Source: a virus. From it: 64,000 nucleotides of DNA. Location: the IMG/VR virus record IMGVR_UViG_3300022221_000006, positions 1 to 64,000 of that record, one strand, 5' to 3'. This document shows positions 1 to 64,000 of the stretch, in pieces (the stretch's first letter is position 1; every line of letters starts with the position of its first letter). Both the position numbers and the translations under genes were made by a program. The notes beneath the pieces were generated by a model. It ran no database searches. It worked only from the letters and a program-made list of their open reading frames with translations, and had not been told where the DNA came from.

Positions 1-18
1 TTAGTGAGGAAGCTTTAA

Positions 19-396
19 ATGTTCATACAAAGGTGTCTAAAGGCACAGGAGAAAAGACGTATGGAAAAGTTAGATCATCTTATACGCTGGGTTGCCAGTG
101 GAGGGAAGATGGCTGGACATGATTCTCAAGGACACTGTGTCCCTGATTACTCATGTTGTTTAGAAATGATAGAAACGCCTCCGGAGGAAAGGCGTCTATT
201 TTTGGATGCAGTAATAAATGACAAGGAGGCTCTCGTAGTATCAATGACTCTGAAATATTGCTTACAAGCAATCAACCTAAGTACGTTGATATGTAATGAT
301 AAAAGAGTGTTCGGGGATGATCTCGTTGAGCTTTCCCAGGCTGCACGCAGTGTTGAAGACCAGATAGCTATATCGGTCCCTCCACTGTTTAGTTAA
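19..396 (+). CDS. hypothetical protein
   Basis: 125-aa ORF with GAGGA RBS, followed by a hairpin. Confidence 0.6.
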   Translation: MFIQRCLKAQEKRRMEKLDHLIRWVASGGKMAGHDSQGHCVPDYSCCLEMIETPPEERRLFLDAVINDKEALVVSMTLKYCLQAINLSTLICNDKRVFGDDLVELSQAARSVEDQIAISVPPLFS

Positions 397-425
397 GCAA
401 TCGCACTCATCTATAAATAAAACGA

Positions 426-444
426 AGGGGTTGATATAACCCCT
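426..444 (+). terminator. intergenic hairpin, possible terminator
   Basis: AGGGGTT-GATAT-AACCCCT followed by ATTT. Confidence 0.45.
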
Positions 445-471
445 ATTTAATATAATAGGAGAACACCTGAA

Positions 472-978
472 ATGAAACTGAAGTTAACAATACTCGAAGC
501 TCTTAACATTTGCACAACCGCTTACAATCATTCAACGGTACATGATCTAAGTGTGCCGGATTACGATTCATGTCCGGTATTGACAAAGGATATCTTCGAT
601 ACAAAAGCTGCCCAGGAAACAATGGAGGAGGGTGAACGCTTTAAATTAGAAGTCACCGCAGGACGAACTGTAGGTATTGCTGTTCATCTTGAAAAGAAAA
701 CGGATGACGGTATGGCTATTTTTGAAATCTATCCGCTTAATCCAATCCATCGGCTTAGCTCATGGGATGTTAAATTTCCTACGGGTATGGATCTCGTCCG
801 ACACTGTGTCCCTGATATTGACAATCGGGTCATTGATTGGCAGGAGGAAGATAATGGACCGTTTATGGATATCGATACAGTCCTGGCGAAGCTGAAAGCA
901 CTAAGCACTGAGATGGAGGGTACATCGGATATGTCAGACATCGAGGTAATGGAAGAGGAGCAGAATAATGCAGCTTAG
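472..978 (+). CDS. hypothetical protein, paralogue of 968..1447
   Basis: GGAG RBS; shares blocks LTI.E...IC..A.NH, IYP..P.H..SSWDV.F.TG and RVIDW.E...GP with the next ORF. Confidence 0.8.
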   Translation: MKLKLTILEALNICTTAYNHSTVHDLSVPDYDSCPVLTKDIFDTKAAQETMEEGERFKLEVTAGRTVGIAVHLEKKTDDGMAIFEIYPLNPIHRLSSWDVKFPTGMDLVRHCVPDIDNRVIDWQEEDNGPFMDIDTVLAKLKALSTEMEGTSDMSDIEVMEEEQNNAA

Positions 979-1447
979 GTTGACAATTGAGGAAACTTTT
1001 GCAATCTGCGTTGCAGCCTTCAACCATGCAACCATTGTTGATACCTCGGCTGAGGGATACGATCCAAAGGAACACTCTCTTGATGATCTCTTCAATGTCA
1101 AAAAAGCGCATGCGCATATCAGGGAAGGCGAGAGACTTCATATGGGAGATGCAAATGGCCGTCGTGTAAATGTCTTTTGTCATCTTCAGAAGGAAGAGCC
1201 GAATGGGTACCATGTCTGGAATATCTACCCGTTTACTCCGGATCACTCAATGAGTTCCTGGGATGTCCGCTTTGCCACAGGACGAGAACTCGTTGAGTAT
1301 GCTGTCGAAGGTGTCGAAGATCGTGTCATTGATTGGGATGAAAAGAATGATGGTCCTCTTACACTTGCAGAACGGGTTCTGGAGACAATAGACACACTGA
1401 AGGCGGCGAGGGCGAAAGGGGAGGGAGTTGAAATTGCAACCGTTTAA
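968..1447 (+). CDS. hypothetical protein, paralogue of 472..978
   Basis: GGAG RBS, overlaps the upstream ORF, clear end-to-end similarity to it. Confidence 0.8.
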   Translation: MQLRLTIEETFAICVAAFNHATIVDTSAEGYDPKEHSLDDLFNVKKAHAHIREGERLHMGDANGRRVNVFCHLQKEEPNGYHVWNIYPFTPDHSMSSWDVRFATGRELVEYAVEGVEDRVIDWDEKNDGPLTLAERVLETIDTLKAARAKGEGVEIATV

Positions 1448-1772
1448 TAGTATCCTCATAACGACAGCCTCAAAAGATCCTCCCGAGATCATTATCGAAA
1501 TCGATCAGAAGGCGGCTACACTTATAAGAGATGTGAATAATCTCTTTGAGGTTGCTCCACCTAGTAGCAGGGATGCTATTCTATCACTATCGCGTTGGTT
1601 ATCGAGAACACTGCTAATACAACCTCCAAAGCTCCCTACTTTTGCAGAAGAGCGAGCTGAGGTACACTATAGCGGTGATCTGATGGATCAATATCAGGCA
1701 CTCCAGGAGGACTTTGAACATATGCGTAGTGAAATAGCTAAAATCATATCAGCACGTGTCTGTTCTAGATAA
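1428..1772 (+). CDS. hypothetical protein
   Basis: 114-aa ORF with GGAG upstream of a TTG start, in a tightly packed operon. Confidence 0.55.
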   Translation: MKLQPFNSILITTASKDPPEIIIEIDQKAATLIRDVNNLFEVAPPSSRDAILSLSRWLSRTLLIQPPKLPTFAEERAEVHYSGDLMDQYQALQEDFEHMRSEIAKIISARVCSR

Positions 1773-1986
1773 CGCTCTGTTTATGAGTCTAGGAGGCATC
1801 GTAGGGGGTTACCTCTACGGTGTCATTTCAGAAGTGGTCGTTTGCGATGTTGCATACCGTGAGGTAGTATGCATAAGAGTTGAAATATTCACGACCGATG
1901 TAAAGTTCTCACTAACAGCCCTTGCTATTATTATACTAATCCTTATAGCAGCGGAAGTTAGTGATAAAAGTAAAACTAATAAATAG
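1756..1986 (+). CDS. small membrane protein
   Basis: two hydrophobic segments. Confidence 0.5.
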   Translation: MSVLDNALFMSLGGIVGGYLYGVISEVVVCDVAYREVVCIRVEIFTTDVKFSLTALAIIILILIAAEVSDKSKTNK

Positions 1987-1999
1987 GAGAAACACCTTA

Positions 2000-2458
2000 A
2001 TGTCACAAAATGCACGTATATTAGAAGCCTACCAGACAGGTATGGCCGCCGTAACACCACGTAACCCAAAGGCTGAGTATAGAGCTCTTAAAGGTCTCAT
2101 CGAGACACTCTGGGCCTCACCGATACGTAGAAGTGAATATCTACAAGATGCTATCCATGGATCACCTCGTCGTGAGGAGCTCATGGTGCGTCTAGAGAAG
2201 GATAAAGATAATGCTTGTACAGATGCGAAACCTTCACATCCTATGACAATGGATCTTTGTCAGGACAGAATAATTGGGGCCATTGATATGGCAGTGACGG
2301 CACCTTTCAAATATGGAGCTTTAAAAGCGATTGTCATGAACCTATATAAATCACAAAGAGCCCGTCAAAAGGCGATGCGAAGAATGGTTCATATGTCAAT
2401 TTCATCAAAACTATTGGGGGCGAAATTCAGGTCGGACCCCGATCTTGCATTAAAATAG
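2000..2458 (+). CDS. hypothetical basic protein with internal repeat, paralogue of 2471..2932
   Basis: GGAG RBS before ATG 2000; repeats EYRALKGLIETLWAS / KYGALKAIVMNLYKS. Confidence 0.7.
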   Translation: MSQNARILEAYQTGMAAVTPRNPKAEYRALKGLIETLWASPIRRSEYLQDAIHGSPRREELMVRLEKDKDNACTDAKPSHPMTMDLCQDRIIGAIDMAVTAPFKYGALKAIVMNLYKSQRARQKAMRRMVHMSISSKLLGAKFRSDPDLALK

Positions 2459-2470
2459 GAGGACCTAACG

Positions 2471-2932
2471 ATGGCCTTACGAAAATATTTCCTAGGACTA
2501 CTTGCTGAAGGGATGTCGCAAGTTGAAGGGATTGATAGAAAAGAGGAGTATAGAGAAGTTGCCTTGATGATTAAATCTTTCTGGGTAAAACCTTCAAAGA
2601 GACGACGCGAAATGGATACATACATACGTCGTGCAAACCCTGCTCAGGCTGCTCAATTGATTCGAGCACAAAAGACTGGTGATGATCCTCTGTTTCTACT
2701 TCCCAGTGAGTCTCCCTGTAATAAAGATGACTTCCAAAGCATCTTACAGGTGTTTATAGAGGCGGTTGACAGATGTGTAGAACCCTGTAAGAAATACAAG
2801 GTACTGCGTCATATCATTTGCAAAGCCTATTCAACAAAATCATTGAGAAGAACCCGCCTAGCCTTTATGGCTTGTAGGTCATCGTCGTTTGAACTCCTCC
2901 GGTATTCGATAGAGACGGATACCAATTTGTAA
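2471..2932 (+). CDS. hypothetical basic protein, paralogue of 2000..2458
   Basis: AGGAGG RBS; repeats EYREVALMIKSFWVK / KYKVLRHIICKAYST. Confidence 0.7.
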   Translation: MALRKYFLGLLAEGMSQVEGIDRKEEYREVALMIKSFWVKPSKRRREMDTYIRRANPAQAAQLIRAQKTGDDPLFLLPSESPCNKDDFQSILQVFIEAVDRCVEPCKKYKVLRHIICKAYSTKSLRRTRLAFMACRSSSFELLRYSIETDTNL

Positions 2933-2939
2933 GAACAGG

Positions 2940-2980
2940 CCCTGGCTACTTCGGTAGTCGGGGTTTTTACTTTATTTTTT
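2940..2980 (+). terminator. rho-independent terminator
   Basis: CCCTGGCTAC-TTCG-GTAGTCGGGG followed by a T-rich tract. Confidence 0.8.
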
Positions 2981-2989
2981 GGAGATATT

Positions 2990-3583
2990 ATGCCTGTAGT
3001 AAAAATTGAGTCATATCGCTCAGAGTTTATCGTTATAATTAGATTCGGAGACGGGAACACTTTCTATCTATCACAGAGGAGTTCTTTGGTCAGTACATCG
3101 AACATGCAACATATTACATTTAAGACACGAGAGAGTGCCGAAAGAGAATTGGTCCGTTTTAATACCACACTGAAAAAGCCTCTATCGCTGTCAGCAGAAG
3201 TGAATCCTTACGAGAATGCTGAGGAAAGAGTCCCAAGCCCGGCTACTCTAGAATTGTCCAGACTAGCAACCTCACAAGCTCTTGAGATCAGCTATTTGAA
3301 TAATCGGCTGATAGATGTTAATAAGGAGGCAATTAAAAGAGAGATGAAAGGAGCTCCTGTAGGGCTTATAGCAGTTTTTCCGATGATCTTTCGAGAAGCT
3401 ACCTATCCCAGGGTATGGTATATCTCTTCAGAAAAGTCATATAAAGGGTGCGAGATATTCCTAGGGCGTGACGGTGATGTCCATCTTAAAGTAGCAAATG
3501 ACTCTGAGTTTTTAGGTTGGCATACAAAAGAAAGTGCTCAAAATTTCCTGGAAGGGTGGAGGGATAGTCTATGCCGTCAATGA
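2990..3583 (+). CDS. hypothetical protein; C-terminal domain shared with 3571..3954
   Basis: GGAG RBS; WYISS..YKG..IFLG.DG..H motif. Confidence 0.7.
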   Translation: MPVVKIESYRSEFIVIIRFGDGNTFYLSQRSSLVSTSNMQHITFKTRESAERELVRFNTTLKKPLSLSAEVNPYENAEERVPSPATLELSRLATSQALEISYLNNRLIDVNKEAIKREMKGAPVGLIAVFPMIFREATYPRVWYISSEKSYKGCEIFLGRDGDVHLKVANDSEFLGWHTKESAQNFLEGWRDSLCRQ

Positions 3584-3954
3584 TGGAAGCTCTTGAAGAG
3601 GAAGGTAAGAAGAAGAGTACGTTAGAAGCTGAGTGTCTGAGACTCTCCCGAGAATTATGTGCAAAGACGGAACAATTGATATGGTTATCGAAGAAATTTG
3701 ATGAAGAGAAGCTAAAAGGGTTAGACAGCCACATTCCTGCAGTCCTTATATATAATGATGAGCGTATCTTTAAAGAGATCGACGGTGGTATAACTCGTTG
3801 GTATATATCTTCGCATCAGTTGTATAAAGGAAAGGATATATTTCTAGGACCTGATGGTTGTATTCATTATAAATACTCAAAGAGTTACACCTTCTTGAGT
3901 TGGTCTTCATTTCGCGATGCTTTCGACTTCTTGAAAAGATGGCGAACACCTTAA
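3571..3954 (+). CDS. hypothetical protein, partial paralogue of 2990..3583
   Basis: WYISSHQLYKGKDIFLGPDGCIH...FL.W....A..FL..WR. Confidence 0.7.
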   Translation: MPSMMEALEEEGKKKSTLEAECLRLSRELCAKTEQLIWLSKKFDEEKLKGLDSHIPAVLIYNDERIFKEIDGGITRWYISSHQLYKGKDIFLGPDGCIHYKYSKSYTFLSWSSFRDAFDFLKRWRTP

Positions 3955-3964
3955 TCTAAACATC

Positions 3965-4059
3965 CTCCTGATCACCTTTACGGTGGTTGGGAGGTAACCC
4001 TTTATTTTTTCTTCTCCTGATCACCTTCGTGGTGGTTGGGAGTCTAACCTTTATTTTTT
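3965..4059 (+). terminator. tandemly duplicated terminator (two ~46-bp copies)
   Basis: CTCCTGATCACC-loop-GGTGGTTGGGAG...CTTTATTTTTT at 3965-4010 and 4014-4059. Confidence 0.75.
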
Positions 4060-4067
4060 GATTTTAT

Positions 4068-4082
4068 CCCGTTAAATTAACC
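4068..4082 (+). promoter_or_regulatory. putative phage-RNAP late promoter (class L), upstream of terminase
   Basis: CCCGTTAAATTAACC, repeated at 20626 and 41843, immediately after a double terminator. Confidence 0.65.
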
Positions 4083-4412
4083 TAGAATAGGTTCCTTGAA
4101 GGGTATATATGGAACATTCCCGTGAGGGATCCTAGGGAGGGTCTTTAGGGATCCTCTTAGAGATACCTTTAGATACCCTTTTAATACTCCCCTATATTCT
4201 ATTATTATTAATAGATAACAACAGTGATAGATGATCCCCTAAAGGATAGTATAGGGGGATATTTTTCTCCTTCAAAGGGGAGGGCACAGGGGATAATTCA
4301 ACGGGGTCTTTTTATTCGGAGACTAACACGAACTCTAAGATTTCCAAGCGCGTCTGGGAGTCAACTTCAAACATTATCCCTCAAAATTCAATTTTAAAGG
4401 TATTTACAAGAT

Positions 4413-4871
4413 ATGAACAACGATGGCACAAATATACAGCCAAGAGACGGAGGAACATCCGCCGGTAAGAAGTTAATAGCAAACTCTCGTAGGTCTAGAG
4501 CCAGACTGGAAGAGCTTGACTTTGATCCTTTAGAAAAACAAGTAATGCTCTACAGGAGATTAGTCAAAGAAGACGAATGGTGGGAGAATCTCAAGGCAGG
4601 TACCTCTGTCGTAGATGTCGATGCAGATGGTAAGAAGAAAAAGACTCTGAGATACTCTGGGATAGCTCACGCTGCTATATTAGCACAGATGCAAAAGATA
4701 GGAAATGATCTCATGAGGTATGGCTACGGTCGTGTGCCTGAGAATGTAGGTTCAGGACTTGAAGCTCCACCTCCTCTGCAGATAGGTCTTACAGGAAGTA
4801 AGGCTCAAGGAGCTCTCCAGAGCATCGTTATCGATGTGTCCCCTAAGGTAATCAATGATGACGAAGACTAA
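4413..4871 (+). CDS. putative terminase small subunit
   Basis: size and position upstream of TerL; helical core (L..YGY) with a flexible tail. Confidence 0.55.
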   Translation: MNNDGTNIQPRDGGTSAGKKLIANSRRSRARLEELDFDPLEKQVMLYRRLVKEDEWWENLKAGTSVVDVDADGKKKKTLRYSGIAHAAILAQMQKIGNDLMRYGYGRVPENVGSGLEAPPPLQIGLTGSKAQGALQSIVIDVSPKVINDDED

Positions 4872-5034
4872 AGCTAAGGGTATCATGTATTGTCCTATCT
4901 GTGAATCAAACCTTGTGGCTACTAACTTTCAAGAAGTTGAAGAAGGTGAGCACGATGGCTATATCTATGTACATGATGCAAACACGGTTCACACTGATGA
5001 AGATTTAGAAGCACTTGAGAATGGTGTCCAGTGA
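4855..5034 (+). CDS. small putative metal-binding protein (59 aa, not in ORF track)
   Basis: MMTKTKAKGIMYCPICESNL...HDG..YVHD...H; stop overlaps the TerL start (GTGA). Confidence 0.55.
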   Translation: MMTKTKAKGIMYCPICESNLVATNFQEVEEGEHDGYIYVHDANTVHTDEDLEALENGVQ

Positions 5035-6380
5035 TTGAGCTACACCCAGGTCAATCGGATGTCTACTCAGACCTCTTTATTGAGAAATCAATAAGGAATG
5101 CTGTTGTATGTGCTTCCCGTGGATGGGGTAAATCATACTTCGCGACTGCAACTGCAACAACAGCTGCGTATGAACTCATGGCATTAGACCCATCTGTGCC
5201 GAATAAGAATGTTTATATCGTAGCTCCTACATATGACCAAGTAACTGATATCTACTATCCAATACTAGCCTACGATTTCGGTCTTGAGTCTATAGCAATA
5301 AGTAGCTCAAGAGACAGAGGTAAATTTATATTCGCAAATAACGTCGAATTGCGAATGATCTCGTTCGAAGCTATTGAGAGGCTACGCGGTAAAGGTTCTT
5401 ATTTTGTAGTTAATGACGAGATGTCCTCTTGGGCTAAAGGCATTGGGCCTAAAGAGGCTTGGGAATCAGTAATAGAGCCTTGTATTACAACTCGATGGAG
5501 TCCTAAGCGAGCAGCATTTTTCAATGCCCCTTCTTGTGGAAGATCTCTAACAATTTCTACACCAAAGGGATATAACTTCTTTCATGAGATATATCACTAT
5601 AATGAGAGCGATGATCTTTGGGGTTCCTACCATTTTGACTATAAATCATCTCCCTATCTGGATCCTGATGAAATTGAAAGGGTTAAGTCGACAATAGACC
5701 CTATTAAGTTTGCCCGAGAGTATAAGGCATCATTTGTCGATTCTGGAAATAGTGTCTTTTATTGTTTTGATAGAGATAGACATGTTTCAAAGGAGATTGT
5801 AGACTTCGTCCCAAAAGACTCTGATCTACCAGGTGAAGATGTGCATGTATGTATCGACTTTAACGTGGGGATAATGGCCTCAGGTATCTTTGCTGTAAGA
5901 GGTAAACAAGTCCAGTTTATAGACGAGATTCAGGGACAACCTGATACCGAATCTCTGGCAGTTACCCTGAAGAAGAGATATATAGACAAGGGACACAATG
6001 TCTATGCCTACCCTGACCCTACAGGCAATAGTAGAAAGACTTCAGCGGCTGTAGGACGTACTGACTTTACTATTCTCGCTAGCTACGGCATTAATATACG
6101 AGCTAGACAGAAGTCACCACCGATTATTGATAGTGTAGCAGCTGTAAACAAACAATTATTGACAGCCTCTGGACATGTCTCTATGTATGTACACCCTCGG
6201 TGTCAGAACATAATAAAGTCTCTAGAGCGTACTTCGTGGCTGGATAACAACCCCGATAGCGCATCTATAGATAAGAAAGAAGGTGTCGAGCATCATTCAG
6301 ACGGTATTCGATACGCTGTTGAATATCTCTTCCCTGTACGGAAGGGTGGAAAGACTGTTTCACGTGGATTCAATTTCTAA
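5031..6380 (+). CDS. terL: terminase large subunit
   Basis: Q motif, Walker A SRGWGKS, Walker B VVNDE, STPKG, RNase H-like nuclease (CIDFN, YPDP, H.SDGIRY). Confidence 0.95.
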   Translation: MIELHPGQSDVYSDLFIEKSIRNAVVCASRGWGKSYFATATATTAAYELMALDPSVPNKNVYIVAPTYDQVTDIYYPILAYDFGLESIAISSSRDRGKFIFANNVELRMISFEAIERLRGKGSYFVVNDEMSSWAKGIGPKEAWESVIEPCITTRWSPKRAAFFNAPSCGRSLTISTPKGYNFFHEIYHYNESDDLWGSYHFDYKSSPYLDPDEIERVKSTIDPIKFAREYKASFVDSGNSVFYCFDRDRHVSKEIVDFVPKDSDLPGEDVHVCIDFNVGIMASGIFAVRGKQVQFIDEIQGQPDTESLAVTLKKRYIDKGHNVYAYPDPTGNSRKTSAAVGRTDFTILASYGINIRARQKSPPIIDSVAAVNKQLLTASGHVSMYVHPRCQNIIKSLERTSWLDNNPDSASIDKKEGVEHHSDGIRYAVEYLFPVRKGGKTVSRGFNF

Positions 6381-6393
6381 TAGGATTAATAAA

Positions 6394-6618
6394 ATGACCG
6401 ACAATATAATACCTTTCAAAAAATTCGAAGGTGTAACTGCAAAAGAGGCTTTAGAAAGTTCTCTTAATACTGGCCTTGACGATGTTATCGTTCTGGGCTG
6501 GAAAGACGATATTCTATATTACGCTGCGTCGAAAATGAGTTCTGCTGATGCTAACTGGATGTTAGATAGTACAAAAGCAATGCTCCTCAACCGATGTAGC
6601 TTTCCAAGCGAGGACTAA
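6394..6618 (+). CDS. small hypothetical protein (74 aa)
   Basis: ATG at 6394 after AGGA; MTDNIIPF...VIVLGW. Confidence 0.6.
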   Translation: MTDNIIPFKKFEGVTAKEALESSLNTGLDDVIVLGWKDDILYYAASKMSSADANWMLDSTKAMLLNRCSFPSED

Positions 6619-6619
6619 A

Positions 6620-7210
6620 ATGGCACGTTCAAAAATAACGAATATATCGAATGACCTTACCAGTGATGGTGGCGGCGTTCTTATATCGCTTATCCAAGGG
6701 GAACAAGACGAGTTTCCCATCACACTTAACTTTGTGGATGTAGTATCTAACACGTATACTTTTGAAGCTGTCTTGATTGAAGGTGAGAATGATGGTTCAG
6801 GGCAGAGACCTGCAACAATACGAGCAACAAGCCCTAATAAAGCTGTCCTTACTGTGCGTGTACCCTTAGATAAGGGCGTCTGGAGTGCTGCTGTGACATA
6901 TCTCTTCAATGATTACGTAGAGTTCGGTGGCAGCATCTATATAGCCTCAGGGGCTCCTTCTATCAGTATTGATCCTGTAGCTGACCCTGACAATTGGACG
7001 CCTCATGTGGAGAACCGAGTGTTTATTCAATTCGGTAGTGCTCTCTCAGTAACACCTGCGTATGCAGTACAACCTGCTGTAGGTCTGCCTGTCTATGGTT
7101 TCCTTGAAATGCGTGTCACAGAACCTAACATAGGAGCTTACACTCGCACATGGAAGCCTCTGAGAGGTCTTGTAGAGTTTCTATTTAGTCCGACTGCGCA
7201 GGTGCCATAA
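6620..7210 (+). CDS. putative virion structural protein
   Basis: beta-rich; W...Y...DYVEF.G..Y.A carbohydrate-binding-like segment; upstream of tail fibre. Confidence 0.55.
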   Translation: MARSKITNISNDLTSDGGGVLISLIQGEQDEFPITLNFVDVVSNTYTFEAVLIEGENDGSGQRPATIRATSPNKAVLTVRVPLDKGVWSAAVTYLFNDYVEFGGSIYIASGAPSISIDPVADPDNWTPHVENRVFIQFGSALSVTPAYAVQPAVGLPVYGFLEMRVTEPNIGAYTRTWKPLRGLVEFLFSPTAQVP

Positions 7211-7212
7211 TT

Positions 7213-7749
7213 ATGACGGTTGTTCTGAAGATATCTCAAAGTGATATCGCTACATCTGTTGAGAAACAAGAATTGTCAGCAGGTTACACAGAACAAGCTG
7301 TCACAGTTGAGGCCCTAGGGAAAGACCTATCGGGAGTAGAGGAGAGATTCTCTCCCGATATAGCCATTGAGAAGGTCGAGAGAAAGAATGTAGATACGCC
7401 TTTGCAAGTCTCTCCTGCTCTAGAAGGTAGTAATATTCCTCAAGAGATGACAGCAGATGTAGCTACAAAGGAATCTGTTCAGACGATCCCAAAAGGGAAG
7501 CCTGTTATGGTTATCAGCACACCAACACGCGACAATACATTTGTCGAAAAAAGCCTTGCTGAAATAAGCCTCGATAAATCTATTATTTACGAGCACAATT
7601 TAGATCTTCCTGTTGCAGGAGAAATCACTGCTAACAGTGAGACAACAGATGTTATTATAAATGGTTCTGGTATCAGAAAACAAGGGAAGTATGATTCATA
7701 CGCAGTACAGGGATATGTGAAAGACGAATACTGGAGAATTAATAGATGA
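7213..7749 (+). CDS. hypothetical protein (late module)
   Basis: 178-aa ORF translationally coupled to the tail fibre gene. Confidence 0.6.
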   Translation: MTVVLKISQSDIATSVEKQELSAGYTEQAVTVEALGKDLSGVEERFSPDIAIEKVERKNVDTPLQVSPALEGSNIPQEMTADVATKESVQTIPKGKPVMVISTPTRDNTFVEKSLAEISLDKSIIYEHNLDLPVAGEITANSETTDVIINGSGIRKQGKYDSYAVQGYVKDEYWRINR

Positions 7750-10700
7750 CCGATATCCTTACAAGAGCAGCCAAAGGTGACCTCTTAGAGCATTTTGAAA
7801 TTGATGCTAATTTCACTAATCTGAATAACGACAAAATAGAGACTTCTCTGCTAGGTCTCACTGAAGGTAAGATCCCTCTACTAGGCCCAGGAGGGCTCTT
7901 TCCAGAGTCTGTGTTTTCATCAGTAGGAGGTTTATTCACTGAAGACGCAAGTAACAATATAGTTGGTGGCACAGGTTCTGGTGCATCACTAACTACCGGT
8001 ACTTACAATTTCTTCGCCGGAAGTAATGCGGGAAATCTGTTACAGAGTGGCAGAGATAATATAGCTATAGGATATAGGTCTCTATCAGTCAACCTTGTTA
8101 ATAATAACAATGTAGCCATCGGAAGTGCTGCTTTACGATTTGCTACTGGTGCAGCATTAACCGCTCTAGGCCCTTATGCAGGTAATAAAATATCTTCTGG
8201 TAGCAACAGTATTGCTATTGGTTGGGCTGCTCTAGGACAAATAGATGCAACTTCAGCTTCTATAACAGGGTCAGGAAATGTAGGTATGGGCTTATACGCT
8301 GTCGGTGGATTATCCACAAACCCTACAACTCTACACACTAATTTAGGTGTGGGAAATTATGCGTTATCCGATCTACAAACAGGGGGATTTAACACGGGAT
8401 TAGGCACCCAAACCCTAGAAACTATTACAACTGGTCTTGGAAACACAGCTATAGGGGATAGAGCCGGTAGGAACTTAACTAGTTCAAGTTCTTATAATGT
8501 AATGATAGGGTTTCGAGCCGGGCCAGGTACCGGTGCTAATGTACATAATAAATTATATATTCATAACAATGTGTCAAGCACGCCTCTGATTTACGGTGAT
8601 TTTGCAATTTCAAAGATCACAATCAATGGGGATTTTGATGTTACTGGTGCATTTACCTCTTTAGGTATAGATGATAATGCAACAGGAGAACGGTTGCAGA
8701 TAGCTGATACCTTGTCTAGTTTTGGCGCTTCAGGTGTTTTCTACGGACTAATACATCCAGCGAATGATCAGGGCATTACTATAGCAGGAGGTAATGCACC
8801 CGCGAAAGGAGGTAACATAGAGCTAGGAGGTGGTACTCATGTTTCTATTGCAGGGGATATCCGTATTCGCTCAGGCGCTAATTCTGTCTTCACTTGGGAC
8901 GAATCTTTAGGCTCTCTCACACTTTCTACAGGGGCAGGAGTTAAAACTACAGCTCTTACTATCAACGCTTCTCAGCGTGCTACATTTAGTGGTGATGTGA
9001 GGTTATCAGGTGATACTCCGACCTTGTCTATAAATGACGTGGTATCGGTATCTGATACCGCGATGCAAACATACATCTCACTACAACGGGCTGGGGCAGA
9101 GAAAGGATGGTTAGGCTTTGGTTCTGGAGCTAACACACACCTAAGCATTGTTAATAATCTTGGCGAGATAAGGTTATCTTCTAATGGAGTTACTGCACTA
9201 ACCTTAGATGCTTCTCAGGATGCTACTTTCGCAGGAGCTGTAACTGTACAAGGAGTTTTCACTTCTCTGGGCATAGATGACAATGCCTCTAGCGAGCGTC
9301 TTCAAATAGCTGATGGGGATATAGTTCTCGGAGGTTGGCATGATGCAAACTATACAGTAAAAAGAGGAATAGATAATAGAATTTTAATTTTTGAGGGAGG
9401 CGTTACGTCTGCAGGTAGTGCAAGGTTACTACTATATGGTGCGACAGAAACAACTGGTGCTGGTGATTTTGCTTTAAAGTCAGGCTTTAATACTGTCTGC
9501 TTATGGGATGAGTCAGCAGGAGCACTAACTCTGAGTACGGGAGCAGGAGCTAAAACTGCTGCGCTTACCCTAGACGCATCACAAAATGCTACATTTGCAG
9601 GTACTGTTGACGGCCGCGACGTAGCAGCAGACGGTGCGGTATTAGACTCTTTAGTGGTGACATCTGCACCAAATATTCCTGCTCGCAATGCTGTACTAAA
9701 TAAAGAACCTGTCAGTCAAGGTGAGTCTACCCGTACTGGTATGAGTTCTACAATCTATACAGGTACTTCTAGTGCTAATCCGGTAGCCTCTGGTATTGAT
9801 ATGGCTACTGGTGAATTCGGAGGACTAGTCTGGATAAAGAGTAGAAATACCGTAAGTAATCATGCTCTATTTGATACAGTTAGAGGAACTACCCTTGAAC
9901 TTAAAAGTAACAGTAGTGGAGTAGAAGTTATTAATTCAGATGCTCTAACTGCTTTCACCTCTACAGGATTTAGTCTAGGAGCTGATGCTAATGTAAACTC
10001 TATCGGTAATACCTATATAGCATGGTCATGGCAGACTAATAAGAAAATAACTGGTGTTACTAATAGAAATAAATCTTATACTTGCCACTATAATCCTGAC
10101 ATGGGGTTTTCAATTGTCAGTTATGTGGGTGATGGTGTTGCTGGTCATGAGATACCACATCATCTAGGTGTATCTCCTGAACTATCAATCTTCAAAAATA
10201 TAACAAGTTCGAATAACTGGATTTTGCAGGGGAAAGATATCGGGAATTCTGAAAGCGGGGACTATATTCTTTTAAACGCTACTAATACTCTCACGAACAC
10301 TACATCGGTCAAGTCTATTTTTACGGAAGAAACCGTGAGTCTTGGAATAGCGAGCTATAATACTTCGGGTGTAAGTAATATTGCTTACCATTTCTCTTCA
10401 GTAGAGGGTGTTTCTAAAGTTGGTAAGTATATTGGTACAGGCGCTATTGGCAATTACGTGGAATGTGGTTTTACACCAGCATTTGTGATGATTAAAAATA
10501 TAACAACTGCTGAAGATTGGCAAGTGTTAGATGTCATACGTGGAGGTGGAAACTTATTACAAGCCAATACTACTTCAGCGGAACAATCTGTTGTGCTACT
10601 AACTATTAATGCTCAAGGTTTTATTCTACTTGGTAGTGGAGGGACTAATAAACTCAATGATGAATATATATTTTTAGCCTTCTCCTTAGCCACTTCAGAT

Positions 10701-11987
10701 GCTACAAAATCATGGACAAATTATAGTTATCCAACTACTGCTGATACACTCAGTATTGCACAAGATACGTTAATTTCATTTGCTGAAGGATTTAGCGCAG
10801 TTGGTCAAACAGATACTCAGGAGAATGTCGGTGCAGGTGTAACTCATACGCTTGGTGTCGGGCATGAAAATAAACACTACTATATCTACAAAGATAAAGC
10901 TGGCGCATTCGGTGTTACCGAGAATCGACCACTGGAAGACTCTGATAAGTGGGGTGATAGATCACCATCTGATGCTACCTTACGTACTACCTCAAGGCAT
11001 TTTGATTACGAGAGTGATACAGGAGTTGTGTTAGCAAGTGGCGAAAACTCTACTAACTATGCGTATAATGCATTTAATAAAGATATAAATGACATTATTA
11101 CAGTAGGTAGTTACTGGCAAATTGCGTCCTCTACAATATCTTGGTTACAGTACAAGCAAACCGAGAAACGAATTCTCAAATCATGGAGAATAAAAGCACA
11201 TGGAGACTCTACCGAATTACCTTCACGACTAATCATCCAAGGCTCAAATGATGGTCTTAATTGGATTAATATTGATACTACGTATTCAGCTTCTAATTAC
11301 GTTGGGAGTCTGCTTAATTTGTGGGGAGATCTGCAATCTACTGCAGACAATACTGTAGCCTATTTATACCATAGAATTTATATCACAGCTAATAACGGTG
11401 ATCCTACATATACAGGTTTTAGTGAGTTAGAATTTAACACTATTCTCCCATCAGATCGTTTTGATGTAGCTGAAGGTGTACTTTATAACTCTGCTGGTTC
11501 TCCTATTGCTAGAACTTATCTCGCTGAGTTCCGTACTGATGACAATGGCGGCGTAATTAATAATACAATCCGTAACTTTACTCCAGCTAAGCAAAAATTC
11601 ACTGAAGCTGAGATTCAAGGGAAGTTAAAAGTTCATGATGAAATTGAGAATAGGGGTATCTGTACGGCATGGGTGAACTTCGATGGTACTCAGAATCCTC
11701 CTTTGATACTGGATAGTTACAATGTAAGCGATGTAGTTGATTTAGGTGTTGGAGCTTACAAAATTATATTTGAAACTCCGATGGATTTACCTGCTTATAC
11801 AGTCGCTGGTTACGCACAACATGCGGAGAGTGTTACAGATTCTAGTTTCAATATACGTGGTTACGGGAATTCTATCACTAAACAGTCTGTGACTGTTCAA
11901 TCAACTGTGGTAAACGAGACATCATCTGCGAGAACTGATTTAGGCGCAGTATGTGTATCTATATTTGGAGGTAAGAAAATACTATGA
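7746..11987 (+). CDS. tail fibre / receptor-binding protein (1413 aa)
   Basis: N-terminal EIDANFTNLN; Gly/Asn N.AIG..AL beta-roll repeats; internal duplication; discoidin-like segment; C-terminal AWVNFDG...SYNV fibre domain. Confidence 0.85.
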   Translation: MTDILTRAAKGDLLEHFEIDANFTNLNNDKIETSLLGLTEGKIPLLGPGGLFPESVFSSVGGLFTEDASNNIVGGTGSGASLTTGTYNFFAGSNAGNLLQSGRDNIAIGYRSLSVNLVNNNNVAIGSAALRFATGAALTALGPYAGNKISSGSNSIAIGWAALGQIDATSASITGSGNVGMGLYAVGGLSTNPTTLHTNLGVGNYALSDLQTGGFNTGLGTQTLETITTGLGNTAIGDRAGRNLTSSSSYNVMIGFRAGPGTGANVHNKLYIHNNVSSTPLIYGDFAISKITINGDFDVTGAFTSLGIDDNATGERLQIADTLSSFGASGVFYGLIHPANDQGITIAGGNAPAKGGNIELGGGTHVSIAGDIRIRSGANSVFTWDESLGSLTLSTGAGVKTTALTINASQRATFSGDVRLSGDTPTLSINDVVSVSDTAMQTYISLQRAGAEKGWLGFGSGANTHLSIVNNLGEIRLSSNGVTALTLDASQDATFAGAVTVQGVFTSLGIDDNASSERLQIADGDIVLGGWHDANYTVKRGIDNRILIFEGGVTSAGSARLLLYGATETTGAGDFALKSGFNTVCLWDESAGALTLSTGAGAKTAALTLDASQNATFAGTVDGRDVAADGAVLDSLVVTSAPNIPARNAVLNKEPVSQGESTRTGMSSTIYTGTSSANPVASGIDMATGEFGGLVWIKSRNTVSNHALFDTVRGTTLELKSNSSGVEVINSDALTAFTSTGFSLGADANVNSIGNTYIAWSWQTNKKITGVTNRNKSYTCHYNPDMGFSIVSYVGDGVAGHEIPHHLGVSPELSIFKNITSSNNWILQGKDIGNSESGDYILLNATNTLTNTTSVKSIFTEETVSLGIASYNTSGVSNIAYHFSSVEGVSKVGKYIGTGAIGNYVECGFTPAFVMIKNITTAEDWQVLDVIRGGGNLLQANTTSAEQSVVLLTINAQGFILLGSGGTNKLNDEYIFLAFSLATSDATKSWTNYSYPTTADTLSIAQDTLISFAEGFSAVGQTDTQENVGAGVTHTLGVGHENKHYYIYKDKAGAFGVTENRPLEDSDKWGDRSPSDATLRTTSRHFDYESDTGVVLASGENSTNYAYNAFNKDINDIITVGSYWQIASSTISWLQYKQTEKRILKSWRIKAHGDSTELPSRLIIQGSNDGLNWINIDTTYSASNYVGSLLNLWGDLQSTADNTVAYLYHRIYITANNGDPTYTGFSELEFNTILPSDRFDVAEGVLYNSAGSPIARTYLAEFRTDDNGGVINNTIRNFTPAKQKFTEAEIQGKLKVHDEIENRGICTAWVNFDGTQNPPLILDSYNVSDVVDLGVGAYKIIFETPMDLPAYTVAGYAQHAESVTDSSFNIRGYGNSITKQSVTVQSTVVNETSSARTDLGAVCVSIFGGKKIL

Positions 11988-12370
11988 TAGCTTATAATCA
12001 AGGAAATGGGCAAATTGCTATTTGCTCTCAAGTATCCAGTGTGCCTGAGGGTGCTCAATATATTGAAACTCATGTAGCTCCCATGGATAAACTATTTCGA
12101 TCAGCATGGAGACTAGGTGTTGATTCAATTGAGACTGATCTGTCCGGAGCTAAAATAATTGCTCATAATATGCGTCGAGCAAAACGAGAGATTGACTTTG
12201 CGCCTTATGACGAAATTATTGCTAAGCAGATTCCAGGACATGATGCAATAGCTGCTGAAGCTGCTAGAGCTGATATACGAACAGCAGATGCGTTACTGCA
12301 AAGTAACATAGATGCTTGTTTGGACGAGAACACCCTACGGGGTGTAATAGAACCACTAATAACTGTATAG
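11984..12370 (+). CDS. tail fibre assembly chaperone-like protein
   Basis: directly follows the fibre gene; FRSAW...AK.IAH..RR pattern. Confidence 0.6.
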   Translation: MIAYNQGNGQIAICSQVSSVPEGAQYIETHVAPMDKLFRSAWRLGVDSIETDLSGAKIIAHNMRRAKREIDFAPYDEIIAKQIPGHDAIAAEAARADIRTADALLQSNIDACLDENTLRGVIEPLITV

Positions 12371-12379
12371 GAAAATAAA

Positions 12380-12634
12380 ATGGCTTTAACAGAAACAAGA
12401 ATACCAGATCGAGTAATAACTCTTGAAGATGGGCAAATCGAAATACGTTACGCTAATCGAATCTTTCGGAACGGTAACTACGTCACCACAGACTACGACG
12501 TCGAGCGTATCGATGTTGGCGAAGATGTGTCAGGGAAAGAAGCATTGGTTCGTGATGTAGTGAACGGAAACGTTTTCACCGCCGAGCGTATAGCAGCTAG
12601 ACAGGCAGTCAAAGATGCTGAAGATCGGCAGTAG
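12380..12634 (+). CDS. small fibre-associated protein
   Basis: MALTE...I..LEDGQI.IR.A..I.R.G pattern typical of small proteins next to fibre genes. Confidence 0.55.
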   Translation: MALTETRIPDRVITLEDGQIEIRYANRIFRNGNYVTTDYDVERIDVGEDVSGKEALVRDVVNGNVFTAERIAARQAVKDAEDRQ

Positions 12635-12998
12635 TGTACTACTATGCTCTCTGATGGGGACAGTCCTAGCGGATGACCTAGGGATAGGCTTCATAGATCG
12701 GACGGTCCATCTTCAAAGTTCAGACTCTGTCTTGAATGAAAACCATCATGGTCTCTACCTACGCTACAAGAGACTACGAATAGGAGAATACCGAAATAGC
12801 TATAATATGCAAAGTAACCTGTTAAATTATGAACTCAGTGAGCATTCAAATTATAGTACATTTGCAGGCATTGCTGATGGGTATCCTCAGAATAGACATC
12901 TCGGAGAGTACCGAATGATGTTCGGAGTAAGGGTTCGCCTAGGATTCTTGCGACTATTGATAACACCTGCTTTTATTGCGAGCAGTTACGAATTTTAG
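12615..12998 (+). CDS. secreted, putative outer-membrane beta-barrel protein
   Basis: signal peptide, amphipathic beta strands (NENHHGLYL, YRNSY, AGIADGY), C-terminal Phe. Confidence 0.55.
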   Translation: MLKIGSSVLLCSLMGTVLADDLGIGFIDRTVHLQSSDSVLNENHHGLYLRYKRLRIGEYRNSYNMQSNLLNYELSEHSNYSTFAGIADGYPQNRHLGEYRMMFGVRVRLGFLRLLITPAFIASSYEF

Positions 12999-13006
12999 GA
13001 GAACCT

Positions 13007-13384
13007 ATGGTTATTGTATGTGACGATGACATTTCATGGTTAACCTTCTTCAGCACTTGTGCAGAGAATACATTTGAAGATCTTATAATGACACAGTCAG
13101 GGAACTCACTCCTTGAGGTGTTAGAAGCACGGGAAGAGCAACCTTGTCTTGTTTTTCTAGATTTGAATATGATTCGAAAGACAGGAATTGAAACGGCTAT
13201 TGAAATTAAGAAAATAAATCCCACTATTCCTATAATAGTGATGAGTGCAGACATAACAAGAGATAGACTCAATGACGTCTACAAAACAGGTCTACAGATG
13301 TTCCTTCGAAAGGAGTATAATGTAGAGTATTTCTCACGGAGGTTGGCTAGTATCAAGGAGACCTACCTCCACCACTGTCAATAA
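13007..13384 (+). CDS. stand-alone response regulator receiver (CheY-like) protein
   Basis: CDDD acidic pocket, LVFLDLNM phospho-Asp, G after it, PIIVMSA (Ser/Thr), FLRK conserved Lys. Confidence 0.85.
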   Translation: MVIVCDDDISWLTFFSTCAENTFEDLIMTQSGNSLLEVLEAREEQPCLVFLDLNMIRKTGIETAIEIKKINPTIPIIVMSADITRDRLNDVYKTGLQMFLRKEYNVEYFSRRLASIKETYLHHCQ

Positions 13385-13397
13385 GCAGGACGGCGAT

Positions 13398-13826
13398 ATG
13401 TTTGAGACCCTATTTTCTGAGGTTAATAATGAAATCATAAAAACTATCGGAGTTGTACTGGTGGGTGTTGTTATTGTGTTCACCAAGAGCCTATATCGTC
13501 AAATTTTGAGGTTACAACTATATGTTTCTAGAAAATGTGAAGAACGTCGACACGCTCGACTCAAGAAACTTGCAAAACTTCTATGGGATTTGTCTATGGA
13601 GGATCAAGTGATGAATGCTCTTGAAGCAGTACAGCATAACAACGATAGAGAACATGAAAGAGTACGTAAGGACGGTGCTCGGACACTTATGATTTTAGAA
13701 GGATTCTTGACGGATAACAAAGCGGAGAACGTCGAAATACGACAAGCTCTCCTTGAAATAAACCAAACGCAACGTGAAATAATGCGCCAACTTATGGCGG
13801 GTGTTGCAAACAAAGAGGCATATTAA
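13398..13826 (+). CDS. single-TM coiled-coil membrane protein
   Basis: IGVVLVGVVIVF TM segment followed by a helical charged region. Confidence 0.6.
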   Translation: MFETLFSEVNNEIIKTIGVVLVGVVIVFTKSLYRQILRLQLYVSRKCEERRHARLKKLAKLLWDLSMEDQVMNALEAVQHNNDREHERVRKDGARTLMILEGFLTDNKAENVEIRQALLEINQTQREIMRQLMAGVANKEAY

Positions 13827-13830
13827 AAAG

Positions 13831-14004
13831 ATGAGTGCAGAACCATTAACTGTAAATGACTGTGAATTAATTGTACAGTTATTAGATCGAGTATCTATTA
13901 CAGGACATCAAGAACGAGCGGCTATGAATCAAACAGTCGACAAGATCTTACGTCTTCGAGAGAGTCTAGCAAATCCTCCCGAAATCCCTGATCCCGACGC
14001 CTAA
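13831..14004 (+). CDS. small hypothetical protein
   Basis: ATG 13831, 57 aa. Confidence 0.45.
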   Translation: MSAEPLTVNDCELIVQLLDRVSITGHQERAAMNQTVDKILRLRESLANPPEIPDPDA

Positions 14005-14070
14005 AAGGGGGTGATCAAAATCTACTGTGGAGAGGCCTCTCCATCTCTTTAACAAACCAGGATTATTTAA

Positions 14071-14394
14071 ATGTCTGAACAAAAAGTAGCAATGCCGCAA
14101 GGTAAAATAAATCTAGAGGTGTCTACCTCTGATGAAAGTGACGTATCGCAGAAAGAGTCTAGCGATGCAATGAAGGCAATGGAAGCGCTGGAAGAAGCGA
14201 AAGCAGCAGAAGCAAAGGCAATTGAAGAAGCAGCTGCCAATGCGGAACCCTTCACAAGCTCTTTAGATCGAATCCCTTCGAATTGGCATATTGTCGCAGG
14301 TAAGTACAAGAAGACTGTCGATGCCACCAACGAAGTCACAGGTAATACCTTCAGTGGTCCTATCCGTGAATTTAATGCCAAGCTAAGAGGTTAA
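14071..14394 (+). CDS. hypothetical protein upstream of portal
   Basis: AGGA RBS, 107 aa, Ala/Glu-rich. Confidence 0.65.
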   Translation: MSEQKVAMPQGKINLEVSTSDESDVSQKESSDAMKAMEALEEAKAAEAKAIEEAAANAEPFTSSLDRIPSNWHIVAGKYKKTVDATNEVTGNTFSGPIREFNAKLRG

Positions 14395-14398
14395 TCAA

Positions 14399-16009
14399 AT
14401 GACTGTAGCAAACGCCGCTGATGTCACCAGAACAGTAGCAGATCCTAACGCTGAATACCTATCAATGCGTGATATATGGGATCGAAACAGGGCTGTATGC
14501 GGCGGCGAGCGCTACGTAAAGGCCTTAGATCAACGCTTAAGTCCTAGCATGCAAAACATGCTTATTCCTTTTTCCCCATCTATGACGCAGCCTCAATATG
14601 ACTTCTATCGTTTAGAGGCTGAGTTACCTGGGATTGTGTCTCAATTTTCAAAGATGTTGGTAGGAGGTCTTCTGCGCAAGACCCCTGTACTAACTCTACC
14701 TGACGACATGCCTGAAGGTGTCCGTGAGGAGGCTCACGACTGGATCATGAATAGCTTCACCCAGGACAATTCATCAATCACATCCTTTCTAGACACCGCC
14801 TTGTGGGAAGAGATTCAAACAGGACGTGCCTGGGTATATGTAGATTATCCTTTTGTTGAAGATGCAGATTCACTTACAAATGCAGACTTCAGAGAACTTG
14901 CTCCATTTCCTATCCTATGGAAGCCTGAAGAGATTGTGAACTGGAAACTTGGAAAGGATGAGAAAGGAAATGCAGTCCTAAAACAGATCATTGTACGGAC
15001 ACTAGTCGAACAGTATGGTGATACTGAAGACACTGAATTTCATCCTACATTTAAAGATACAGTTTATGTTCATGAACTCGACAGCGTCGGATATTATCAG
15101 ATTCGCGTATTCGAAAGAGCTGATGATGTACAAGACGCACCGGTCGTTAATGGAAATCCCTACAAGAAACAATCCGATAGTAAGGTGGCTTTTCCTCTTG
15201 TAGACACGATCACTGGGATCAAAGCAAATGGCGAACGTTTGACACGAATCCCTGCATGGCCTCTTAATGGTAGCATGAAGATTACTGATCCAATCATTTC
15301 CGCTATCGTAGACAAAGAAATCAGTCTATATAATAAAATCAGTCGCCGTAATCACTTACTATATGGTGCTGCTACATACACTCCTGTGATATTCTCCGAC
15401 ATGGGTGAAAAAGAGTTCGACGAAATTGTAGCGAGTGGACTGGGAAGTTGGCTGCGGTTACCTATGGAGGCTAAAGTAGAGGTTCTAAAGACTCCTACAG
15501 ATGCTCTGAAAGATATGGAGAAAGCGATTGCAAGTGCTATTGAAGAGATGGCACGCTTAGGGATTCGTATGTTAAGTCCTGAGACTGCTCAATCAGGGAT
15601 TGCTCTTGAGATTCGGAATGCTGCCCAGACTGCTCAGCTAGGCTCCTTAAATAACAAGGTGTCTGCGATCATGTCTAAGATTATTGCTTTTATGCTGAAT
15701 TGGCGGTATGATTTAGAATTGACAGATTCTGATGTTGAATTTGACCTTTCATCTGACTTTAATCCCATCCCACTAGGTGCTGACTGGATTAGACTAGCAA
15801 CAGAATGGTATGAGAACGGTCTACTTCCACGTAGCGTTTGGCTTCAGATTCTGAAACAGAATGACATTGTCTCTCCTGACTATGATGATGAAGACGGTCA
15901 GACAGAGATTATTGAAGACGACCTGATACAAGGTCAGGCGAAGGCCGAAAATGAAGATATCCAAGATCAACTTGACAAAGAACTGGAAGATGAAGATTTA
16001 GATGCCTAA
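14399..16009 (+). CDS. portal protein (DUF4055-like)
   Basis: 536 aa; GRAWVYVDYP, PEEIVNW, acidic C-terminus; position before MuF/scaffold/capsid. Confidence 0.85.
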   Translation: MTVANAADVTRTVADPNAEYLSMRDIWDRNRAVCGGERYVKALDQRLSPSMQNMLIPFSPSMTQPQYDFYRLEAELPGIVSQFSKMLVGGLLRKTPVLTLPDDMPEGVREEAHDWIMNSFTQDNSSITSFLDTALWEEIQTGRAWVYVDYPFVEDADSLTNADFRELAPFPILWKPEEIVNWKLGKDEKGNAVLKQIIVRTLVEQYGDTEDTEFHPTFKDTVYVHELDSVGYYQIRVFERADDVQDAPVVNGNPYKKQSDSKVAFPLVDTITGIKANGERLTRIPAWPLNGSMKITDPIISAIVDKEISLYNKISRRNHLLYGAATYTPVIFSDMGEKEFDEIVASGLGSWLRLPMEAKVEVLKTPTDALKDMEKAIASAIEEMARLGIRMLSPETAQSGIALEIRNAAQTAQLGSLNNKVSAIMSKIIAFMLNWRYDLELTDSDVEFDLSSDFNPIPLGADWIRLATEWYENGLLPRSVWLQILKQNDIVSPDYDDEDGQTEIIEDDLIQGQAKAENEDIQDQLDKELEDEDLDA

Positions 16010-19000
16010 TGTAAATACAGCGATCTATGATGGTAAAGTAGATCGCGCTGCTATGCTACGCCTGTACGAACAGAATACCCATGGAAAGATAGAAGCTGTC
16101 TTTGATGGTCATGTAGTTCGTCTAGATAAGCTAGTGAAGAAGTCTAAAATTAATTCAAAGACTTTCAAAGACTTTCAAAAGAATCTTGATATCGAATTGA
16201 AGAAGACCTACAAGGAAGCCTTTAGTGTTTCTAAAAGGTCACTGCTTGACATGGCAGCAGATCAAATGTCGTTTACATACCAGAATTTAGATGCTGCATT
16301 AAGTAAGGTGTGGCGCACAAAGAGACCCCAAAGACGTATCTCTGAAGATATTGTCTTAAAACAACCACTCTACGAGAATAGAACTCTTGAGATGGGTTGG
16401 AAAGGGGTCTCTAAAAACGAACGAAAAAGACTTGCGCAAGTGATTCGTAAAGGTATTGCAGACGGTGATACCGAAGAGATCATCGCCAGGAATATCAGAA
16501 GAGGCAATGTTCATAAAATAACCCGTAATCAATCGCGATCGTTAGTGACCACTGCAATGACGAGTGTTAATGCTCAGGTCGATCATAGTGTCTATGTCGA
16601 GAATGAAAAAGCACTTCAGGGTTGGCAGTATGTAGCTGTTCTTGACTCAAGTACTACACAGATATGTGCCTCCCGTGATGGTAAGATATATGGCGTCGAT
16701 GACACAGCGTACCTCCCTCCTGCTCATTGGCAGTGTCGTTCGACAATAATCCCTGTGGTTAAGAAGTGGGAAGATCTTGCAAGTCTAGAGAGCGTTGCTC
16801 AGCTGCGTAGAAGAAATATGGCAAAACTAAGCCCTGCTCAGATAGCTAGATACGATGGCCAGACGCCTCTGAAAGAAACATATAATGCCTGGCTCCTGAG
16901 ACAGCCTTCAAAGATCCAATATACGCATCTAGGTGATTGGCAGAAAGTAGACCTTTTTAACAAAGGGAAGATACATCTTTCTAAATTTACTTCTCCGGAC
17001 GGTAAAACATTAGGGATTCGTCAATTGCGTCGGATGACAGATTCTGAGTATGCACCTCCAACAGGTTCTCAACGTTTTGCATTAGCAAAGGAAAAACTAG
17101 ATGCGATGAATCTTGGTGCTATCTCTCCTGATGATTTTATAAACGACCGTAAGATGACAAACACCCTAAAGAATTTCTACATTCTTCAATCAAAAGAATT
17201 GGACGGTACTTTATCACTTACTAACTATAGAGGAAATCTCATAGGAACAAAGAGAGCACAGAAACGAAGAGTGCTTACAAGACCTCCCAGAGAAGAACAG
17301 GTGATTTTCAATCCGGTCACAGGTCGTTATGAAGATTCAAGAATGTTTCAGCCAACACCTTCTGTTCTCGTGAACAATATGAGGCTTGTGAATGAGAGTA
17401 GTATTCTTAAGGTCGCAGATAAAGAATACATCGATCGTTTTATTGGAAGTCTCTCTGAGTATATGAGTGTAAATGAAAGAGCTGTCGTGGCTGATAATCT
17501 GAGAATTCTCTTCACAAGATATCGAAAGAACCCCGAGAATTGGGTTAACTTTAAAGCCATTTCACAAGCACAGATTAAGTTTGACGTAATGAATGTCTCT
17601 GACACAATCGAGACACAGCTCAGAAGCGATGCGAATCTACTGAAGAAGCTTAAGCAGGATAATTACATTGACCCTGTCCTAGGTCCTGTTACCTTTGAAG
17701 ATCTTGACAAACACTTCATAAGTAATATATTAGAACGTAATAAATGGGAAGATCGTATTGCTCCTAAAATCTCAGAGGAACTCCGTGACGTTTTCGATCA
17801 CAACATACCATTTAAAATACGAAGACGTTTGAGTGATTCAAATTTACAGCAGTTCTATCTAAAATTTGCACATAGACTTTCTCTGGCAGACAGTCCTGAT
17901 GTAGACCAGCTAGCGGCTGCTTTAGGTCGTGATCTGTACAATCTTGCGAACTATAATGGCAATCGTCGACAATGGTATGACCTAGGTAAGAAACTTTTAG
18001 AGTCGAATAATAAATTCTTCGAACTAGAAACCTTTGGAGTTCAGAAAAGACGTATGAAAAGTAGAATGAGTGGTCAGCTATTTGGACCTTATTACGACAC
18101 GTTCTCTTACAACATTCGCATCACAGACCCTCGTATCCAGAGGTATTCTCAGCTAAATAGAAAGATTGAGGTAGGTCTCAGGATCGGTGTCACAGATGTC
18201 GGTAATCGACTGGTCTTTCGAGAAGGTTATAAAACGTACTTCATCAAAAACCGTCTTGGCCTCTACACAGACACTCGGATACCAATTACGTCAACAAGCA
18301 GTTTTATGGACTTTCCAGAAGGTCTTATAGACAAAGAAATGGCCGCATCTTTGAACTGGGCAGCTAAGACTGAGTATCGAATCGATGAGGACTTCTACGA
18401 CTCGATCATGCATATAATGAACTTCACAGACGATAAAGGTAAGGCAAAATACTTCGATGATATAAACGAGTACCGTAAATATATAGCAGCTAGAGGTGAT
18501 GCGTATGAAAGATTTAAAGCGATGGAGTGGTTTCGTAAGAGAGGAGTTGCTTTTAGTAATCATCCTTTTGTTGACCACCGTGTGCGTATCTATGACCGTG
18601 GCTTTATCGGTCCTCAGTCTGGTGAAACTTTTAGACCTTTCCTGAATACTGCCAAGGAGAAAGTCTTAGGCATCGATAACTTTAGAAATCTGCAAGATCA
18701 AATTGGAGCTTTCTTAGGAGGTCTCGATGACTATTTTGAAGGTCGTTATAACTCTCTAAGTGTGACAGGGCGACAGAAGATTGCAATAAAATGGCGTAAA
18801 GAGCTGGTTACTATTGGAAATCATATGATACGAAATAAGCCAAATGATGTCCGTAAGATTCTTCAGTCAGACATGGTGGCTAGAATCGAAGGTGAAGAAT
18901 TAGGTAAGTTTCTCAGATTCGCAATTGAAGTTGCTAAGATAGATAATTATCTAGACGGTGTCTATAACAAAACCTCTCTTCAAAAGCTTTCTAAATACAA

Positions 19001-20621
19001 GACAGCTCTCGCTCTTGAACAAGACGCATCGTCTTCAGGTGCCCAGATCATTGCGCTAACCACACGAAATAAGCAATTAGCAGAGCTTAGTAATGTTGTC
19101 CCTACAAACCAGAAACGACGACTCTACGACGAAATAGCAGCTGCCACGTTCAACGATCCAGCGTTTAGAAAACTAAATGAGAAGTTTGGACTTACTGAGA
19201 AAGATTTACGCAAGGCTGCGAAGGCTCAGAACATGGTAACCTTTTATGGAGCAGGAGAGAAGACAGGGATTCTGAACGTTGAAGGTAAATTGGCAAAAGT
19301 TCTTGAGAGACAACCTGGTACTCTCGTTGTGAAGGCCTCTGATCGCGACGTTGTCCTCAGTGAGATATCAGCACGCATTGCTCGTTATGAACGCTTTGAT
19401 CCTGCTATTGCTGAAGAATTGAAAGTCCTTAGAAGCAATGTACGTGACATATTCAACAAAGGTCTTCATGTAGGGGATGACATCATGGAAGACTTATATT
19501 TCTTGGACCCCGCGACCAAAGATCTGGTGTTACAAATGACGCAAAACTACACAAAGGTCGTAACCCCTGATGATTTTCGGCAGATTGCTAAGATTATGAG
19601 TATGCATCTTGGCGAACAGGTTCCTATCTTGAAAGACTTTACAAAATATTTAGGGCGACTGGGTGAAGACTTTCTCATCAACGCTAAACCTTCTAAGAGT
19701 AGTTTTTCCTGGAAAGGTATTTTAAAGGAGCGGTTATTTGGTTCATCCCGTGATGGTTATAAGCTGTCGAAAGAAACCAGTAAGCTTCTGGGACTCCCTG
19801 CAAACACAGCTATCTCAAAGCAGATTCTGAGTAAGTTTGGCTTCTGGCGTCCTAATGGAACTCTCAGCCAGCTACTCTATGGAGTAAAGGATCCAGGAGA
19901 TCGCAGAATAGGAGCTAAGTATTTCAAGATTCAAATAACAAAATTTAAGAAAATCTTTTCAATCGAAGTTTTCAAAGCCAACAGATTGCCTAAAAGGTGG
20001 ACAAACATCCCCTGGAAGAACTTCGATGGGAAGACAATTGAGCAGAACTTTACGCAGACCTTCGAAGAGCGTCTGTTGTATAGAGATAAGGACGGTAACT
20101 GGGTTACGAATATTCTTCAAGTACCTCAAAAGACGCAGGCGACTTGGTGGGAACAAATTCTCAATGATGCAGGAAATATTGACGATATTGCTGATGCTAC
20201 AAAGGCTAGAACTGCCTATGCTGTAAATGGGAATCACTCCAATGATGCTGTGATTGTCAAGCGATTCCATTTGTGGGGTAAGTCTGAAGATGTTCCTACT
20301 TCTACAATTCATGACGCTTTCTTTACTAATATCGCGGATATGTTAAAAGCACGGTCGGCTCTGCGTAAAATATATGCTGATGCTATGAAAACAAATGTTA
20401 TAAAAGCAACTCTAGATGAGATGTTAGCGAGAGGTCTCCCTCGTGCACTTTATGACAAGTATTTGAATGAAGCCATTGAAATAGGCCTTATCCCTGTACC
20501 AGGAAGGTCTCGAGTAGGCGGCAAGCTACTAAAAGATACCGACATATTAAACTCTGAAGACATCTTAAAGAAGGTTAATGAAGTCTTTCAGGAAGATGCT
20601 TATTGGTACGGCGTGGGGTAA
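16002..20621 (+). CDS. MuF (SPP1 gp7-like) minor head protein fused to a T7/N4-superfamily single-subunit RNA polymerase
   Basis: N-terminal GWQYVAVLDSSTTQICASRDG...PPAHWQCRS (MuF); C-terminal DHRVRIY, motif A EQDASSSGAQ, motif B RKAAKAQNMVTFYG, NGNHSNDA, motif C TIHDAF. Confidence 0.9.
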   Translation: MPNVNTAIYDGKVDRAAMLRLYEQNTHGKIEAVFDGHVVRLDKLVKKSKINSKTFKDFQKNLDIELKKTYKEAFSVSKRSLLDMAADQMSFTYQNLDAALSKVWRTKRPQRRISEDIVLKQPLYENRTLEMGWKGVSKNERKRLAQVIRKGIADGDTEEIIARNIRRGNVHKITRNQSRSLVTTAMTSVNAQVDHSVYVENEKALQGWQYVAVLDSSTTQICASRDGKIYGVDDTAYLPPAHWQCRSTIIPVVKKWEDLASLESVAQLRRRNMAKLSPAQIARYDGQTPLKETYNAWLLRQPSKIQYTHLGDWQKVDLFNKGKIHLSKFTSPDGKTLGIRQLRRMTDSEYAPPTGSQRFALAKEKLDAMNLGAISPDDFINDRKMTNTLKNFYILQSKELDGTLSLTNYRGNLIGTKRAQKRRVLTRPPREEQVIFNPVTGRYEDSRMFQPTPSVLVNNMRLVNESSILKVADKEYIDRFIGSLSEYMSVNERAVVADNLRILFTRYRKNPENWVNFKAISQAQIKFDVMNVSDTIETQLRSDANLLKKLKQDNYIDPVLGPVTFEDLDKHFISNILERNKWEDRIAPKISEELRDVFDHNIPFKIRRRLSDSNLQQFYLKFAHRLSLADSPDVDQLAAALGRDLYNLANYNGNRRQWYDLGKKLLESNNKFFELETFGVQKRRMKSRMSGQLFGPYYDTFSYNIRITDPRIQRYSQLNRKIEVGLRIGVTDVGNRLVFREGYKTYFIKNRLGLYTDTRIPITSTSSFMDFPEGLIDKEMAASLNWAAKTEYRIDEDFYDSIMHIMNFTDDKGKAKYFDDINEYRKYIAARGDAYERFKAMEWFRKRGVAFSNHPFVDHRVRIYDRGFIGPQSGETFRPFLNTAKEKVLGIDNFRNLQDQIGAFLGGLDDYFEGRYNSLSVTGRQKIAIKWRKELVTIGNHMIRNKPNDVRKILQSDMVARIEGEELGKFLRFAIEVAKIDNYLDGVYNKTSLQKLSKYKTALALEQDASSSGAQIIALTTRNKQLAELSNVVPTNQKRRLYDEIAAATFNDPAFRKLNEKFGLTEKDLRKAAKAQNMVTFYGAGEKTGILNVEGKLAKVLERQPGTLVVKASDRDVVLSEISARIARYERFDPAIAEELKVLRSNVRDIFNKGLHVGDDIMEDLYFLDPATKDLVLQMTQNYTKVVTPDDFRQIAKIMSMHLGEQVPILKDFTKYLGRLGEDFLINAKPSKSSFSWKGILKERLFGSSRDGYKLSKETSKLLGLPANTAISKQILSKFGFWRPNGTLSQLLYGVKDPGDRRIGAKYFKIQITKFKKIFSIEVFKANRLPKRWTNIPWKNFDGKTIEQNFTQTFEERLLYRDKDGNWVTNILQVPQKTQATWWEQILNDAGNIDDIADATKARTAYAVNGNHSNDAVIVKRFHLWGKSEDVPTSTIHDAFFTNIADMLKARSALRKIYADAMKTNVIKATLDEMLARGLPRALYDKYLNEAIEIGLIPVPGRSRVGGKLLKDTDILNSEDILKKVNEVFQEDAYWYGVG

Positions 20622-20625
20622 TAGA

Positions 20626-20646
20626 ACCCCGTTAAATTAACCCTGT
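20626..20646 (+). promoter_or_regulatory. putative late promoter (class L), upstream of scaffold/capsid
   Basis: ACCCCGTTAAATTAACCCTGT. Confidence 0.7.
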
Positions 20647-20725
20647 TATTTAGTGTAACAAGAGTCTTAACAATTAAACGTGTTGCTGTGCGACACATAA
20701 ATGAGCTGTGCTCAGGAAAAGAAAG

Positions 20726-21412
20726 ATGCCAGATGAAGATGACGATACCAAAATCAAGGATCCCAAGAAAATTGTGGTCGGTGATACTGATGAAGCGACA
20801 AAGCTTCTCATCGCCCAACAGATTCAAGATGGGATTGCTGAGTCTTTAAAACCTATCAAGGAAAATCTTGATAAGGCGTATAAGGCTAAAGAAGAAGCTG
20901 AGGCCCGTGCTCTAGAGCTGGAAAATAAGCAGAAAGAACGCGAGCTTAAAGATTTGGAAGAAGCAGGAAAGCACAAAGAAGTTTACGAACAACGTCTTGC
21001 TGATAAGGAAAAAGAACTGGAAGACACCGCCCAGACTATGAAGTCTTTGGCTCAAAAGAACATCGAACTGACGAGAGATATTGAAGTTCGAAATGCTCTG
21101 CGAGAGTTTGACTTTAGAAACGCCAATGCTAGTGATATGGCATTTCGAGAAGTCATAGGAAGTCTTACACAGAACTCCTCTGGAACATGGGTAGACGGTC
21201 AAGGTAGATCTGTCCTGGAAGTTGTTAAAGGTTTCGTTGATAACGAGACAAATGCTTTTCTTCTTAAACCGAAATCATCATCAGGCTCCGGCACACAACA
21301 CGGGGACGAAACTCCACCTGCCATTACGAAGACAGATTCTCTCTTCGGGATGAAGCAGGCGGATGTACTAAAACTAGCCTCTGAGGGTAAACTACCCAGA
21401 ACGAGGCGCTAA
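20726..21412 (+). CDS. capsid scaffolding protein
   Basis: charged coiled coil, SSGSG linker, located directly before the major capsid gene. Confidence 0.8.
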   Translation: MPDEDDDTKIKDPKKIVVGDTDEATKLLIAQQIQDGIAESLKPIKENLDKAYKAKEEAEARALELENKQKERELKDLEEAGKHKEVYEQRLADKEKELEDTAQTMKSLAQKNIELTRDIEVRNALREFDFRNANASDMAFREVIGSLTQNSSGTWVDGQGRSVLEVVKGFVDNETNAFLLKPKSSSGSGTQHGDETPPAITKTDSLFGMKQADVLKLASEGKLPRTRR

Positions 21413-21427
21413 TAGAGGCAATTTTAA

Positions 21428-22645
21428 ATGCGTACTGACATACGAGTTAATGATACTGGTGGTTACACACCTTACGTTCTACAAGAAACTATCGGAGCCT
21501 ACTCTGACGAGGCATACACCAATGCCCGTAAGTTATCAGGAACCGATATCGTCCAGGGCGATCCTGATATCGATACTGATGGTGAGACCTATATTGGTCA
21601 AATGCGATGGTTCACCCCATTAAATCCTGTTGTTAATGTTGCATCTCTGACTGATGCGACCAATGGTACTCCTACCACTTACGGTTCACAGTTCTTGCAA
21701 TATGTGAAATCGGCTCGTACACACGGTGCTGAGAAAGTTAACCTTTCAAAGATTGTCACTCAAGACGACGGTCTGGCAAAAGTAGGTCGTGATCTGGGTG
21801 AAACTCGTGCACAAGATGAGCATGATGCAATCCTGGCTATTCTGAAAGGCGTAGCCATCTCTGAGCTTATGTACGGTGCTGCTCAGGCTACCGGCGCTTC
21901 AGGTCTTGGTGGTCAGTCATTCTCAAATGACCCTTCCGATAATGCTTATGGCTTCTATGTCGATTTAGGTGCAAGCAAGGTTGTTACTGATGCAGCTGCT
22001 GCTAATATTGGTGCACAACGAGCTGCTGGCTTTCTGAATGCCTTTGGTCAAGCATATAAGGACCATGAGCCTGAGTACGCATACCTCGTTGCCAGTCCTG
22101 CTGTTATGGCTTCACTGCGCTCTGCTAATCTGGTAGATTCTGATCGTGTCACTGACGGTAATGTTGAGTTCAACACTATCTTCCAGGGCAAGTTCCGATT
22201 GATCCAGACTCGTGCTACCCAGTCATTGACTGCAGCTGAACGAGCAATGTTTGCAGCCACTTCTGTAGCGTCTGAAGGTGTCGATATTGTCGGCACGTTA
22301 ACTTCGTATATCGTACTGCCTGGTGCTCTTGCAATGGAGCCTTTGACTATCGATGAAGACGTTGAGATCGAACGAGCAGCTGCTGCCTACCAAGGTGGTG
22401 GTACTACTCAAATATGGTATCGTTGGGGTTACATCCTACATCCTGCTGGTTACAACTGGGCAGGTTCTCAGGATGCATTTCCTACCAATGCAAATTACCA
22501 GCAAATCACTGACGGAACTACTCCTGTAGCTGTTGACTCTATCGGTGCTGCTACCGTGAATGGCCTTGACGGCTTCACTGGTGTATGGCAGCGTAAGACA
22601 AGCTCAGCTCTGTCTCTGGGTATCCTCCCAGTCTTCCACTCTTAA
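21428..22645 (+). CDS. major capsid protein
   Basis: 405 aa, follows scaffold; VEIER...GGG...WYRWGY..HP.GY.W coat-protein pattern. Confidence 0.85.
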   Translation: MRTDIRVNDTGGYTPYVLQETIGAYSDEAYTNARKLSGTDIVQGDPDIDTDGETYIGQMRWFTPLNPVVNVASLTDATNGTPTTYGSQFLQYVKSARTHGAEKVNLSKIVTQDDGLAKVGRDLGETRAQDEHDAILAILKGVAISELMYGAAQATGASGLGGQSFSNDPSDNAYGFYVDLGASKVVTDAAAANIGAQRAAGFLNAFGQAYKDHEPEYAYLVASPAVMASLRSANLVDSDRVTDGNVEFNTIFQGKFRLIQTRATQSLTAAERAMFAATSVASEGVDIVGTLTSYIVLPGALAMEPLTIDEDVEIERAAAAYQGGGTTQIWYRWGYILHPAGYNWAGSQDAFPTNANYQQITDGTTPVAVDSIGAATVNGLDGFTGVWQRKTSSALSLGILPVFHS

Positions 22646-22666
22646 TCAACCTGGAGAGCATTACTA

Positions 22667-23149
22667 ATGGCTTTAATTAAGAATACAAATGCTTATGTAG
22701 ACTTAGCTGAAGCCACAGCCTACTTTGCTGATCGTTTAGACGCCGCTGCATGGGACGACACTGTCGATGCTGAGAGAGAAAAGGCTCTGGTGACTGCCAC
22801 GATGATGCTTGATAACCTGCGTTGGACAGGACAGGCTGCTAGTGATGCTCAACTACTTGCTTTCCCTAGGATAGGTGAGTACTTCGATCCTCGTAAAGGG
22901 ACTTCTGTGACTTTAACGGAAGCGGAGGTCCCCTTACGAATTATTAAAGGAACCTATGAATTGGCATACCACTTGCTTAATAACGATGGATTGTTAGATG
23001 ATACAGGAAGTGTCGCCGAGATAGAAGTGGATGGTGCTGTTAAACTAAAAGGTGTACGAAGTGCTCCTGATATTCCTTCTGTTGTCTACACCACTATAAA
23101 ACCTTTGTTGGAGAATAGAGGGATTTCTACATGGTGGAGGGCTAACTAA
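22667..23149 (+). CDS. head-tail adaptor (DnaT-like family)
   Basis: NAYV..AEA..YF..R...W...EKAL..AT...D...W.G...Q.L.FPR. Confidence 0.8.
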   Translation: MALIKNTNAYVDLAEATAYFADRLDAAAWDDTVDAEREKALVTATMMLDNLRWTGQAASDAQLLAFPRIGEYFDPRKGTSVTLTEAEVPLRIIKGTYELAYHLLNNDGLLDDTGSVAEIEVDGAVKLKGVRSAPDIPSVVYTTIKPLLENRGISTWWRAN

Positions 23150-23505
23150 TGAGCTACGCTGGATTAATCCGTAAGAGTGTAGACATGGCCTTTCAGTTAT
23201 CAAGTGATATTCCTTCTACTGTCACCTTCACAAAAACTGCTGTGAGTGGTTTTGACTTTAATACAAAGGAAAAAATAGAGGGAGTTCCTGTAGTCAGCCC
23301 AATTGAGGCGTTTATTGTAGCCTCGAAAAAGAAGTCAAAGAAACGAAATACTATGCAGAAGCGGCTGATTATGAAAGCTGCTGATCTTGAGAGTGGAGTT
23401 TCCTTTTATGACTATGTAATGATTGATGGTCTCAAATGGTCCATCGGTCCTCCGATTGCAATCAATGAGGCTGTGATCTCAATAGAAGTATTTAGAGAGG
23501 TGTAA
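23149..23505 (+). CDS. putative head closure protein
   Basis: size and synteny. Confidence 0.6.
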   Translation: MSYAGLIRKSVDMAFQLSSDIPSTVTFTKTAVSGFDFNTKEKIEGVPVVSPIEAFIVASKKKSKKRNTMQKRLIMKAADLESGVSFYDYVMIDGLKWSIGPPIAINEAVISIEVFREV

Positions 23506-23506
23506 G

Positions 23507-23902
23507 ATGTATACGGACATCGAAAGTGATATTTTCTCAGTATTTGGAGATGCTGCTTGGAGTGCTGAATCAGTCTCGACTTATCCCTCAAATTTTATCC
23601 CTGAAAACCCTGGAAGCGAGTTTCTCCGAGTTACGATTCTATCGGCTGCTAGAGATATGCGTTCAGCATCCGGTCAATTGATTATCGACATATTTACCCC
23701 CGCAGGTGAAGGCCAATCACGAGCTATCGCTATTGCGGATATTCTGGATCGATTTTTTAGAAACAAGTCTTTAAAGACTGGCTTGGGTACTACTCAGTTC
23801 TTTCTCAGTAGTATTGTCCCCGCTGGTCCTGATATGGACAACCCTTCTTTATATCGCTCCAACTATTCAATTTCGTTTAATTACTTTGGAGTTCAACAAT
23901 GA
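23507..23902 (+). CDS. putative tail terminator
   Basis: G.LIIDIFTPAGEG...A..IAD.L pattern; synteny. Confidence 0.7.
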   Translation: MYTDIESDIFSVFGDAAWSAESVSTYPSNFIPENPGSEFLRVTILSAARDMRSASGQLIIDIFTPAGEGQSRAIAIADILDRFFRNKSLKTGLGTTQFFLSSIVPAGPDMDNPSLYRSNYSISFNYFGVQQ

Positions 23903-24480
23903 GTCACATTTCCTCAATTGGCGCAGGTATGTTTTCAGACCTCGCTATTTGCCGCGACACTACTGAAGTCGCTGCTGCCATCGCCAACCCTTCAGAAGCA
24001 AACTTTAAAGCCTGTTTTGCAACTGAGCTAGCTAACGGTTCTCCTGTCACGGTAGCTGCTGGTGAATTTACGCGTATCAAAAATATTCGTGAATTTCCTG
24101 CAATGGGTACTCCTCCGAATGTTGTCAATGTACCGGTTTACGGTCAGAAGACTTCTTCGCAGATTCAGGGTCAGTCTGATGCTCCTTCAATGGAAATTCA
24201 GATGAACTATGTAGGTACTGAATGGCAGGATGCTGCTGATTACCTAGGTAGCCTGGTCGGTGACGGTCTGCAATATGTATTCCGATTTGCCTTGTTAAAT
24301 GCCGAGCCTGAGTCTGGCTTTGCATCTGCTGTTGGTGAATTGGGTGCTGTTGAGAACAGCCAGTATTTCTGGATTGGTAAAATGGAAGCTATCCAAGTCA
24401 ATCCTCAGCTGACTGATTCAAATACCGCCACTGTCACAATTACAGTTCAATCTGATTTCTATGGTGCTTTCACCAGCTAA
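23899..24480 (+). CDS. major tail tube protein
   Basis: IREFP.MG.P.NVVNVP.YG...S.QIQGQSDAP; followed by a terminator. Confidence 0.8.
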   Translation: MSHISSIGAGMFSDLAICRDTTEVAAAIANPSEANFKACFATELANGSPVTVAAGEFTRIKNIREFPAMGTPPNVVNVPVYGQKTSSQIQGQSDAPSMEIQMNYVGTEWQDAADYLGSLVGDGLQYVFRFALLNAEPESGFASAVGELGAVENSQYFWIGKMEAIQVNPQLTDSNTATVTITVQSDFYGAFTS

Positions 24481-24488
24481 TCAGCCAT

Positions 24489-24519
24489 AGGGGATATCTT
24501 CGGGTATCCCCTTTTATTA
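24489..24519 (+). terminator. rho-independent terminator
   Basis: AGGGGATATC-TTCG-GGTATCCCCT-TTTATT. Confidence 0.8.
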
Positions 24520-24533
24520 ACCATACCAGAGCC

Positions 24534-24764
24534 ATGACCGACGATTATAAAAAGCCATTCGACAAATCATATGTGTTGAGAGTAACAGCAATGCATATGC
24601 TGGAAAGTATTGACATCAGTATCGGAAAGACCTTCGAAAGGGTCAAAGATTTTGATGGAGATATCGAAAAATCACGGGAAGTGTTTGAAACATTATCTGA
24701 CTTACATGAAGTCCGTAGACAAGTTTTAACCTTCCAAAATTCAAATCTAAAAGCAGGAAATTAA
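24534..24764 (+). CDS. hypothetical protein
   Basis: 76-aa ORF between tail tube and chaperone genes. Confidence 0.6.
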   Translation: MTDDYKKPFDKSYVLRVTAMHMLESIDISIGKTFERVKDFDGDIEKSREVFETLSDLHEVRRQVLTFQNSNLKAGN

Positions 24765-24765
24765 T

Positions 24766-25164
24766 ATGTCAGACACACCAGTAGCCGCTGTGCCGGTACA
24801 ATCAAATGTTTTCAAGAAATTGCTTGGAAAACGAATTACATCATCTCATAAATTCATGGGCGAGAATGTCACCATTCAGAAACTTTCTGTTGCAGAAGTG
24901 ATGTCTATCCAGGAATCAGCTACAAAAGCTCAAGCGCTTGCGGATGATGCAAAGAACAAACAAACGATGGGCCAGGAAGTTACAGTAGATGATAAAGAGG
25001 GTTTTAACTCACTCAAGAATGTCATCCGTATGGGTGCCCCTGAATCAACAGGTCTCGATGATGAGGATTTCAACCAGTTTCCTTTGGAAGAGTTGATTTC
25101 ATTATCACAGGCAATCATGAAGTTCTCCGGTATCGATCCTTCTAAAGAGGGAAACGAGAGCTAA
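24766..25164 (+). CDS. tail assembly chaperone (lambda gpG-like)
   Basis: position before TMP; slippery site at the 3' end. Confidence 0.75.
   Translation: MSDTPVAAVPVQSNVFKKLLGKRITSSHKFMGENVTIQKLSVAEVMSIQESATKAQALADDAKNKQTMGQEVTVDDKEGFNSLKNVIRMGAPESTGLDDEDFNQFPLEELISLSQAIMKFSGIDPSKEGNES
25149..25155 (+). other. -1 programmed ribosomal frameshift site G GGA AAC
   Basis: in-frame X XXY YYZ heptamer; the -1 frame is open to 25505. Confidence 0.8.
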
Positions 25165-25505
25165 CACCTGAAGAGTTCGTTCTTTATGAACTTGCTTACA
25201 ATCTCGGGATGACAGCACACCAGGTGGTGTATGAAATGTCAAACGAGGAATTTACAAAATGGATGGCTTACTTTGAGAAGCGTCCTATTGGTTGGCGTGA
25301 AGATCAGCGAACCTACCAAATAATGGCGTCTTTCGGTACAAAAGAAAAGCCTGAAAATTTATTCGAATCTCTCAGGAAAATGAGAACAGCTGCCACCCCT
25401 GCTGTTGAAGATGGGAAACTTAATGTGGCATCTTTTAAAGGAAGCTTGATGTTTTCTAAGATGATGTCAGCAAAAGGTGGAGACAAAATAGCTTATGATA
25501 ATTAA
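25149..25505 (+). CDS. tail assembly chaperone, gpT-like frameshift extension
   Basis: -1 frame reads ELTPEEFVLYELAYNLGMT...MS.EEF..W..YF...P.G..EDQR. Confidence 0.75.
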   Translation, partial: GKRELTPEEFVLYELAYNLGMTAHQVVYEMSNEEFTKWMAYFEKRPIGWREDQRTYQIMASFGTKEKPENLFESLRKMRTAATPAVEDGKLNVASFKGSLMFSKMMSAKGGDKIAYDN

Positions 25506-25806
25506 AGTGTCAGGCGTATCGGAAACAATCCGAGATATACGTCAACAAATGAAAAGAGAAGCGGAAAGAGAGAAGAGGAAAGTCCTCAAAGCTCTTCTCC
25601 AAGACATTAAAGAAGAGAACCCTGTAGATACTGGTAAGTCACGAAACGGCTGGTATATACTAGGGAACTCTATACGAAACGATGTTGACTATGTCGAAGT
25701 CTTAAATAATGGTACAAGTACTCGCGAAGGTAGTCGTTTTGTGGAAAAAGCAGTTTTGAAAAACAGAAAAGTACGCCCTAGCGGTATTATTGTTAGAACT
25801 AAATAA
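25495..25806 (+). CDS. HK97 gp10-like tail completion/neck protein
   Basis: PVDTG.SR.GW...N.V.Y...LN.GTS motif. Confidence 0.8.
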   Translation: MIIKVSGVSETIRDIRQQMKREAEREKRKVLKALLQDIKEENPVDTGKSRNGWYILGNSIRNDVDYVEVLNNGTSTREGSRFVEKAVLKNRKVRPSGIIVRTK

Positions 25807-25812
25807 AGACAC

Positions 25813-25840
25813 AGCCCCACACAGCGTGGGGCTTTATTTT
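25813..25840 (+). terminator. rho-independent terminator
   Basis: AGCCCCAC-ACAGC-GTGGGGCT-TTATTTT. Confidence 0.7.
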
Positions 25841-25857
25841 AAACAGGAGACTTAGGT

Positions 25858-28800
25858 ATGTCAGGTGTTATAGTTGATGTAGATGCCAGAACAGAGAAGG
25901 CTGAACGCGACTTACAACAGATAAATAAATCTCTTAGAGGTATAGAGACTTCAGCAAGTAATGCTGGTAAGACCATTTCACGTGCGTTCGTTGGAATAGG
26001 TGCAGCCCTTACAGCTCATTTCTCAGTTTCACAAGTCAGTGGTATCTCAACCGAATTTACAAATCTGTCCAATCAAATAGCAGTTGTGACAGGTAGAACG
26101 CGAGAACTAAACAAGGTCCAGTCCGAGTTGTTCAACATTGCTGAGAACACTCGTGCCTCGATCTCTAACACAGTATCTACCTTTGGTAGCCTAGGACGCT
26201 CACTGCGAGGTGTTGAATCGTCTAATACTAAAATACTGACGGTTACAAAGGCTATTCAACAAGCAACTGCCCTATCAGGTGCCTCTTCTGAATCCGCGAA
26301 AGCTGCCATTGTCCAGTTAGGACAGGGTCTCGCTGCAGGTGCTCTGAGAGGTCAAGAACTCATGTCTGTCATGGAACAGTTGCCACGTGCTGCTATAGCG
26401 ATAGCCGACGGATTGGAGGTGCCTCTGGGTGCTCTGCGCAAGCTGGGCGAGTCCGGTAAATTGACGAGTGAACAAGTTTTTAATGCACTACTTCAACAGT
26501 CTGAGAAGATAGGCCAGGAATTCAAAAGCTTAGCACCTACTGTTCAGCAGTCAAAGAACCTTCTCACAGACAGCTTAAAAATCTATATAAGTGAGCTTGA
26601 CAGGGGTATGGGTCTTTCCGATCGAATGGGCAGTTCCTTGCAAGGGTGGAGTAAAAAGATCAGAGAGGCATCTAAGGGCGCGTATGATCTCGGGAATAGA
26701 ATTGCGTATAACTTGACTATCTTCAAGCGAGAAATCAAACAGTTTGTAGGCCCTTTCGCTAATATAGGTATTGCTATCGCAAAGCAATTTAAGAAGGCCC
26801 TCCCGAAGGCGTTTCTGACACTTACATTTGAAGCGATGTATAGAGATGTCATTCGAGACCTCGATAAGTTTACAGGGGGCTATATAAGTGCTTGGAAACG
26901 TTTCAAATTCATCGATATAATAAAGATTGAGAGTGATGTTGAAATAGCGATAAGAACCCTGAAAAGACTCCATCCTAAATATTGGGCTGCAGGAGGTTTT
27001 GATGTACTGTCTCTGAAACATTTCTTTAGCGCCGAGAATTTAAATCTGTATCTACGTGCCTTACAATCACTTGCTGACGCTATTGAGAGTAACATACGTT
27101 CAGCTGCATCAGTTTTTAAGTCTCTTGCCATCAACATCAGGTTCGGAACAGAAGCAATGTTGAGGTTTGTAGGCATCATACCCGAATCTCTTGTCATGTT
27201 TCGAGTAGGACATTTAAAGCCTTTTCTGAAGACTGTTATTGAAATTGCACGTGCCATCACAGGTACATCTCTCGAATTCTATAGAGTAGGGCGCTTAATA
27301 TCGGAAGGTCTGTTTCCAGACATCATCAGTGTCTTTAGAGCTATGGGCGATATTATGCAGCAACTGTTTGGACGTATTACAAGCAGTTCTCGTCTAGCGA
27401 AGGCGATAGGTTACATCAAGACTTTCGCTGACTCTGTGATGAGGCTCTTTGAGAAAGTCTATATGAGCGTTGTCGGGGGCTCCACATGGACAGATACGAT
27501 GAAAGGAATTTATGAGAAAGCTCGCTCATTTCTAGGTAAGACGCGAAAGGCCCTAGCATCTTTCGGAGAGTTTGTAATGACGCAGTTTAAGAAACTTGCT
27601 GATAAAAACCTCTGGTCAAAAGTAGGCATAGCAATTCATACAGCTATCTTTTCAATAATCCCAGTAGCTGCATGGATTATTAGGAGTGTTATTGATATTG
27701 TGACAACATCGATTGTTGCCTCATTAGGAATGATAGGATATCTATGGGCTAAAACTTTTAACAGCCTTGCAGAAGTTGCTCCTAAGTCTATCGCTAAAAT
27801 GATACGTCGTGTAAGAGATTTTGGTCTTGAGCTAACTGTGTTATTCGCAGGTGTTGTTATTGCAGTAGGACGTCTTCTTAAGGCTCTTCTCTGGGTTGTA
27901 GCTGCTCTAGGTAAACTCTTCGTAATGGGTGCTGTTTTCTCATTTCATGCTCTTATCTATGAAATCTCACGACTGACAGAGTACCTCCGAGGGGATGCTG
28001 TACATGATATCATTGATTTTGGTAAAAAGGTTATTGACGTCTTCGCTGAAATCTATGACAAAGTTATAGGTAACTCGTATTGGACTGATCTGATTGAGAA
28101 TATTGTCAATACTTCAAACAGTCTCTGGGACTCTGTAAAAGGAGGCTTTTTCAAGTTCTACAATAACATTGTCAGTCTTTTTAAGTCCCTCAATAAAAGA
28201 GCTTCACTTCCAACATTCGAATTTAAAAGTTCCGTCAGTATTCCATTCATCGAGGATAAAAGTCTTCTTACACGAATGAAAGATAGAATACTTGAAATGT
28301 ACGCTGATGTTGCAGAAAGGTTTCCTACGATGATAACAGGTGCCGTTCTCGCCGTCGCCGGTATCGCTGTCTCACTTTTATTTCCAGCAGGTGAGATAAA
28401 GAAAGCATTACTGAGCGGTATCTTTCTTGCCCTTATAAAGGCCGGTACCTTGATCGCTAGCGCGTTAGGCAAGGGTGTACTAGATGTTAACTTTGTAACG
28501 TCGCTGGCCAGGTCTGCAGGTAACGCTGTGGGTAACTTCATTGGAGGCATTCTTAGAGACCTCCCTGCTACATTTGACCTCTTGTTAGGCGCTGCCATTA
28601 ACTTCATCCGTGGTGTCTTTGAAGCAGTCCTTACACAAATTCCAATTTTAGGAACCGCTATTAAGGGTATCTTTGGTATCTTAGATGCAACAGGGACTTC
28701 AGGAGTAGCTGGTGTCATAGGGACATTGTTTCTAGGAAAATATATTGCAAACGTTCTTGGATTCTTTGGCCTCTTTACAACACCTATGGCAAAGATGAAA

Positions 28801-31800
28801 GGGATCATGGGTAAACTATATACCGTTGTCTCGGGTAAAGGGGGAGTTCTTTCCCAGTTGGTCTTCGGTAGACTAGGACCAACAGCTGGTATCGCAATGG
28901 TCTTAGGTGTCTTGGATATATTAGGAGCCTTTGATACATTATTTGAAGACTCCCCTTTGTTCCACTTAGCAGCACAGGGCGGTATCGTGGCTCTCATGTT
29001 AGGAGGTAATGGAGCAATCCAGTATGCGAAAAACTTTGCGATTGATAAAATCTTATCACCTATAGGTGACGCACTTCGTAGAGGGGCGATCAATATGGGG
29101 TTTGGTCAAATCCTTGCGAATGCGATGGTTACAGGCCAGGAAGGGTTTGTTGCCTCTACTCTTGCCTTTGTGACATCAGCGATTCAATCAGTAGGTTCCC
29201 GAATTGTAAGTTTTGTAGCACCTCTCGCTAGTAAAACATACGACTATTTACAGATACTGCTGTTAGGTCCTGATCCTGCTGCGACTATCGCAAAAATGAA
29301 ATTATACCTTATCGCAGCAATGGATTCAGGGAAAGCACTCTTGAGTGGGATTGGTGCCTTCTTATCGCCTCTATTAGCTAGTATGGGTTCTTTCTTTAAA
29401 GGATTAGGAGCACAAGTCTCTGGTTTGTTTTCCCAAGTGCAGACCGCCAGTGTGAGAGCAGCTTCCACAGCAACAAGTGTCGGTGGTCGTAACGGAATCT
29501 TTGGGAGAGTGATCTTCGGAGCTGCCGGTAGAACAGGTCTTGTCCTGGCCATCATTGCACTCTTGACACTTTTCAGCTCTTCAGCAAGTGCTGCTGATAA
29601 AGAAATTACAAACTTAGCAGGCAATAACCGTATTGGTCAGGCAGCTTCCTCCTTGAAGCAAGATTGGGAAGATATCCGCGACAACAATCCTCTGGCAGCT
29701 GCAGGTATTACAGCTCTAGGTGTGTTTACCACACTAGGTGTCTTCCTCGCGTATAAATTTAGACGTGATGTACTGACCTCTATGTTGAGTGCTTTTAACC
29801 CTAAAATTGCTTACAACTTCGGCTTTTCAAGTCTTAAAACAATCGCTAAAATCAAGTCGGCGATGCTGTCCTTGGGCCGTGTTATTGCAACATCTTTTGT
29901 TGCTTTTGAAGCAGGTTCTGCTATAGGTGAAGCTTTTGGAGGAGAAGAAGGAAGTATGATTGGGGGTACCATAGGTGTCCTCATCGCTGAAGGCCTGATA
30001 CGAGCCTTTGGAGGCACTTTCAAGAAGATCTTTTCATGGCGGTTAATATGGCCGATTATCACAGGAGCTTTTGCATTTATAGGTAAAGCACTGATAGGTC
30101 TTATCTTCTCTAAAATCGCAGCTGTTGTTTCTATTGTAGGTATTTTGGGTCTGCTCCTATTCGGAAAGAAAGGAGAGTTCTGGAATGATATTGGAAAGGC
30201 AATTCAATGGGTCAAAGAATTAATAGGGCTCAGTACAGAGGCTTCTAGAATAGATTCAAAGTCAGGGATTTCAAATGAAGCTCTTGGATTTGCAAACCTC
30301 AATCAGATAGATGTCGCTCATTCTTTAGAAGGTATCGACTTTGATAAGATAAGTGACCGTCAGACTGAACGACTGGAAGCAAAGCTTAATGAGGTGAATG
30401 ATGCAATTCTAGAAGCACAAGAGGAAGCTTCATTTACAAAGGATGGTAAGATTGTTGAAGATACAAAGAAATCTCTTGAGATACTCCTAAAGGGTACAAA
30501 GAACTATGTCGACAAACTAACAAGCCAGAGCCTTCCTAGCTATGATGAAATAGGTGCTGCCTTAGACTCTTTTAAGTTTACAAAGGAAGCAACCCTCTTC
30601 GATTCCATCCTCTTAAATTATCGCCAGGGAGCCTTAGATGTTCTCTATGGCTTAAAAGATGTCGCTATTTCTCTGAAGGGATTACCTGATGATATAGAGA
30701 AGCGTGAACGAGCAATTCTTGCAGACTCAAAGCTCACCAAGTTCAACGCTCGATTCGTTGATGATGATCCAATTCTGAATAGCATTATCAAGGCTCAGAA
30801 AGATTTCGGTGAACCAGGTAAAGATGCAAACATCACATCTGAAGAAGAACAGAAGTTAGTCGATCTCACAGCAGCATATATACGTAATTTGAAGATTGCT
30901 TCAGAAGAACGCATAGGACTGTTTGGGAACCGACAGGCATTCAATGTCGAGGCAGATAGTTATAAACAGATGGCCGAAAGCGCTGCTGTTTTAAACTCAG
31001 AATTCGCGAAGTTAAAGCGTCTCTCAGATCGCCGCAATGAAGTAGAAGCCTTCAATAAAGATATCAAGCAGATCAGCAATAATCTCTCACTTATTGGGAT
31101 TAATATAAAGACCTCTGAACTATTTGCCGAGGACTCTGATGCTCTAGACCGTGTACGTATATTAGGGCAGACCGCTCGAGATGTGACAGAGAATCTAAAG
31201 AATCTTGCAAGTGTTGAAGAGATGAGAGAATACCTTATCACACTTTCTAGTGTAAAGAAAGAGCTAGGGGAAATCAAAGAGCGAGCTGAGAATGCAGGTA
31301 AGTCAATGCAGACCATTGCTTTACAAAGTCTTGAGGGTCTAGGCGATAGTCTTTTCTCAGAGGAAACTGTTAGACGTCTTCCTGAAACACTTTCAAAGGC
31401 TATTACCGAGCTATCGCGTGAGTATAAGGATAACAGTGGATTTCTAGATCTTGAGTTCAGACCGGATGCCGTGAGTACTGCTAAGTTCAGACGAGACACT
31501 GAGCTGAAGATGCTCAATCTGAAGAAGTCTATACATGAAATAATGTTAGACCCTTCAAATATAGGTGGTGCCAAAGAGCTTGCCGAAGGTTTGGGTCTTG
31601 ACTTTGATTCGTTACTCAAGCACAAAGGTATTCCAGGCATTGTAGACGCTTTGTCAGACGTCCTTGCTCTGCAACACGATATCGATCTTTCAAAACTATT
31701 AGGTGATGGTGAAAAATATCGAGACGCCTCTCTAGCTCTGAAGAAATATATGGAGCTACTGACTAAGGCTCCTCAGACATTAGATACACTCTTGAGCGAT

Positions 31801-33579
31801 TTTAGCACATTGGGTGGTGATCTTAGTGTGGGTGACTTTGTGACTCTAGACTCTAGTACATTGTCTAGGATGCGTGAACTCTCTACAGGTCTCCATGAAC
31901 TCAATTATGAACTGGCTGAAATGGGTGAGAATTTTACTTCTGAAGAACTCAAACAGAAAATGGAAGATCGTCTAAACTTAATGGCAGAAGCTTCGAAGTT
32001 AAATCTTGAAAACCTGTATACAACACCTCAGCGTATTTTAGATGGTCTAGGTCGCGCAGGTATCTCAGATGAGAAGCTTGTAGCGCTTCTTCCAGAAGGT
32101 ACATTCCGGGAGTTTCTTGCATTAGATACAACTATTGAGGACCTACGAGCTAAACTCCAAGACCCTCGCAATGCTGACAGTTTTGAAACTATTGCAAAGC
32201 AACTACGAGATGCACTTCTGACTGTTGACTCTCTTGAAAATAGACTTAAGCATGCGAATTTAAGTATCGCTGATGAGAGAGATACTGTCAATAGTCTCAC
32301 AAGGTCTGAAACAATTGGAAAGATTACAGAAGTCTTTCCTCAAATGCAAGGCTTTACAGACTCTCTAAATCAATTACCTCTTACAGATCTTCGAAATCTA
32401 TTAACATCCTCGCTAGACTTTAAACAAAAGTTCAGTGATGCTGACTTCGGTGTTGATGAGTTGTCAGCAGAGCAAGAGAAACAAATACGAGATGCCTTTG
32501 TCAAGGCGTTTGCGGTGTCACAAGAGGCTTCGAATTTTGGTCTTACTGCAAAGAGCCTACTGCTAGATTCAGGAGTGGATTTCAAGGAATCAGCTTACAA
32601 TCTTGTCACCGAGACTGCTGATAAGCAAATTCAACAATTAGCCACCGAACTACGTGATGCAAAAGCTCAACTGAGTGCAGGTGGTAACGCAGCTACTAGA
32701 ATTGCTGCGCAACAGTTGGTAAATCAAAAGAGTCGTGAACTTAGTGACGCTCTTGAAGCAGCTACCTACGATGTCAAAGAAGAAGCTTATAAGGCAGGTG
32801 GAACGTATTTCGGAAATATAAAGAGTGGATTTCAGTCAGCCTTTACAGATGGACTTAAAGGAACAAAATCGGAAGAAGCCTCAACGTGGGTAACATTCCG
32901 TGACTCTATTCTTGACATGTTTACCTCTAATGTAATAGAGACATTCTCTGGCGGCTTTTCTGACTCCATGTTCGCCCCTATAAAAGATTCAATCATGTCA
33001 GCAGGTGCTGAACTGTTCTCAGCTGGAAGTGCAGAAGGTGAAGGTCTTACAGATACATTTGCTGATGGAATGGGTGCTGTATTTTCAAGTATGAAGACAA
33101 CATTGGCGGATGGGGCATCCAGTATCTATGACTATCTGTCTGAGATCGATTGGAGTCAAGTATGGTCAACAGTGACAAGCTTCTTTGGCTTCTCAGGTGG
33201 TGGTAGTATTCTCACCGCTGCTACAGGTGGTCGATTGGTAGGCCCTGGTACTGGCACTTCTGATTCAATGCTGGCAAGAGTGTCAAATGGTGAATATATC
33301 ATTAACGCTGCAGCAACACGTCGCAATCTTGACTTGTTAGAGGCAATTAACAGTGGATCTGTTAGCAGTTATGCTACAGGAGGTCTTGTAGGACCAAATC
33401 CAACGATGACTGATAATGCTAGAAAGTCGTCAGTCAATATTAATAGTAAATCGAAGACATCACAAGTCTTTAATCTTAATGTAACAGGGGATATCTCAAG
33501 ACAGACCCGTAGTGAGATTGTACAAATGATTCCCCAAATCGCGCAGGGTGTTGGCGCATATAACAATGAATTCGGATAA
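25858..33579 (+). CDS. tail tape measure protein (2573 aa)
   Basis: tape-measure domain QLGQGLAAGALRGQEL.SV.EQ, hydrophobic centre, C-terminal GPGTGTSDS..ARVSNGEY. Confidence 0.95.
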   Translation: MSGVIVDVDARTEKAERDLQQINKSLRGIETSASNAGKTISRAFVGIGAALTAHFSVSQVSGISTEFTNLSNQIAVVTGRTRELNKVQSELFNIAENTRASISNTVSTFGSLGRSLRGVESSNTKILTVTKAIQQATALSGASSESAKAAIVQLGQGLAAGALRGQELMSVMEQLPRAAIAIADGLEVPLGALRKLGESGKLTSEQVFNALLQQSEKIGQEFKSLAPTVQQSKNLLTDSLKIYISELDRGMGLSDRMGSSLQGWSKKIREASKGAYDLGNRIAYNLTIFKREIKQFVGPFANIGIAIAKQFKKALPKAFLTLTFEAMYRDVIRDLDKFTGGYISAWKRFKFIDIIKIESDVEIAIRTLKRLHPKYWAAGGFDVLSLKHFFSAENLNLYLRALQSLADAIESNIRSAASVFKSLAINIRFGTEAMLRFVGIIPESLVMFRVGHLKPFLKTVIEIARAITGTSLEFYRVGRLISEGLFPDIISVFRAMGDIMQQLFGRITSSSRLAKAIGYIKTFADSVMRLFEKVYMSVVGGSTWTDTMKGIYEKARSFLGKTRKALASFGEFVMTQFKKLADKNLWSKVGIAIHTAIFSIIPVAAWIIRSVIDIVTTSIVASLGMIGYLWAKTFNSLAEVAPKSIAKMIRRVRDFGLELTVLFAGVVIAVGRLLKALLWVVAALGKLFVMGAVFSFHALIYEISRLTEYLRGDAVHDIIDFGKKVIDVFAEIYDKVIGNSYWTDLIENIVNTSNSLWDSVKGGFFKFYNNIVSLFKSLNKRASLPTFEFKSSVSIPFIEDKSLLTRMKDRILEMYADVAERFPTMITGAVLAVAGIAVSLLFPAGEIKKALLSGIFLALIKAGTLIASALGKGVLDVNFVTSLARSAGNAVGNFIGGILRDLPATFDLLLGAAINFIRGVFEAVLTQIPILGTAIKGIFGILDATGTSGVAGVIGTLFLGKYIANVLGFFGLFTTPMAKMKGIMGKLYTVVSGKGGVLSQLVFGRLGPTAGIAMVLGVLDILGAFDTLFEDSPLFHLAAQGGIVALMLGGNGAIQYAKNFAIDKILSPIGDALRRGAINMGFGQILANAMVTGQEGFVASTLAFVTSAIQSVGSRIVSFVAPLASKTYDYLQILLLGPDPAATIAKMKLYLIAAMDSGKALLSGIGAFLSPLLASMGSFFKGLGAQVSGLFSQVQTASVRAASTATSVGGRNGIFGRVIFGAAGRTGLVLAIIALLTLFSSSASAADKEITNLAGNNRIGQAASSLKQDWEDIRDNNPLAAAGITALGVFTTLGVFLAYKFRRDVLTSMLSAFNPKIAYNFGFSSLKTIAKIKSAMLSLGRVIATSFVAFEAGSAIGEAFGGEEGSMIGGTIGVLIAEGLIRAFGGTFKKIFSWRLIWPIITGAFAFIGKALIGLIFSKIAAVVSIVGILGLLLFGKKGEFWNDIGKAIQWVKELIGLSTEASRIDSKSGISNEALGFANLNQIDVAHSLEGIDFDKISDRQTERLEAKLNEVNDAILEAQEEASFTKDGKIVEDTKKSLEILLKGTKNYVDKLTSQSLPSYDEIGAALDSFKFTKEATLFDSILLNYRQGALDVLYGLKDVAISLKGLPDDIEKRERAILADSKLTKFNARFVDDDPILNSIIKAQKDFGEPGKDANITSEEEQKLVDLTAAYIRNLKIASEERIGLFGNRQAFNVEADSYKQMAESAAVLNSEFAKLKRLSDRRNEVEAFNKDIKQISNNLSLIGINIKTSELFAEDSDALDRVRILGQTARDVTENLKNLASVEEMREYLITLSSVKKELGEIKERAENAGKSMQTIALQSLEGLGDSLFSEETVRRLPETLSKAITELSREYKDNSGFLDLEFRPDAVSTAKFRRDTELKMLNLKKSIHEIMLDPSNIGGAKELAEGLGLDFDSLLKHKGIPGIVDALSDVLALQHDIDLSKLLGDGEKYRDASLALKKYMELLTKAPQTLDTLLSDFSTLGGDLSVGDFVTLDSSTLSRMRELSTGLHELNYELAEMGENFTSEELKQKMEDRLNLMAEASKLNLENLYTTPQRILDGLGRAGISDEKLVALLPEGTFREFLALDTTIEDLRAKLQDPRNADSFETIAKQLRDALLTVDSLENRLKHANLSIADERDTVNSLTRSETIGKITEVFPQMQGFTDSLNQLPLTDLRNLLTSSLDFKQKFSDADFGVDELSAEQEKQIRDAFVKAFAVSQEASNFGLTAKSLLLDSGVDFKESAYNLVTETADKQIQQLATELRDAKAQLSAGGNAATRIAAQQLVNQKSRELSDALEAATYDVKEEAYKAGGTYFGNIKSGFQSAFTDGLKGTKSEEASTWVTFRDSILDMFTSNVIETFSGGFSDSMFAPIKDSIMSAGAELFSAGSAEGEGLTDTFADGMGAVFSSMKTTLADGASSIYDYLSEIDWSQVWSTVTSFFGFSGGGSILTAATGGRLVGPGTGTSDSMLARVSNGEYIINAAATRRNLDLLEAINSGSVSSYATGGLVGPNPTMTDNARKSSVNINSKSKTSQVFNLNVTGDISRQTRSEIVQMIPQIAQGVGAYNNEFG

Positions 33580-33591
33580 TAGAGGATTATT

Positions 33592-34308
33592 ATGTTTGGT
33601 ATTTTAAATGTAACTGATAACACGAGTGACACAGGAGACGACAGTCTTTTGAATGCTGTTTTTACAGCGCCTGTGTCAATTAGATCACATCGTATAAGGT
33701 CTTCATCTGACACGCTAAGCCTAAAGGTACGGCGCGCAGAGGGAACAGCTCAGAGATGGGAGTTCCAGACAGGTGCTCACATTATAAATAGCACAGGTCA
33801 CCATCTCTTCACACAGCGACTCATCCAGGGGATTTCTAATTCTGTTTACATCAGACCTCCTTTGCCCTTGAAAAAAGAGAGTCACACAGTAGGCCTCCTT
33901 CGAAAAAGCTCAGAAGTAGTTCCTTCAGAAGTCTCTCCTACAGATTCATCAGAGTATGCCTTTTCTGAGGGAACTGCGAAGACAAACGCTGCCTACTCTG
34001 CTGCGGCTTCTACTTTTGCGGTGACCTTGGATATTTCCTCAAAGATCTTTGAATCTGATTTTATTCGGTTCGCAGGGCATGATAAGCTGTATCTGATCCA
34101 TAATTTAGCTGTTAATAAAGACACGCATGTGGTTACCTTTGCAACAATCCCAGGGCTTGTAGCTCCAGTGGCAAATGCGGAGACAGTCTATCTAGGTAAG
34201 AATGCTACAGCAAAGTGTATACTAGATATGGATGCAGCTTCAGGAATGACTTATGGAGATGGTATTCTTGAAGACCTTGGTAACATAATCCTGGTGGAAG
34301 ATCTATGA
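33592..34308 (+). CDS. putative distal tail protein
   Basis: follows TMP; QRWEF, D.IRF.GH.K.Y. Confidence 0.6.
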   Translation: MFGILNVTDNTSDTGDDSLLNAVFTAPVSIRSHRIRSSSDTLSLKVRRAEGTAQRWEFQTGAHIINSTGHHLFTQRLIQGISNSVYIRPPLPLKKESHTVGLLRKSSEVVPSEVSPTDSSEYAFSEGTAKTNAAYSAAASTFAVTLDISSKIFESDFIRFAGHDKLYLIHNLAVNKDTHVVTFATIPGLVAPVANAETVYLGKNATAKCILDMDAASGMTYGDGILEDLGNIILVEDL

Positions 34309-35153
34309 AAACTATATCAGATGCAATGCGTGATCTCTTACAACGAGAAGCTACTGAGTCATTTCTTCTTGTTGAGATTGGTCCAAATCTAGCCTCTCAG
34401 TATTTCAGGTACGTAACACTTCCCTACGACTTTACTCATGAAACTAATGTATATTCAGCAAACCATAATATTGTTTCAATGGATGCACCTCGGCTTTCTA
34501 ACTCTGTCGATAAATCTACCTTCAAAATAACGCTAAGCGACTCCAACTTTGCAATGCGTCCTTATTTTGACGCCGGTGCTCAGGGTCAACTTTCTGGAAT
34601 CCCTATCACAGTAAAGGGAGGTTTTGTCAATAATACAGGTCAAATCGAGTATGGAACACCTCCAGGCTTTCCCTATGATGAGTTTTTCATAATATATAGC
34701 GGTGATCTTAATGGTGCGAACTACGCAATTACTCTTGAAGAAGAAGTTATGCTTGTCATTGAAGGTGCATCTCCGATGGCTGCTCTCGATATGTCACGCT
34801 CAATGATGATCTCGAAAAGCTATATGTCAAAGAAATTCAACGGTGACACCTCTTATGATGAGATATATGAAGGTTCTGACTCTATTAGTCTTGCTTGGGG
34901 GATGACTCCAAACAATTCTGTAAAGAAGGCAAGACAAGCATCCATGAACGGTGGCACTCTTAAGAAGCTTGTCAAGGTACGTGATGGCCGTGATGGCCGT
35001 GGAGATGGTCGTAGTAGTTATTATAGTCCTAACACAGGTGGCCATAGTAGTGGTAGTCCAGGCCACGGAAGTGGAGGAGGCGGCAGCGACCGAGGCGGTT
35101 CCACTGCAGGTGGTGGTGGTGGTGAAACAGGTGATATGGGGAGTTCTTTCTAA
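34305..35153 (+). CDS. minor tail protein with Gly/Ser-rich C-terminal tail
   Basis: synteny; D.S...I....LAWG end motif followed by a low-complexity extension. Confidence 0.6.
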   Translation: MKTISDAMRDLLQREATESFLLVEIGPNLASQYFRYVTLPYDFTHETNVYSANHNIVSMDAPRLSNSVDKSTFKITLSDSNFAMRPYFDAGAQGQLSGIPITVKGGFVNNTGQIEYGTPPGFPYDEFFIIYSGDLNGANYAITLEEEVMLVIEGASPMAALDMSRSMMISKSYMSKKFNGDTSYDEIYEGSDSISLAWGMTPNNSVKKARQASMNGGTLKKLVKVRDGRDGRGDGRSSYYSPNTGGHSSGSPGHGSGGGGSDRGGSTAGGGGGETGDMGSSF

Positions 35154-38100
35154 TGAGTGTAATAGCAGCAGTAGTTGGGTTAAGCGCTTATATCGGAGGT
35201 GCCACAATTCTCACCGCCGTAATGTTAGGCGCTTCTATAAAGTACCAACAGTACAAACAACAAAAAGCCTTGGACGCTATGGAGGCAGCAGCTGATGAAG
35301 CAAAAGGTTTTGAGGTTGTAACTGAGGGGGAAATTGATAGCGTCAAACTTGTATACGGTCGTGCAAAGATAGGTGGAACGAGAGTCTTGCATAGATTAAA
35401 GAGTAATTATGTCTATGCCGCCCCTGCTTTAGGTGGCGAAGTATTTGTCACGGAAGGTGATACTAGACTGGCAAGCTCTGTAGATAGTGTCCCTGTTCTA
35501 GGTACCATTAAGGTTATTTCAAACACAACTAGCTTCAACGGTGCTGTCGATGGTACTTGGGATAGCGACAACGAGACAATCACACAGCTAACTGTCTCAA
35601 GTGAAATCAGCAGATCATCTCCAACCGGTCCTTTTACAGTGACCACTGAGGTTGGTAAAGCAGCTATCTTCGGTAGTGCATACGTCGCGGTCAAGATAGG
35701 GCATACACCTTTCGATACCTACGGTGATTGGTCTGTTGAAGAAGGCAATGCTGAAGAGCCTATTGCGACTGTATTTAATTACAGAGTGGACTCGTATAAT
35801 AACACGACAGGTCTCTTAACACTAAAATTTCATTCCGCTACAAATCCTGAGTATCTATCAGGTACTAGAACCGCATCTCTTTCTGCAAACAAGAATGGTA
35901 GTAAGAATGAATTTCTCTTTATAAATCAGGTAATCTGTCATAAAGGTATCTCAGCCGTCCATTCTATTGATATAGACGGTCGTGACTTTAGACATCCTGA
36001 TTTCGGAGCTTCAGGGCGTATCCATGTGTATCGTGATGGTGGTATAGGTGATCCTATGCTGAATGCAAACATTACGGGACAAGCTGCCTCGTTGTTTCCT
36101 GAGACAGCGTATGCTTCGATGGTATTTAAACTAAATCGAGACGAACCACAGTACAGAGGAATCCCCGAGGTTGTCTTCTACGTTGATGGTTTCGAGTTAA
36201 GTCGCATTGATGAATCATTAGGAGTTTACACAAAGAGCTCTACAAAATATAGTTCAAATAACCCTGTATATGTGCTACTTGACTATCTAACAGCTGAGTA
36301 CGGTCGCAACTTAGATATTTCAAAAATTGACCTGGCTTCTTTTCATGCAGCAGCTCAGTTGTGTGAGAAGCAAGTCGATGCAGGATCTCTCGAAGATATC
36401 GATATCAATGGTGCATTATGGAATGAGAAAGTAAAGACTACAGGCACTCGTAATATTAAGCTATATGAATGTAATTTAGTACTTGATACAGCTGACGACT
36501 TTCGAAGCAATGTCAACAAGATTCTAGGAAGCATTCCTGAAGCTCACTTCATGTGGTCTGATGGTACCTATAAAATCAGCTTGAAATATCCAGAGGTTTG
36601 GAGCGCTGGGACTTGGCCTGCCGGTTCCATAGTTCAGTATGAGACTGGTGGTGTTATTGACTTATACCGCTCTACTGTATCAACAATCGAAGTTCCCGGA
36701 GCTGGAGTAGAGTGGGAGACAGGGCCTGACCCTCAACTTGTATCAGCCTATCTCACAGATGATGATATAATTCTTGAGAATGAGATAACAATGTCTTGGC
36801 CTGATCTTTCAAGTCGTCTCAACTACTGTACAATTACCTTTGTGAATGAATCTAAGGACTTTGAAAAGGATACCGTAAGTTGGCCTAATCGCTATGGACC
36901 TGGTCTTACTACAGTCTACGACACGTATCTCGCAGAAGACAACGGTATTGAATTAGAGACTTCTAAGAGTCCACATGGGATAACTACTGAGTACCACGCG
37001 ACAGCTTATGCTGAGATGATTGTCCGTAAATCCAGACATGCGCATGTTCTAGGGATGACTGTTACGAATGAATTCATGTACTTAGAACCAGGAGATGTAA
37101 TCCATCTCAACAGTACAGAGCTTAAGGTTCCTTCAGAGATATACCTTATCGATTCTCTAAAAGTCTCTGCACAAGGAAATATCGATATTCAATTGACAAA
37201 GTTCGATGCTCGCATTCTTGCCTGGAATGCTAAAGATATGGAAGTTGTCTCTAAGCGTTCTATCTATTCAGGTGATCTACCACAGGTGACGGGTCTTGCA
37301 TACACTCCTCCTGCTCCTGGAAAGGCTACGTTGACAGGCGGAAACCTTACATGGGATCCTTCTACATATAAAACAGCTCTTAAATATAATGCGTATATTG
37401 CAGGTGGTCCGGCTGATATCCAAGACTTTAATACGGTTTGGGAATTTCTAGGTTCTTCTACTTCGAACAGTCTCACAATGCCTCCCTTTACGCCAGGTCG
37501 TTATACATTGACTGTTGTCGCTGAGGCTCTTAGCGGTAAGGTTCCTCCGGTGTACAATCTCACAACCGGTTCTCGATGGCCTTTACTTACCGTGGATATT
37601 GCTGATAGCTTACTAGGCGGTAATCAGTTTGCACTGACACTTTATAAATACTCCACAACAGATCTTACAGGAACTTCTGTAGAAGGTGGATCCTTTGATT
37701 TCACAAATCATGTGACAACACCACCAGTAGGGTATTATGTATCCGAGGGTGTTGCACGTGAAAACGCAACTGATCCTTTACAGCCGGGCGATCTATATGT
37801 ATCTACGGCTGTAGCTTCTGTAAACCACCCTGCTACAATCGATATAAGTCTAGCCTGGACAGCCTTGGAACTCTTCGATCCAAAGACCACTCAGAAGACC
37901 ATTAAGTTCTATGCACGAGTTCCTGCTGCTGAACCAAATCCTTCAGCTCCTTCAGGCGGCTCCTATTTATTTCCAGAAGGCCCTGTCACACCTCCCTCCT
38001 CTGCACTTGCATCAGGTAGTTACACAGGTAAGAGTTTTTCAGTGGCGACTCAGATCAATGGTTCACCTACCGATCTTGCATCAGCAATAATAAGTGTAGA

Positions 38101-40816
38101 TGGATTACACATGTATGTGTCAAATAATGATGGTAGCATTTTTGAGTATGATCTGTCGGAACCTTTTGATGTTTCGTCTGCAACTTATACATCGAGAACT
38201 ATTAGATTCGCAACGACACTAGGAACGTCTCAATACACATCATTAGCCTTATCTCCTGATGGTAGTAAAATATTTGGAAACAATGCCAGTACTAAGAAAA
38301 TACACTCCTTTAGTTTTGGTACTAACTTTGATATCTCAACTCTTACAGAAGATGCAGGCTCTCTTAGTGTGCTTACCCAATTCGGAGCGAATGGCTTTAT
38401 TAACTATGTAATAAATAGTACAGGAACACGTGTATTTGCCCTCCATACATTGTCACCTTTCCGAATACATCAATACAATCTGAGTACTCCTTGGGATCTT
38501 TCAACAGGCGTTTACGCAGCTACTTATATAAGTGCTGTTACAAATACTACACAAGGTCTTGCGATTTCTAGTGACGACACTAAGTTATATGTCGGTGACA
38601 ATACGACCAAGACTATTTTAGAGCTTTCAATATCAGCTTCGGGAGATGTCACTACATGTTCTCTCACAGGTGCCGCTACTGATTTCTCGGATACAAATGT
38701 ATATGTTGTTGATTTTACATTTGCAAATGAAACACTGATTGTATGTGGTGCTGCTATCCCCTATTTTATATATCAGTATGCAAGTAGCATTGAGTGGGCG
38801 ACAGAAGACCCTGGTACTGAAGGTTCTTCGTGGATCACTGAAGCATCTTTCTCAAGGATGGGTAGCTATGGAATAAATACTAATACGCCTGCTTATTTAG
38901 CGCCTGTCTTAGCGCATAGTCCTGGTACGCAGGTAACGAAGCAGAGAGTCTATCAGTGGTCAACAGTAGCGCCTACTTTCCTTCCAAATGCCCAGACTAC
39001 TTATAACTGGCTGAATGGTACACAGGGAAATGCGACGAACATGGGCTCATGGACGTTGGGTGTCACAGCCAGTCCAGGAGGCGTCGGTATTAGATTATGG
39101 GTTGCTGAGATTTCTACATCAGCCCCGAATGGCACAGTCTCTACCACTCTCGCGTGGGATACAGGAAATCCAAATATATACGCAGGTGACATTACAAACT
39201 TACCCGATGGTAAGACACAGGTAGTATCTATTTACCGATGGGATACAGCTATTCCTACTATTGTAGGTTCCAGTACCTATACCTGGGAAACGGATATCCT
39301 TTCTGTAATTCCAACAGGCTGGTCAGATACGATACCTGCCACTGTTTCAGGCTATACACTATATGAAGCTCGTATTACACTTGTTGACATAAAAGAGGCT
39401 GTCACAACGTCTGTTGATTGGTCTGCTGCTAAACGTCTTGCAATCAACTATGCTGGTGGTGAAGGTATTAATGCTCGCCGCGCCTACGTGTCCACCGTTC
39501 AAATAAATTCAGATGAGTCATTAGTTCTGAGTTCCGGTACAGGCTCCCTACCAGATTCTGAGGCCTGGGATTTCACCGGTGTTACTTGGAGCGATACGTT
39601 ACCTACAGCAGGCGCTGGTGAAGTTGTTTACCAATCCGATGGAATGTACGATGAGAATACCACTAATGTGACATGGTCTCCCCCTTATGTTGCTGCTTTT
39701 AAAGTAGGTGATCTTAGTGCAATATCTGCTTCGATGGGTACCCTGAATGTAACTTCATCACTCACGATGCAAAATTCGGGTGTCATTAAGTCGGAAGATG
39801 CTACTTCTCTAGTTGCAGGCGCAGGTCTTTGGATGAGCGGTGGAACAAGTGCACAGTCTGAGTTTAGAGTAGGGGACCCAGCTGCTAGCAACTACTTAGC
39901 TTGGTCTCCTGCTCTAGGTGTGCAGGCAAGAGGTGCTGGACTCTCCATAAATGGAGCAGCCGGAGCGATATCTCTCAATGATGAAACCTTTGGAAATAAG
40001 GGGGTACAGCTTGAGTATAATGTAGGATCTCCTCGGATATATATCGGAAATGGCGAGGGTAGTTCTATCAGTTATGAAAATAATGCATTGACACTCGGCG
40101 CTGGCGTGCATATAGATGGCGCAGATTCCATATCAGCTGTTTCCAACTTCTATCGCTCACACGATTGCACTGACACTGTTGGTTGGGGTACTTTCTTAGG
40201 TGGACCGACTCTGACCCAGTTTGACTATGGTTGGAGAGTCACTATACCAAATACTGACACCGCAGAGTTCTGGGTCTACAACACGAGGCTTTTTCTAAAT
40301 AATACTGCACAATGGGGTAGTGACAGAAAAGTCTACTTTGATATAAGCCTCGCGCCTACTCCTACAGAACCTAATCTTCGAATGGAGATTGGCATGGGAT
40401 ATATGCGGACGAATGTCGTATATAGAAACGGAGTGTGGTTTTCCATAATCTATGATGATACCTCACCGATAGCGGTGCGAGGTGTGTGCTATAGATGGGG
40501 TGTTCCTACTTACACAGCAGCTATGCCTTTTGATATCATGGATCCATCGCGCAGTGATCGCATTCAATTTTTCATAGACTACAAGCCCTCGATCAACGTC
40601 TGCGACTTCTACATAAATGGTATCTATCAAGATTCTCTCCCAATGGGTAGCGGAGATAGACCTACTACTGAAAATAGCAGCGAGACATACATGGCCGGTC
40701 TTCGGACTTACAATGCAGGAACACTTACAGGACTTCTGAATCGAAATTTCTTCATTACCCAAATTAAATGGTGGGTTGCACTTACTGGAGGAGCTTTTGC
40801 TGGGTACCCTCGTTAA
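35153..40816 (+). CDS. tail tip / central fibre (gpJ-like host specificity protein)
   Basis: VYGR.K.GG, SNNPV..LLDYL...YG, LEPGDVI, FnIII-like and beta-propeller-like repeats, LSAISA.MG. Confidence 0.85.
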   Translation: MSVIAAVVGLSAYIGGATILTAVMLGASIKYQQYKQQKALDAMEAAADEAKGFEVVTEGEIDSVKLVYGRAKIGGTRVLHRLKSNYVYAAPALGGEVFVTEGDTRLASSVDSVPVLGTIKVISNTTSFNGAVDGTWDSDNETITQLTVSSEISRSSPTGPFTVTTEVGKAAIFGSAYVAVKIGHTPFDTYGDWSVEEGNAEEPIATVFNYRVDSYNNTTGLLTLKFHSATNPEYLSGTRTASLSANKNGSKNEFLFINQVICHKGISAVHSIDIDGRDFRHPDFGASGRIHVYRDGGIGDPMLNANITGQAASLFPETAYASMVFKLNRDEPQYRGIPEVVFYVDGFELSRIDESLGVYTKSSTKYSSNNPVYVLLDYLTAEYGRNLDISKIDLASFHAAAQLCEKQVDAGSLEDIDINGALWNEKVKTTGTRNIKLYECNLVLDTADDFRSNVNKILGSIPEAHFMWSDGTYKISLKYPEVWSAGTWPAGSIVQYETGGVIDLYRSTVSTIEVPGAGVEWETGPDPQLVSAYLTDDDIILENEITMSWPDLSSRLNYCTITFVNESKDFEKDTVSWPNRYGPGLTTVYDTYLAEDNGIELETSKSPHGITTEYHATAYAEMIVRKSRHAHVLGMTVTNEFMYLEPGDVIHLNSTELKVPSEIYLIDSLKVSAQGNIDIQLTKFDARILAWNAKDMEVVSKRSIYSGDLPQVTGLAYTPPAPGKATLTGGNLTWDPSTYKTALKYNAYIAGGPADIQDFNTVWEFLGSSTSNSLTMPPFTPGRYTLTVVAEALSGKVPPVYNLTTGSRWPLLTVDIADSLLGGNQFALTLYKYSTTDLTGTSVEGGSFDFTNHVTTPPVGYYVSEGVARENATDPLQPGDLYVSTAVASVNHPATIDISLAWTALELFDPKTTQKTIKFYARVPAAEPNPSAPSGGSYLFPEGPVTPPSSALASGSYTGKSFSVATQINGSPTDLASAIISVDGLHMYVSNNDGSIFEYDLSEPFDVSSATYTSRTIRFATTLGTSQYTSLALSPDGSKIFGNNASTKKIHSFSFGTNFDISTLTEDAGSLSVLTQFGANGFINYVINSTGTRVFALHTLSPFRIHQYNLSTPWDLSTGVYAATYISAVTNTTQGLAISSDDTKLYVGDNTTKTILELSISASGDVTTCSLTGAATDFSDTNVYVVDFTFANETLIVCGAAIPYFIYQYASSIEWATEDPGTEGSSWITEASFSRMGSYGINTNTPAYLAPVLAHSPGTQVTKQRVYQWSTVAPTFLPNAQTTYNWLNGTQGNATNMGSWTLGVTASPGGVGIRLWVAEISTSAPNGTVSTTLAWDTGNPNIYAGDITNLPDGKTQVVSIYRWDTAIPTIVGSSTYTWETDILSVIPTGWSDTIPATVSGYTLYEARITLVDIKEAVTTSVDWSAAKRLAINYAGGEGINARRAYVSTVQINSDESLVLSSGTGSLPDSEAWDFTGVTWSDTLPTAGAGEVVYQSDGMYDENTTNVTWSPPYVAAFKVGDLSAISASMGTLNVTSSLTMQNSGVIKSEDATSLVAGAGLWMSGGTSAQSEFRVGDPAASNYLAWSPALGVQARGAGLSINGAAGAISLNDETFGNKGVQLEYNVGSPRIYIGNGEGSSISYENNALTLGAGVHIDGADSISAVSNFYRSHDCTDTVGWGTFLGGPTLTQFDYGWRVTIPNTDTAEFWVYNTRLFLNNTAQWGSDRKVYFDISLAPTPTEPNLRMEIGMGYMRTNVVYRNGVWFSIIYDDTSPIAVRGVCYRWGVPTYTAAMPFDIMDPSRSDRIQFFIDYKPSINVCDFYINGIYQDSLPMGSGDRPTTENSSETYMAGLRTYNAGTLTGLLNRNFFITQIKWWVALTGGAFAGYPR

Positions 40817-40820
40817 CAAT

Positions 40821-40862
40821 TGCGCCATATGTGGTATCTTATATGAATAGGAATAATCCTAT
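40821..40862 (+). promoter_or_regulatory. putative phage-RNAP early promoter (class E), copy 1
   Basis: TGCGC-N7-GGTATCTTATATGAATAGGAATAATCCTAT; the 30-mer is identical at 42949 and 43365. Confidence 0.75.
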
Positions 40863-40884
40863 TATAATAATCAGGAGATACTCG

Positions 40885-41169
40885 ATGAAATATTTAATTA
40901 TAATAATAGCTCTACTAACAACCCCCGCGTTTGCCTGTAATTCTCATGATACTAATGGGTATATATGGATTGGGGCTGGACTTCATGACAGTCCACACGA
41001 TGTAGCATTTGGAAAAGAGATAGCAGAGTGGGGTGTGAGCTTCAATTTACACCAGATCAGTCCTATCAACAGCCTCCGTTTCATCCTTAAGCACGATTCA
41101 GGGATATGGACGAGGGAGAGAGACTATGGCTACAACACTGCAACCTTCAGGCTACAAGCTAACTTCTAA
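40885..41169 (+). CDS. small secreted beta-strand protein, putative outer-membrane protein
   Basis: GGAG RBS, signal peptide MKYLIIIIALLTTPAFA, H-x-S...G-x-N segment, C-terminal Phe. Confidence 0.65.
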   Translation: MKYLIIIIALLTTPAFACNSHDTNGYIWIGAGLHDSPHDVAFGKEIAEWGVSFNLHQISPINSLRFILKHDSGIWTRERDYGYNTATFRLQANF

Positions 41170-41717
41170 TGAAACTTTCAGAAATATCACGTAAAAAGTC
41201 ACTGGCACGGATCGTCAGTGGCTTCATGAACATGGATGTTCCCGTAAAGGAGCGTATAGAGTCTCTTGAGAGATACCTATGCACTCTCCCTCAACAAGAA
41301 GCACCAGTTGAAGAACTCTGGGGCAAAGATGTATATGTTCGGGAACTTATAATCCCTGCAGGTTCTTTTGTAATAGGGCGTATTCACAAATATGATCATG
41401 TAAGTATTATGATCGAAGGCGAACTTTTAATGTGGACAGAATTCGACGAGACAATACACTTAAGTGGCTACAATAAAGTCATTGCAAAAGCAGGTATTAA
41501 ACGAGTCGGTTATGTTCTACAAGAAACGAAATGGATTACCGCTCACGGTGTCACCGAGACAGACAACTTTAAAAACCCCGTCGAGGCTTTAACCGTTGCA
41601 ACATATGGAGAGTATAGCACATTCAAGGATGCTGAGATGGTATGCATCGAGGGCAACTCCATAGAACAAAACCTGAGTCTGCCGGTGTCAAAATCGGTCT
41701 CCAGAACGCCAGACTAG
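41169..41717 (+). CDS. cupin-fold protein
   Basis: YVREL.IPAG...GRIHKYDH.....G; AG.KR.GY....W.T.H. Confidence 0.7.
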   Translation: MKLSEISRKKSLARIVSGFMNMDVPVKERIESLERYLCTLPQQEAPVEELWGKDVYVRELIIPAGSFVIGRIHKYDHVSIMIEGELLMWTEFDETIHLSGYNKVIAKAGIKRVGYVLQETKWITAHGVTETDNFKNPVEALTVATYGEYSTFKDAEMVCIEGNSIEQNLSLPVSKSVSRTPD

Positions 41718-41842
41718 CACCACGATCTCAGGGTCACCCTTATGGGAGTGTGCCTGAAAAAACGACAGCAGAGACGGCCAGTCTGGAAGCCGTCCTCAAA
41801 AAATCCTTTAGAATCAAGGGGTTAGGGCGGTCGTCACCTCAG

Positions 41843-41863
41843 ACCCCGTTAAATTATCCCTGT
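41843..41863 (+). promoter_or_regulatory. putative late promoter (class L), upstream of lysis genes
   Basis: ACCCCGTTAAATTATCCCTGT, 20/21 identical to the 20626 copy. Confidence 0.7.
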
Positions 41864-42028
41864 AGGCTCCCCCGTAATGTAGTATTTATAACTCCCTATC
41901 ACCACTGTTGTAAATCTATAACAATAAAGGATTAAAGAATAGAATAAGGATATCCCCTCAAGACCTTCTCTAAAGAGGTCACTCAATAGTCCCTAGGGCT
42001 AACTAAAATATAAATAAAGAGGTATATC

Positions 42029-42565
42029 ATGGTTCCAATTGTAGCAGGTCTTCTAAAAGGAGGACTCTCGCTTGTCGCAAATGCATTTCTTGCAAAAGGT
42101 AAGGAATGGGTCGAAGAGAAAGCGGGTATCACTCTCGATCCTAAAGAACCACTCTCAGAAGAGCAGTTGGTTGCTCTACGAAAGTTTGAGATGGATAATG
42201 AAGTGGAATTGCGTAAGCTACAAATTGAAGATAATCGTCTCGCAAAAGAAATCGACGAGATGTATCTAAAAGACACTCAGAGCGCACGTCAAATGCAGAT
42301 GACGGCGTTAGAACAAGACGACGTATTCGCTAAGCGTTTCGTTTATTACTTTGCATCTTTTTGGTCACTAGGCGCTGCTATATACATTGCAGCTATAACT
42401 TTTATGGCAATCCCAGAGGCAAATACTCGCTTTGCTGACACAATATTGGGCTTTCTCTTGGGTACAATTGTCGCCCAGATCATCTCATACTTCTATGGTT
42501 CTAGCAAATCATCACAGAATAAGGATAAACTGAAAGATGAGATGCTGAAGAAGGTATTGAAATGA
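42029..42565 (+). CDS. holin (GTA 3-TM holin-like)
   Basis: D..SAR.MQ, two C-terminal TM segments, YFYGSS; adjacent to endolysin. Confidence 0.75.
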   Translation: MVPIVAGLLKGGLSLVANAFLAKGKEWVEEKAGITLDPKEPLSEEQLVALRKFEMDNEVELRKLQIEDNRLAKEIDEMYLKDTQSARQMQMTALEQDDVFAKRFVYYFASFWSLGAAIYIAAITFMAIPEANTRFADTILGFLLGTIVAQIISYFYGSSKSSQNKDKLKDEMLKKVLK

Positions 42566-42891
42566 GGCTTGGTCAACACCAGGAAGCATTTTTCAGAGAC
42601 CTCCTCAAACTGGGTATCCACGCATTATCCCTGGGATATGAGATACGTGGCGGCGAATTACAACGCCCAATAGAGATGCAAGAGCTCTATATTAAGATGG
42701 GACGCTCTAAGACGATGCGGAGTGAGCATCTCAACAAGTGTGCGATAGATCTTTATTTCACGAAGAAAGGTAAGCTTGTGTATCCCGAGGAACTCGGACG
42801 ATACTGGGAGAGCCTTGACACTCGAAATTCAGCAGGGATGTTCTGGAAGTCTTTCAAAGACGGACCTCATTATCAACGTTCAACCCGATAG
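42562..42891 (+). CDS. endolysin, M15-family peptidase (L-Ala-D-Glu peptidase-like)
   Basis: R...Q..., SEH....AIDL, DGPHYQ zinc-peptidase motifs. Confidence 0.85.
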   Translation: MRLGQHQEAFFRDLLKLGIHALSLGYEIRGGELQRPIEMQELYIKMGRSKTMRSEHLNKCAIDLYFTKKGKLVYPEELGRYWESLDTRNSAGMFWKSFKDGPHYQRSTR

Positions 42892-42899
42892 TACCGATG

Positions 42900-42931
42900 A
42901 CCCCTTATGTTCTTAGGAATATAGGGGGTTT
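42900..42931 (+). terminator. terminator at the end of the late/lysis unit
   Basis: ACCCCTTATGTTC-TTAG-GAATATAGGGGGT-TT. Confidence 0.65.
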
Positions 42932-42936
42932 AAAAC

Positions 42937-42978
42937 TGCGCAAAAATGGGTATCTTATATGAATAGGAATAATCCTAT
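42937..42978 (+). promoter_or_regulatory. putative early promoter (class E), copy 2
   Basis: TGCGC-N7-GGTATCTTATATGAATAGGAATAATCCTAT, then CACAACAA..GAGGT RBS. Confidence 0.75.
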
Positions 42979-42999
42979 CACAACAACTGAGGTAATATT

Positions 43000-43311
43000 A
43001 TGAACAAGCAATTTGCAGAAATGATCGAAAAAAGTCTTTCAGGTTTTAGTAAGTACGGTTTGGAGGCGTTGGCAAAACGTAAGCTGACGGCTTCGGATAT
43101 CCTTGCGAGAGCTACAAAACGGGTTGTCTCACGGGAAGATGAAGAGTATTACGTTCTTGTACGTAGTCCTACGAACGACCAGATAAAAGCCCGTATTACT
43201 GACCGCACACGGGTAGGTGATTTGGAAGGTATAATCGATGGTCTGCTGGACCGACTTAATGACAGTATGGAAACTGACATCCACGGCAAGAAGCCAAAAG
43301 CTAAAGCCTAG
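43000..43311 (+). CDS. putative early protein, hypothetical
   Basis: GAGGT RBS directly after a class E motif. Confidence 0.7.
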   Translation: MNKQFAEMIEKSLSGFSKYGLEALAKRKLTASDILARATKRVVSREDEEYYVLVRSPTNDQIKARITDRTRVGDLEGIIDGLLDRLNDSMETDIHGKKPKAKA

Positions 43312-43352
43312 TAATTGCTCTACTGTACGGGGTGTAAAAACCCCGTATGAAC

Positions 43353-43394
43353 TGCGCAAAAACAGGTATCTTATATGAATAGGAATAATCCTAT
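43353..43394 (+). promoter_or_regulatory. putative early promoter (class E), copy 3
   Basis: same motif, preceded by hairpin TACGGGG...CCCCGTA. Confidence 0.75.
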
Positions 43395-43415
43395 CACAAC
43401 AAACGAGGTAACACT

Positions 43416-43706
43416 ATGAAAAATCAAGAAGTATTAAAGAAAATCCCAGAAGCCATCCTTTGGTATTTAAAGACAATGCTCGTAAATATGCTGATGCTTT
43501 TATGCGGAATCTTTCTTGTGTATGAAATTCAGCTTTTGATCCTCTATCCGATCTTAATTGCACAAGCTTTTATGTATGCTGCTTTCTTCGCAGCTATAAT
43601 GACTGCTGGTCAATATATAGCTGCTAGTGTATATGAGTGGGTCAGCCGCTGTAAATATGATCGTGAGCATGGTATCATCAACGGCAAATGCCAGGCGGCT
43701 GTCTAA
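43416..43706 (+). CDS. putative early membrane protein
   Basis: GAGGT RBS, two TM segments. Confidence 0.65.
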   Translation: MKNQEVLKKIPEAILWYLKTMLVNMLMLLCGIFLVYEIQLLILYPILIAQAFMYAAFFAAIMTAGQYIAASVYEWVSRCKYDREHGIINGKCQAAV

Positions 43707-43873
43707 TGTTTAGTCTAGCAACGATCGCATTGATAGTGAGCGGTATAAGTCTTATCACATCAGTCTTTGTAGTCCCTTATGTGATTGTTTCTTTCTTTAT
43801 TAAGCTTGTACTTATTGCCATGGTCTTCGGGCTGGTGATGTATGCTATTAAGAGAGCTTTCGCAAACAGGTAA
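43706..43873 (+). CDS. small membrane protein
   Basis: TAATG overlap, highly hydrophobic 55 aa. Confidence 0.55.
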   Translation: MFSLATIALIVSGISLITSVFVVPYVIVSFFIKLVLIAMVFGLVMYAIKRAFANR

Positions 43874-43904
43874 TCAACAAATCTTTTTTCGAAGGAGGAA
43901 AGGT

Positions 43905-44309
43905 ATGTCATCAACAATTGTAGCAATCCCAGGGTACTTCTGTATAAGTGATAAATATCCAACATCTCTGGGAAATATCAACTTGAGCTTCGAACACTAT
44001 GCAGAAGGTGTTCAGCGGCTCGATTTAGCAGGGCTTGAACCTGTAGAAGTGACGTCGATTTGGAATCATGAAAAGAAACCAATGAGACGCCGGTGGGGTG
44101 GATTTGTATTCAACCTTCAAGTCTTTGGTGTGATTGATACAAAGGCGAAATCAAAAGAGAAACCTGCGTCAAAACAGGGGAATCAAAAGACGGAACAAAC
44201 GAAAACAACAAAAGGGTCTCTTATCCCATTCTTTGTGGAAAAAAGAATATATGATTATATCGTACAACAAACCAACTATGCGAGACCTGCGGATGTAATA
44301 AGATTATAG
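43905..44309 (+). CDS. hypothetical protein
   Basis: AGGAGG RBS before ATG 43905. Confidence 0.65.
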   Translation: MSSTIVAIPGYFCISDKYPTSLGNINLSFEHYAEGVQRLDLAGLEPVEVTSIWNHEKKPMRRRWGGFVFNLQVFGVIDTKAKSKEKPASKQGNQKTEQTKTTKGSLIPFFVEKRIYDYIVQQTNYARPADVIRL

Positions 44310-44366
44310 CTGCTACCCCATATGACACCTTCGGGTGTTGTATGGGGGCGTGTAGCTTTATTTTTT
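44308..44366 (+). terminator. rho-independent terminator
   Basis: CCCCATATGACACC-TTCG-GGTGTTGTATGGGG...TTTATTTTTT. Confidence 0.75.
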
Positions 44367-44380
44367 CTTCCGGAGGAACA

Positions 44381-44515
44381 ATGGCTTCAACAAAGCTCAA
44401 AATCGTTCACTATGTTTTAATATTTAGTGTATTAGCCTTATTTTCAAAGCTGCGCCCTGAGACAATGCTTGTCGGTGCAATCGCGATCTACCTCTATCAG
44501 AAGGTAACTTCATGA
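44381..44515 (+). CDS. small membrane protein (44 aa, not in ORF track)
   Basis: GGAGG RBS; MASTKLKIVHYVLIFSVLALF... Confidence 0.5.
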   Translation: MASTKLKIVHYVLIFSVLALFSKLRPETMLVGAIAIYLYQKVTS

Positions 44516-44581
44516 TAAAATTTATAGTGGGTCTATATTTGATATCGTTAATCCCAAAGGTTATTGAGAAAATTGAAAGCT

Positions 44582-46837
44582 ATGATAAAACAAAAGATAA
44601 TTCTGACAACAACAAAAAGGATAGCAAAGGAAATTGCACCACAAAACCCCCTAATATATCTAAAAGAACATGATGTCGAAAAGTATATTAATGAATTAAT
44701 CTCGACAGTCTATCTGTTCACACGCCCTAAGAAGGGTTCATCGGACCCTCTCTATATGGTTGAAATTATATCGGCTATCGGACATCGGGTCAGAGGAAAG
44801 TTAGGACTTAGAAAAGACTCAGCGTTAGCAGCTAAAACAGGAGCGTTTCTTTTATATACATTCGAAGTACTTAATATCATCCATGTTATCCTTGGAGCTG
44901 GTAGACGTGGACATAATGCGTACATTGTAGATGTTTTGGACGATGCTACGATAAATGAACTATGGAAGGAGCTAGGTGACCGCGAGATCGAGAAGTTACC
45001 TGCGCTACAGCCGCATCAGGATTGGAAGCATTCAAGGCATCCTACAGGAATGCTTATGGTAAAAACAGGATGTAAAGAGACACTTGAATCACTAACACCT
45101 CAAACACATCCTATCGTCTTCAACGTCCTGAACAGAGCTCAACAAGTAGGTTGGCGAATAAATACGGAGATTCATCACTTACAACAATGGGCACTAAAGT
45201 ACAAAACAGTCGCCTTTGCAGATATATGGGAACAACAAAACCCTGAAGCGCGTGCTACAAAATTAAGAGAGGCTCGATCTATTGACTCGATTGCGAGTAA
45301 ATACCTAGGGACAACCTTCTATCATCTCTATTACTATGACTTCAGAGGTCGTAAGTATGCAGCCACTGCTTATCTACACGAACAAGGAAGTGATGTAGCG
45401 AAAGGTCTCTTGCTCAGAGATGATAAGAAGCGAATAGGAAAAGAAGGATTTTTCTGGCTACTTGTGAGTATCGCCTCTAACTGGGGCGGTGAGAGTGGTC
45501 GTGAAGATGGATTGAAAACAGATAAAATACCTCTTGAAGAAAGGTATCAATGGGCGCTCGCAAATGAGGATATTTTATTGTCCTACGCGAAATCACCTAA
45601 AGTGAATCAGGGATGGATGAAAGCTGATAAGCCCTGGCAATTTATAGCAGCGTGTTTTGAGCTAAGGTCTTGTTACCGATGGGCTAAGTATGACCATACT
45701 AAGCATGATCACCTAAAGGAGGAAATCTATGAATATGAGTCTCATCTTGAGTGCTTTATTGATGGTAGTAACAATGGCTCTCAGCATCTATGTGCGCTTA
45801 CACGCGACGAAGTTACGGCTCCTCACGTTAATCTTGTGCCACTTGATTATCCTGGGGACCTCTATAAATATGTTGCAGATCATGTTTGGGACAGCTTAGA
45901 GGCTCAAGTTAATCTCCTGACAGAAGCTGAAGTTGAAATTTGTGAAAAGTTCATAGATGATCTGGTCGTGCACAAAAAGCGAATAAACAGTGCGCCCCGT
46001 GGTAGCGAAATCAAAAGGCTCCTTGTGGATAAGATACGAAAGTTTAAGGAGGAACATGGACTTTTAATGGTGCTTGTAGCTCCTGTATTTTGGTTTAGAA
46101 TCCAGGATGCTAAGGAGAAACGTAAGATTGTGAAGAGAAACACAATGACGCTTCCCTATGGCGGAACACCCTATGGACTTGGACAACAGATCATTGATGA
46201 TGCTAAGAAACATGGGATTGAACAACTCCTATATATGGAACATAGCTGGGGCGCTTTCTTAGGAAGAGAAGTATTTAAAAACTGCCAGGAAGCTCTTAAA
46301 CGACCTATGCAACTCCTTGATATCTTTGAGAAGGCAGGGAAGCTAGCAGAAGCCGAAGAGAGATTCTTAAAATGGACTGTACCAATAACAAACTTCCCGG
46401 TAGTGCAGCACTACACGGAAGGTCGTGTGAAGAAGATATGGGTTCAGTACGGACCGCCTAAAGGAACCAGAAATTCAACAGGTTACTTTACAAACACCTT
46501 ACAATTGCATATTTGCTTTGTAGAAGATCCACAACCATCGAAGCGCAAACAAGCACAGGGAGCTTCTCCTAATGCCATTCACAGCCTAGATGCAGCACAC
46601 TTAATGCTTACAGTAGATGAGGCACCTTTTCCAATAACAACTGTTCATGATTCTTTTGGATGTTTGTTAGCTGATATGCCTGAACTGTACAAACTAATAC
46701 GTGAAACATTCGTAGAACTCCATGAGGTCAATCCACTCTATTCATTGTTTGAACAGATAGGAGGCGACATCTCAGACGTTGATCTGGGGAATCTTGATAT
46801 CAATTTGATACTTGATTCAGAATATTGTTTTTCATAG
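44582..46837 (+). CDS. T7-like single-subunit DNA-directed RNA polymerase (stand-alone)
   Basis: DFRGRKY, KPWQF.A, motif A DGSNNGSQH, motif B RKIVKRNTMTLPYG, PNAIHSLDAAHL, motif C VHDSFG. Confidence 0.95.
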   Translation: MIKQKIILTTTKRIAKEIAPQNPLIYLKEHDVEKYINELISTVYLFTRPKKGSSDPLYMVEIISAIGHRVRGKLGLRKDSALAAKTGAFLLYTFEVLNIIHVILGAGRRGHNAYIVDVLDDATINELWKELGDREIEKLPALQPHQDWKHSRHPTGMLMVKTGCKETLESLTPQTHPIVFNVLNRAQQVGWRINTEIHHLQQWALKYKTVAFADIWEQQNPEARATKLREARSIDSIASKYLGTTFYHLYYYDFRGRKYAATAYLHEQGSDVAKGLLLRDDKKRIGKEGFFWLLVSIASNWGGESGREDGLKTDKIPLEERYQWALANEDILLSYAKSPKVNQGWMKADKPWQFIAACFELRSCYRWAKYDHTKHDHLKEEIYEYESHLECFIDGSNNGSQHLCALTRDEVTAPHVNLVPLDYPGDLYKYVADHVWDSLEAQVNLLTEAEVEICEKFIDDLVVHKKRINSAPRGSEIKRLLVDKIRKFKEEHGLLMVLVAPVFWFRIQDAKEKRKIVKRNTMTLPYGGTPYGLGQQIIDDAKKHGIEQLLYMEHSWGAFLGREVFKNCQEALKRPMQLLDIFEKAGKLAEAEERFLKWTVPITNFPVVQHYTEGRVKKIWVQYGPPKGTRNSTGYFTNTLQLHICFVEDPQPSKRKQAQGASPNAIHSLDAAHLMLTVDEAPFPITTVHDSFGCLLADMPELYKLIRETFVELHEVNPLYSLFEQIGGDISDVDLGNLDINLILDSEYCFS

Positions 46838-46849
46838 GAAACGTAACGA

Positions 46850-47494
46850 ATGAAGCAAATCAAACACACGCGTGAATTAAACAAAGAGGAGCTAGGACCT
46901 CTATATGACTATATCCTAGGGCTGAATGAACAGCTGCCTCTGGATATTGAGCTTGGACTTTATATCGAAATGGATCAATACCTGGGAGGCGACCTGTTTA
47001 TTGTCGACAACGTTCGAGACTTTCGTCTGATAGGTGCCGCAGGTCTGGTAGATAGTCTGGATTTCTTAACCGAACCAAATCTTGCAACTGTGCCCCAGGC
47101 GTATGATCACGCAGAATATATCCTGGAAGGAGCCTACGCGGTCTTATGGGTTTTGTGCAATAATGCAGGAGGACCGAACTTTATTATCCCTCGTTACTTT
47201 GCGCAGATGGAACCTAATGTACATCGTTCAATACGTCTCACTGAGAATTCATTGGCAGCTGACGTAGTCCCTGATAAAGAGACTGAAAGAGAAGTGATAG
47301 TTGAAAGTCACGAGGAGCCTTCTGACGAAGTTATAGACTCTCGAAAAGAAAGAGCGATGGATGATGGACCTGATTATGAAGATGGACCTGAGTTTGAAGG
47401 ATATGAAGAGCGTTGTGACAATGACGCATCTGACCCTTTCGAAGGAATGAGCGATAGAAACGAAGAGGATCAAAAGACTGATCCCGAACTATAA
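46850..47494 (+). CDS. hypothetical acidic protein
   Basis: AGGA RBS; NNAGGP motif; acidic tail. Confidence 0.65.
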   Translation: MKQIKHTRELNKEELGPLYDYILGLNEQLPLDIELGLYIEMDQYLGGDLFIVDNVRDFRLIGAAGLVDSLDFLTEPNLATVPQAYDHAEYILEGAYAVLWVLCNNAGGPNFIIPRYFAQMEPNVHRSIRLTENSLAADVVPDKETEREVIVESHEEPSDEVIDSRKERAMDDGPDYEDGPEFEGYEERCDNDASDPFEGMSDRNEEDQKTDPEL

Positions 47495-47497
47495 GCA

Positions 47498-47707
47498 ATG
47501 ATGCTGATAACACGAAAAGATCCATTCACCGGCGTAGTGAATGAGATGACACTTGATATTACTCGCAAACAATTGGACAGATGGGAGAAAGGAGGAGAAC
47601 TGATACAGAATGTATTTCCAACTTTGTCCCCTGATGAACGCGAATTTCTCATGACTGGAATAACACCAGATTCGTGGGATGAACACTTAGGTAATGATCA
47701 AGAATGA
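47498..47707 (+). CDS. small phage protein
   Basis: LIQNVFP.L..DEREFLMTGIT...WD. Confidence 0.65.
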   Translation: MMLITRKDPFTGVVNEMTLDITRKQLDRWEKGGELIQNVFPTLSPDEREFLMTGITPDSWDEHLGNDQE

Positions 47708-48318
47708 GTAGAACAATAATAGTAGAGAACTGTGAACTTTGGTACTGTAAACTGGACCCAAAGTTCCCCAATAAAAAGTTCAGCAAAAAGAATCCGGCTT
47801 GGGAAATACAAATCCGGACAAAAGTAAAAGAGGTCGCTGATTTATGGCGGGAATCAGACCTCCGCGTCAAAAGGATTATTCCTGAAGATGCTGATGAGAA
47901 TCCAATCATTGAGGATGCTTATTGGCGTGTGAATCTCAGGAAACGATCCATCAAGGCCGATGGAGACCCAGCAAATCCAGTGGATGTTGTCGATGGTAAT
48001 CTAGACGAGATCGATGCAAGATCGTTAGGAAACGGTTCAGTCGGAAACCTTCGTATCTTTCAATATGAATACGAGAATGACGACGATGATAAAGGTATTG
48101 CAAACATGCTCATGGGTATCCAGGTAACAAAGCATGTTGTGTACAAACCTAAAGAACAGGCGGCTTTTGGTCAAACTACGACTGAAGTCATAACGCCAGT
48201 TGAAGACCCAGATGAGAAAGAAAATCCCTGGGATAGTTCTGACGATGAGTCAGAAGATGCTAAAGAAAAGAAACCTATTAAAGTGGGATCGAAAGACGAT
48301 GAGACTAAAGACTTCTAA
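47704..48318 (+). CDS. single-stranded DNA-binding protein (T7 gp2.5-like)
   Basis: P..VD.......LGNGS...; acidic C-tail ending in Phe; lies before DNA polymerase. Confidence 0.75.
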   Translation: MSRTIIVENCELWYCKLDPKFPNKKFSKKNPAWEIQIRTKVKEVADLWRESDLRVKRIIPEDADENPIIEDAYWRVNLRKRSIKADGDPANPVDVVDGNLDEIDARSLGNGSVGNLRIFQYEYENDDDDKGIANMLMGIQVTKHVVYKPKEQAAFGQTTTEVITPVEDPDEKENPWDSSDDESEDAKEKKPIKVGSKDDETKDF

Positions 48319-48337
48319 AGTCTAGCTCGTTATCTCG

Positions 48338-48397
48338 ATGCCTGCTAAAATACATACTGTAAAATGCACCTAAAAGGCATGCCGGAATCGTAACCGG
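48338..48397 (+). repeat. intergenic two-hairpin motif, copy 1
   Basis: ATGCC...GGCAT-G-CCGG AATCGTAA CCGG. Confidence 0.6.
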
Positions 48398-48434
48398 TAA
48401 ATTTAATTAAATCAATTAAAGCAGGAAAATACGA

Positions 48435-48935
48435 ATGAGTGAATATAAAATATGCTTTATCAAGGGTGATGAAGTATTAAGAACTGTAAAGGCAACCTGT
48501 CTCGAAGGTATCAAAGCTTCAGATGTCCAGGGAAAGAAACGTGTCGAAGTCTACGAGACGGTATCAAGAAAAGAATATCATGTCGCAACCATCGTAGGAT
48601 CGATTTCGTTGAATTTCTGGAAGTCAAAGTTGGCTACGCCAGACCTGCCGAGCGACGAAAAAGACAATCTAGCAATAAATCCTGGACATTACCAGGGATA
48701 CATTGCCGATATGCAATGGTGGGAGACGGAGCAGTATCTTGCAAAGGATTTTCAAAGTGTCTCTCTCAATCAGGTACGTAAGTACATTGCGCGAGTCGGT
48801 AAGAAGGATGATGAGCTGCAGGAGCTTTTAAAGGCAAAATGGTATCTTGACTTCCAAATTGCGAAGATGATCAATAACAATGAACCTATTCGAGTTGCAG
48901 ATGTCCAATCGCTGATTGCCAGCTATAAGGTATAA
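48435..48935 (+). CDS. DUF3310 / T7 gp1.7-like nucleotide kinase domain protein
   Basis: INPGHY...KY..R.GKK....QEL.KA.WYL. Confidence 0.75.
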   Translation: MSEYKICFIKGDEVLRTVKATCLEGIKASDVQGKKRVEVYETVSRKEYHVATIVGSISLNFWKSKLATPDLPSDEKDNLAINPGHYQGYIADMQWWETEQYLAKDFQSVSLNQVRKYIARVGKKDDELQELLKAKWYLDFQIAKMINNNEPIRVADVQSLIASYKV

Positions 48936-48948
48936 CACCTAGGAGGCT

Positions 48949-49131
48949 GTGATGATCAGTGACGACAGAAAAGCTTTTGAAGAATGGATACAGAAACCGC
49001 CTTATGAGGAAAATACTCCGAGATACACAGAAAAGGATAGCTGGCCTGGTCAATACCAGAGTATCAATGTGCAACTCGCATGGGAGGCTTGGCAAGCGGG
49101 TCAAAACTTAGGACATGCAGGAGAAAACTAA
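48949..49131 (+). CDS. small hypothetical protein
   Basis: AGGAGG RBS; R.AFE.W...Y....VQ.AWEAWQA. Confidence 0.6.
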   Translation: MMISDDRKAFEEWIQKPPYEENTPRYTEKDSWPGQYQSINVQLAWEAWQAGQNLGHAGEN

Positions 49132-51137
49132 TGTTCAGACTGGTTTTTGATATTGAAGGCGATGGGTTCCTAAGAGATGTAACACGGATGTGGACGATCA
49201 TTATCCATAACTTAACCACAGGCGAGCGCGTGGAATTCCTTGAGAATGACCTAGGCTGGCAGGATTATTTTAATAATAATGTGGGGATTGTAGTTGGGCA
49301 TAACATTTTAGGATATGATGTTCCTGTCCTAGAAAAACTCTTTGGGTATAAATTCCCAAAAGAAACTCAATTTCATGACACGCTTTTGATGTCACAGATT
49401 CTTGACTACCGGCGATTCGGCTACCAAGGGCACTCACTAGCGGTGTGGGGTAAATCACTAAATTATCCAAAAATTGACTTCCACGACTTCTCAAAATGGA
49501 CTCCTGAGATGTCTAAGTATTGTCACCAAGACGTAAATCTTAACGTTGAGGTGTATAAAATTCTAATACAAGAATATTATGATTTGTTTGACAAACTTGA
49601 GAAAGATGAGGGAACAGGTCATAGAATAAAAACATTTCTTCAGGCTGAACATGCTGCCACTACTTGGCAAGCTCAGGCTGAATTGCACGGCTGGCCCTTC
49701 GACAAAGAAGGAGCTATTGAACTCTTCGGTAAGTTAGAGGAGGAACTGACTGAAATTCGGGATAAATTAGAAGGAGTCTTAGGCTCAAAGTCAATTGCAA
49801 TCGACAAGGTAAAAGGAATTGTGCCTCACAAAGAACCTAAGTGGGTTGCTACAGGGTACTATCATGCACATACTGCGCAGTGGTTTGGTATCGATCCTCG
49901 CTGCGGTTCTGATCTTTCTACAAAAGAGGCTCGTATGATCATAGCCTCCGGCGAATATGAGGAGGAAGATGAAATAATGAAGATGGCTCAGGCTATCCTG
50001 ACGCATGGTGAGCGACCGATTACAGGCCCGTATTGTAGAGTAGACTTCCAGAAACTAAAGTTAAGCTCTGTCGCAGATGTTAAAATTTATCTATATCGAC
50101 ATGGATGGGAACCCTCCGAATGGAACACTAAATGGAATCCTGCTACTAAAAAGAATGAAAACACTTCACCTAAAATCATTGATGACGATCTCGATCTTTT
50201 AGGCGAAAACGGAAGGTTGTATCGAGCCTTTACAACAGCAGAATCTCGATACAGTATAGTAAAAACATGGATTGAAAACGTTGATGACAATGGAATGCTT
50301 CATGGAAACTCAAGGATGATAGGAACGCCGAGTATGCGCGCTACACACCAGATCATTGTAAATGTACCCTCTGGAGAGCTTAAGGATGATGGAACTCCTG
50401 TTAGTAAATGGGGTCCTGAGATGAGAGCCTTGTTTAGGTCAAAGCCAGGCTGGAAATGCATAGGATGTGATTCAAAAGGCAACCAGGCGCGAGGTCTCGC
50501 ACACTATCTAGGAGATCAGGAGTTTATAGACGTAATCCTGCACGGTGATATTCATGCATACAACGCCGTTAAATTAACCGAAGCATTGTCGAAGATGGGT
50601 GTACAGCACACGGTACCAAGAAGTGCCGCAAAGAGAATCCTGTATGCCTTCCTATTTGGAGCTTCAGGTAAGAAGCTGTGGAGCTATATATTTGGCACCT
50701 TCAATGCAACTAAAGGAAATAAGTTAAAAAAGGAGTTTATTAAAGCAGTACCTGGGTTTGAAGACCTTAACAAAAAGCTGGAGAATATCTATGGAAGCAC
50801 CTCAAAGTTTGGATACGGCTACATTCCTTCAATGGTTGGTAATAGAATTTATGTTGATTCTTTTCATAAACTTCTTGTATATTTACTACAATCCCTTGAA
50901 AAGATTACATGTAGCACTGCGGTTATGCTCACTATGCAGCGTCTGGAGGAAGAAAGTATTCCATACATCCCTCTCATCTACTATCATGATGAGGAGGATT
51001 TCATGGTACCAGAAGAATTTGCAGAACGTGCAGCTGAAATAGGTTCAGGCGCCTTCAAGGATGCGGCGCTCCTATATGATATCAAAATAATGGATGGTGA
51101 TGCAAAGATCGGCGACAGCTGGCTAGATATTCATTAA
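49131..51137 (+). CDS. family A DNA polymerase (T7 gp5-like)
   Basis: ExoI FDIE, ExoII GHNILGYD, ExoIII YCHQDV; motif A GCDSKGNQAR, motif B RSAAKRILYAFLFG, motif C YHDE. Confidence 0.95.
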   Translation: MFRLVFDIEGDGFLRDVTRMWTIIIHNLTTGERVEFLENDLGWQDYFNNNVGIVVGHNILGYDVPVLEKLFGYKFPKETQFHDTLLMSQILDYRRFGYQGHSLAVWGKSLNYPKIDFHDFSKWTPEMSKYCHQDVNLNVEVYKILIQEYYDLFDKLEKDEGTGHRIKTFLQAEHAATTWQAQAELHGWPFDKEGAIELFGKLEEELTEIRDKLEGVLGSKSIAIDKVKGIVPHKEPKWVATGYYHAHTAQWFGIDPRCGSDLSTKEARMIIASGEYEEEDEIMKMAQAILTHGERPITGPYCRVDFQKLKLSSVADVKIYLYRHGWEPSEWNTKWNPATKKNENTSPKIIDDDLDLLGENGRLYRAFTTAESRYSIVKTWIENVDDNGMLHGNSRMIGTPSMRATHQIIVNVPSGELKDDGTPVSKWGPEMRALFRSKPGWKCIGCDSKGNQARGLAHYLGDQEFIDVILHGDIHAYNAVKLTEALSKMGVQHTVPRSAAKRILYAFLFGASGKKLWSYIFGTFNATKGNKLKKEFIKAVPGFEDLNKKLENIYGSTSKFGYGYIPSMVGNRIYVDSFHKLLVYLLQSLEKITCSTAVMLTMQRLEEESIPYIPLIYYHDEEDFMVPEEFAERAAEIGSGAFKDAALLYDIKIMDGDAKIGDSWLDIH

Positions 51138-51178
51138 TCTAGGGAAACTAAATTTGAACCTTTTTAACAGGACATTTT

Positions 51179-51427
51179 GTGGCTAAATTTAAAAAAGTAC
51201 GCAAGGCTCGACTTTTCAGGGCACTTGCAATAAAACTTACGATGATGCGATCGTACAAGCACATGTACCCAGCACCTATGCGTCTCAAGCTCATTGAAGC
51301 GATAAATGAGTTAGGGAACTCGGGACATCGTATTCGTATGGACCTCTATCGAAAGCTCACTGAGCCAGTTCTCAAAGATGAGTTTTACAGGCCTCTCCGC
51401 GTGGCGTACCACAAGCGCGGGCGTTAA
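51179..51427 (+). CDS. small basic protein
   Basis: AGGA RBS, GTG start, Arg/Lys-rich. Confidence 0.5.
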   Translation: MAKFKKVRKARLFRALAIKLTMMRSYKHMYPAPMRLKLIEAINELGNSGHRIRMDLYRKLTEPVLKDEFYRPLRVAYHKRGR

Positions 51428-51488
51428 ATCCAACAGTTCGTATAAAAGTTGGTCACACTCCAGGTATGCTCTGGAATTGTGTAAGAAG

Positions 51489-51522
51489 CTATCGCTAGCA
51501 ACGATGCCGGAAAAGTAACCGT
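51489..51522 (+). repeat. intergenic two-hairpin motif, copy 2
   Basis: CTATCGCTAGCAACGATGCCGGAAAAGTAACCGT. Confidence 0.6.
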
Positions 51523-51676
51523 GCTTTTAACCAGGAAACTATTTGGAGGAAATAATATGCCTGAATAATAAGTAACTGCAACGAAGTGCAGCTCTCTAAA
51601 ACAAATACTACTAGCTAGCATAGGGCGCAATCCACAGGGGATATCTATGCAGAAACACCTACCAAAAATCTCATGC

Positions 51677-51721
51677 GATGTCTAGAAAATCCCGCGCTGA
51701 CATCCCGGATAACGTAACCGG
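51677..51721 (+). repeat. intergenic two-hairpin motif, copy 3
   Basis: GATGTC...GACATC-CCGG ATAACGTAA CCGG. Confidence 0.6.
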
Positions 51722-51756
51722 GGCTAATCAATTATACAATCCGTATGGAGAGCATT

Positions 51757-52512
51757 ATGGCTGAAAATGTAGATGATGGCGGCTTTTCGTCAATTCTATC
51801 AAATAACAGAGAGAGGATGGATGAAATATCAACTCTCAAAAATAGCAAGGTAACAGGAAAGGCTCGCAATGTTGGGTTCGGCATTATTCTTATTGGGATT
51901 CTCCTAATGTTTATTGTCTTTGCAGCCCAAATTATCACAGGAATGTTTGCTCTGGTTCTTACACTAGTTGTAAGTGTCGGCGGGTTTCTGGGACTCCGGT
52001 GGTTGAAAACAATGGATCCTCTCATTCGACAGAAGACATTGAATATGCGCCTGGAGAAGATGATAGGAGAAGCCAGGGAGAGGGCGATGGAGCAGTTGCA
52101 GAATCAGGTGATGAAGAATGCTGATCGTCTGGCAAATGCGAAGGAAGCGATTATTAAAGTAGGAGCACTTATTAATAAGATGGAAAGTAAAATAAATCCT
52201 GCCGACGCTGGCTCTGCAAAGCACACTAAAAAGCTTAAAATGAAAGCAAAGATAGAAGAAGCTCACGATGCTATGAAACAAAACTATGTAGCAGCGCAGG
52301 ACGCCGATCTTGCCTTTAAAGCAAAAGTACATGAGTACCGTGAAATGGATGAATTTGCAGATATCGTTTCAGACGCACAGTCTATAATGAATTCAGCAGC
52401 AGACGGTGAGCTGGAAGAACTTCTATCACTGGAAGCTTTCGGACAGATCGAAACTAACTTTCATACTGCGGTAAGCTCTTTAGAAGCTTCTGCACTAGAA
52501 TTTAAAGGGTAA
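51757..52512 (+). CDS. membrane-anchored coiled-coil protein
   Basis: two N-terminal TM segments, then a long helical coiled coil. Confidence 0.75.
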   Translation: MAENVDDGGFSSILSNNRERMDEISTLKNSKVTGKARNVGFGIILIGILLMFIVFAAQIITGMFALVLTLVVSVGGFLGLRWLKTMDPLIRQKTLNMRLEKMIGEARERAMEQLQNQVMKNADRLANAKEAIIKVGALINKMESKINPADAGSAKHTKKLKMKAKIEEAHDAMKQNYVAAQDADLAFKAKVHEYREMDEFADIVSDAQSIMNSAADGELEELLSLEAFGQIETNFHTAVSSLEASALEFKG

Positions 52513-52515
52513 CAC

Positions 52516-52668
52516 ATGGGTAAGTCAACAGATATTCAATCATCTACACGTTGGATGTTGATCATCATTGGAATAGGTCTGGCGGCAATTGTGCTGGTAG
52601 GGCTCTCTAATGCATTTATCGGCGGATCATCTTCGCCATCCTCTTCAACTGAAGAACCATTGTTCTAA
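52516..52668 (+). CDS. small single-TM protein (50 aa, not in ORF track)
   Basis: MGKSTDIQSSTRWMLIIIGIGLAAIVLVGLSNAFIGG... Confidence 0.6.
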   Translation: MGKSTDIQSSTRWMLIIIGIGLAAIVLVGLSNAFIGGSSSPSSSTEEPLF

Positions 52669-52677
52669 GGTATTACT

Positions 52678-53625
52678 ATGAAAAAATCAAGAAAAATGTT
52701 AACAGCATTCTGTGTAGCAGCGATGCTTATTGCGAATGTTCATGCAGGACAAACACTCCGTATCGGTACAGGTTCTGAAGCCGGTACATATTTCCCTCTA
52801 GGAAACGATATCAAGGATTTCTGTGGAGGTGCTACAAGCAAGGAACTCGATGTACAGGTCAGTGGCGGCGCCATTGATAACTTGTTGGGACTCATCGAAA
52901 AGAGATACGATGCAGGTATTGTTCAGATCGATGTGTTGAAGTTTTATGAAACAAAAATAATGCCAACAAAAGTGAATGAAAACAGACTCAAGGTTGTAAT
53001 GGGACTGCACGCTGAGTCGGGACACCTTCTGATTCCAAAAGGCTATAAACCATCAGGAGGCGGCTTTGGGAGTCTTCTTTCTAGCATAGGCGAAAATATT
53101 GGCGTCAATGATAAGAAAGGTATTAGTATCGATCTTATCAAAGGTCAAGAAGTAGCCGCCTGGGGAGGGAGCACGCTTAGTTTAAAGGCTTTAAGTTCTT
53201 TCCTGAAACTAGGAGTCAAGCCTGTTGATATAAAGAAAGGTCAGGCTGTGAATATGCCGATTCTTGTTATTGAAGGACAGCCTAGTTCTGTTGTACAGGG
53301 ATACCTTGACAGTGGTAAATATACGTTGGTCCCGATAGATCCTACAAGCGTGTCATCTGTTGCGCCTTTTTACTCTGCAACAACATTGACGTATATGTCA
53401 AAGGGCAAACAGTTCTCTGTGAAATCTTTTGCAGTGCGGGCTGTCTTAATAGGGAAGGCTTCAAGGAAAGCCGAAAGGAATGTAGCGTTCTCTGAACTAG
53501 CGACATGCCTCTCTAGTAGTTTAGAGGACCTTGCAGACGATTCAGCTACAAACCCGAATTGGGAAACGATCTTCGAACTTGTAGATGAAGGTCAAATCAA
53601 TTGGGGCTATTTCCCACTCCTTTAG
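52678..53625 (+). CDS. TAXI-family (TRAP transporter) periplasmic solute-binding protein
   Basis: signal peptide; LRIGTGSEAGTYFPLG, SGG.IDNL..., GIVQ.DV, LH.E..HL. Confidence 0.8.
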   Translation: MKKSRKMLTAFCVAAMLIANVHAGQTLRIGTGSEAGTYFPLGNDIKDFCGGATSKELDVQVSGGAIDNLLGLIEKRYDAGIVQIDVLKFYETKIMPTKVNENRLKVVMGLHAESGHLLIPKGYKPSGGGFGSLLSSIGENIGVNDKKGISIDLIKGQEVAAWGGSTLSLKALSSFLKLGVKPVDIKKGQAVNMPILVIEGQPSSVVQGYLDSGKYTLVPIDPTSVSSVAPFYSATTLTYMSKGKQFSVKSFAVRAVLIGKASRKAERNVAFSELATCLSSSLEDLADDSATNPNWETIFELVDEGQINWGYFPLL

Positions 53626-53640
53626 AAAACATAACTACGG

Positions 53641-53670
53641 AGAGCCGCTGATAAGGGCGGCTCTTTCTTT
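53641..53670 (+). terminator. rho-independent terminator
   Basis: AGAGCCGC-loop-GCGGCTCT-TTCTTT. Confidence 0.7.
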
Positions 53671-53691
53671 AATAAATCATTGAGAAATAAA

Positions 53692-54012
53692 ATGGCTGAA
53701 TATTTAGATGAACACGTGGATTTACTAATGATAACTTTCGGAACACAAGAAGGTATCTTTAAGGATGGTATCCCGAAATTGATCAAGGCAATTGTAGCAA
53801 ACAATCCTGCGTGGTTTGTTGGTCCTGCTCTTCTTATACACTACTCATGGGTGCCGGTAATCAAGGATAGAATTAGTACAGAAGGAGGGCGTATCTTCTT
53901 CGACGGTATGCAAATGATACCTACTGAGCAGGTTGAGGAATTTACAATAGCGCTTGTTGATGCAGGGACGGTATCGGAAGAGCCATCAGAAAACCCTAAG
54001 GAGCACCATTGA
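53692..54012 (+). CDS. hypothetical protein
   Basis: ORF within a + strand operon. Confidence 0.5.
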   Translation: MAEYLDEHVDLLMITFGTQEGIFKDGIPKLIKAIVANNPAWFVGPALLIHYSWVPVIKDRISTEGGRIFFDGMQMIPTEQVEEFTIALVDAGTVSEEPSENPKEHH

Positions 54013-54013
54013 G

Positions 54014-54616
54014 ATGGATACTACTGATACTAGTTGGCGCTTCGAAGGTGCCGGTGAAGATTTCAAAAATCTCTGTTTAGCTTATCTAGGAGCAGCTTCT
54101 GAAGCAGAGCTAGCCGAGAAGGAAATGTATTGGATCCTTCCACACGGTAAACATTGTGAAGAGCTCTGGGAAATCCCTCCTGCTATCAATATTGAACTTG
54201 AATTCAAAGATGTTGGAAGACCGGCTGCGTATGATGAGAATGGTCTGCTAGAAGACGCAGGCTTTAGTATCGGATACGTAGCGTTTTGCACCTACAAAGG
54301 ACGTAAGGTTATTCTTGAATGCAACGCGAGTCCTTATTGTATTCACTGGAAGAAGTCCGACTTTCCCGAAGTCTTTGAAAGCGATACTTCGACTGATCCA
54401 CTAAAGGAAGCAGACCAATTATCCTATGAGGAGCGTTGTAAGCAATACCATATATATGAAGAAAGGGCGCATACACTACAGCATCTCGTAAATATCGTAG
54501 GGAAAGCCGTCAATAATCTGCCAATCTCCAAAGTGACCTCTGATGGAATACTGTGCATGAGTGTTAGCTCGTATAATGCCTTGCTTGATACCTTGGACGA
54601 ATTTGTTACGGAGTGA
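54014..54616 (+). CDS. hypothetical protein
   Basis: AAGGAG RBS before ATG 54014. Confidence 0.6.
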   Translation: MDTTDTSWRFEGAGEDFKNLCLAYLGAASEAELAEKEMYWILPHGKHCEELWEIPPAINIELEFKDVGRPAAYDENGLLEDAGFSIGYVAFCTYKGRKVILECNASPYCIHWKKSDFPEVFESDTSTDPLKEADQLSYEERCKQYHIYEERAHTLQHLVNIVGKAVNNLPISKVTSDGILCMSVSSYNALLDTLDEFVTE

Positions 54617-54810
54617 TTACTATGGAGGACCCGGAAGAGATATATCTGCAACCAGAATGTTGCATTGAATCTAACACAGGGAGGTTGTGGTGTGAAGACG
54701 ATATTGATGATTGTCGCGAAGGAAATCCGTGGGTTCGATATATCCGTGCCGATCTCGTTGAGAGACGCGCTACAGAGATATCGGAGCTGCAAGAAGTCGT
54801 AAAAGAATGA
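54613..54810 (+). CDS. small hypothetical protein
   Basis: P..IYLQ...WCED...YIRADL pattern; GTGA overlap. Confidence 0.6.
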   Translation: MITMEDPEEIYLQPECCIESNTGRLWCEDDIDDCREGNPWVRYIRADLVERRATEISELQEVVKE

Positions 54811-55070
54811 GTGAAAGAGTAAAAAGATATGACCATCTGCTCACTAGGGTAGAGTATCCGAGAGAAAGAGGTTACCGCATGGAGGCTATCCGCCTGCCGA
54901 AATGGATTCATATACGTATCACTGACACGGAACACCATAAATACTTAACAGTACATTCTCGTATACATGTCAACAAAGAAGTCAGAGTTGGACCTAGCTA
55001 TAGCTTAGCCTTTACTGACCATGAAATTATCAAGGAGCTGAGCAGCGACATAAGCTATCGGTTCCTTTAA
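54807..55070 (+). CDS. hypothetical protein
   Basis: ATGA overlap. Confidence 0.5.
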   Translation: MSERVKRYDHLLTRVEYPRERGYRMEAIRLPKWIHIRITDTEHHKYLTVHSRIHVNKEVRVGPSYSLAFTDHEIIKELSSDISYRFL

Positions 55071-55087
55071 CTATTAGGAGACACTGA

Positions 55088-55558
55088 ATGCCAAGTGTAA
55101 AAGAAGAATGTCCTCTTTGCGAGGCTCGCAAAACTATGAAACGACTCCACGCTGAAAATAAGGATCTGATTAGCCGCAATGCGTTTCTAAGACAGCGTCC
55201 AGATCTACCTGTCGACAGGATTCCTGCGTATGAAGAAATGAACAAGAAGATATCAGAGCTGGAGTGGAGGCTTATGATTGATACTCTGAATCCAAATAGA
55301 CGACTACATCTTGAGGCGTTAGTGGCAAAGAATAAAAAGCTTGAAGAGGAACTGGAAAAGCTGAAAACACTGGTGGATAATTCAGCAGATGCCTTTGAGT
55401 ACTTTGAAACCATTGAAGCGATGGGTGACGATGGAACTATCGTCGGAGGTGAACATATAGAACTTCTCGTTAAGGCAGCTAGAATTTCCAAGGAGTATGT
55501 TTTAGAGGAGCAAGATAACGTTTTGTATGTAGTAGATTCAACACAGGAGAAACAGTAG
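55088..55558 (+). CDS. hypothetical coiled-coil protein
   Basis: AGGAG RBS; CPLC; RNAFLRQRPDLPVDR. Confidence 0.6.
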   Translation: MPSVKEECPLCEARKTMKRLHAENKDLISRNAFLRQRPDLPVDRIPAYEEMNKKISELEWRLMIDTLNPNRRLHLEALVAKNKKLEEELEKLKTLVDNSADAFEYFETIEAMGDDGTIVGGEHIELLVKAARISKEYVLEEQDNVLYVVDSTQEKQ

Positions 55559-55560
55559 TA

Positions 55561-55899
55561 ATGGATATCACGACGTTAAAGATAATTCCTCTCCTGGATG
55601 TCCTTTATGATCTGCAAGAGCTAGAATGTAAGACGTTTGGAATGGAAACTCCTCCAAAAGGACACTCCTTTAAATTACCAAACGGAGAGACTGGTATTAA
55701 GCAGAGACTATGGGAGATACTTCGAGAGCGTCACTGGGGAAATCAAGACTTTGGAAACGACAGACTCTATATAATTCCTGTAGAAGAGCTGGCGGAACTT
55801 CCCGGAGACATGTTAGTACTCATTACACGTTGCGTCGATGCTATCAATGAGCCTACGGACTCTCTACCCGCATGTCTCGTCTTTTATATTAGCTGGTAG
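55561..55899 (+). CDS. hypothetical protein
   Basis: AGGAG RBS. Confidence 0.6.
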   Translation: MDITTLKIIPLLDVLYDLQELECKTFGMETPPKGHSFKLPNGETGIKQRLWEILRERHWGNQDFGNDRLYIIPVEELAELPGDMLVLITRCVDAINEPTDSLPACLVFYISW

Positions 55900-55905
55900 G
55901 TATTT

Positions 55906-56322
55906 ATGAATACTATACACATCGCAACGTTGGTTGACTTCGCAGAAGCGATAGAGTCTGGAAAGAAACTTTTCTATACAAACGGACTTCCTGTAGGTGA
56001 GAAAACACCATTAGGTGATATTAGAAACGCCATTGAGATGAAAAGGATCATACAATCGCCGTGGACCATTAACTTCGAGGACTATCGAGGATTTCTACCC
56101 ACACCTATCCTTAAGGAACCTATTAAAGGAAGCCTCTACTATACTATTGTTGACGGTCGAGCCTCTGTAAAAGAATGGACAGACTCAAATGCTGATTGGA
56201 GACTTCTCACTACAGGTTTTGTCTGGTATACAGATGAAGATGCAAACGGATTTCTGAAAGGAATGAAATTGCTTGTAGCTCATGTAGCAGGGGTTCCCTT
56301 ACGAAAATCCAACGCGCAGTAA
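55906..56322 (+). CDS. hypothetical protein
   Basis: 138-aa ORF in operon. Confidence 0.6.
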   Translation: MNTIHIATLVDFAEAIESGKKLFYTNGLPVGEKTPLGDIRNAIEMKRIIQSPWTINFEDYRGFLPTPILKEPIKGSLYYTIVDGRASVKEWTDSNADWRLLTTGFVWYTDEDANGFLKGMKLLVAHVAGVPLRKSNAQ

Positions 56323-56369
56323 GTCGGGGTTGGTTGCACTTGTGTCTGCGGACAAGTAATATTATAAAA

Positions 56370-56403
56370 CTATCGCTCGCATCGATCCCGGAAAAGTAAC
56401 CGG
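56370..56403 (+). repeat. intergenic two-hairpin motif, copy 4
   Basis: CTATCGCTCGCATCGATCCCGGAAAAGTAACCGG, 30/34 identical to copy 2. Confidence 0.65.
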
Positions 56404-56688
56404 AGTCTCTGACTTAGAGACAGACCACGTCCTAATAAAATGGGAGAATAAAATGTGAATCAGGGGAGGACTGCGGCCTAGATGTCCGTAGATAGCCGTT
56501 TTTAAGATAGTAGGCGAACAATAAAAACAAGAGACCTGTTGAGGTTTCGATAATATGACTTCGAGTCTGCAGCAACTAGGCAGATCAAGTACGTATTTTC
56601 AACTGTGAAAGAAGCCTCCTTCTGGTCGATGTCTGCTAGCGGCATTCAGAAGGAGGTTGTATTAACTTAAAATAAATAGGAGCGTACG

Positions 56689-56853
56689 ATGATACGTGCA
56701 GTACTTGTAGGTGGTAGATGGTTAGCATTACAGATAAGAGACGTTGAAGATGACATTCAGAACATCAATACTTTTCTTGAATCTAGTGAATGCGTTTTAT
56801 TAGTAGAAGATCTAGAGGATATACCTCCTGGCTTTGAAGTGGAGATGGTGTAG
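56689..56853 (+). CDS. small acidic protein (54 aa, not in ORF track)
   Basis: AGGAG RBS; MIRAVLVGGRWLALQIRDVEDD... Confidence 0.55.
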   Translation: MIRAVLVGGRWLALQIRDVEDDIQNINTFLESSECVLLVEDLEDIPPGFEVEMV

Positions 56854-57488
56854 TGATAGATTCATTTTCATTACCCACGAGGGCAGCAGAAGTAAATAGA
56901 TGGGCAGGAAAGCATCTCATAGGGCGTCGAATGAATATTAGCGAACATAGTTTCGAGGTCGCCTTTTACTCACTTCTTCTCTATCAATTAGTGGAACAGC
57001 ATCTGGAGGACGCTGTTTCCTGTAAGAGAGAAGCTGATAAGGCTCACTATATAGGAAATAGAGCTATGTTGAAAATTGTCCAGGCGATGCAGGGAGAGGT
57101 ACTAGAATATGCGCTGGTGCATGACATCGCTGAGATCGTCACAGGAGATATTCCTCATGATGTGAAAAAGTCATATCCTGAGTTTAAATCTCTCCTGAAA
57201 CAAATTGAGGCAGATTTTATGCGCAAGCACTTGCCTGCGTTTATGAAAACGTATGATCCTCTGGTAGTATTCATTGTTAAGGCCGCTGATACATATGCGG
57301 CCTTTCGGGAGTACTTGCAAGAAGAAAAGTATGGAAATACACTACCGGATGTCTATGAAAATATTATAGAGGCCTTTGAGACTCTATTCGACACGGAACC
57401 GGATGTACCTCAGATATGCAAAAAATCTATCTGGGGAATTCTTCTTGAACTGGGTGCTCCTGTACCCTCTCAATTACAACTCGGATGA
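56853..57488 (+). CDS. HD-domain phosphohydrolase (YfbR/DatZ-like deoxynucleotidase)
   Basis: RW...N.SEHS..VA, ALVHDIAE..TGDIP, VKAAD. Confidence 0.85.
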   Translation: MIDSFSLPTRAAEVNRWAGKHLIGRRMNISEHSFEVAFYSLLLYQLVEQHLEDAVSCKREADKAHYIGNRAMLKIVQAMQGEVLEYALVHDIAEIVTGDIPHDVKKSYPEFKSLLKQIEADFMRKHLPAFMKTYDPLVVFIVKAADTYAAFREYLQEEKYGNTLPDVYENIIEAFETLFDTEPDVPQICKKSIWGILLELGAPVPSQLQLG

Positions 57489-57495
57489 GAAAACT

Positions 57496-58350
57496 ATGGC
57501 AGTTCGGTTAATAATAGATGGCGATGTTCAATGTCATTCTGCATGTCGATACTCAGACTGGATAAGTCTTGTAAAAAAGATTGAAGGCGAATTCAAAGAA
57601 GTTCGACAGTATGACAGTGAGGGTGCATTCATTCCTCCTAAGCACACACGCCCTGAAGAAAGAAAGTATATGGAGGATTCTTGGAAAAATTTCAAGAAGG
57701 ATCTTGATGGTATCTTGAAGAAGTTTTTCACAAACGACTTTAAAATGGCCGTAAAGGGTGAGGGTAATTTCAGAGATGATATGTATCCTGACTACAAACA
57801 AAACCGAAAGAATCAAGAAGCGGTATTAAAGGCTAAGGGTGAAACACGACGTAAGTATGTAAACGGTGTTCGCGACTTAGCAATAATGGAAGGACTTGCA
57901 GTACCTGCTGATGGGATGGAGGCAGATGACTACGTCAGAATATGGGCTGAAGAGGCTCGACAAGAAGGACAAGACTTCATTATCGTCACAATCGATAAGG
58001 ATCTTAAATGCATCCCAGGACGACATTACAATCCTTCAAAGAAAGAACTCATTACAATGTCAGAAGCAGATTCACTCCGGTTCTTCTATCAACAATTACT
58101 CAGTGGAGACCCTACTGATAATATCCCAGGAATCCCAGGAATAGCTGAGAAGACTGCAACTAAGGAATTAATGCATTGTATGTCTGAAGAGGAGTTTCAG
58201 GAAAATGTTGTAGGAAATTATATCGCGGCGTATCAGGAAGAGTGGTATGCAGCATTGACGTTTAATGGTGCTCTTCTGTATATTTTAAAATCAGCCGATG
58301 ACAAATTTACCATCGATCATTGGCCTATCGTCAAGGAGTTAACGAGTTAA
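57496..58350 (+). CDS. 5'-3' exonuclease (T7 gp6-like)
   Basis: IDGD, NFR...YPDYK.NR, EADD, IDKDL..IPG, GD.TDNIPG.PG. Confidence 0.9.
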   Translation: MAVRLIIDGDVQCHSACRYSDWISLVKKIEGEFKEVRQYDSEGAFIPPKHTRPEERKYMEDSWKNFKKDLDGILKKFFTNDFKMAVKGEGNFRDDMYPDYKQNRKNQEAVLKAKGETRRKYVNGVRDLAIMEGLAVPADGMEADDYVRIWAEEARQEGQDFIIVTIDKDLKCIPGRHYNPSKKELITMSEADSLRFFYQQLLSGDPTDNIPGIPGIAEKTATKELMHCMSEEEFQENVVGNYIAAYQEEWYAALTFNGALLYILKSADDKFTIDHWPIVKELTS

Positions 58351-58815
58351 ATGTCTGATATATCTGTTCCCGGTGTAAAGAAGAAAAGAGCTCTATACCA
58401 TAACGGTCATTGGAAGTTTCCTAAGAAGATGGGAAACGGTGTTGGTTTTATCTATGTCATCCGAGACAACGCTTTGAAGCGATTCTATCTCGGTAAGAAA
58501 CTATATATCTCAAATTCAGGCAAGAAACTGAATTGGAAGTACTACAAGTCGTCTTCAACGCTGCTTCACGATATGTTCGAGGCACGAGGCGAGAATGAGT
58601 TCGATTTCATCGTGCTCGACGAGTACAAAACAAGAAGCGGTCTTTCGTATGCAGAAACATGGTCTCTTTGTTTCGTAGATTCACCCCTCTCGAATACCTG
58701 GTTTAATACCCGCATCGAGAGAATTACATGGAATGTCACGGAACCTGTGACGGATACACATAAGCGTAGACTACATAGGTCTATCGCACTTGAAAATAGT
58801 TTAGAGGAATACTGA
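58351..58815 (+). CDS. GIY-YIG-like endonuclease
   Basis: GFIYVI......FYLGKK...WK.Y.SSS; conserved Glu and N-x motifs. Confidence 0.65.
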   Translation: MSDISVPGVKKKRALYHNGHWKFPKKMGNGVGFIYVIRDNALKRFYLGKKLYISNSGKKLNWKYYKSSSTLLHDMFEARGENEFDFIVLDEYKTRSGLSYAETWSLCFVDSPLSNTWFNTRIERITWNVTEPVTDTHKRRLHRSIALENSLEEY

Positions 58816-59057
58816 TGTTTCAATTTATTGTACACAAGCTGCTAGCTCTCACAGCAGTTGTAATAATGTTCAGCCAAGGGTTTTCGGCTTTTCAGGCCGG
58901 TCTTGAAATAGGGTTCAGCGAAATAGATCGACTGGATTGGTTGTTTCTGGCTATCTCAGCGGTAATGATATCCGCTATGTCTGAGCCACCTAAAAAGGGA
59001 GGTGTTGAGGGTGAGCCACCTAAAAAGGGAGGTGTTGAGGGTAAGCCAAATGAGTAA
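58815..59057 (+). CDS. small membrane protein with duplicated C-terminus
   Basis: two hydrophobic segments; EPPKKGGVEG twice. Confidence 0.55.
   Translation: MFQFIVHKLLALTAVVIMFSQGFSAFQAGLEIGFSEIDRLDWLFLAISAVMISAMSEPPKKGGVEGEPPKKGGVEGKPNE
58982..59041 (+). repeat. perfect 30-bp tandem duplication
   Basis: TGAGCCACCTAAAAAGGGAGGTGTTGAGGG twice. Confidence 0.95.
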
Positions 59058-60741
59058 TATCGTCCTGAAGAACCAGCCGTGTGTAGATACCGAGGGCTGT
59101 GGATCGAGTGACGCCTTGCAAATCTATGAAGCAGGGGACGGCTTTTGTTTCTCCTGTAGTAAGAAGTTTAAGAAAGAAGAAATAGCGGGAGCCTCTACAG
59201 GGGTGGTGTTCAAAAAGAAACCTTCAAATCAAATGATTAAATGGGACCCTGACGAGGAACTCGAAAAAGTAAAGGATTATCCCATCAGAGGTTTCGTGGA
59301 GCGAAATATCAATAAACCTATTACAACCTTCTATGGAGTAAAGGTGTCGTATAACGGTGACGGTGATATAAATAAACATTACTATCCGTATGACGGAGGT
59401 CTTGCATACCACGTCAGAAAGGTATTACCTGACAAAGACTTCTTCTGGATAAAAGAGTCGAAAAGTCTCTTCGGTAAGGAGTTATTCAATCCCGGAGGAA
59501 AACGACTCGTAATCTGTGAAGGTGAAATTGACACAATGGCTGTGGCAAAAGCATCTTATGAGAAATATGGAAAATTCTACCCTGTCATTGGTATTGCAGG
59601 ATCTTCTATGACAGAAGCTCTTCTAGAAGCGCGCGATTGGATACGCTCGTTTCAGGAAGTTATTATATGTTTTGACGAGGATGAGCCTGGTCAAAAAGCT
59701 GTCTCAAAAGCCCTTAAAATCATAGGGCTTGATAAGGCAAAAATTACACGCCTTCCTGAGAATGATGCAGGCGCTGTATTGTTAGAACACGGTCACAAGG
59801 CCTTAATGCAATGTATTTTTGATGCAGCCTCTTTTGTACCGTCAGGATTTATTACCAAAGAAGCTCTTTGGGACTCTTTGGTTGAGTATAACTCAAAAGT
59901 TTCCACACCTTATCCCTTCTGTATTAATTCACTTAATGAGAAACTTAAAGGGCGTAGAGGAGGTGATATTGCATTATTTATTTCTGGAACAGGTTCAGGA
60001 AAGAGTACCCTGATCCGAGAGATAGGATTAGATATAATTCAAAACTCAGATGAGAAGATAGGAATTGTAAATCTTGAAGAGTCTCCTCATGAGACTGCCC
60101 GAAAATTTGCAGGAATGGCTCTTATGAGAAATCCTGCTGATGAAGAGATTCCTATCGATGAGTTGAAGCCAGGCTTTGATGAAGTGTTTGGAGATGATAG
60201 ATGCCTTGTATTAGATCATCAAGGCTCCATGAATGATAGTTCAATCATTGATAAACTTGAATATATGGCACTGTCAGGGTACACCAGTATCTTTATTGAC
60301 CATATCACAATTCTAGTCTCAGAAGGAGTTGAGAATCTAACAGGCAACGAGGCTCAGGACAAAGTAATGAATGACCTATTGAGGCTTGTCAAGCGATATC
60401 CAGATGTTTGGATAGGTCTTGTAAGTCATCTAAGGAAAGTACCTGGTGGTACTGTGTCATTTGAAGAAGGCAAGATGCCTACAATGGATGATATTCGAGG
60501 CTCTGGCTCAATAAAGCAGGTATCAATGGATATTATTGCTTTCGCCAGAAATATGGTAGCTGAGACCGTTGAGGAAAGAAATAGAATTGATATGAGAGTG
60601 CTCAAATGTCGCTTTACAGGGCTTACTGGTGATGTAGACCCTGCATTCTATGACTTCCCAACTGGAAGGCTTACAGCTGATGTTCCAGATATCCCCGAGA
60701 AAGAGGAAACATCAGAACAAACTGAGTTTACAAAGGTTTAA
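59050..60741 (+). CDS. primase-helicase (T7 gp4-like)
   Basis: zinc ribbon C..CGSSD...CFSC, TOPRIM CEGEID / FDED, Walker A GTGSGKS, IDHI, LVSHLRK, RGSGSI.Q. Confidence 0.95.
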   Translation: MSNIVLKNQPCVDTEGCGSSDALQIYEAGDGFCFSCSKKFKKEEIAGASTGVVFKKKPSNQMIKWDPDEELEKVKDYPIRGFVERNINKPITTFYGVKVSYNGDGDINKHYYPYDGGLAYHVRKVLPDKDFFWIKESKSLFGKELFNPGGKRLVICEGEIDTMAVAKASYEKYGKFYPVIGIAGSSMTEALLEARDWIRSFQEVIICFDEDEPGQKAVSKALKIIGLDKAKITRLPENDAGAVLLEHGHKALMQCIFDAASFVPSGFITKEALWDSLVEYNSKVSTPYPFCINSLNEKLKGRRGGDIALFISGTGSGKSTLIREIGLDIIQNSDEKIGIVNLEESPHETARKFAGMALMRNPADEEIPIDELKPGFDEVFGDDRCLVLDHQGSMNDSSIIDKLEYMALSGYTSIFIDHITILVSEGVENLTGNEAQDKVMNDLLRLVKRYPDVWIGLVSHLRKVPGGTVSFEEGKMPTMDDIRGSGSIKQVSMDIIAFARNMVAETVEERNRIDMRVLKCRFTGLTGDVDPAFYDFPTGRLTADVPDIPEKEETSEQTEFTKV

Positions 60742-60746
60742 AATAA

Positions 60747-62720
60747 ATGATAACAGTTGAAGATCTACCCGAAATTGATACCCCTTGGAGCACTGTGGGG
60801 TACCTAACATTTAAGAGAACTTACGCTCGTAAGTTTGAAGACATATCAGAAGAAGAGGCCGATGAGTCCCTTCTTGACATGAACGCCCCTACAGAAGAAT
60901 TCGAAGACACGGTCGTTCGCGTAATTAACGGATGCGATAAGCAATTCGGTTGCGGATTTACGCAAGAAGAAGAGATACGTCTTGCTACATATTTCTTGGA
61001 GTTAAAGGCAAGTGTAGCGGGTAGAATGTGGTGGCAGGCTGGTACAAAGACAGTCGATAAATATGGATTAGCATCGATGCAGAATTGTGCATTCACAGTA
61101 GTGGATCACCCTATAAGACCCTTTACATGGTGTATGGATATGCTGGCAGTAGGGGCAGGTGTTGGGTATAATATTCAACAGAAACATGTAGATAAAATAC
61201 CTGCAGTAAAGGAGTGGTTTGAAGCTCCTACACGATTTGATGATGGCGGCGCTGACTTCATTGTCCCCGACTCACGTGAAGGCTGGGTAAGACTATTAGG
61301 GAAAACCCTGAAGGCGGCATTTCTGTCACACTCAGAAGAAAAAGGAACATTCACTTATTCAACGCAAGTAATACGTGGGAAGGGGACACCTATTAAAGGG
61401 TTCGGTGGTACAGCCAGTGGTCCTGAAGACCTTGTATGGGGAATTGGAGAAATTAGCAAAATCCTCAGTAAAAGAAAAGGAGCGCGTATACGGCCTATAG
61501 ACGCTCTTGATATCATGAACATCATCGGCTACATCATTGTGGCTGGGAATGTACGGAGATCAGCTCAAATTGCGATAGGTGACCCTGATGATGTTGAATT
61601 CCTCCTTGCAAAGAGGTGGGACCTAGATGACGTAATGATTCCGAAATGGAGAAGTATGTCAAATAATAGTGTAGCTTGTAGCGATATTGACGATCTACAC
61701 CCTTTCTTTTGGGAAGGCTATTCTGGCAATGGAGAGCCATATGGTCTGATCAATCTCCCATTGTCACGAGGTTGCGGTCGATTGGGTGAGACTCAGTATC
61801 CTGACCCCAAGGTTGAGGGCTACAACCCGTGTGCGGAGCAGTCGCTTGAGCCTTACGAGACATGTTGTCTTGCAGAGGTATTTCTTCCGAATGTAGAATC
61901 AAAGGAAGAATTGATGGATATTACAAAGTTGTTATATCGTATCAATAAGCATTCACTGATGTTACCTTCGCACCATCCAGAAACCACGGAAGTTGTACAT
62001 AGAAATCTACGGATGGGAATAGGGTTGACAGGTATTATGCAAGCCCTACCTGAGCAGCTCGAATGGCTTGATGACGTCTATAGTGAGCTTCGACGATTCG
62101 ATGAGTATTATTCAAAGAAAAACAATCTGTCAAAGTCTATAAAGTTGACAACAATAAAACCTAGCGGCACACTCTCGCTACTACCTGGAGTTACTCCCGG
62201 AGCACATCCAGGGTATGCTCGTTTTATGTACAGACGTATCAGCATTGGTGCTGATAATTCACTCGTAAAGGTCTGTAAGGATCACGGATATCCTATTGAG
62301 TTTAAAAGGAACATGGATGGCACAGAAGACTACGGAACTGTCATCGTTACATTTCCTTTTAAGTTTCCTTCGCATGCAATACTTGCGGACGATGTTGACG
62401 TAATTCAGCAGTTAAAGACAGTTAAGCTGTTACAGACTGTATGGTCTGATAACAGTGTCTCCTGCTCAATATATTACAACAAGGATGACGTACCACGAAT
62501 AAAGGAATATTTAAAAGAAAACTATAGAAACTGCCACAAAAGTCTCTCCTTTCTATTACAGAGAGGGCATGGTTTTGACCAGGCTCCTTACGAGGAAATC
62601 TCTGAGGAGACCTATAATAAACTTGCAGCAGAGACCCAACCGATCTCTAATATTAGCTCCGTCGGGAGTTTGGATATCGGTGACGAAGAATGCGAAGGGG
62701 GTGCTTGTCCCATTCGTTGA
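60747..62720 (+). CDS. nrdJ: class II (B12-dependent) ribonucleotide reductase
   Basis: QNC, PDSREGW, GNVRRSA, NPCAEQ, C.LAE, TIKPSGT, C-terminal CEGGACPIR; no NrdB partner nearby. Confidence 0.9.
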   Translation: MITVEDLPEIDTPWSTVGYLTFKRTYARKFEDISEEEADESLLDMNAPTEEFEDTVVRVINGCDKQFGCGFTQEEEIRLATYFLELKASVAGRMWWQAGTKTVDKYGLASMQNCAFTVVDHPIRPFTWCMDMLAVGAGVGYNIQQKHVDKIPAVKEWFEAPTRFDDGGADFIVPDSREGWVRLLGKTLKAAFLSHSEEKGTFTYSTQVIRGKGTPIKGFGGTASGPEDLVWGIGEISKILSKRKGARIRPIDALDIMNIIGYIIVAGNVRRSAQIAIGDPDDVEFLLAKRWDLDDVMIPKWRSMSNNSVACSDIDDLHPFFWEGYSGNGEPYGLINLPLSRGCGRLGETQYPDPKVEGYNPCAEQSLEPYETCCLAEVFLPNVESKEELMDITKLLYRINKHSLMLPSHHPETTEVVHRNLRMGIGLTGIMQALPEQLEWLDDVYSELRRFDEYYSKKNNLSKSIKLTTIKPSGTLSLLPGVTPGAHPGYARFMYRRISIGADNSLVKVCKDHGYPIEFKRNMDGTEDYGTVIVTFPFKFPSHAILADDVDVIQQLKTVKLLQTVWSDNSVSCSIYYNKDDVPRIKEYLKENYRNCHKSLSFLLQRGHGFDQAPYEEISEETYNKLAAETQPISNISSVGSLDIGDEECEGGACPIR

Positions 62721-62731
62721 TCCATAACAAG

Positions 62732-62762
62732 AGCCCCTCTCCATGGAGGGGCTTAAAATTTT
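62732..62762 (+). terminator. terminator-like hairpin
   Basis: AGCCCCTC-TCCATG-GAGGGGCT followed by an AT-rich run. Confidence 0.55.
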
Positions 62763-62777
62763 AAAGGGTAAGAATAG

Positions 62778-63020
62778 ATGGAAGACATCTTTATAGAAGA
62801 AGCATGGGAACTGTATTGTTACGAAATGGAAGGTATTGAAGAGACTGTGAGTAAGTTTAGTGACCTAGCACCGAGAGTTCAAGGTTACTATTTATGGCGA
62901 TCTATTATGGGAGGTGATATGAGCTATAATCAATATTCGCACACAGGCACTTTACCAAAATCACATCGTGACTTACCGAGTCCCAAAGTTGTTCTTCGAA
63001 AGAAAAAATCAAAAATCTAA
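62778..63020 (+). CDS. hypothetical protein
   Basis: 80-aa ORF with acidic N-terminus and basic C-terminus. Confidence 0.55.
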   Translation: MEDIFIEEAWELYCYEMEGIEETVSKFSDLAPRVQGYYLWRSIMGGDMSYNQYSHTGTLPKSHRDLPSPKVVLRKKKSKI

Positions 63021-63033
63021 GGGTATAAATTAA

Positions 63034-63843
63034 ATGACAAACAATGTATTAATTGAAGGGCTAACCTGCTATAGATGTGAAAGTAAGAGCGTAAGTCTCT
63101 ACTCAGACCGTTCTGGGTTCTGCTTCTCTTGCACAAGCAAATTATATGGAGTACGTACGTCCATAACGACGGTTGTATGTTTACACTTCATAGAAACTGT
63201 GGCCGCCTTATCAACGAAAAAACTGCTCTCCGCTCGTTCTGTGAGGCATATGCCAGGAGGACGTCGCCTGTGGACTGTTTGCAATCGACTTGGTTTTATA
63301 AACTTCGGGAGGTGGACACAGGGAGAACCTACGATGGAAATGGCTAAACATCTGCACTCTGAGTATCATGAGTATAAATCTACTGCCCCTATTATATCAA
63401 AGGTAGGCTCTCCTGAGCACGTACAGAAATGGACAGAGAATGCTCTGAAATGGTTGGAGGAAGTATATATTCGTGCGCTTATGGATAAGGACGGGCAATA
63501 CAAATGTAGTGACGTCTCAGGACTGTCAGGAGGTCCTTCCTTCAATGTCTGCGCAGCTCGTATAGGTCTTATCAATAAGGTGGGTGGAGAATTTTTCTGG
63601 CCAGACCTCCAGACTGAACCTACCGAAGAGGACGCTGAGCGGCTGGCAAGAGCGTATATCGCCTATCAACATAAACGTCCCGTTGCCGCTGAGAGGGTCA
63701 CAGAAGAAGTGGCTCCCGTTGAGGTAGCAGAGCTTGAACGTTCTGTGTTTGAACCTAAGGATTATTCAGGTATAGGTGCTCTTGAAAAAGTTGACTTAAT
63801 GCTCGAAAAATTAGACCGTATACTGTTTCACATATACGAGTAA
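63034..63843 (+). CDS. zinc-ribbon protein with internal repeat
   Basis: CYRC...LYSD.SGFCFSC; RLGFIN...W...EPT.E.A twice. Confidence 0.65.
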   Translation: MTNNVLIEGLTCYRCESKSVSLYSDRSGFCFSCTSKLYGVRTSITTVVCLHFIETVAALSTKKLLSARSVRHMPGGRRLWTVCNRLGFINFGRWTQGEPTMEMAKHLHSEYHEYKSTAPIISKVGSPEHVQKWTENALKWLEEVYIRALMDKDGQYKCSDVSGLSGGPSFNVCAARIGLINKVGGEFFWPDLQTEPTEEDAERLARAYIAYQHKRPVAAERVTEEVAPVEVAELERSVFEPKDYSGIGALEKVDLMLEKLDRILFHIYE

Positions 63844-64000
63844 TTCTCGGTCAATAATTAATAAAAACAGTTAGGATTAAGGGTATGGGGCACCCCTTTT
63901 AAGTGCCCCTAACATTAGGAGAAAAACTATGGAGATTGAAATATCCCCAAAGCAAGCCACCCTGTTCATGAAACTTGGGTATTCTATAAAATGTTTCGTT

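Follow-up and report, generated by a model that had tools for sequence, protein, structure and literature searches.

RNA polymerases carried in the virion have been documented for N4-like, crAss-like, phiKZ/AR9-type and P23-45 phages. Coliphage N4 (Schitoviridae) has a virion polymerase, vRNAP (gp50), as well as RNAPII (gp15/gp16), and its early promoters are few and clustered (PMC4496689). In the Thermus siphophage P23-45, a virion RNA polymerase fused to the tape measure protein transcribes the gene of a free, non-virion RNA polymerase (PMC10770324). MuF/SPP1 gp7 proteins, which are packaged head proteins, often carry fused effectors that are delivered (PMC5512222).

Here we examine a phage whose genes appear to be transcribed by a two-polymerase cascade of its own. 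The source genome is that of a complete, long-tailed siphophage of ~74 kb, most of which is covered by the 64,000-nt stretch analyzed here (the window), and all of its genes lie on a single coding strand. One polymerase, RNAP2, is free, and the other, MuF-RNAP, is fused to a head protein (Table 1). A preliminary description had portrayed a siphovirus with T7-like replication, and this portrayal holds, given a tape measure of 2573 aa and T7-type replication genes beside RNAP2. The T7-type DNA polymerase and other replication genes sit downstream of RNAP2, with PHROG matches to a gp2.5-like SSB, nucleotide kinase, DNA polymerase I, exonuclease, primase/helicase and ribonucleotide reductase. The phage encodes a YfbR-like deoxynucleotidase as well as the nucleotide kinase. 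No host link was found through CRISPR spacers or other DNA shared with a 3.03-Mb bin, in which the sole match was part of another related phage, on C164. For positions 40500-49500, no RNA data set containing the region was listed, and the one sequencing run that contains it is a sediment DNA metagenome, probably the source of the assembly.

Table 1. Coordinates of the polymerase genes, motifs and neighboring features in the 64,000-nt window.
Feature	Position	Strand	Basis or remark
L motif heading the terminase/portal/MuF-RNAP unit	4066-4086	+	motif search
MuF-RNAP, 1539-aa MuF/SPP1-gp7-type minor head protein with divergent T7-like polymerase	16002-20621	+	Pfam, position, model
L motif just past the MuF-RNAP stop codon (by a few nt), ahead of the scaffold and major capsid genes	20626-20646	+	
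E copy 1 (motif at 40833)	40821-40862	+	one of three identical 30-mers; core conserved in relatives
L motif before lysis genes (42029-42891)	41843-41863	+	
E copy 2 (motif at 42949), before orphan gene 43000-43311	42937-42978	+	identical 30-mer, relatives
E copy 3 (motif at 43365), before orphan genes 43416-44309	43353-43394	+	nearest motif upstream of RNAP2
Terminator-like GC-rich hairpin and T-run, 216-272 nt upstream of RNAP2	44310-44366	+	read in sequence
Small hydrophobic ORF, 44 aa, between hairpin and RNAP2	44382-44516	+	read in sequence
RNAP2, free 751-aa T7-like single-subunit RNA polymerase	44582-46837	+	Pfam RNA_pol, T7 alignment, model
T7-type replication block	47704-62720	+	PHROG matches
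L-like variant CCGGAATCGTAACCGG, between RNAP2 and the nucleotide kinase and DNA polymerase genes	48380-48397	+	
L-like variant CCGGAAAAGTAACCG, replication block	51505-51522	+	
L-like variant CCGGAAAAGTAACCGG, replication block	56386-56403	+	

A free T7-like RNA polymerase

The RNAP2 reading frame can begin at a TTG (44564) or at the ATG from which its 751 residues are counted; the ATG is supported by the N-termini of relatives, which share MKxK.... The product matches Pfam PF00940 (RNA_pol; E 1.4e-67, 228.9 bits against a cut-off of 22) and phrog_414 (E 2.7e-113). The preliminary description had reported a separate T7-like polymerase of ~750 aa, and every motif that it quoted is found: DFRGRKY (aa 253), DGSNNGSQH (394), RKIVKRNTMTLPYGG (514) and HDSFG (689). 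In a phmmer alignment, the first of these lies opposite T7 residues 421-427 and the others opposite D537, K631/Y639 and D812, such that RNAP2 keeps the equivalents of T7 D537, K631, Y639 and D812. Catalytic motifs A, B and C and the T/DxxGR motif are invariant across 25 relatives.

A predicted model of RNAP2 (pLDDT 80.3) overlays residues 1-751 on residues 76-883 of T7 RNA polymerase (1cez) with a Z of 31.0 and an rmsd of 3.2 Å over 653 residues, and Z ranges from 31 to 38 among T7 RNA polymerase structures. RNAP2 therefore corresponds to the 883-aa T7 enzyme without its first ~75 residues, in keeping with the shorter length noted earlier. As modeled, the fold is complete, including an N-terminal promoter-binding domain (residues 1-136 align with that of T7) and a beta-hairpin (612-652) that fills the position of the specificity loop. 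RNAP2 thus shares its Pfam family, fold, catalytic motifs and C-terminal end with T7 RNA polymerase (Autographiviridae gene 1), and T7-type replication genes lie beside it as well. Unlike the T7 gene, however, it belongs to a 74-kb siphophage with a second, virion-type polymerase, and is preceded by phage-specific motifs rather than by recognizable host promoters. Homologues form more than 120 clusters (742-799 aa, mostly ~745-760) at 58-68% identity, and identity within the clade is mostly 52-68%.

A divergent polymerase fused to a head protein

MuF-RNAP lies between the portal gene (14399-16009, immediately upstream) and the scaffold gene (20708-21412). It conforms to the pattern of MuF-fused effectors, with a Phage_Mu_F match near its N-terminus (aa 144-250), an enzyme module at its C-terminus and a portal gene as neighbor. 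The Pfam RNA_pol family matches aa 991-1100 and a second stretch; the polymerase core spans ~751-1539, and the full T7-like region begins at ~480. Its motifs are DHRVRIY (aa 858), DASSSGAQ (1008), KAAKAQNMVTFYGAG (1071) and IHDAFF (1436). The T/DxxGR motif lacks its Gly, and residues of motifs A, B and C do not vary among 25 sequences at 22-67% identity. A model of the polymerase domain, which has low confidence in two long loops, aligns with T7 RNA polymerase residues 279-882 at a Z of 29.5.

In full-length relatives (1400-2070 aa), the polymerase invariably forms the C-terminal portion, and the fused polymerase forms 154 clusters at 50% identity. Most relatives tested have an unbroken frame of ~1534-1572 aa, and a few carry insertions or stops; a 150-aa in-frame insertion in one of them contains no intein recognizable by Pfam. 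The MuF fusion and the place of the gene between portal and scaffold suggest, by analogy with other MuF proteins, that MuF-RNAP is probably packaged in the virion and injected.

Both polymerases look active, judging from the catalytic Asp, Lys and Tyr, which are kept and invariant in relatives, and from confident models that overlay T7 RNA polymerase. The two enzymes are far apart: BLASTP yields only two short matches between them, with E about 1e-3, and on a tree they fall into separate clades (SH-aLRT 98 and 99), each with a DSS3_VP1 orthologue, with T7 RNA polymerase grouping with RNAP2. The earlier view that RNAP2 is no recent duplicate of MuF-RNAP is borne out. The genes also occur together. 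Contigs found through RNAP2 carry the MuF fusion in 13 of 13 cases (12 of 12 among those at least 90% complete), and RNAP2 is present in eight of nine contigs found through the fusion (5 of 5 at the same completeness). By these sequence comparisons, the polymerases are an old, co-inherited pair.

Two classes of conserved motif

The class E motif is GGTATCTTATATGA, and its copies in the window take the form TGCGC-N7-GGTATCTTATATGA followed by a leader hairpin. RNAP2 is located after the three E copies and before the replication genes, as originally described. Orphan genes without a family match follow copies 2 and 3. Copy 1 is followed by a 94-aa orphan and then a 182-aa ORF with tail-fibre-like PHROG matches, a placement that counts against the cascade proposed below, as do extra E copies elsewhere in some relatives, often 45-70 nt after an L. 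The 14-nt E core and the upstream GCG block are conserved nearly letter for letter in phages whose proteins are only 55-70% identical. E includes a -10-like TATAAT/TTATAT element. Its spacing and the conservation beyond the hexamers led us away from a sigma-70 reading; a sigma-70 consensus scan returned 41 promoters versus 39.8 expected, which is no excess. The window copies also contain a 6-bp dyad. Because this dyad lies downstream of the conserved block, varies among relatives and has similar counterparts after L, the hairpin looks more like a transcript leader than an N4-type promoter hairpin, and the latter reading was set aside as the less likely. Leader hairpins after both motifs are more stable than shuffled sequence (p 6e-6 and 3e-11), and upstream controls are not.

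The class L motif, CCCGTTAAATTAACC, stands ahead of replication, lysis and capsid genes, and the genes under it comprise endolysin-like, scaffold, capsid, terminase and replication functions. The endolysin match among the lysis genes is weak (Peptidase_M15_4, below the Pfam cut-off). The L that directly follows the MuF-RNAP stop occupies the same position in dozens of relatives, and relatives have a canonical L where the window has the variant nearest RNAP2. Across 31 loci, L variants showed no simple covariation with the part of RNAP2 around its specificity loop.

Both motifs are strand-specific and nearly invariant across the clade. Thirteen complete relatives carry 0-4 E (absent from one genome) and 3-7 L per genome, compared with 0-2 per strand for a reversed pattern. 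At each of the 28 loci that have an E motif, the motif closest to RNAP2 on its upstream side is E and never L; beyond RNAP2, the next L follows at 0.3-2.6 kb in most loci. Several hundred contigs contain a polymerase gene together with its motifs. The resulting order is L - E - E - RNAP2 - L - replication genes.

The preliminary description had also placed a terminator between the E motifs and RNAP2. Although a simple terminator scan of the window does not list it, a hairpin with a T-run is present there, and an equivalent with a run of roughly 5-25 T is conserved in 11 of 11 aligned relatives and in DSS3_VP1. RNAP2 expression therefore needs read-through or an unseen promoter, and the hairpin counts against the proposed cascade. 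Relatives likewise have small ORFs between the hairpin and RNAP2, and no conserved block is found in this gap among aligned relatives.

Comparison with cultured and described phages

Orthologues of the two polymerases (34% and 29% identity) occur, with gene order retained, in the Naomviridae roseophages DSS3_VP1 and DSS3_PM1, and EBPR siphovirus 1 has the MuF fusion at 58% identity. In DSS3_VP1, RNAP2 corresponds to gp080 and MuF-RNAP to the 1463-aa gp108. The window phage belongs with Naomviridae-like siphophages, with which it shares the orthologues and the synteny of portal, MuF fusion, capsid, tape measure, early genes, RNAP and T7-type replication genes. Naomviridae use dU instead of dT in virion DNA. 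DSS3_VP1 carries two E-like elements ending GGCATCTATAATGA where its early region begins (at 35.8 and 36.2 kb), and 12 L-like copies sharing a CGTTAAA core, none of them within 16 kb upstream of its RNAP gene. The two-polymerase, two-motif layout is thus common to a large group of uncultured phages and cultured DSS3_VP1. GenBank labels the fusion in these phages no further than head morphogenesis, minor head protein or hypothetical, and the papers describing them nowhere mention an RNA polymerase. Pelagibacter phage Kolga, in which an RNAP2-like gene occurs and MuF is unfused, was considered as a natural control but is uninformative, since neither E nor L is recognizable in its AT-rich genome.

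The preliminary description had spoken of an N4-like logic. The resemblance in logic stands: there are two single-subunit polymerases per phage, one of them predicted to be delivered with the DNA, and a few clustered candidate early promoters precede orphan genes and the second polymerase gene. The likeness does not extend to lineage, as both enzymes are closer to T7 RNA polymerase than to N4 vRNAP. MuF-RNAP is not a relative of N4 vRNAP, because its profile finds no hhalign match to the N4 mini-vRNAP (probability 0.5%, compared with 97.8% for T7) and the Z of its model is 20 to N4 compared with 29.5 to T7. The carrier differs as well, being the 3500-aa gp50 in N4 and a 1539-aa MuF head protein here. 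RNAPII is split (gp15, 269 aa; gp16, 404 aa) and needs gp2, whereas RNAP2 is a single polypeptide that includes an N-terminal domain. Early promoters of N4 are conserved DNA hairpins; the E copies also carry a dyad, albeit a variable one outside the conserved block, and our comparison of leader hairpins gave no evidence for promoters of this type. Finally, late genes of the window phage bear a phage motif, such that host RNA polymerase may not be needed for them.

The layout of P23-45 is similar in having a structural protein fused to a polymerase, a second free polymerase, two DNA motifs and enzymes that are ancient paralogues. However, its enzymes are of the two-barrel (cellular) type with the tape measure as carrier, whereas those of the window phage are T7-type single-subunit enzymes with MuF as carrier.

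A proposed transcription cascade and its alternatives

We propose, with a probability of roughly 0.6, that injected MuF-RNAP reads E, that RNAP2 is made by read-through, and that RNAP2 then reads L. MuF-RNAP would be made late, enter the capsid through its MuF part, be ejected with the DNA and start at the few E promoters. The E transcripts would span the small orphan early genes and, by read-through of the conserved hairpin/T-run attenuator, continue into the RNAP2 gene. RNAP2, a stand-alone enzyme with its own predicted promoter-binding domain, would then read the dispersed L promoters of the replication, lysis, packaging and capsid genes and of MuF-RNAP itself, closing the loop for the next infection. 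We infer the assignment of enzymes to motifs from gene position and from analogy with N4, T7 and P23-45. The division of labor between early and later genes suggested at the outset is backed in part, by a complete RNAP2, the constant co-occurrence of the two genes and two motif classes in a fitting order.

An unlikely alternative is that host RNA polymerase starts the cascade, as in T7, with RNAP2 then reading the phage motifs. The host enzyme would use E or an unrecognized promoter in the ~220-nt gap after the hairpin, and MuF-RNAP would have another role, such as drawing DNA into the cell, priming, or making one special class of transcript. The hairpin is of the kind that stops bacterial RNA polymerase, and leaves room for a separate promoter; E has its -10-like element; and the polymerase gene of T7, whose product groups with RNAP2, uses host RNA polymerase (an annotated E. 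coli promoter). Yet the near-invariance of the E core and GCG block is unlike sigma-70 promoters, the spacing from E to any -35-like element is wrong, and the gap lacks a conserved block. Moreover, a conserved, catalytically intact polymerase would be left without a promoter class although two classes exist.

The assignments could also be swapped, such that the virion polymerase reads L while RNAP2 reads E, amplifying its own operon and running into downstream genes. Of the two motifs it is E, with a TATA-like element before a purine, that if anything looks closer to T7, and RNAP2 is the closer of the two enzymes; this counts against the proposed cascade and favors the swap. In the window and many relatives, the E cluster also has an L ~1 kb upstream, from which transcripts could reach RNAP2, all genes being on one strand. 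Nonetheless, we consider the swap very improbable. L stands directly before endolysin-like, scaffold, capsid and terminase genes, such that a polymerase reading it at time zero would switch on late functions at once, and in N4, T7 and P23-45 it is the first polymerase that uses the few promoters clustered ahead of orphan genes (PMC4496689, PMC10770324).

The least credible reading makes one polymerase a remnant, either decaying or without catalytic function, and leaves all phage transcription to the other. The missing Gly and the low-confidence loops of MuF-RNAP might hint at this, but its catalytic residues are invariant down to 22% identity, its frame is mostly unbroken and its polymerase domain is more conserved within the clade (64-73%) than RNAP2.

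Implications

Our literature search, in which subscription journals were thinly covered and an earlier description is possible, returned no account of a MuF-RNAP fusion or of the two-polymerase layout. If the proposed cascade is correct, it would represent a new delivery route, with a T7-type enzyme on a MuF head protein in a siphophage, of which we found no report, and the design in which an injected polymerase makes a second polymerase would have arisen again within the T7 lineage. We tentatively extend this proposal to a large siphophage lineage of global distribution, including the dU-DNA Naomviridae, that might transcribe its whole genome without host RNA polymerase. It would use two T7-lineage enzymes that diverged long ago, each with a compact promoter of its own, ~27 bp (E) and ~16 bp (L). 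Delivery of one of them as a MuF fusion through a long, non-contractile tail would mean that virion RNA polymerases also originated independently of N4.

The cascade would explain the unannotated 800-aa region of the GenBank "head morphogenesis" protein, and would offer two candidate orthogonal polymerase/promoter pairs. Relatives of both enzymes are abundant in metagenomes, as their cluster numbers indicate, and because DSS3_VP1 is cultured (host Ruegeria pomeroyi), the model can be put to a direct test. The cascade might also have a bearing on the transcription of dU-DNA phages.

Genome and gene order

The window covers positions 1-64,000 of contig C53 (74,179 bp), which is longer than any other of the 391 contigs in its 3.03-Mb bin. 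The first ~133 nt of C53 recur at its end; the genome is thus complete and circularly assembled, at about 74,045 bp, and its GC content is 42.4% versus 48.7% for the bin. This complete phage genome is found inside a bacterial bin, and a search for a CRISPR or other link between the two found none. The same bin includes a 3.2-kb contig (C164) with a fragment of the MuF-RNAP gene (MuF head protein fused to a T7-like polymerase) of a second, related phage, at 66-74% nucleotide identity in three segments.

All large ORFs of the window are on the + strand. The map derived from PHROG and Pfam matches (see table) bears out the preliminary description of a siphovirus, a long-tailed phage, with T7-like replication, and places RNAP2, the free polymerase, downstream of the class E promoter-like motifs and upstream of the replication block, as had been proposed. 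Two further products of this block, a YfbR-like 5'-deoxynucleotidase with an HD domain (E 6e-20) and a protein of the DUF3310/nucleotide-kinase type, might edit nucleotide pools, given that related Naomviridae contain dU instead of dT. A SegE-like GIY-YIG homing endonuclease gene separates the exonuclease and primase/helicase genes, and a 30-mer in perfect tandem duplication overlaps the primase/helicase ORF start (59002). The structural module includes an orphan receiver domain of CheY type (Response_reg, E 1.7e-13), encoded between the genes for the tail fibre and the portal.

Features of the phage genome, numbered as in C53
Feature	Position	Strand	Basis
Tandem 46-nt hairpin/T-run elements	3965-4059
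Large terminase	5031-6380	+	PHROG/Pfam
Tail-fibre-like protein	7746-11987	+	PHROG/Pfam
CheY-like receiver domain	13007-13384		Response_reg
Portal	14399-16009	+	PHROG/Pfam
MuF-RNA polymerase fusion	16002-20621	+	PHROG/Pfam
Scaffold	20708-21412	+	PHROG/Pfam
Major capsid protein	21428-22645	+	PHROG/Pfam
Tape measure, 2573 aa	25858-33579	+	PHROG/Pfam
Tail protein, 1887 aa	35153-40816	+	PHROG/Pfam
Small genes	40.8-44.3 kb
Class E copies E1, E2, E3	40833, 42949, 43365
Class L copies	4069, 20629, 41846, 50566, 68037
Class L variant	48382, 51507, 56388
GC hairpin and T-run	44310-44366
RNAP2	44582-46837	+	PHROG/Pfam
T7-type replication block (gp2.5-like SSB, nucleotide kinase, DNA polymerase I, exonuclease, primase/helicase, ribonucleotide reductase)	47.7-62.7 kb		PHROG/Pfam
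DUF3310/nucleotide-kinase protein	48435-48935
YfbR-like 5'-deoxynucleotidase	56853-57488
SegE-like homing endonuclease	58351-58815
30-mer tandem duplication	58982-59041

RNAP2 resembles a shortened T7 RNA polymerase

The RNAP2 ORF encodes 751 aa that match Pfam RNA_pol (E 1.4e-67) and phrog_414 (E 2.7e-113). In a phmmer alignment, DFRGRKY, DGSNNGSQH, RKIVKRNTMTLPYGG and HDSFG fall at T7 RNAP positions 421-427, D537, K631/Y639 and D812, confirming the motifs and coordinates first reported for a T7-like enzyme of ~750 aa. An AlphaFold model made from an alignment of 25 relatives (pLDDT 80.3) matches the T7 RNAP-promoter complex 1cez with a Z score of 31.0 and an rmsd of 3.2 Å over 653 residues, and elongation complexes with Z up to 38. 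Its residues 1-751 align on T7 76-883, such that RNAP2 is, as modeled, T7 RNAP minus the first ~75 residues, in agreement with its reported shorter length. In the model the N-terminal domain for promoter binding is retained, and a beta-hairpin occupies the place of the specificity loop. Taken alone, RNAP2 adds one more ordinary enzyme to the T7-like family.

Two distant polymerases travel together

In MuF-RNAP (1539 aa), Phage_Mu_F spans aa 144-250 and the RNA_pol matches begin at aa 991; DHRVRIY, DASSSGAQ, KAAKAQNMVTFYGAG and IHDAFF are in place. BLASTP between MuF-RNAP and RNAP2 gives just two short matches, near motifs A and C (E about 1e-3). The MuF-RNAP profile detects T7 RNAP with 97.8% probability (E 9.5e-13) and RNAP2 with 97.1% (E 7.8e-11), and does not match N4 mini-vRNAP. 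Likewise, its polymerase-domain model (pLDDT 80.6) scores Z 29.5 to T7 279-882 and 28-29 to mitochondrial RNAPs, but only 20 to N4 vRNAP and 14.6 to N4 RNAPII. In a quick maximum-likelihood tree (24 rows, 636 columns), the fused polymerases, including the orthologue from the Naomviridae roseophage DSS3_VP1, form one clade (SH-aLRT 98), and RNAP2 groups with the DSS3_VP1 and Pelagibacter phage Kolga polymerases and T7-like enzymes in another (SH-aLRT 99); N4 enzymes occupy long branches of unresolved position. RNAP2 is thus closer to T7 than to its genome-mate, and the earlier view that it is not a recent duplicate holds.

Homologues of RNAP2, 58-68% identical to it, form more than 120 clusters; they measure 742-799 aa (mostly ~745-760), and many lie on contigs of 60-97 kb. 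Among 1.8 billion representatives, the fused polymerase domain falls into 154 clusters (50% identity), and in full-length relatives (1400-2070 aa) it is always the C-terminal part. The fusion is present in all 13 large IMG/VR contigs found via RNAP2 (12/12 of those at least 90% complete), and RNAP2 in eight of nine contigs found via the fusion (5/5 of those at least 90% complete). Within the phage collection, DSS3_VP1 and a second Naomviridae roseophage, DSS3_PM1, hold both genes (34% and 29% identity), and the partial EBPR siphovirus 1 holds the fusion (58%). The two polymerases have been co-inherited since before the split from Naomviridae.

Both genes are interrupted in some relatives. The EBPR siphovirus 1 fusion is split by an HNH endonuclease gene. 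In G016 and G020 the RNAP2 gene is broken close to motif B (query residues ~526-535), and in G020 a 151-aa ORF separates the pieces. The G012 fusion carries an extra 150 aa in frame, in which Pfam recognises no intein.

Two conserved motif classes flank RNAP2

The three class E copies are identical 30-mers, each with TGCGC on its upstream side and, downstream, a 6-bp dyad plus a ribosome-binding site. Relatives preserve the block tGCG(g/c)-aAAa-N3-4-(G/A)GTATCTTATATGA nearly letter for letter, always on the coding strand. Class L, CCCGTTAAATTAACC, includes one copy inside the DNA polymerase gene (50566) and a variant, CCGGAAAAGTAACCG; the broad pattern CCGnnAAnnTA[AT]CC, covering both forms, occurs seven times versus 0.3 in shuffles. 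In relatives L is as conserved as E, including a copy directly after the MuF-RNAP stop codon. Thirteen complete relatives carry 0-4 E (none in one genome) and 3-7 L per genome, nearly all on the coding strand, compared with 0-2 per strand for a reversed-pattern control.

The order of motifs is constant. E is the nearest motif upstream of RNAP2 in 28/28 loci having E (-900 to -5000 nt), and the next L follows 0.3-2.6 kb past RNAP2 in most loci. Genes after E2 and E3 lack family matches, and E1 precedes a 94-aa orphan and a 182-aa ORF whose PHROG matches are tail-fibre-like. Downstream of L lie endolysin-like, scaffold/capsid, terminase/portal/MuF-RNAP and replication genes. In DSS3_VP1, two 43-nt elements end in GGCATCTATAATGA, which agrees with E at 10/14 positions, and stand immediately past the terminator of the tape measure, where the early region starts; 12 coding-strand copies of AGGGT(A/G)CGTTAAAGA share a CGTTAAA core with L, none within 16 kb before the RNAP gene and the first 1.3 kb after it.

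Sequences downstream of both motifs fold more stably than shuffled sequence (E, -3.6 versus -2.0 kcal/mol, p 6e-6; L, -5.1 versus -2.6 kcal/mol, p 3e-11); control segments taken upstream show no difference from shuffles. These hairpins fit transcript leaders; since they follow both E and L, an N4-type promoter hairpin looks less likely as a reading of the window's E dyad.

Outside the RNAP2 region, tandem L-then-E pairs 45-70 nt apart in relatives (G001 54263/54331, G002 63341/63409, G007 69034/69079) suggest that both promoter classes serve certain genes. In the window, the two tandem hairpin/T-run elements (85% alike) immediately before L at 4069 look like a double terminator ending the preceding unit. 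The L-like variants of the replication block (48338-56403) are also readable as hairpins of the form CCGG-N8-CCGG, with a second small stem ahead of each, and may be promoters, terminators or processing sites; in relatives, the first of these sites holds a canonical L.

A conserved hairpin precedes RNAP2

The terminator reported between E and RNAP2 is indeed a GC hairpin with a T-run. Each of the 11 aligned relatives has a GC-rich stem that differs yet still pairs, with roughly 5-25 T, about 180-290 nt before RNAP2, followed by one or two small hydrophobic ORFs, and DSS3_VP1 has an equivalent 40-90 nt before its RNAP gene; the feature is therefore conserved. Most simply, it would attenuate RNAP2 expression, metering or delaying it through partial read-through. 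No conserved block is seen between hairpin and RNAP2 in the aligned relatives. Alternatively, an unseen promoter may serve RNAP2.

A proposed transcription cascade

The closest systems to this two-polymerase layout are N4 and P23-45. The N4-like logic proposed earlier would hold, and the enzyme superfamily is the same, but lineage and architecture differ from those of N4. P23-45, also a siphophage, has the same logic and likewise fuses a polymerase to a structural protein; its enzymes, however, are two-barrel. The DSS3_VP1 orthologue of RNAP2 is already annotated "RNA polymerase". Papers on these phages mention neither an RNA polymerase nor the pairing of RNAP2 with a MuF-fused polymerase of T7 lineage and two conserved motif classes, a survey of polyvalent virion proteins lacks the pairing and has virion RNAP modules solely in N4-like phages, and our wider literature search did not find it.

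Two intact, co-inherited enzymes and two motif classes in a defined layout provide the parts of a cascade, to which we assign a probability of about 0.6, in which virion MuF-RNAP reads E and RNAP2 then reads L. It is unlikely that host RNAP starts the cascade instead. Still less probable is the swapped assignment (MuF-RNAP on L, RNAP2 on E): the T7-like TATA-plus-purine end of E speaks for it, but lysis and capsid genes would then turn on at time zero. That either polymerase is dead is hardly credible, with MuF-RNAP catalytic residues invariant in 25 sequences at identities down to 22%.

In the favoured cascade, MuF-RNAP would be packaged and ejected, as known MuF/SPP1 gp7 proteins and MuF-fused effectors suggest (PMC5512222), and the pairing of each enzyme with its motif is likewise predicted from position and from N4, T7 and P23-45 (PMC4496689, PMC10770324). 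The virion enzyme would read class E to yield early transcripts and RNAP2, which would then read class L and so drive all remaining genes, MuF-RNAP included.
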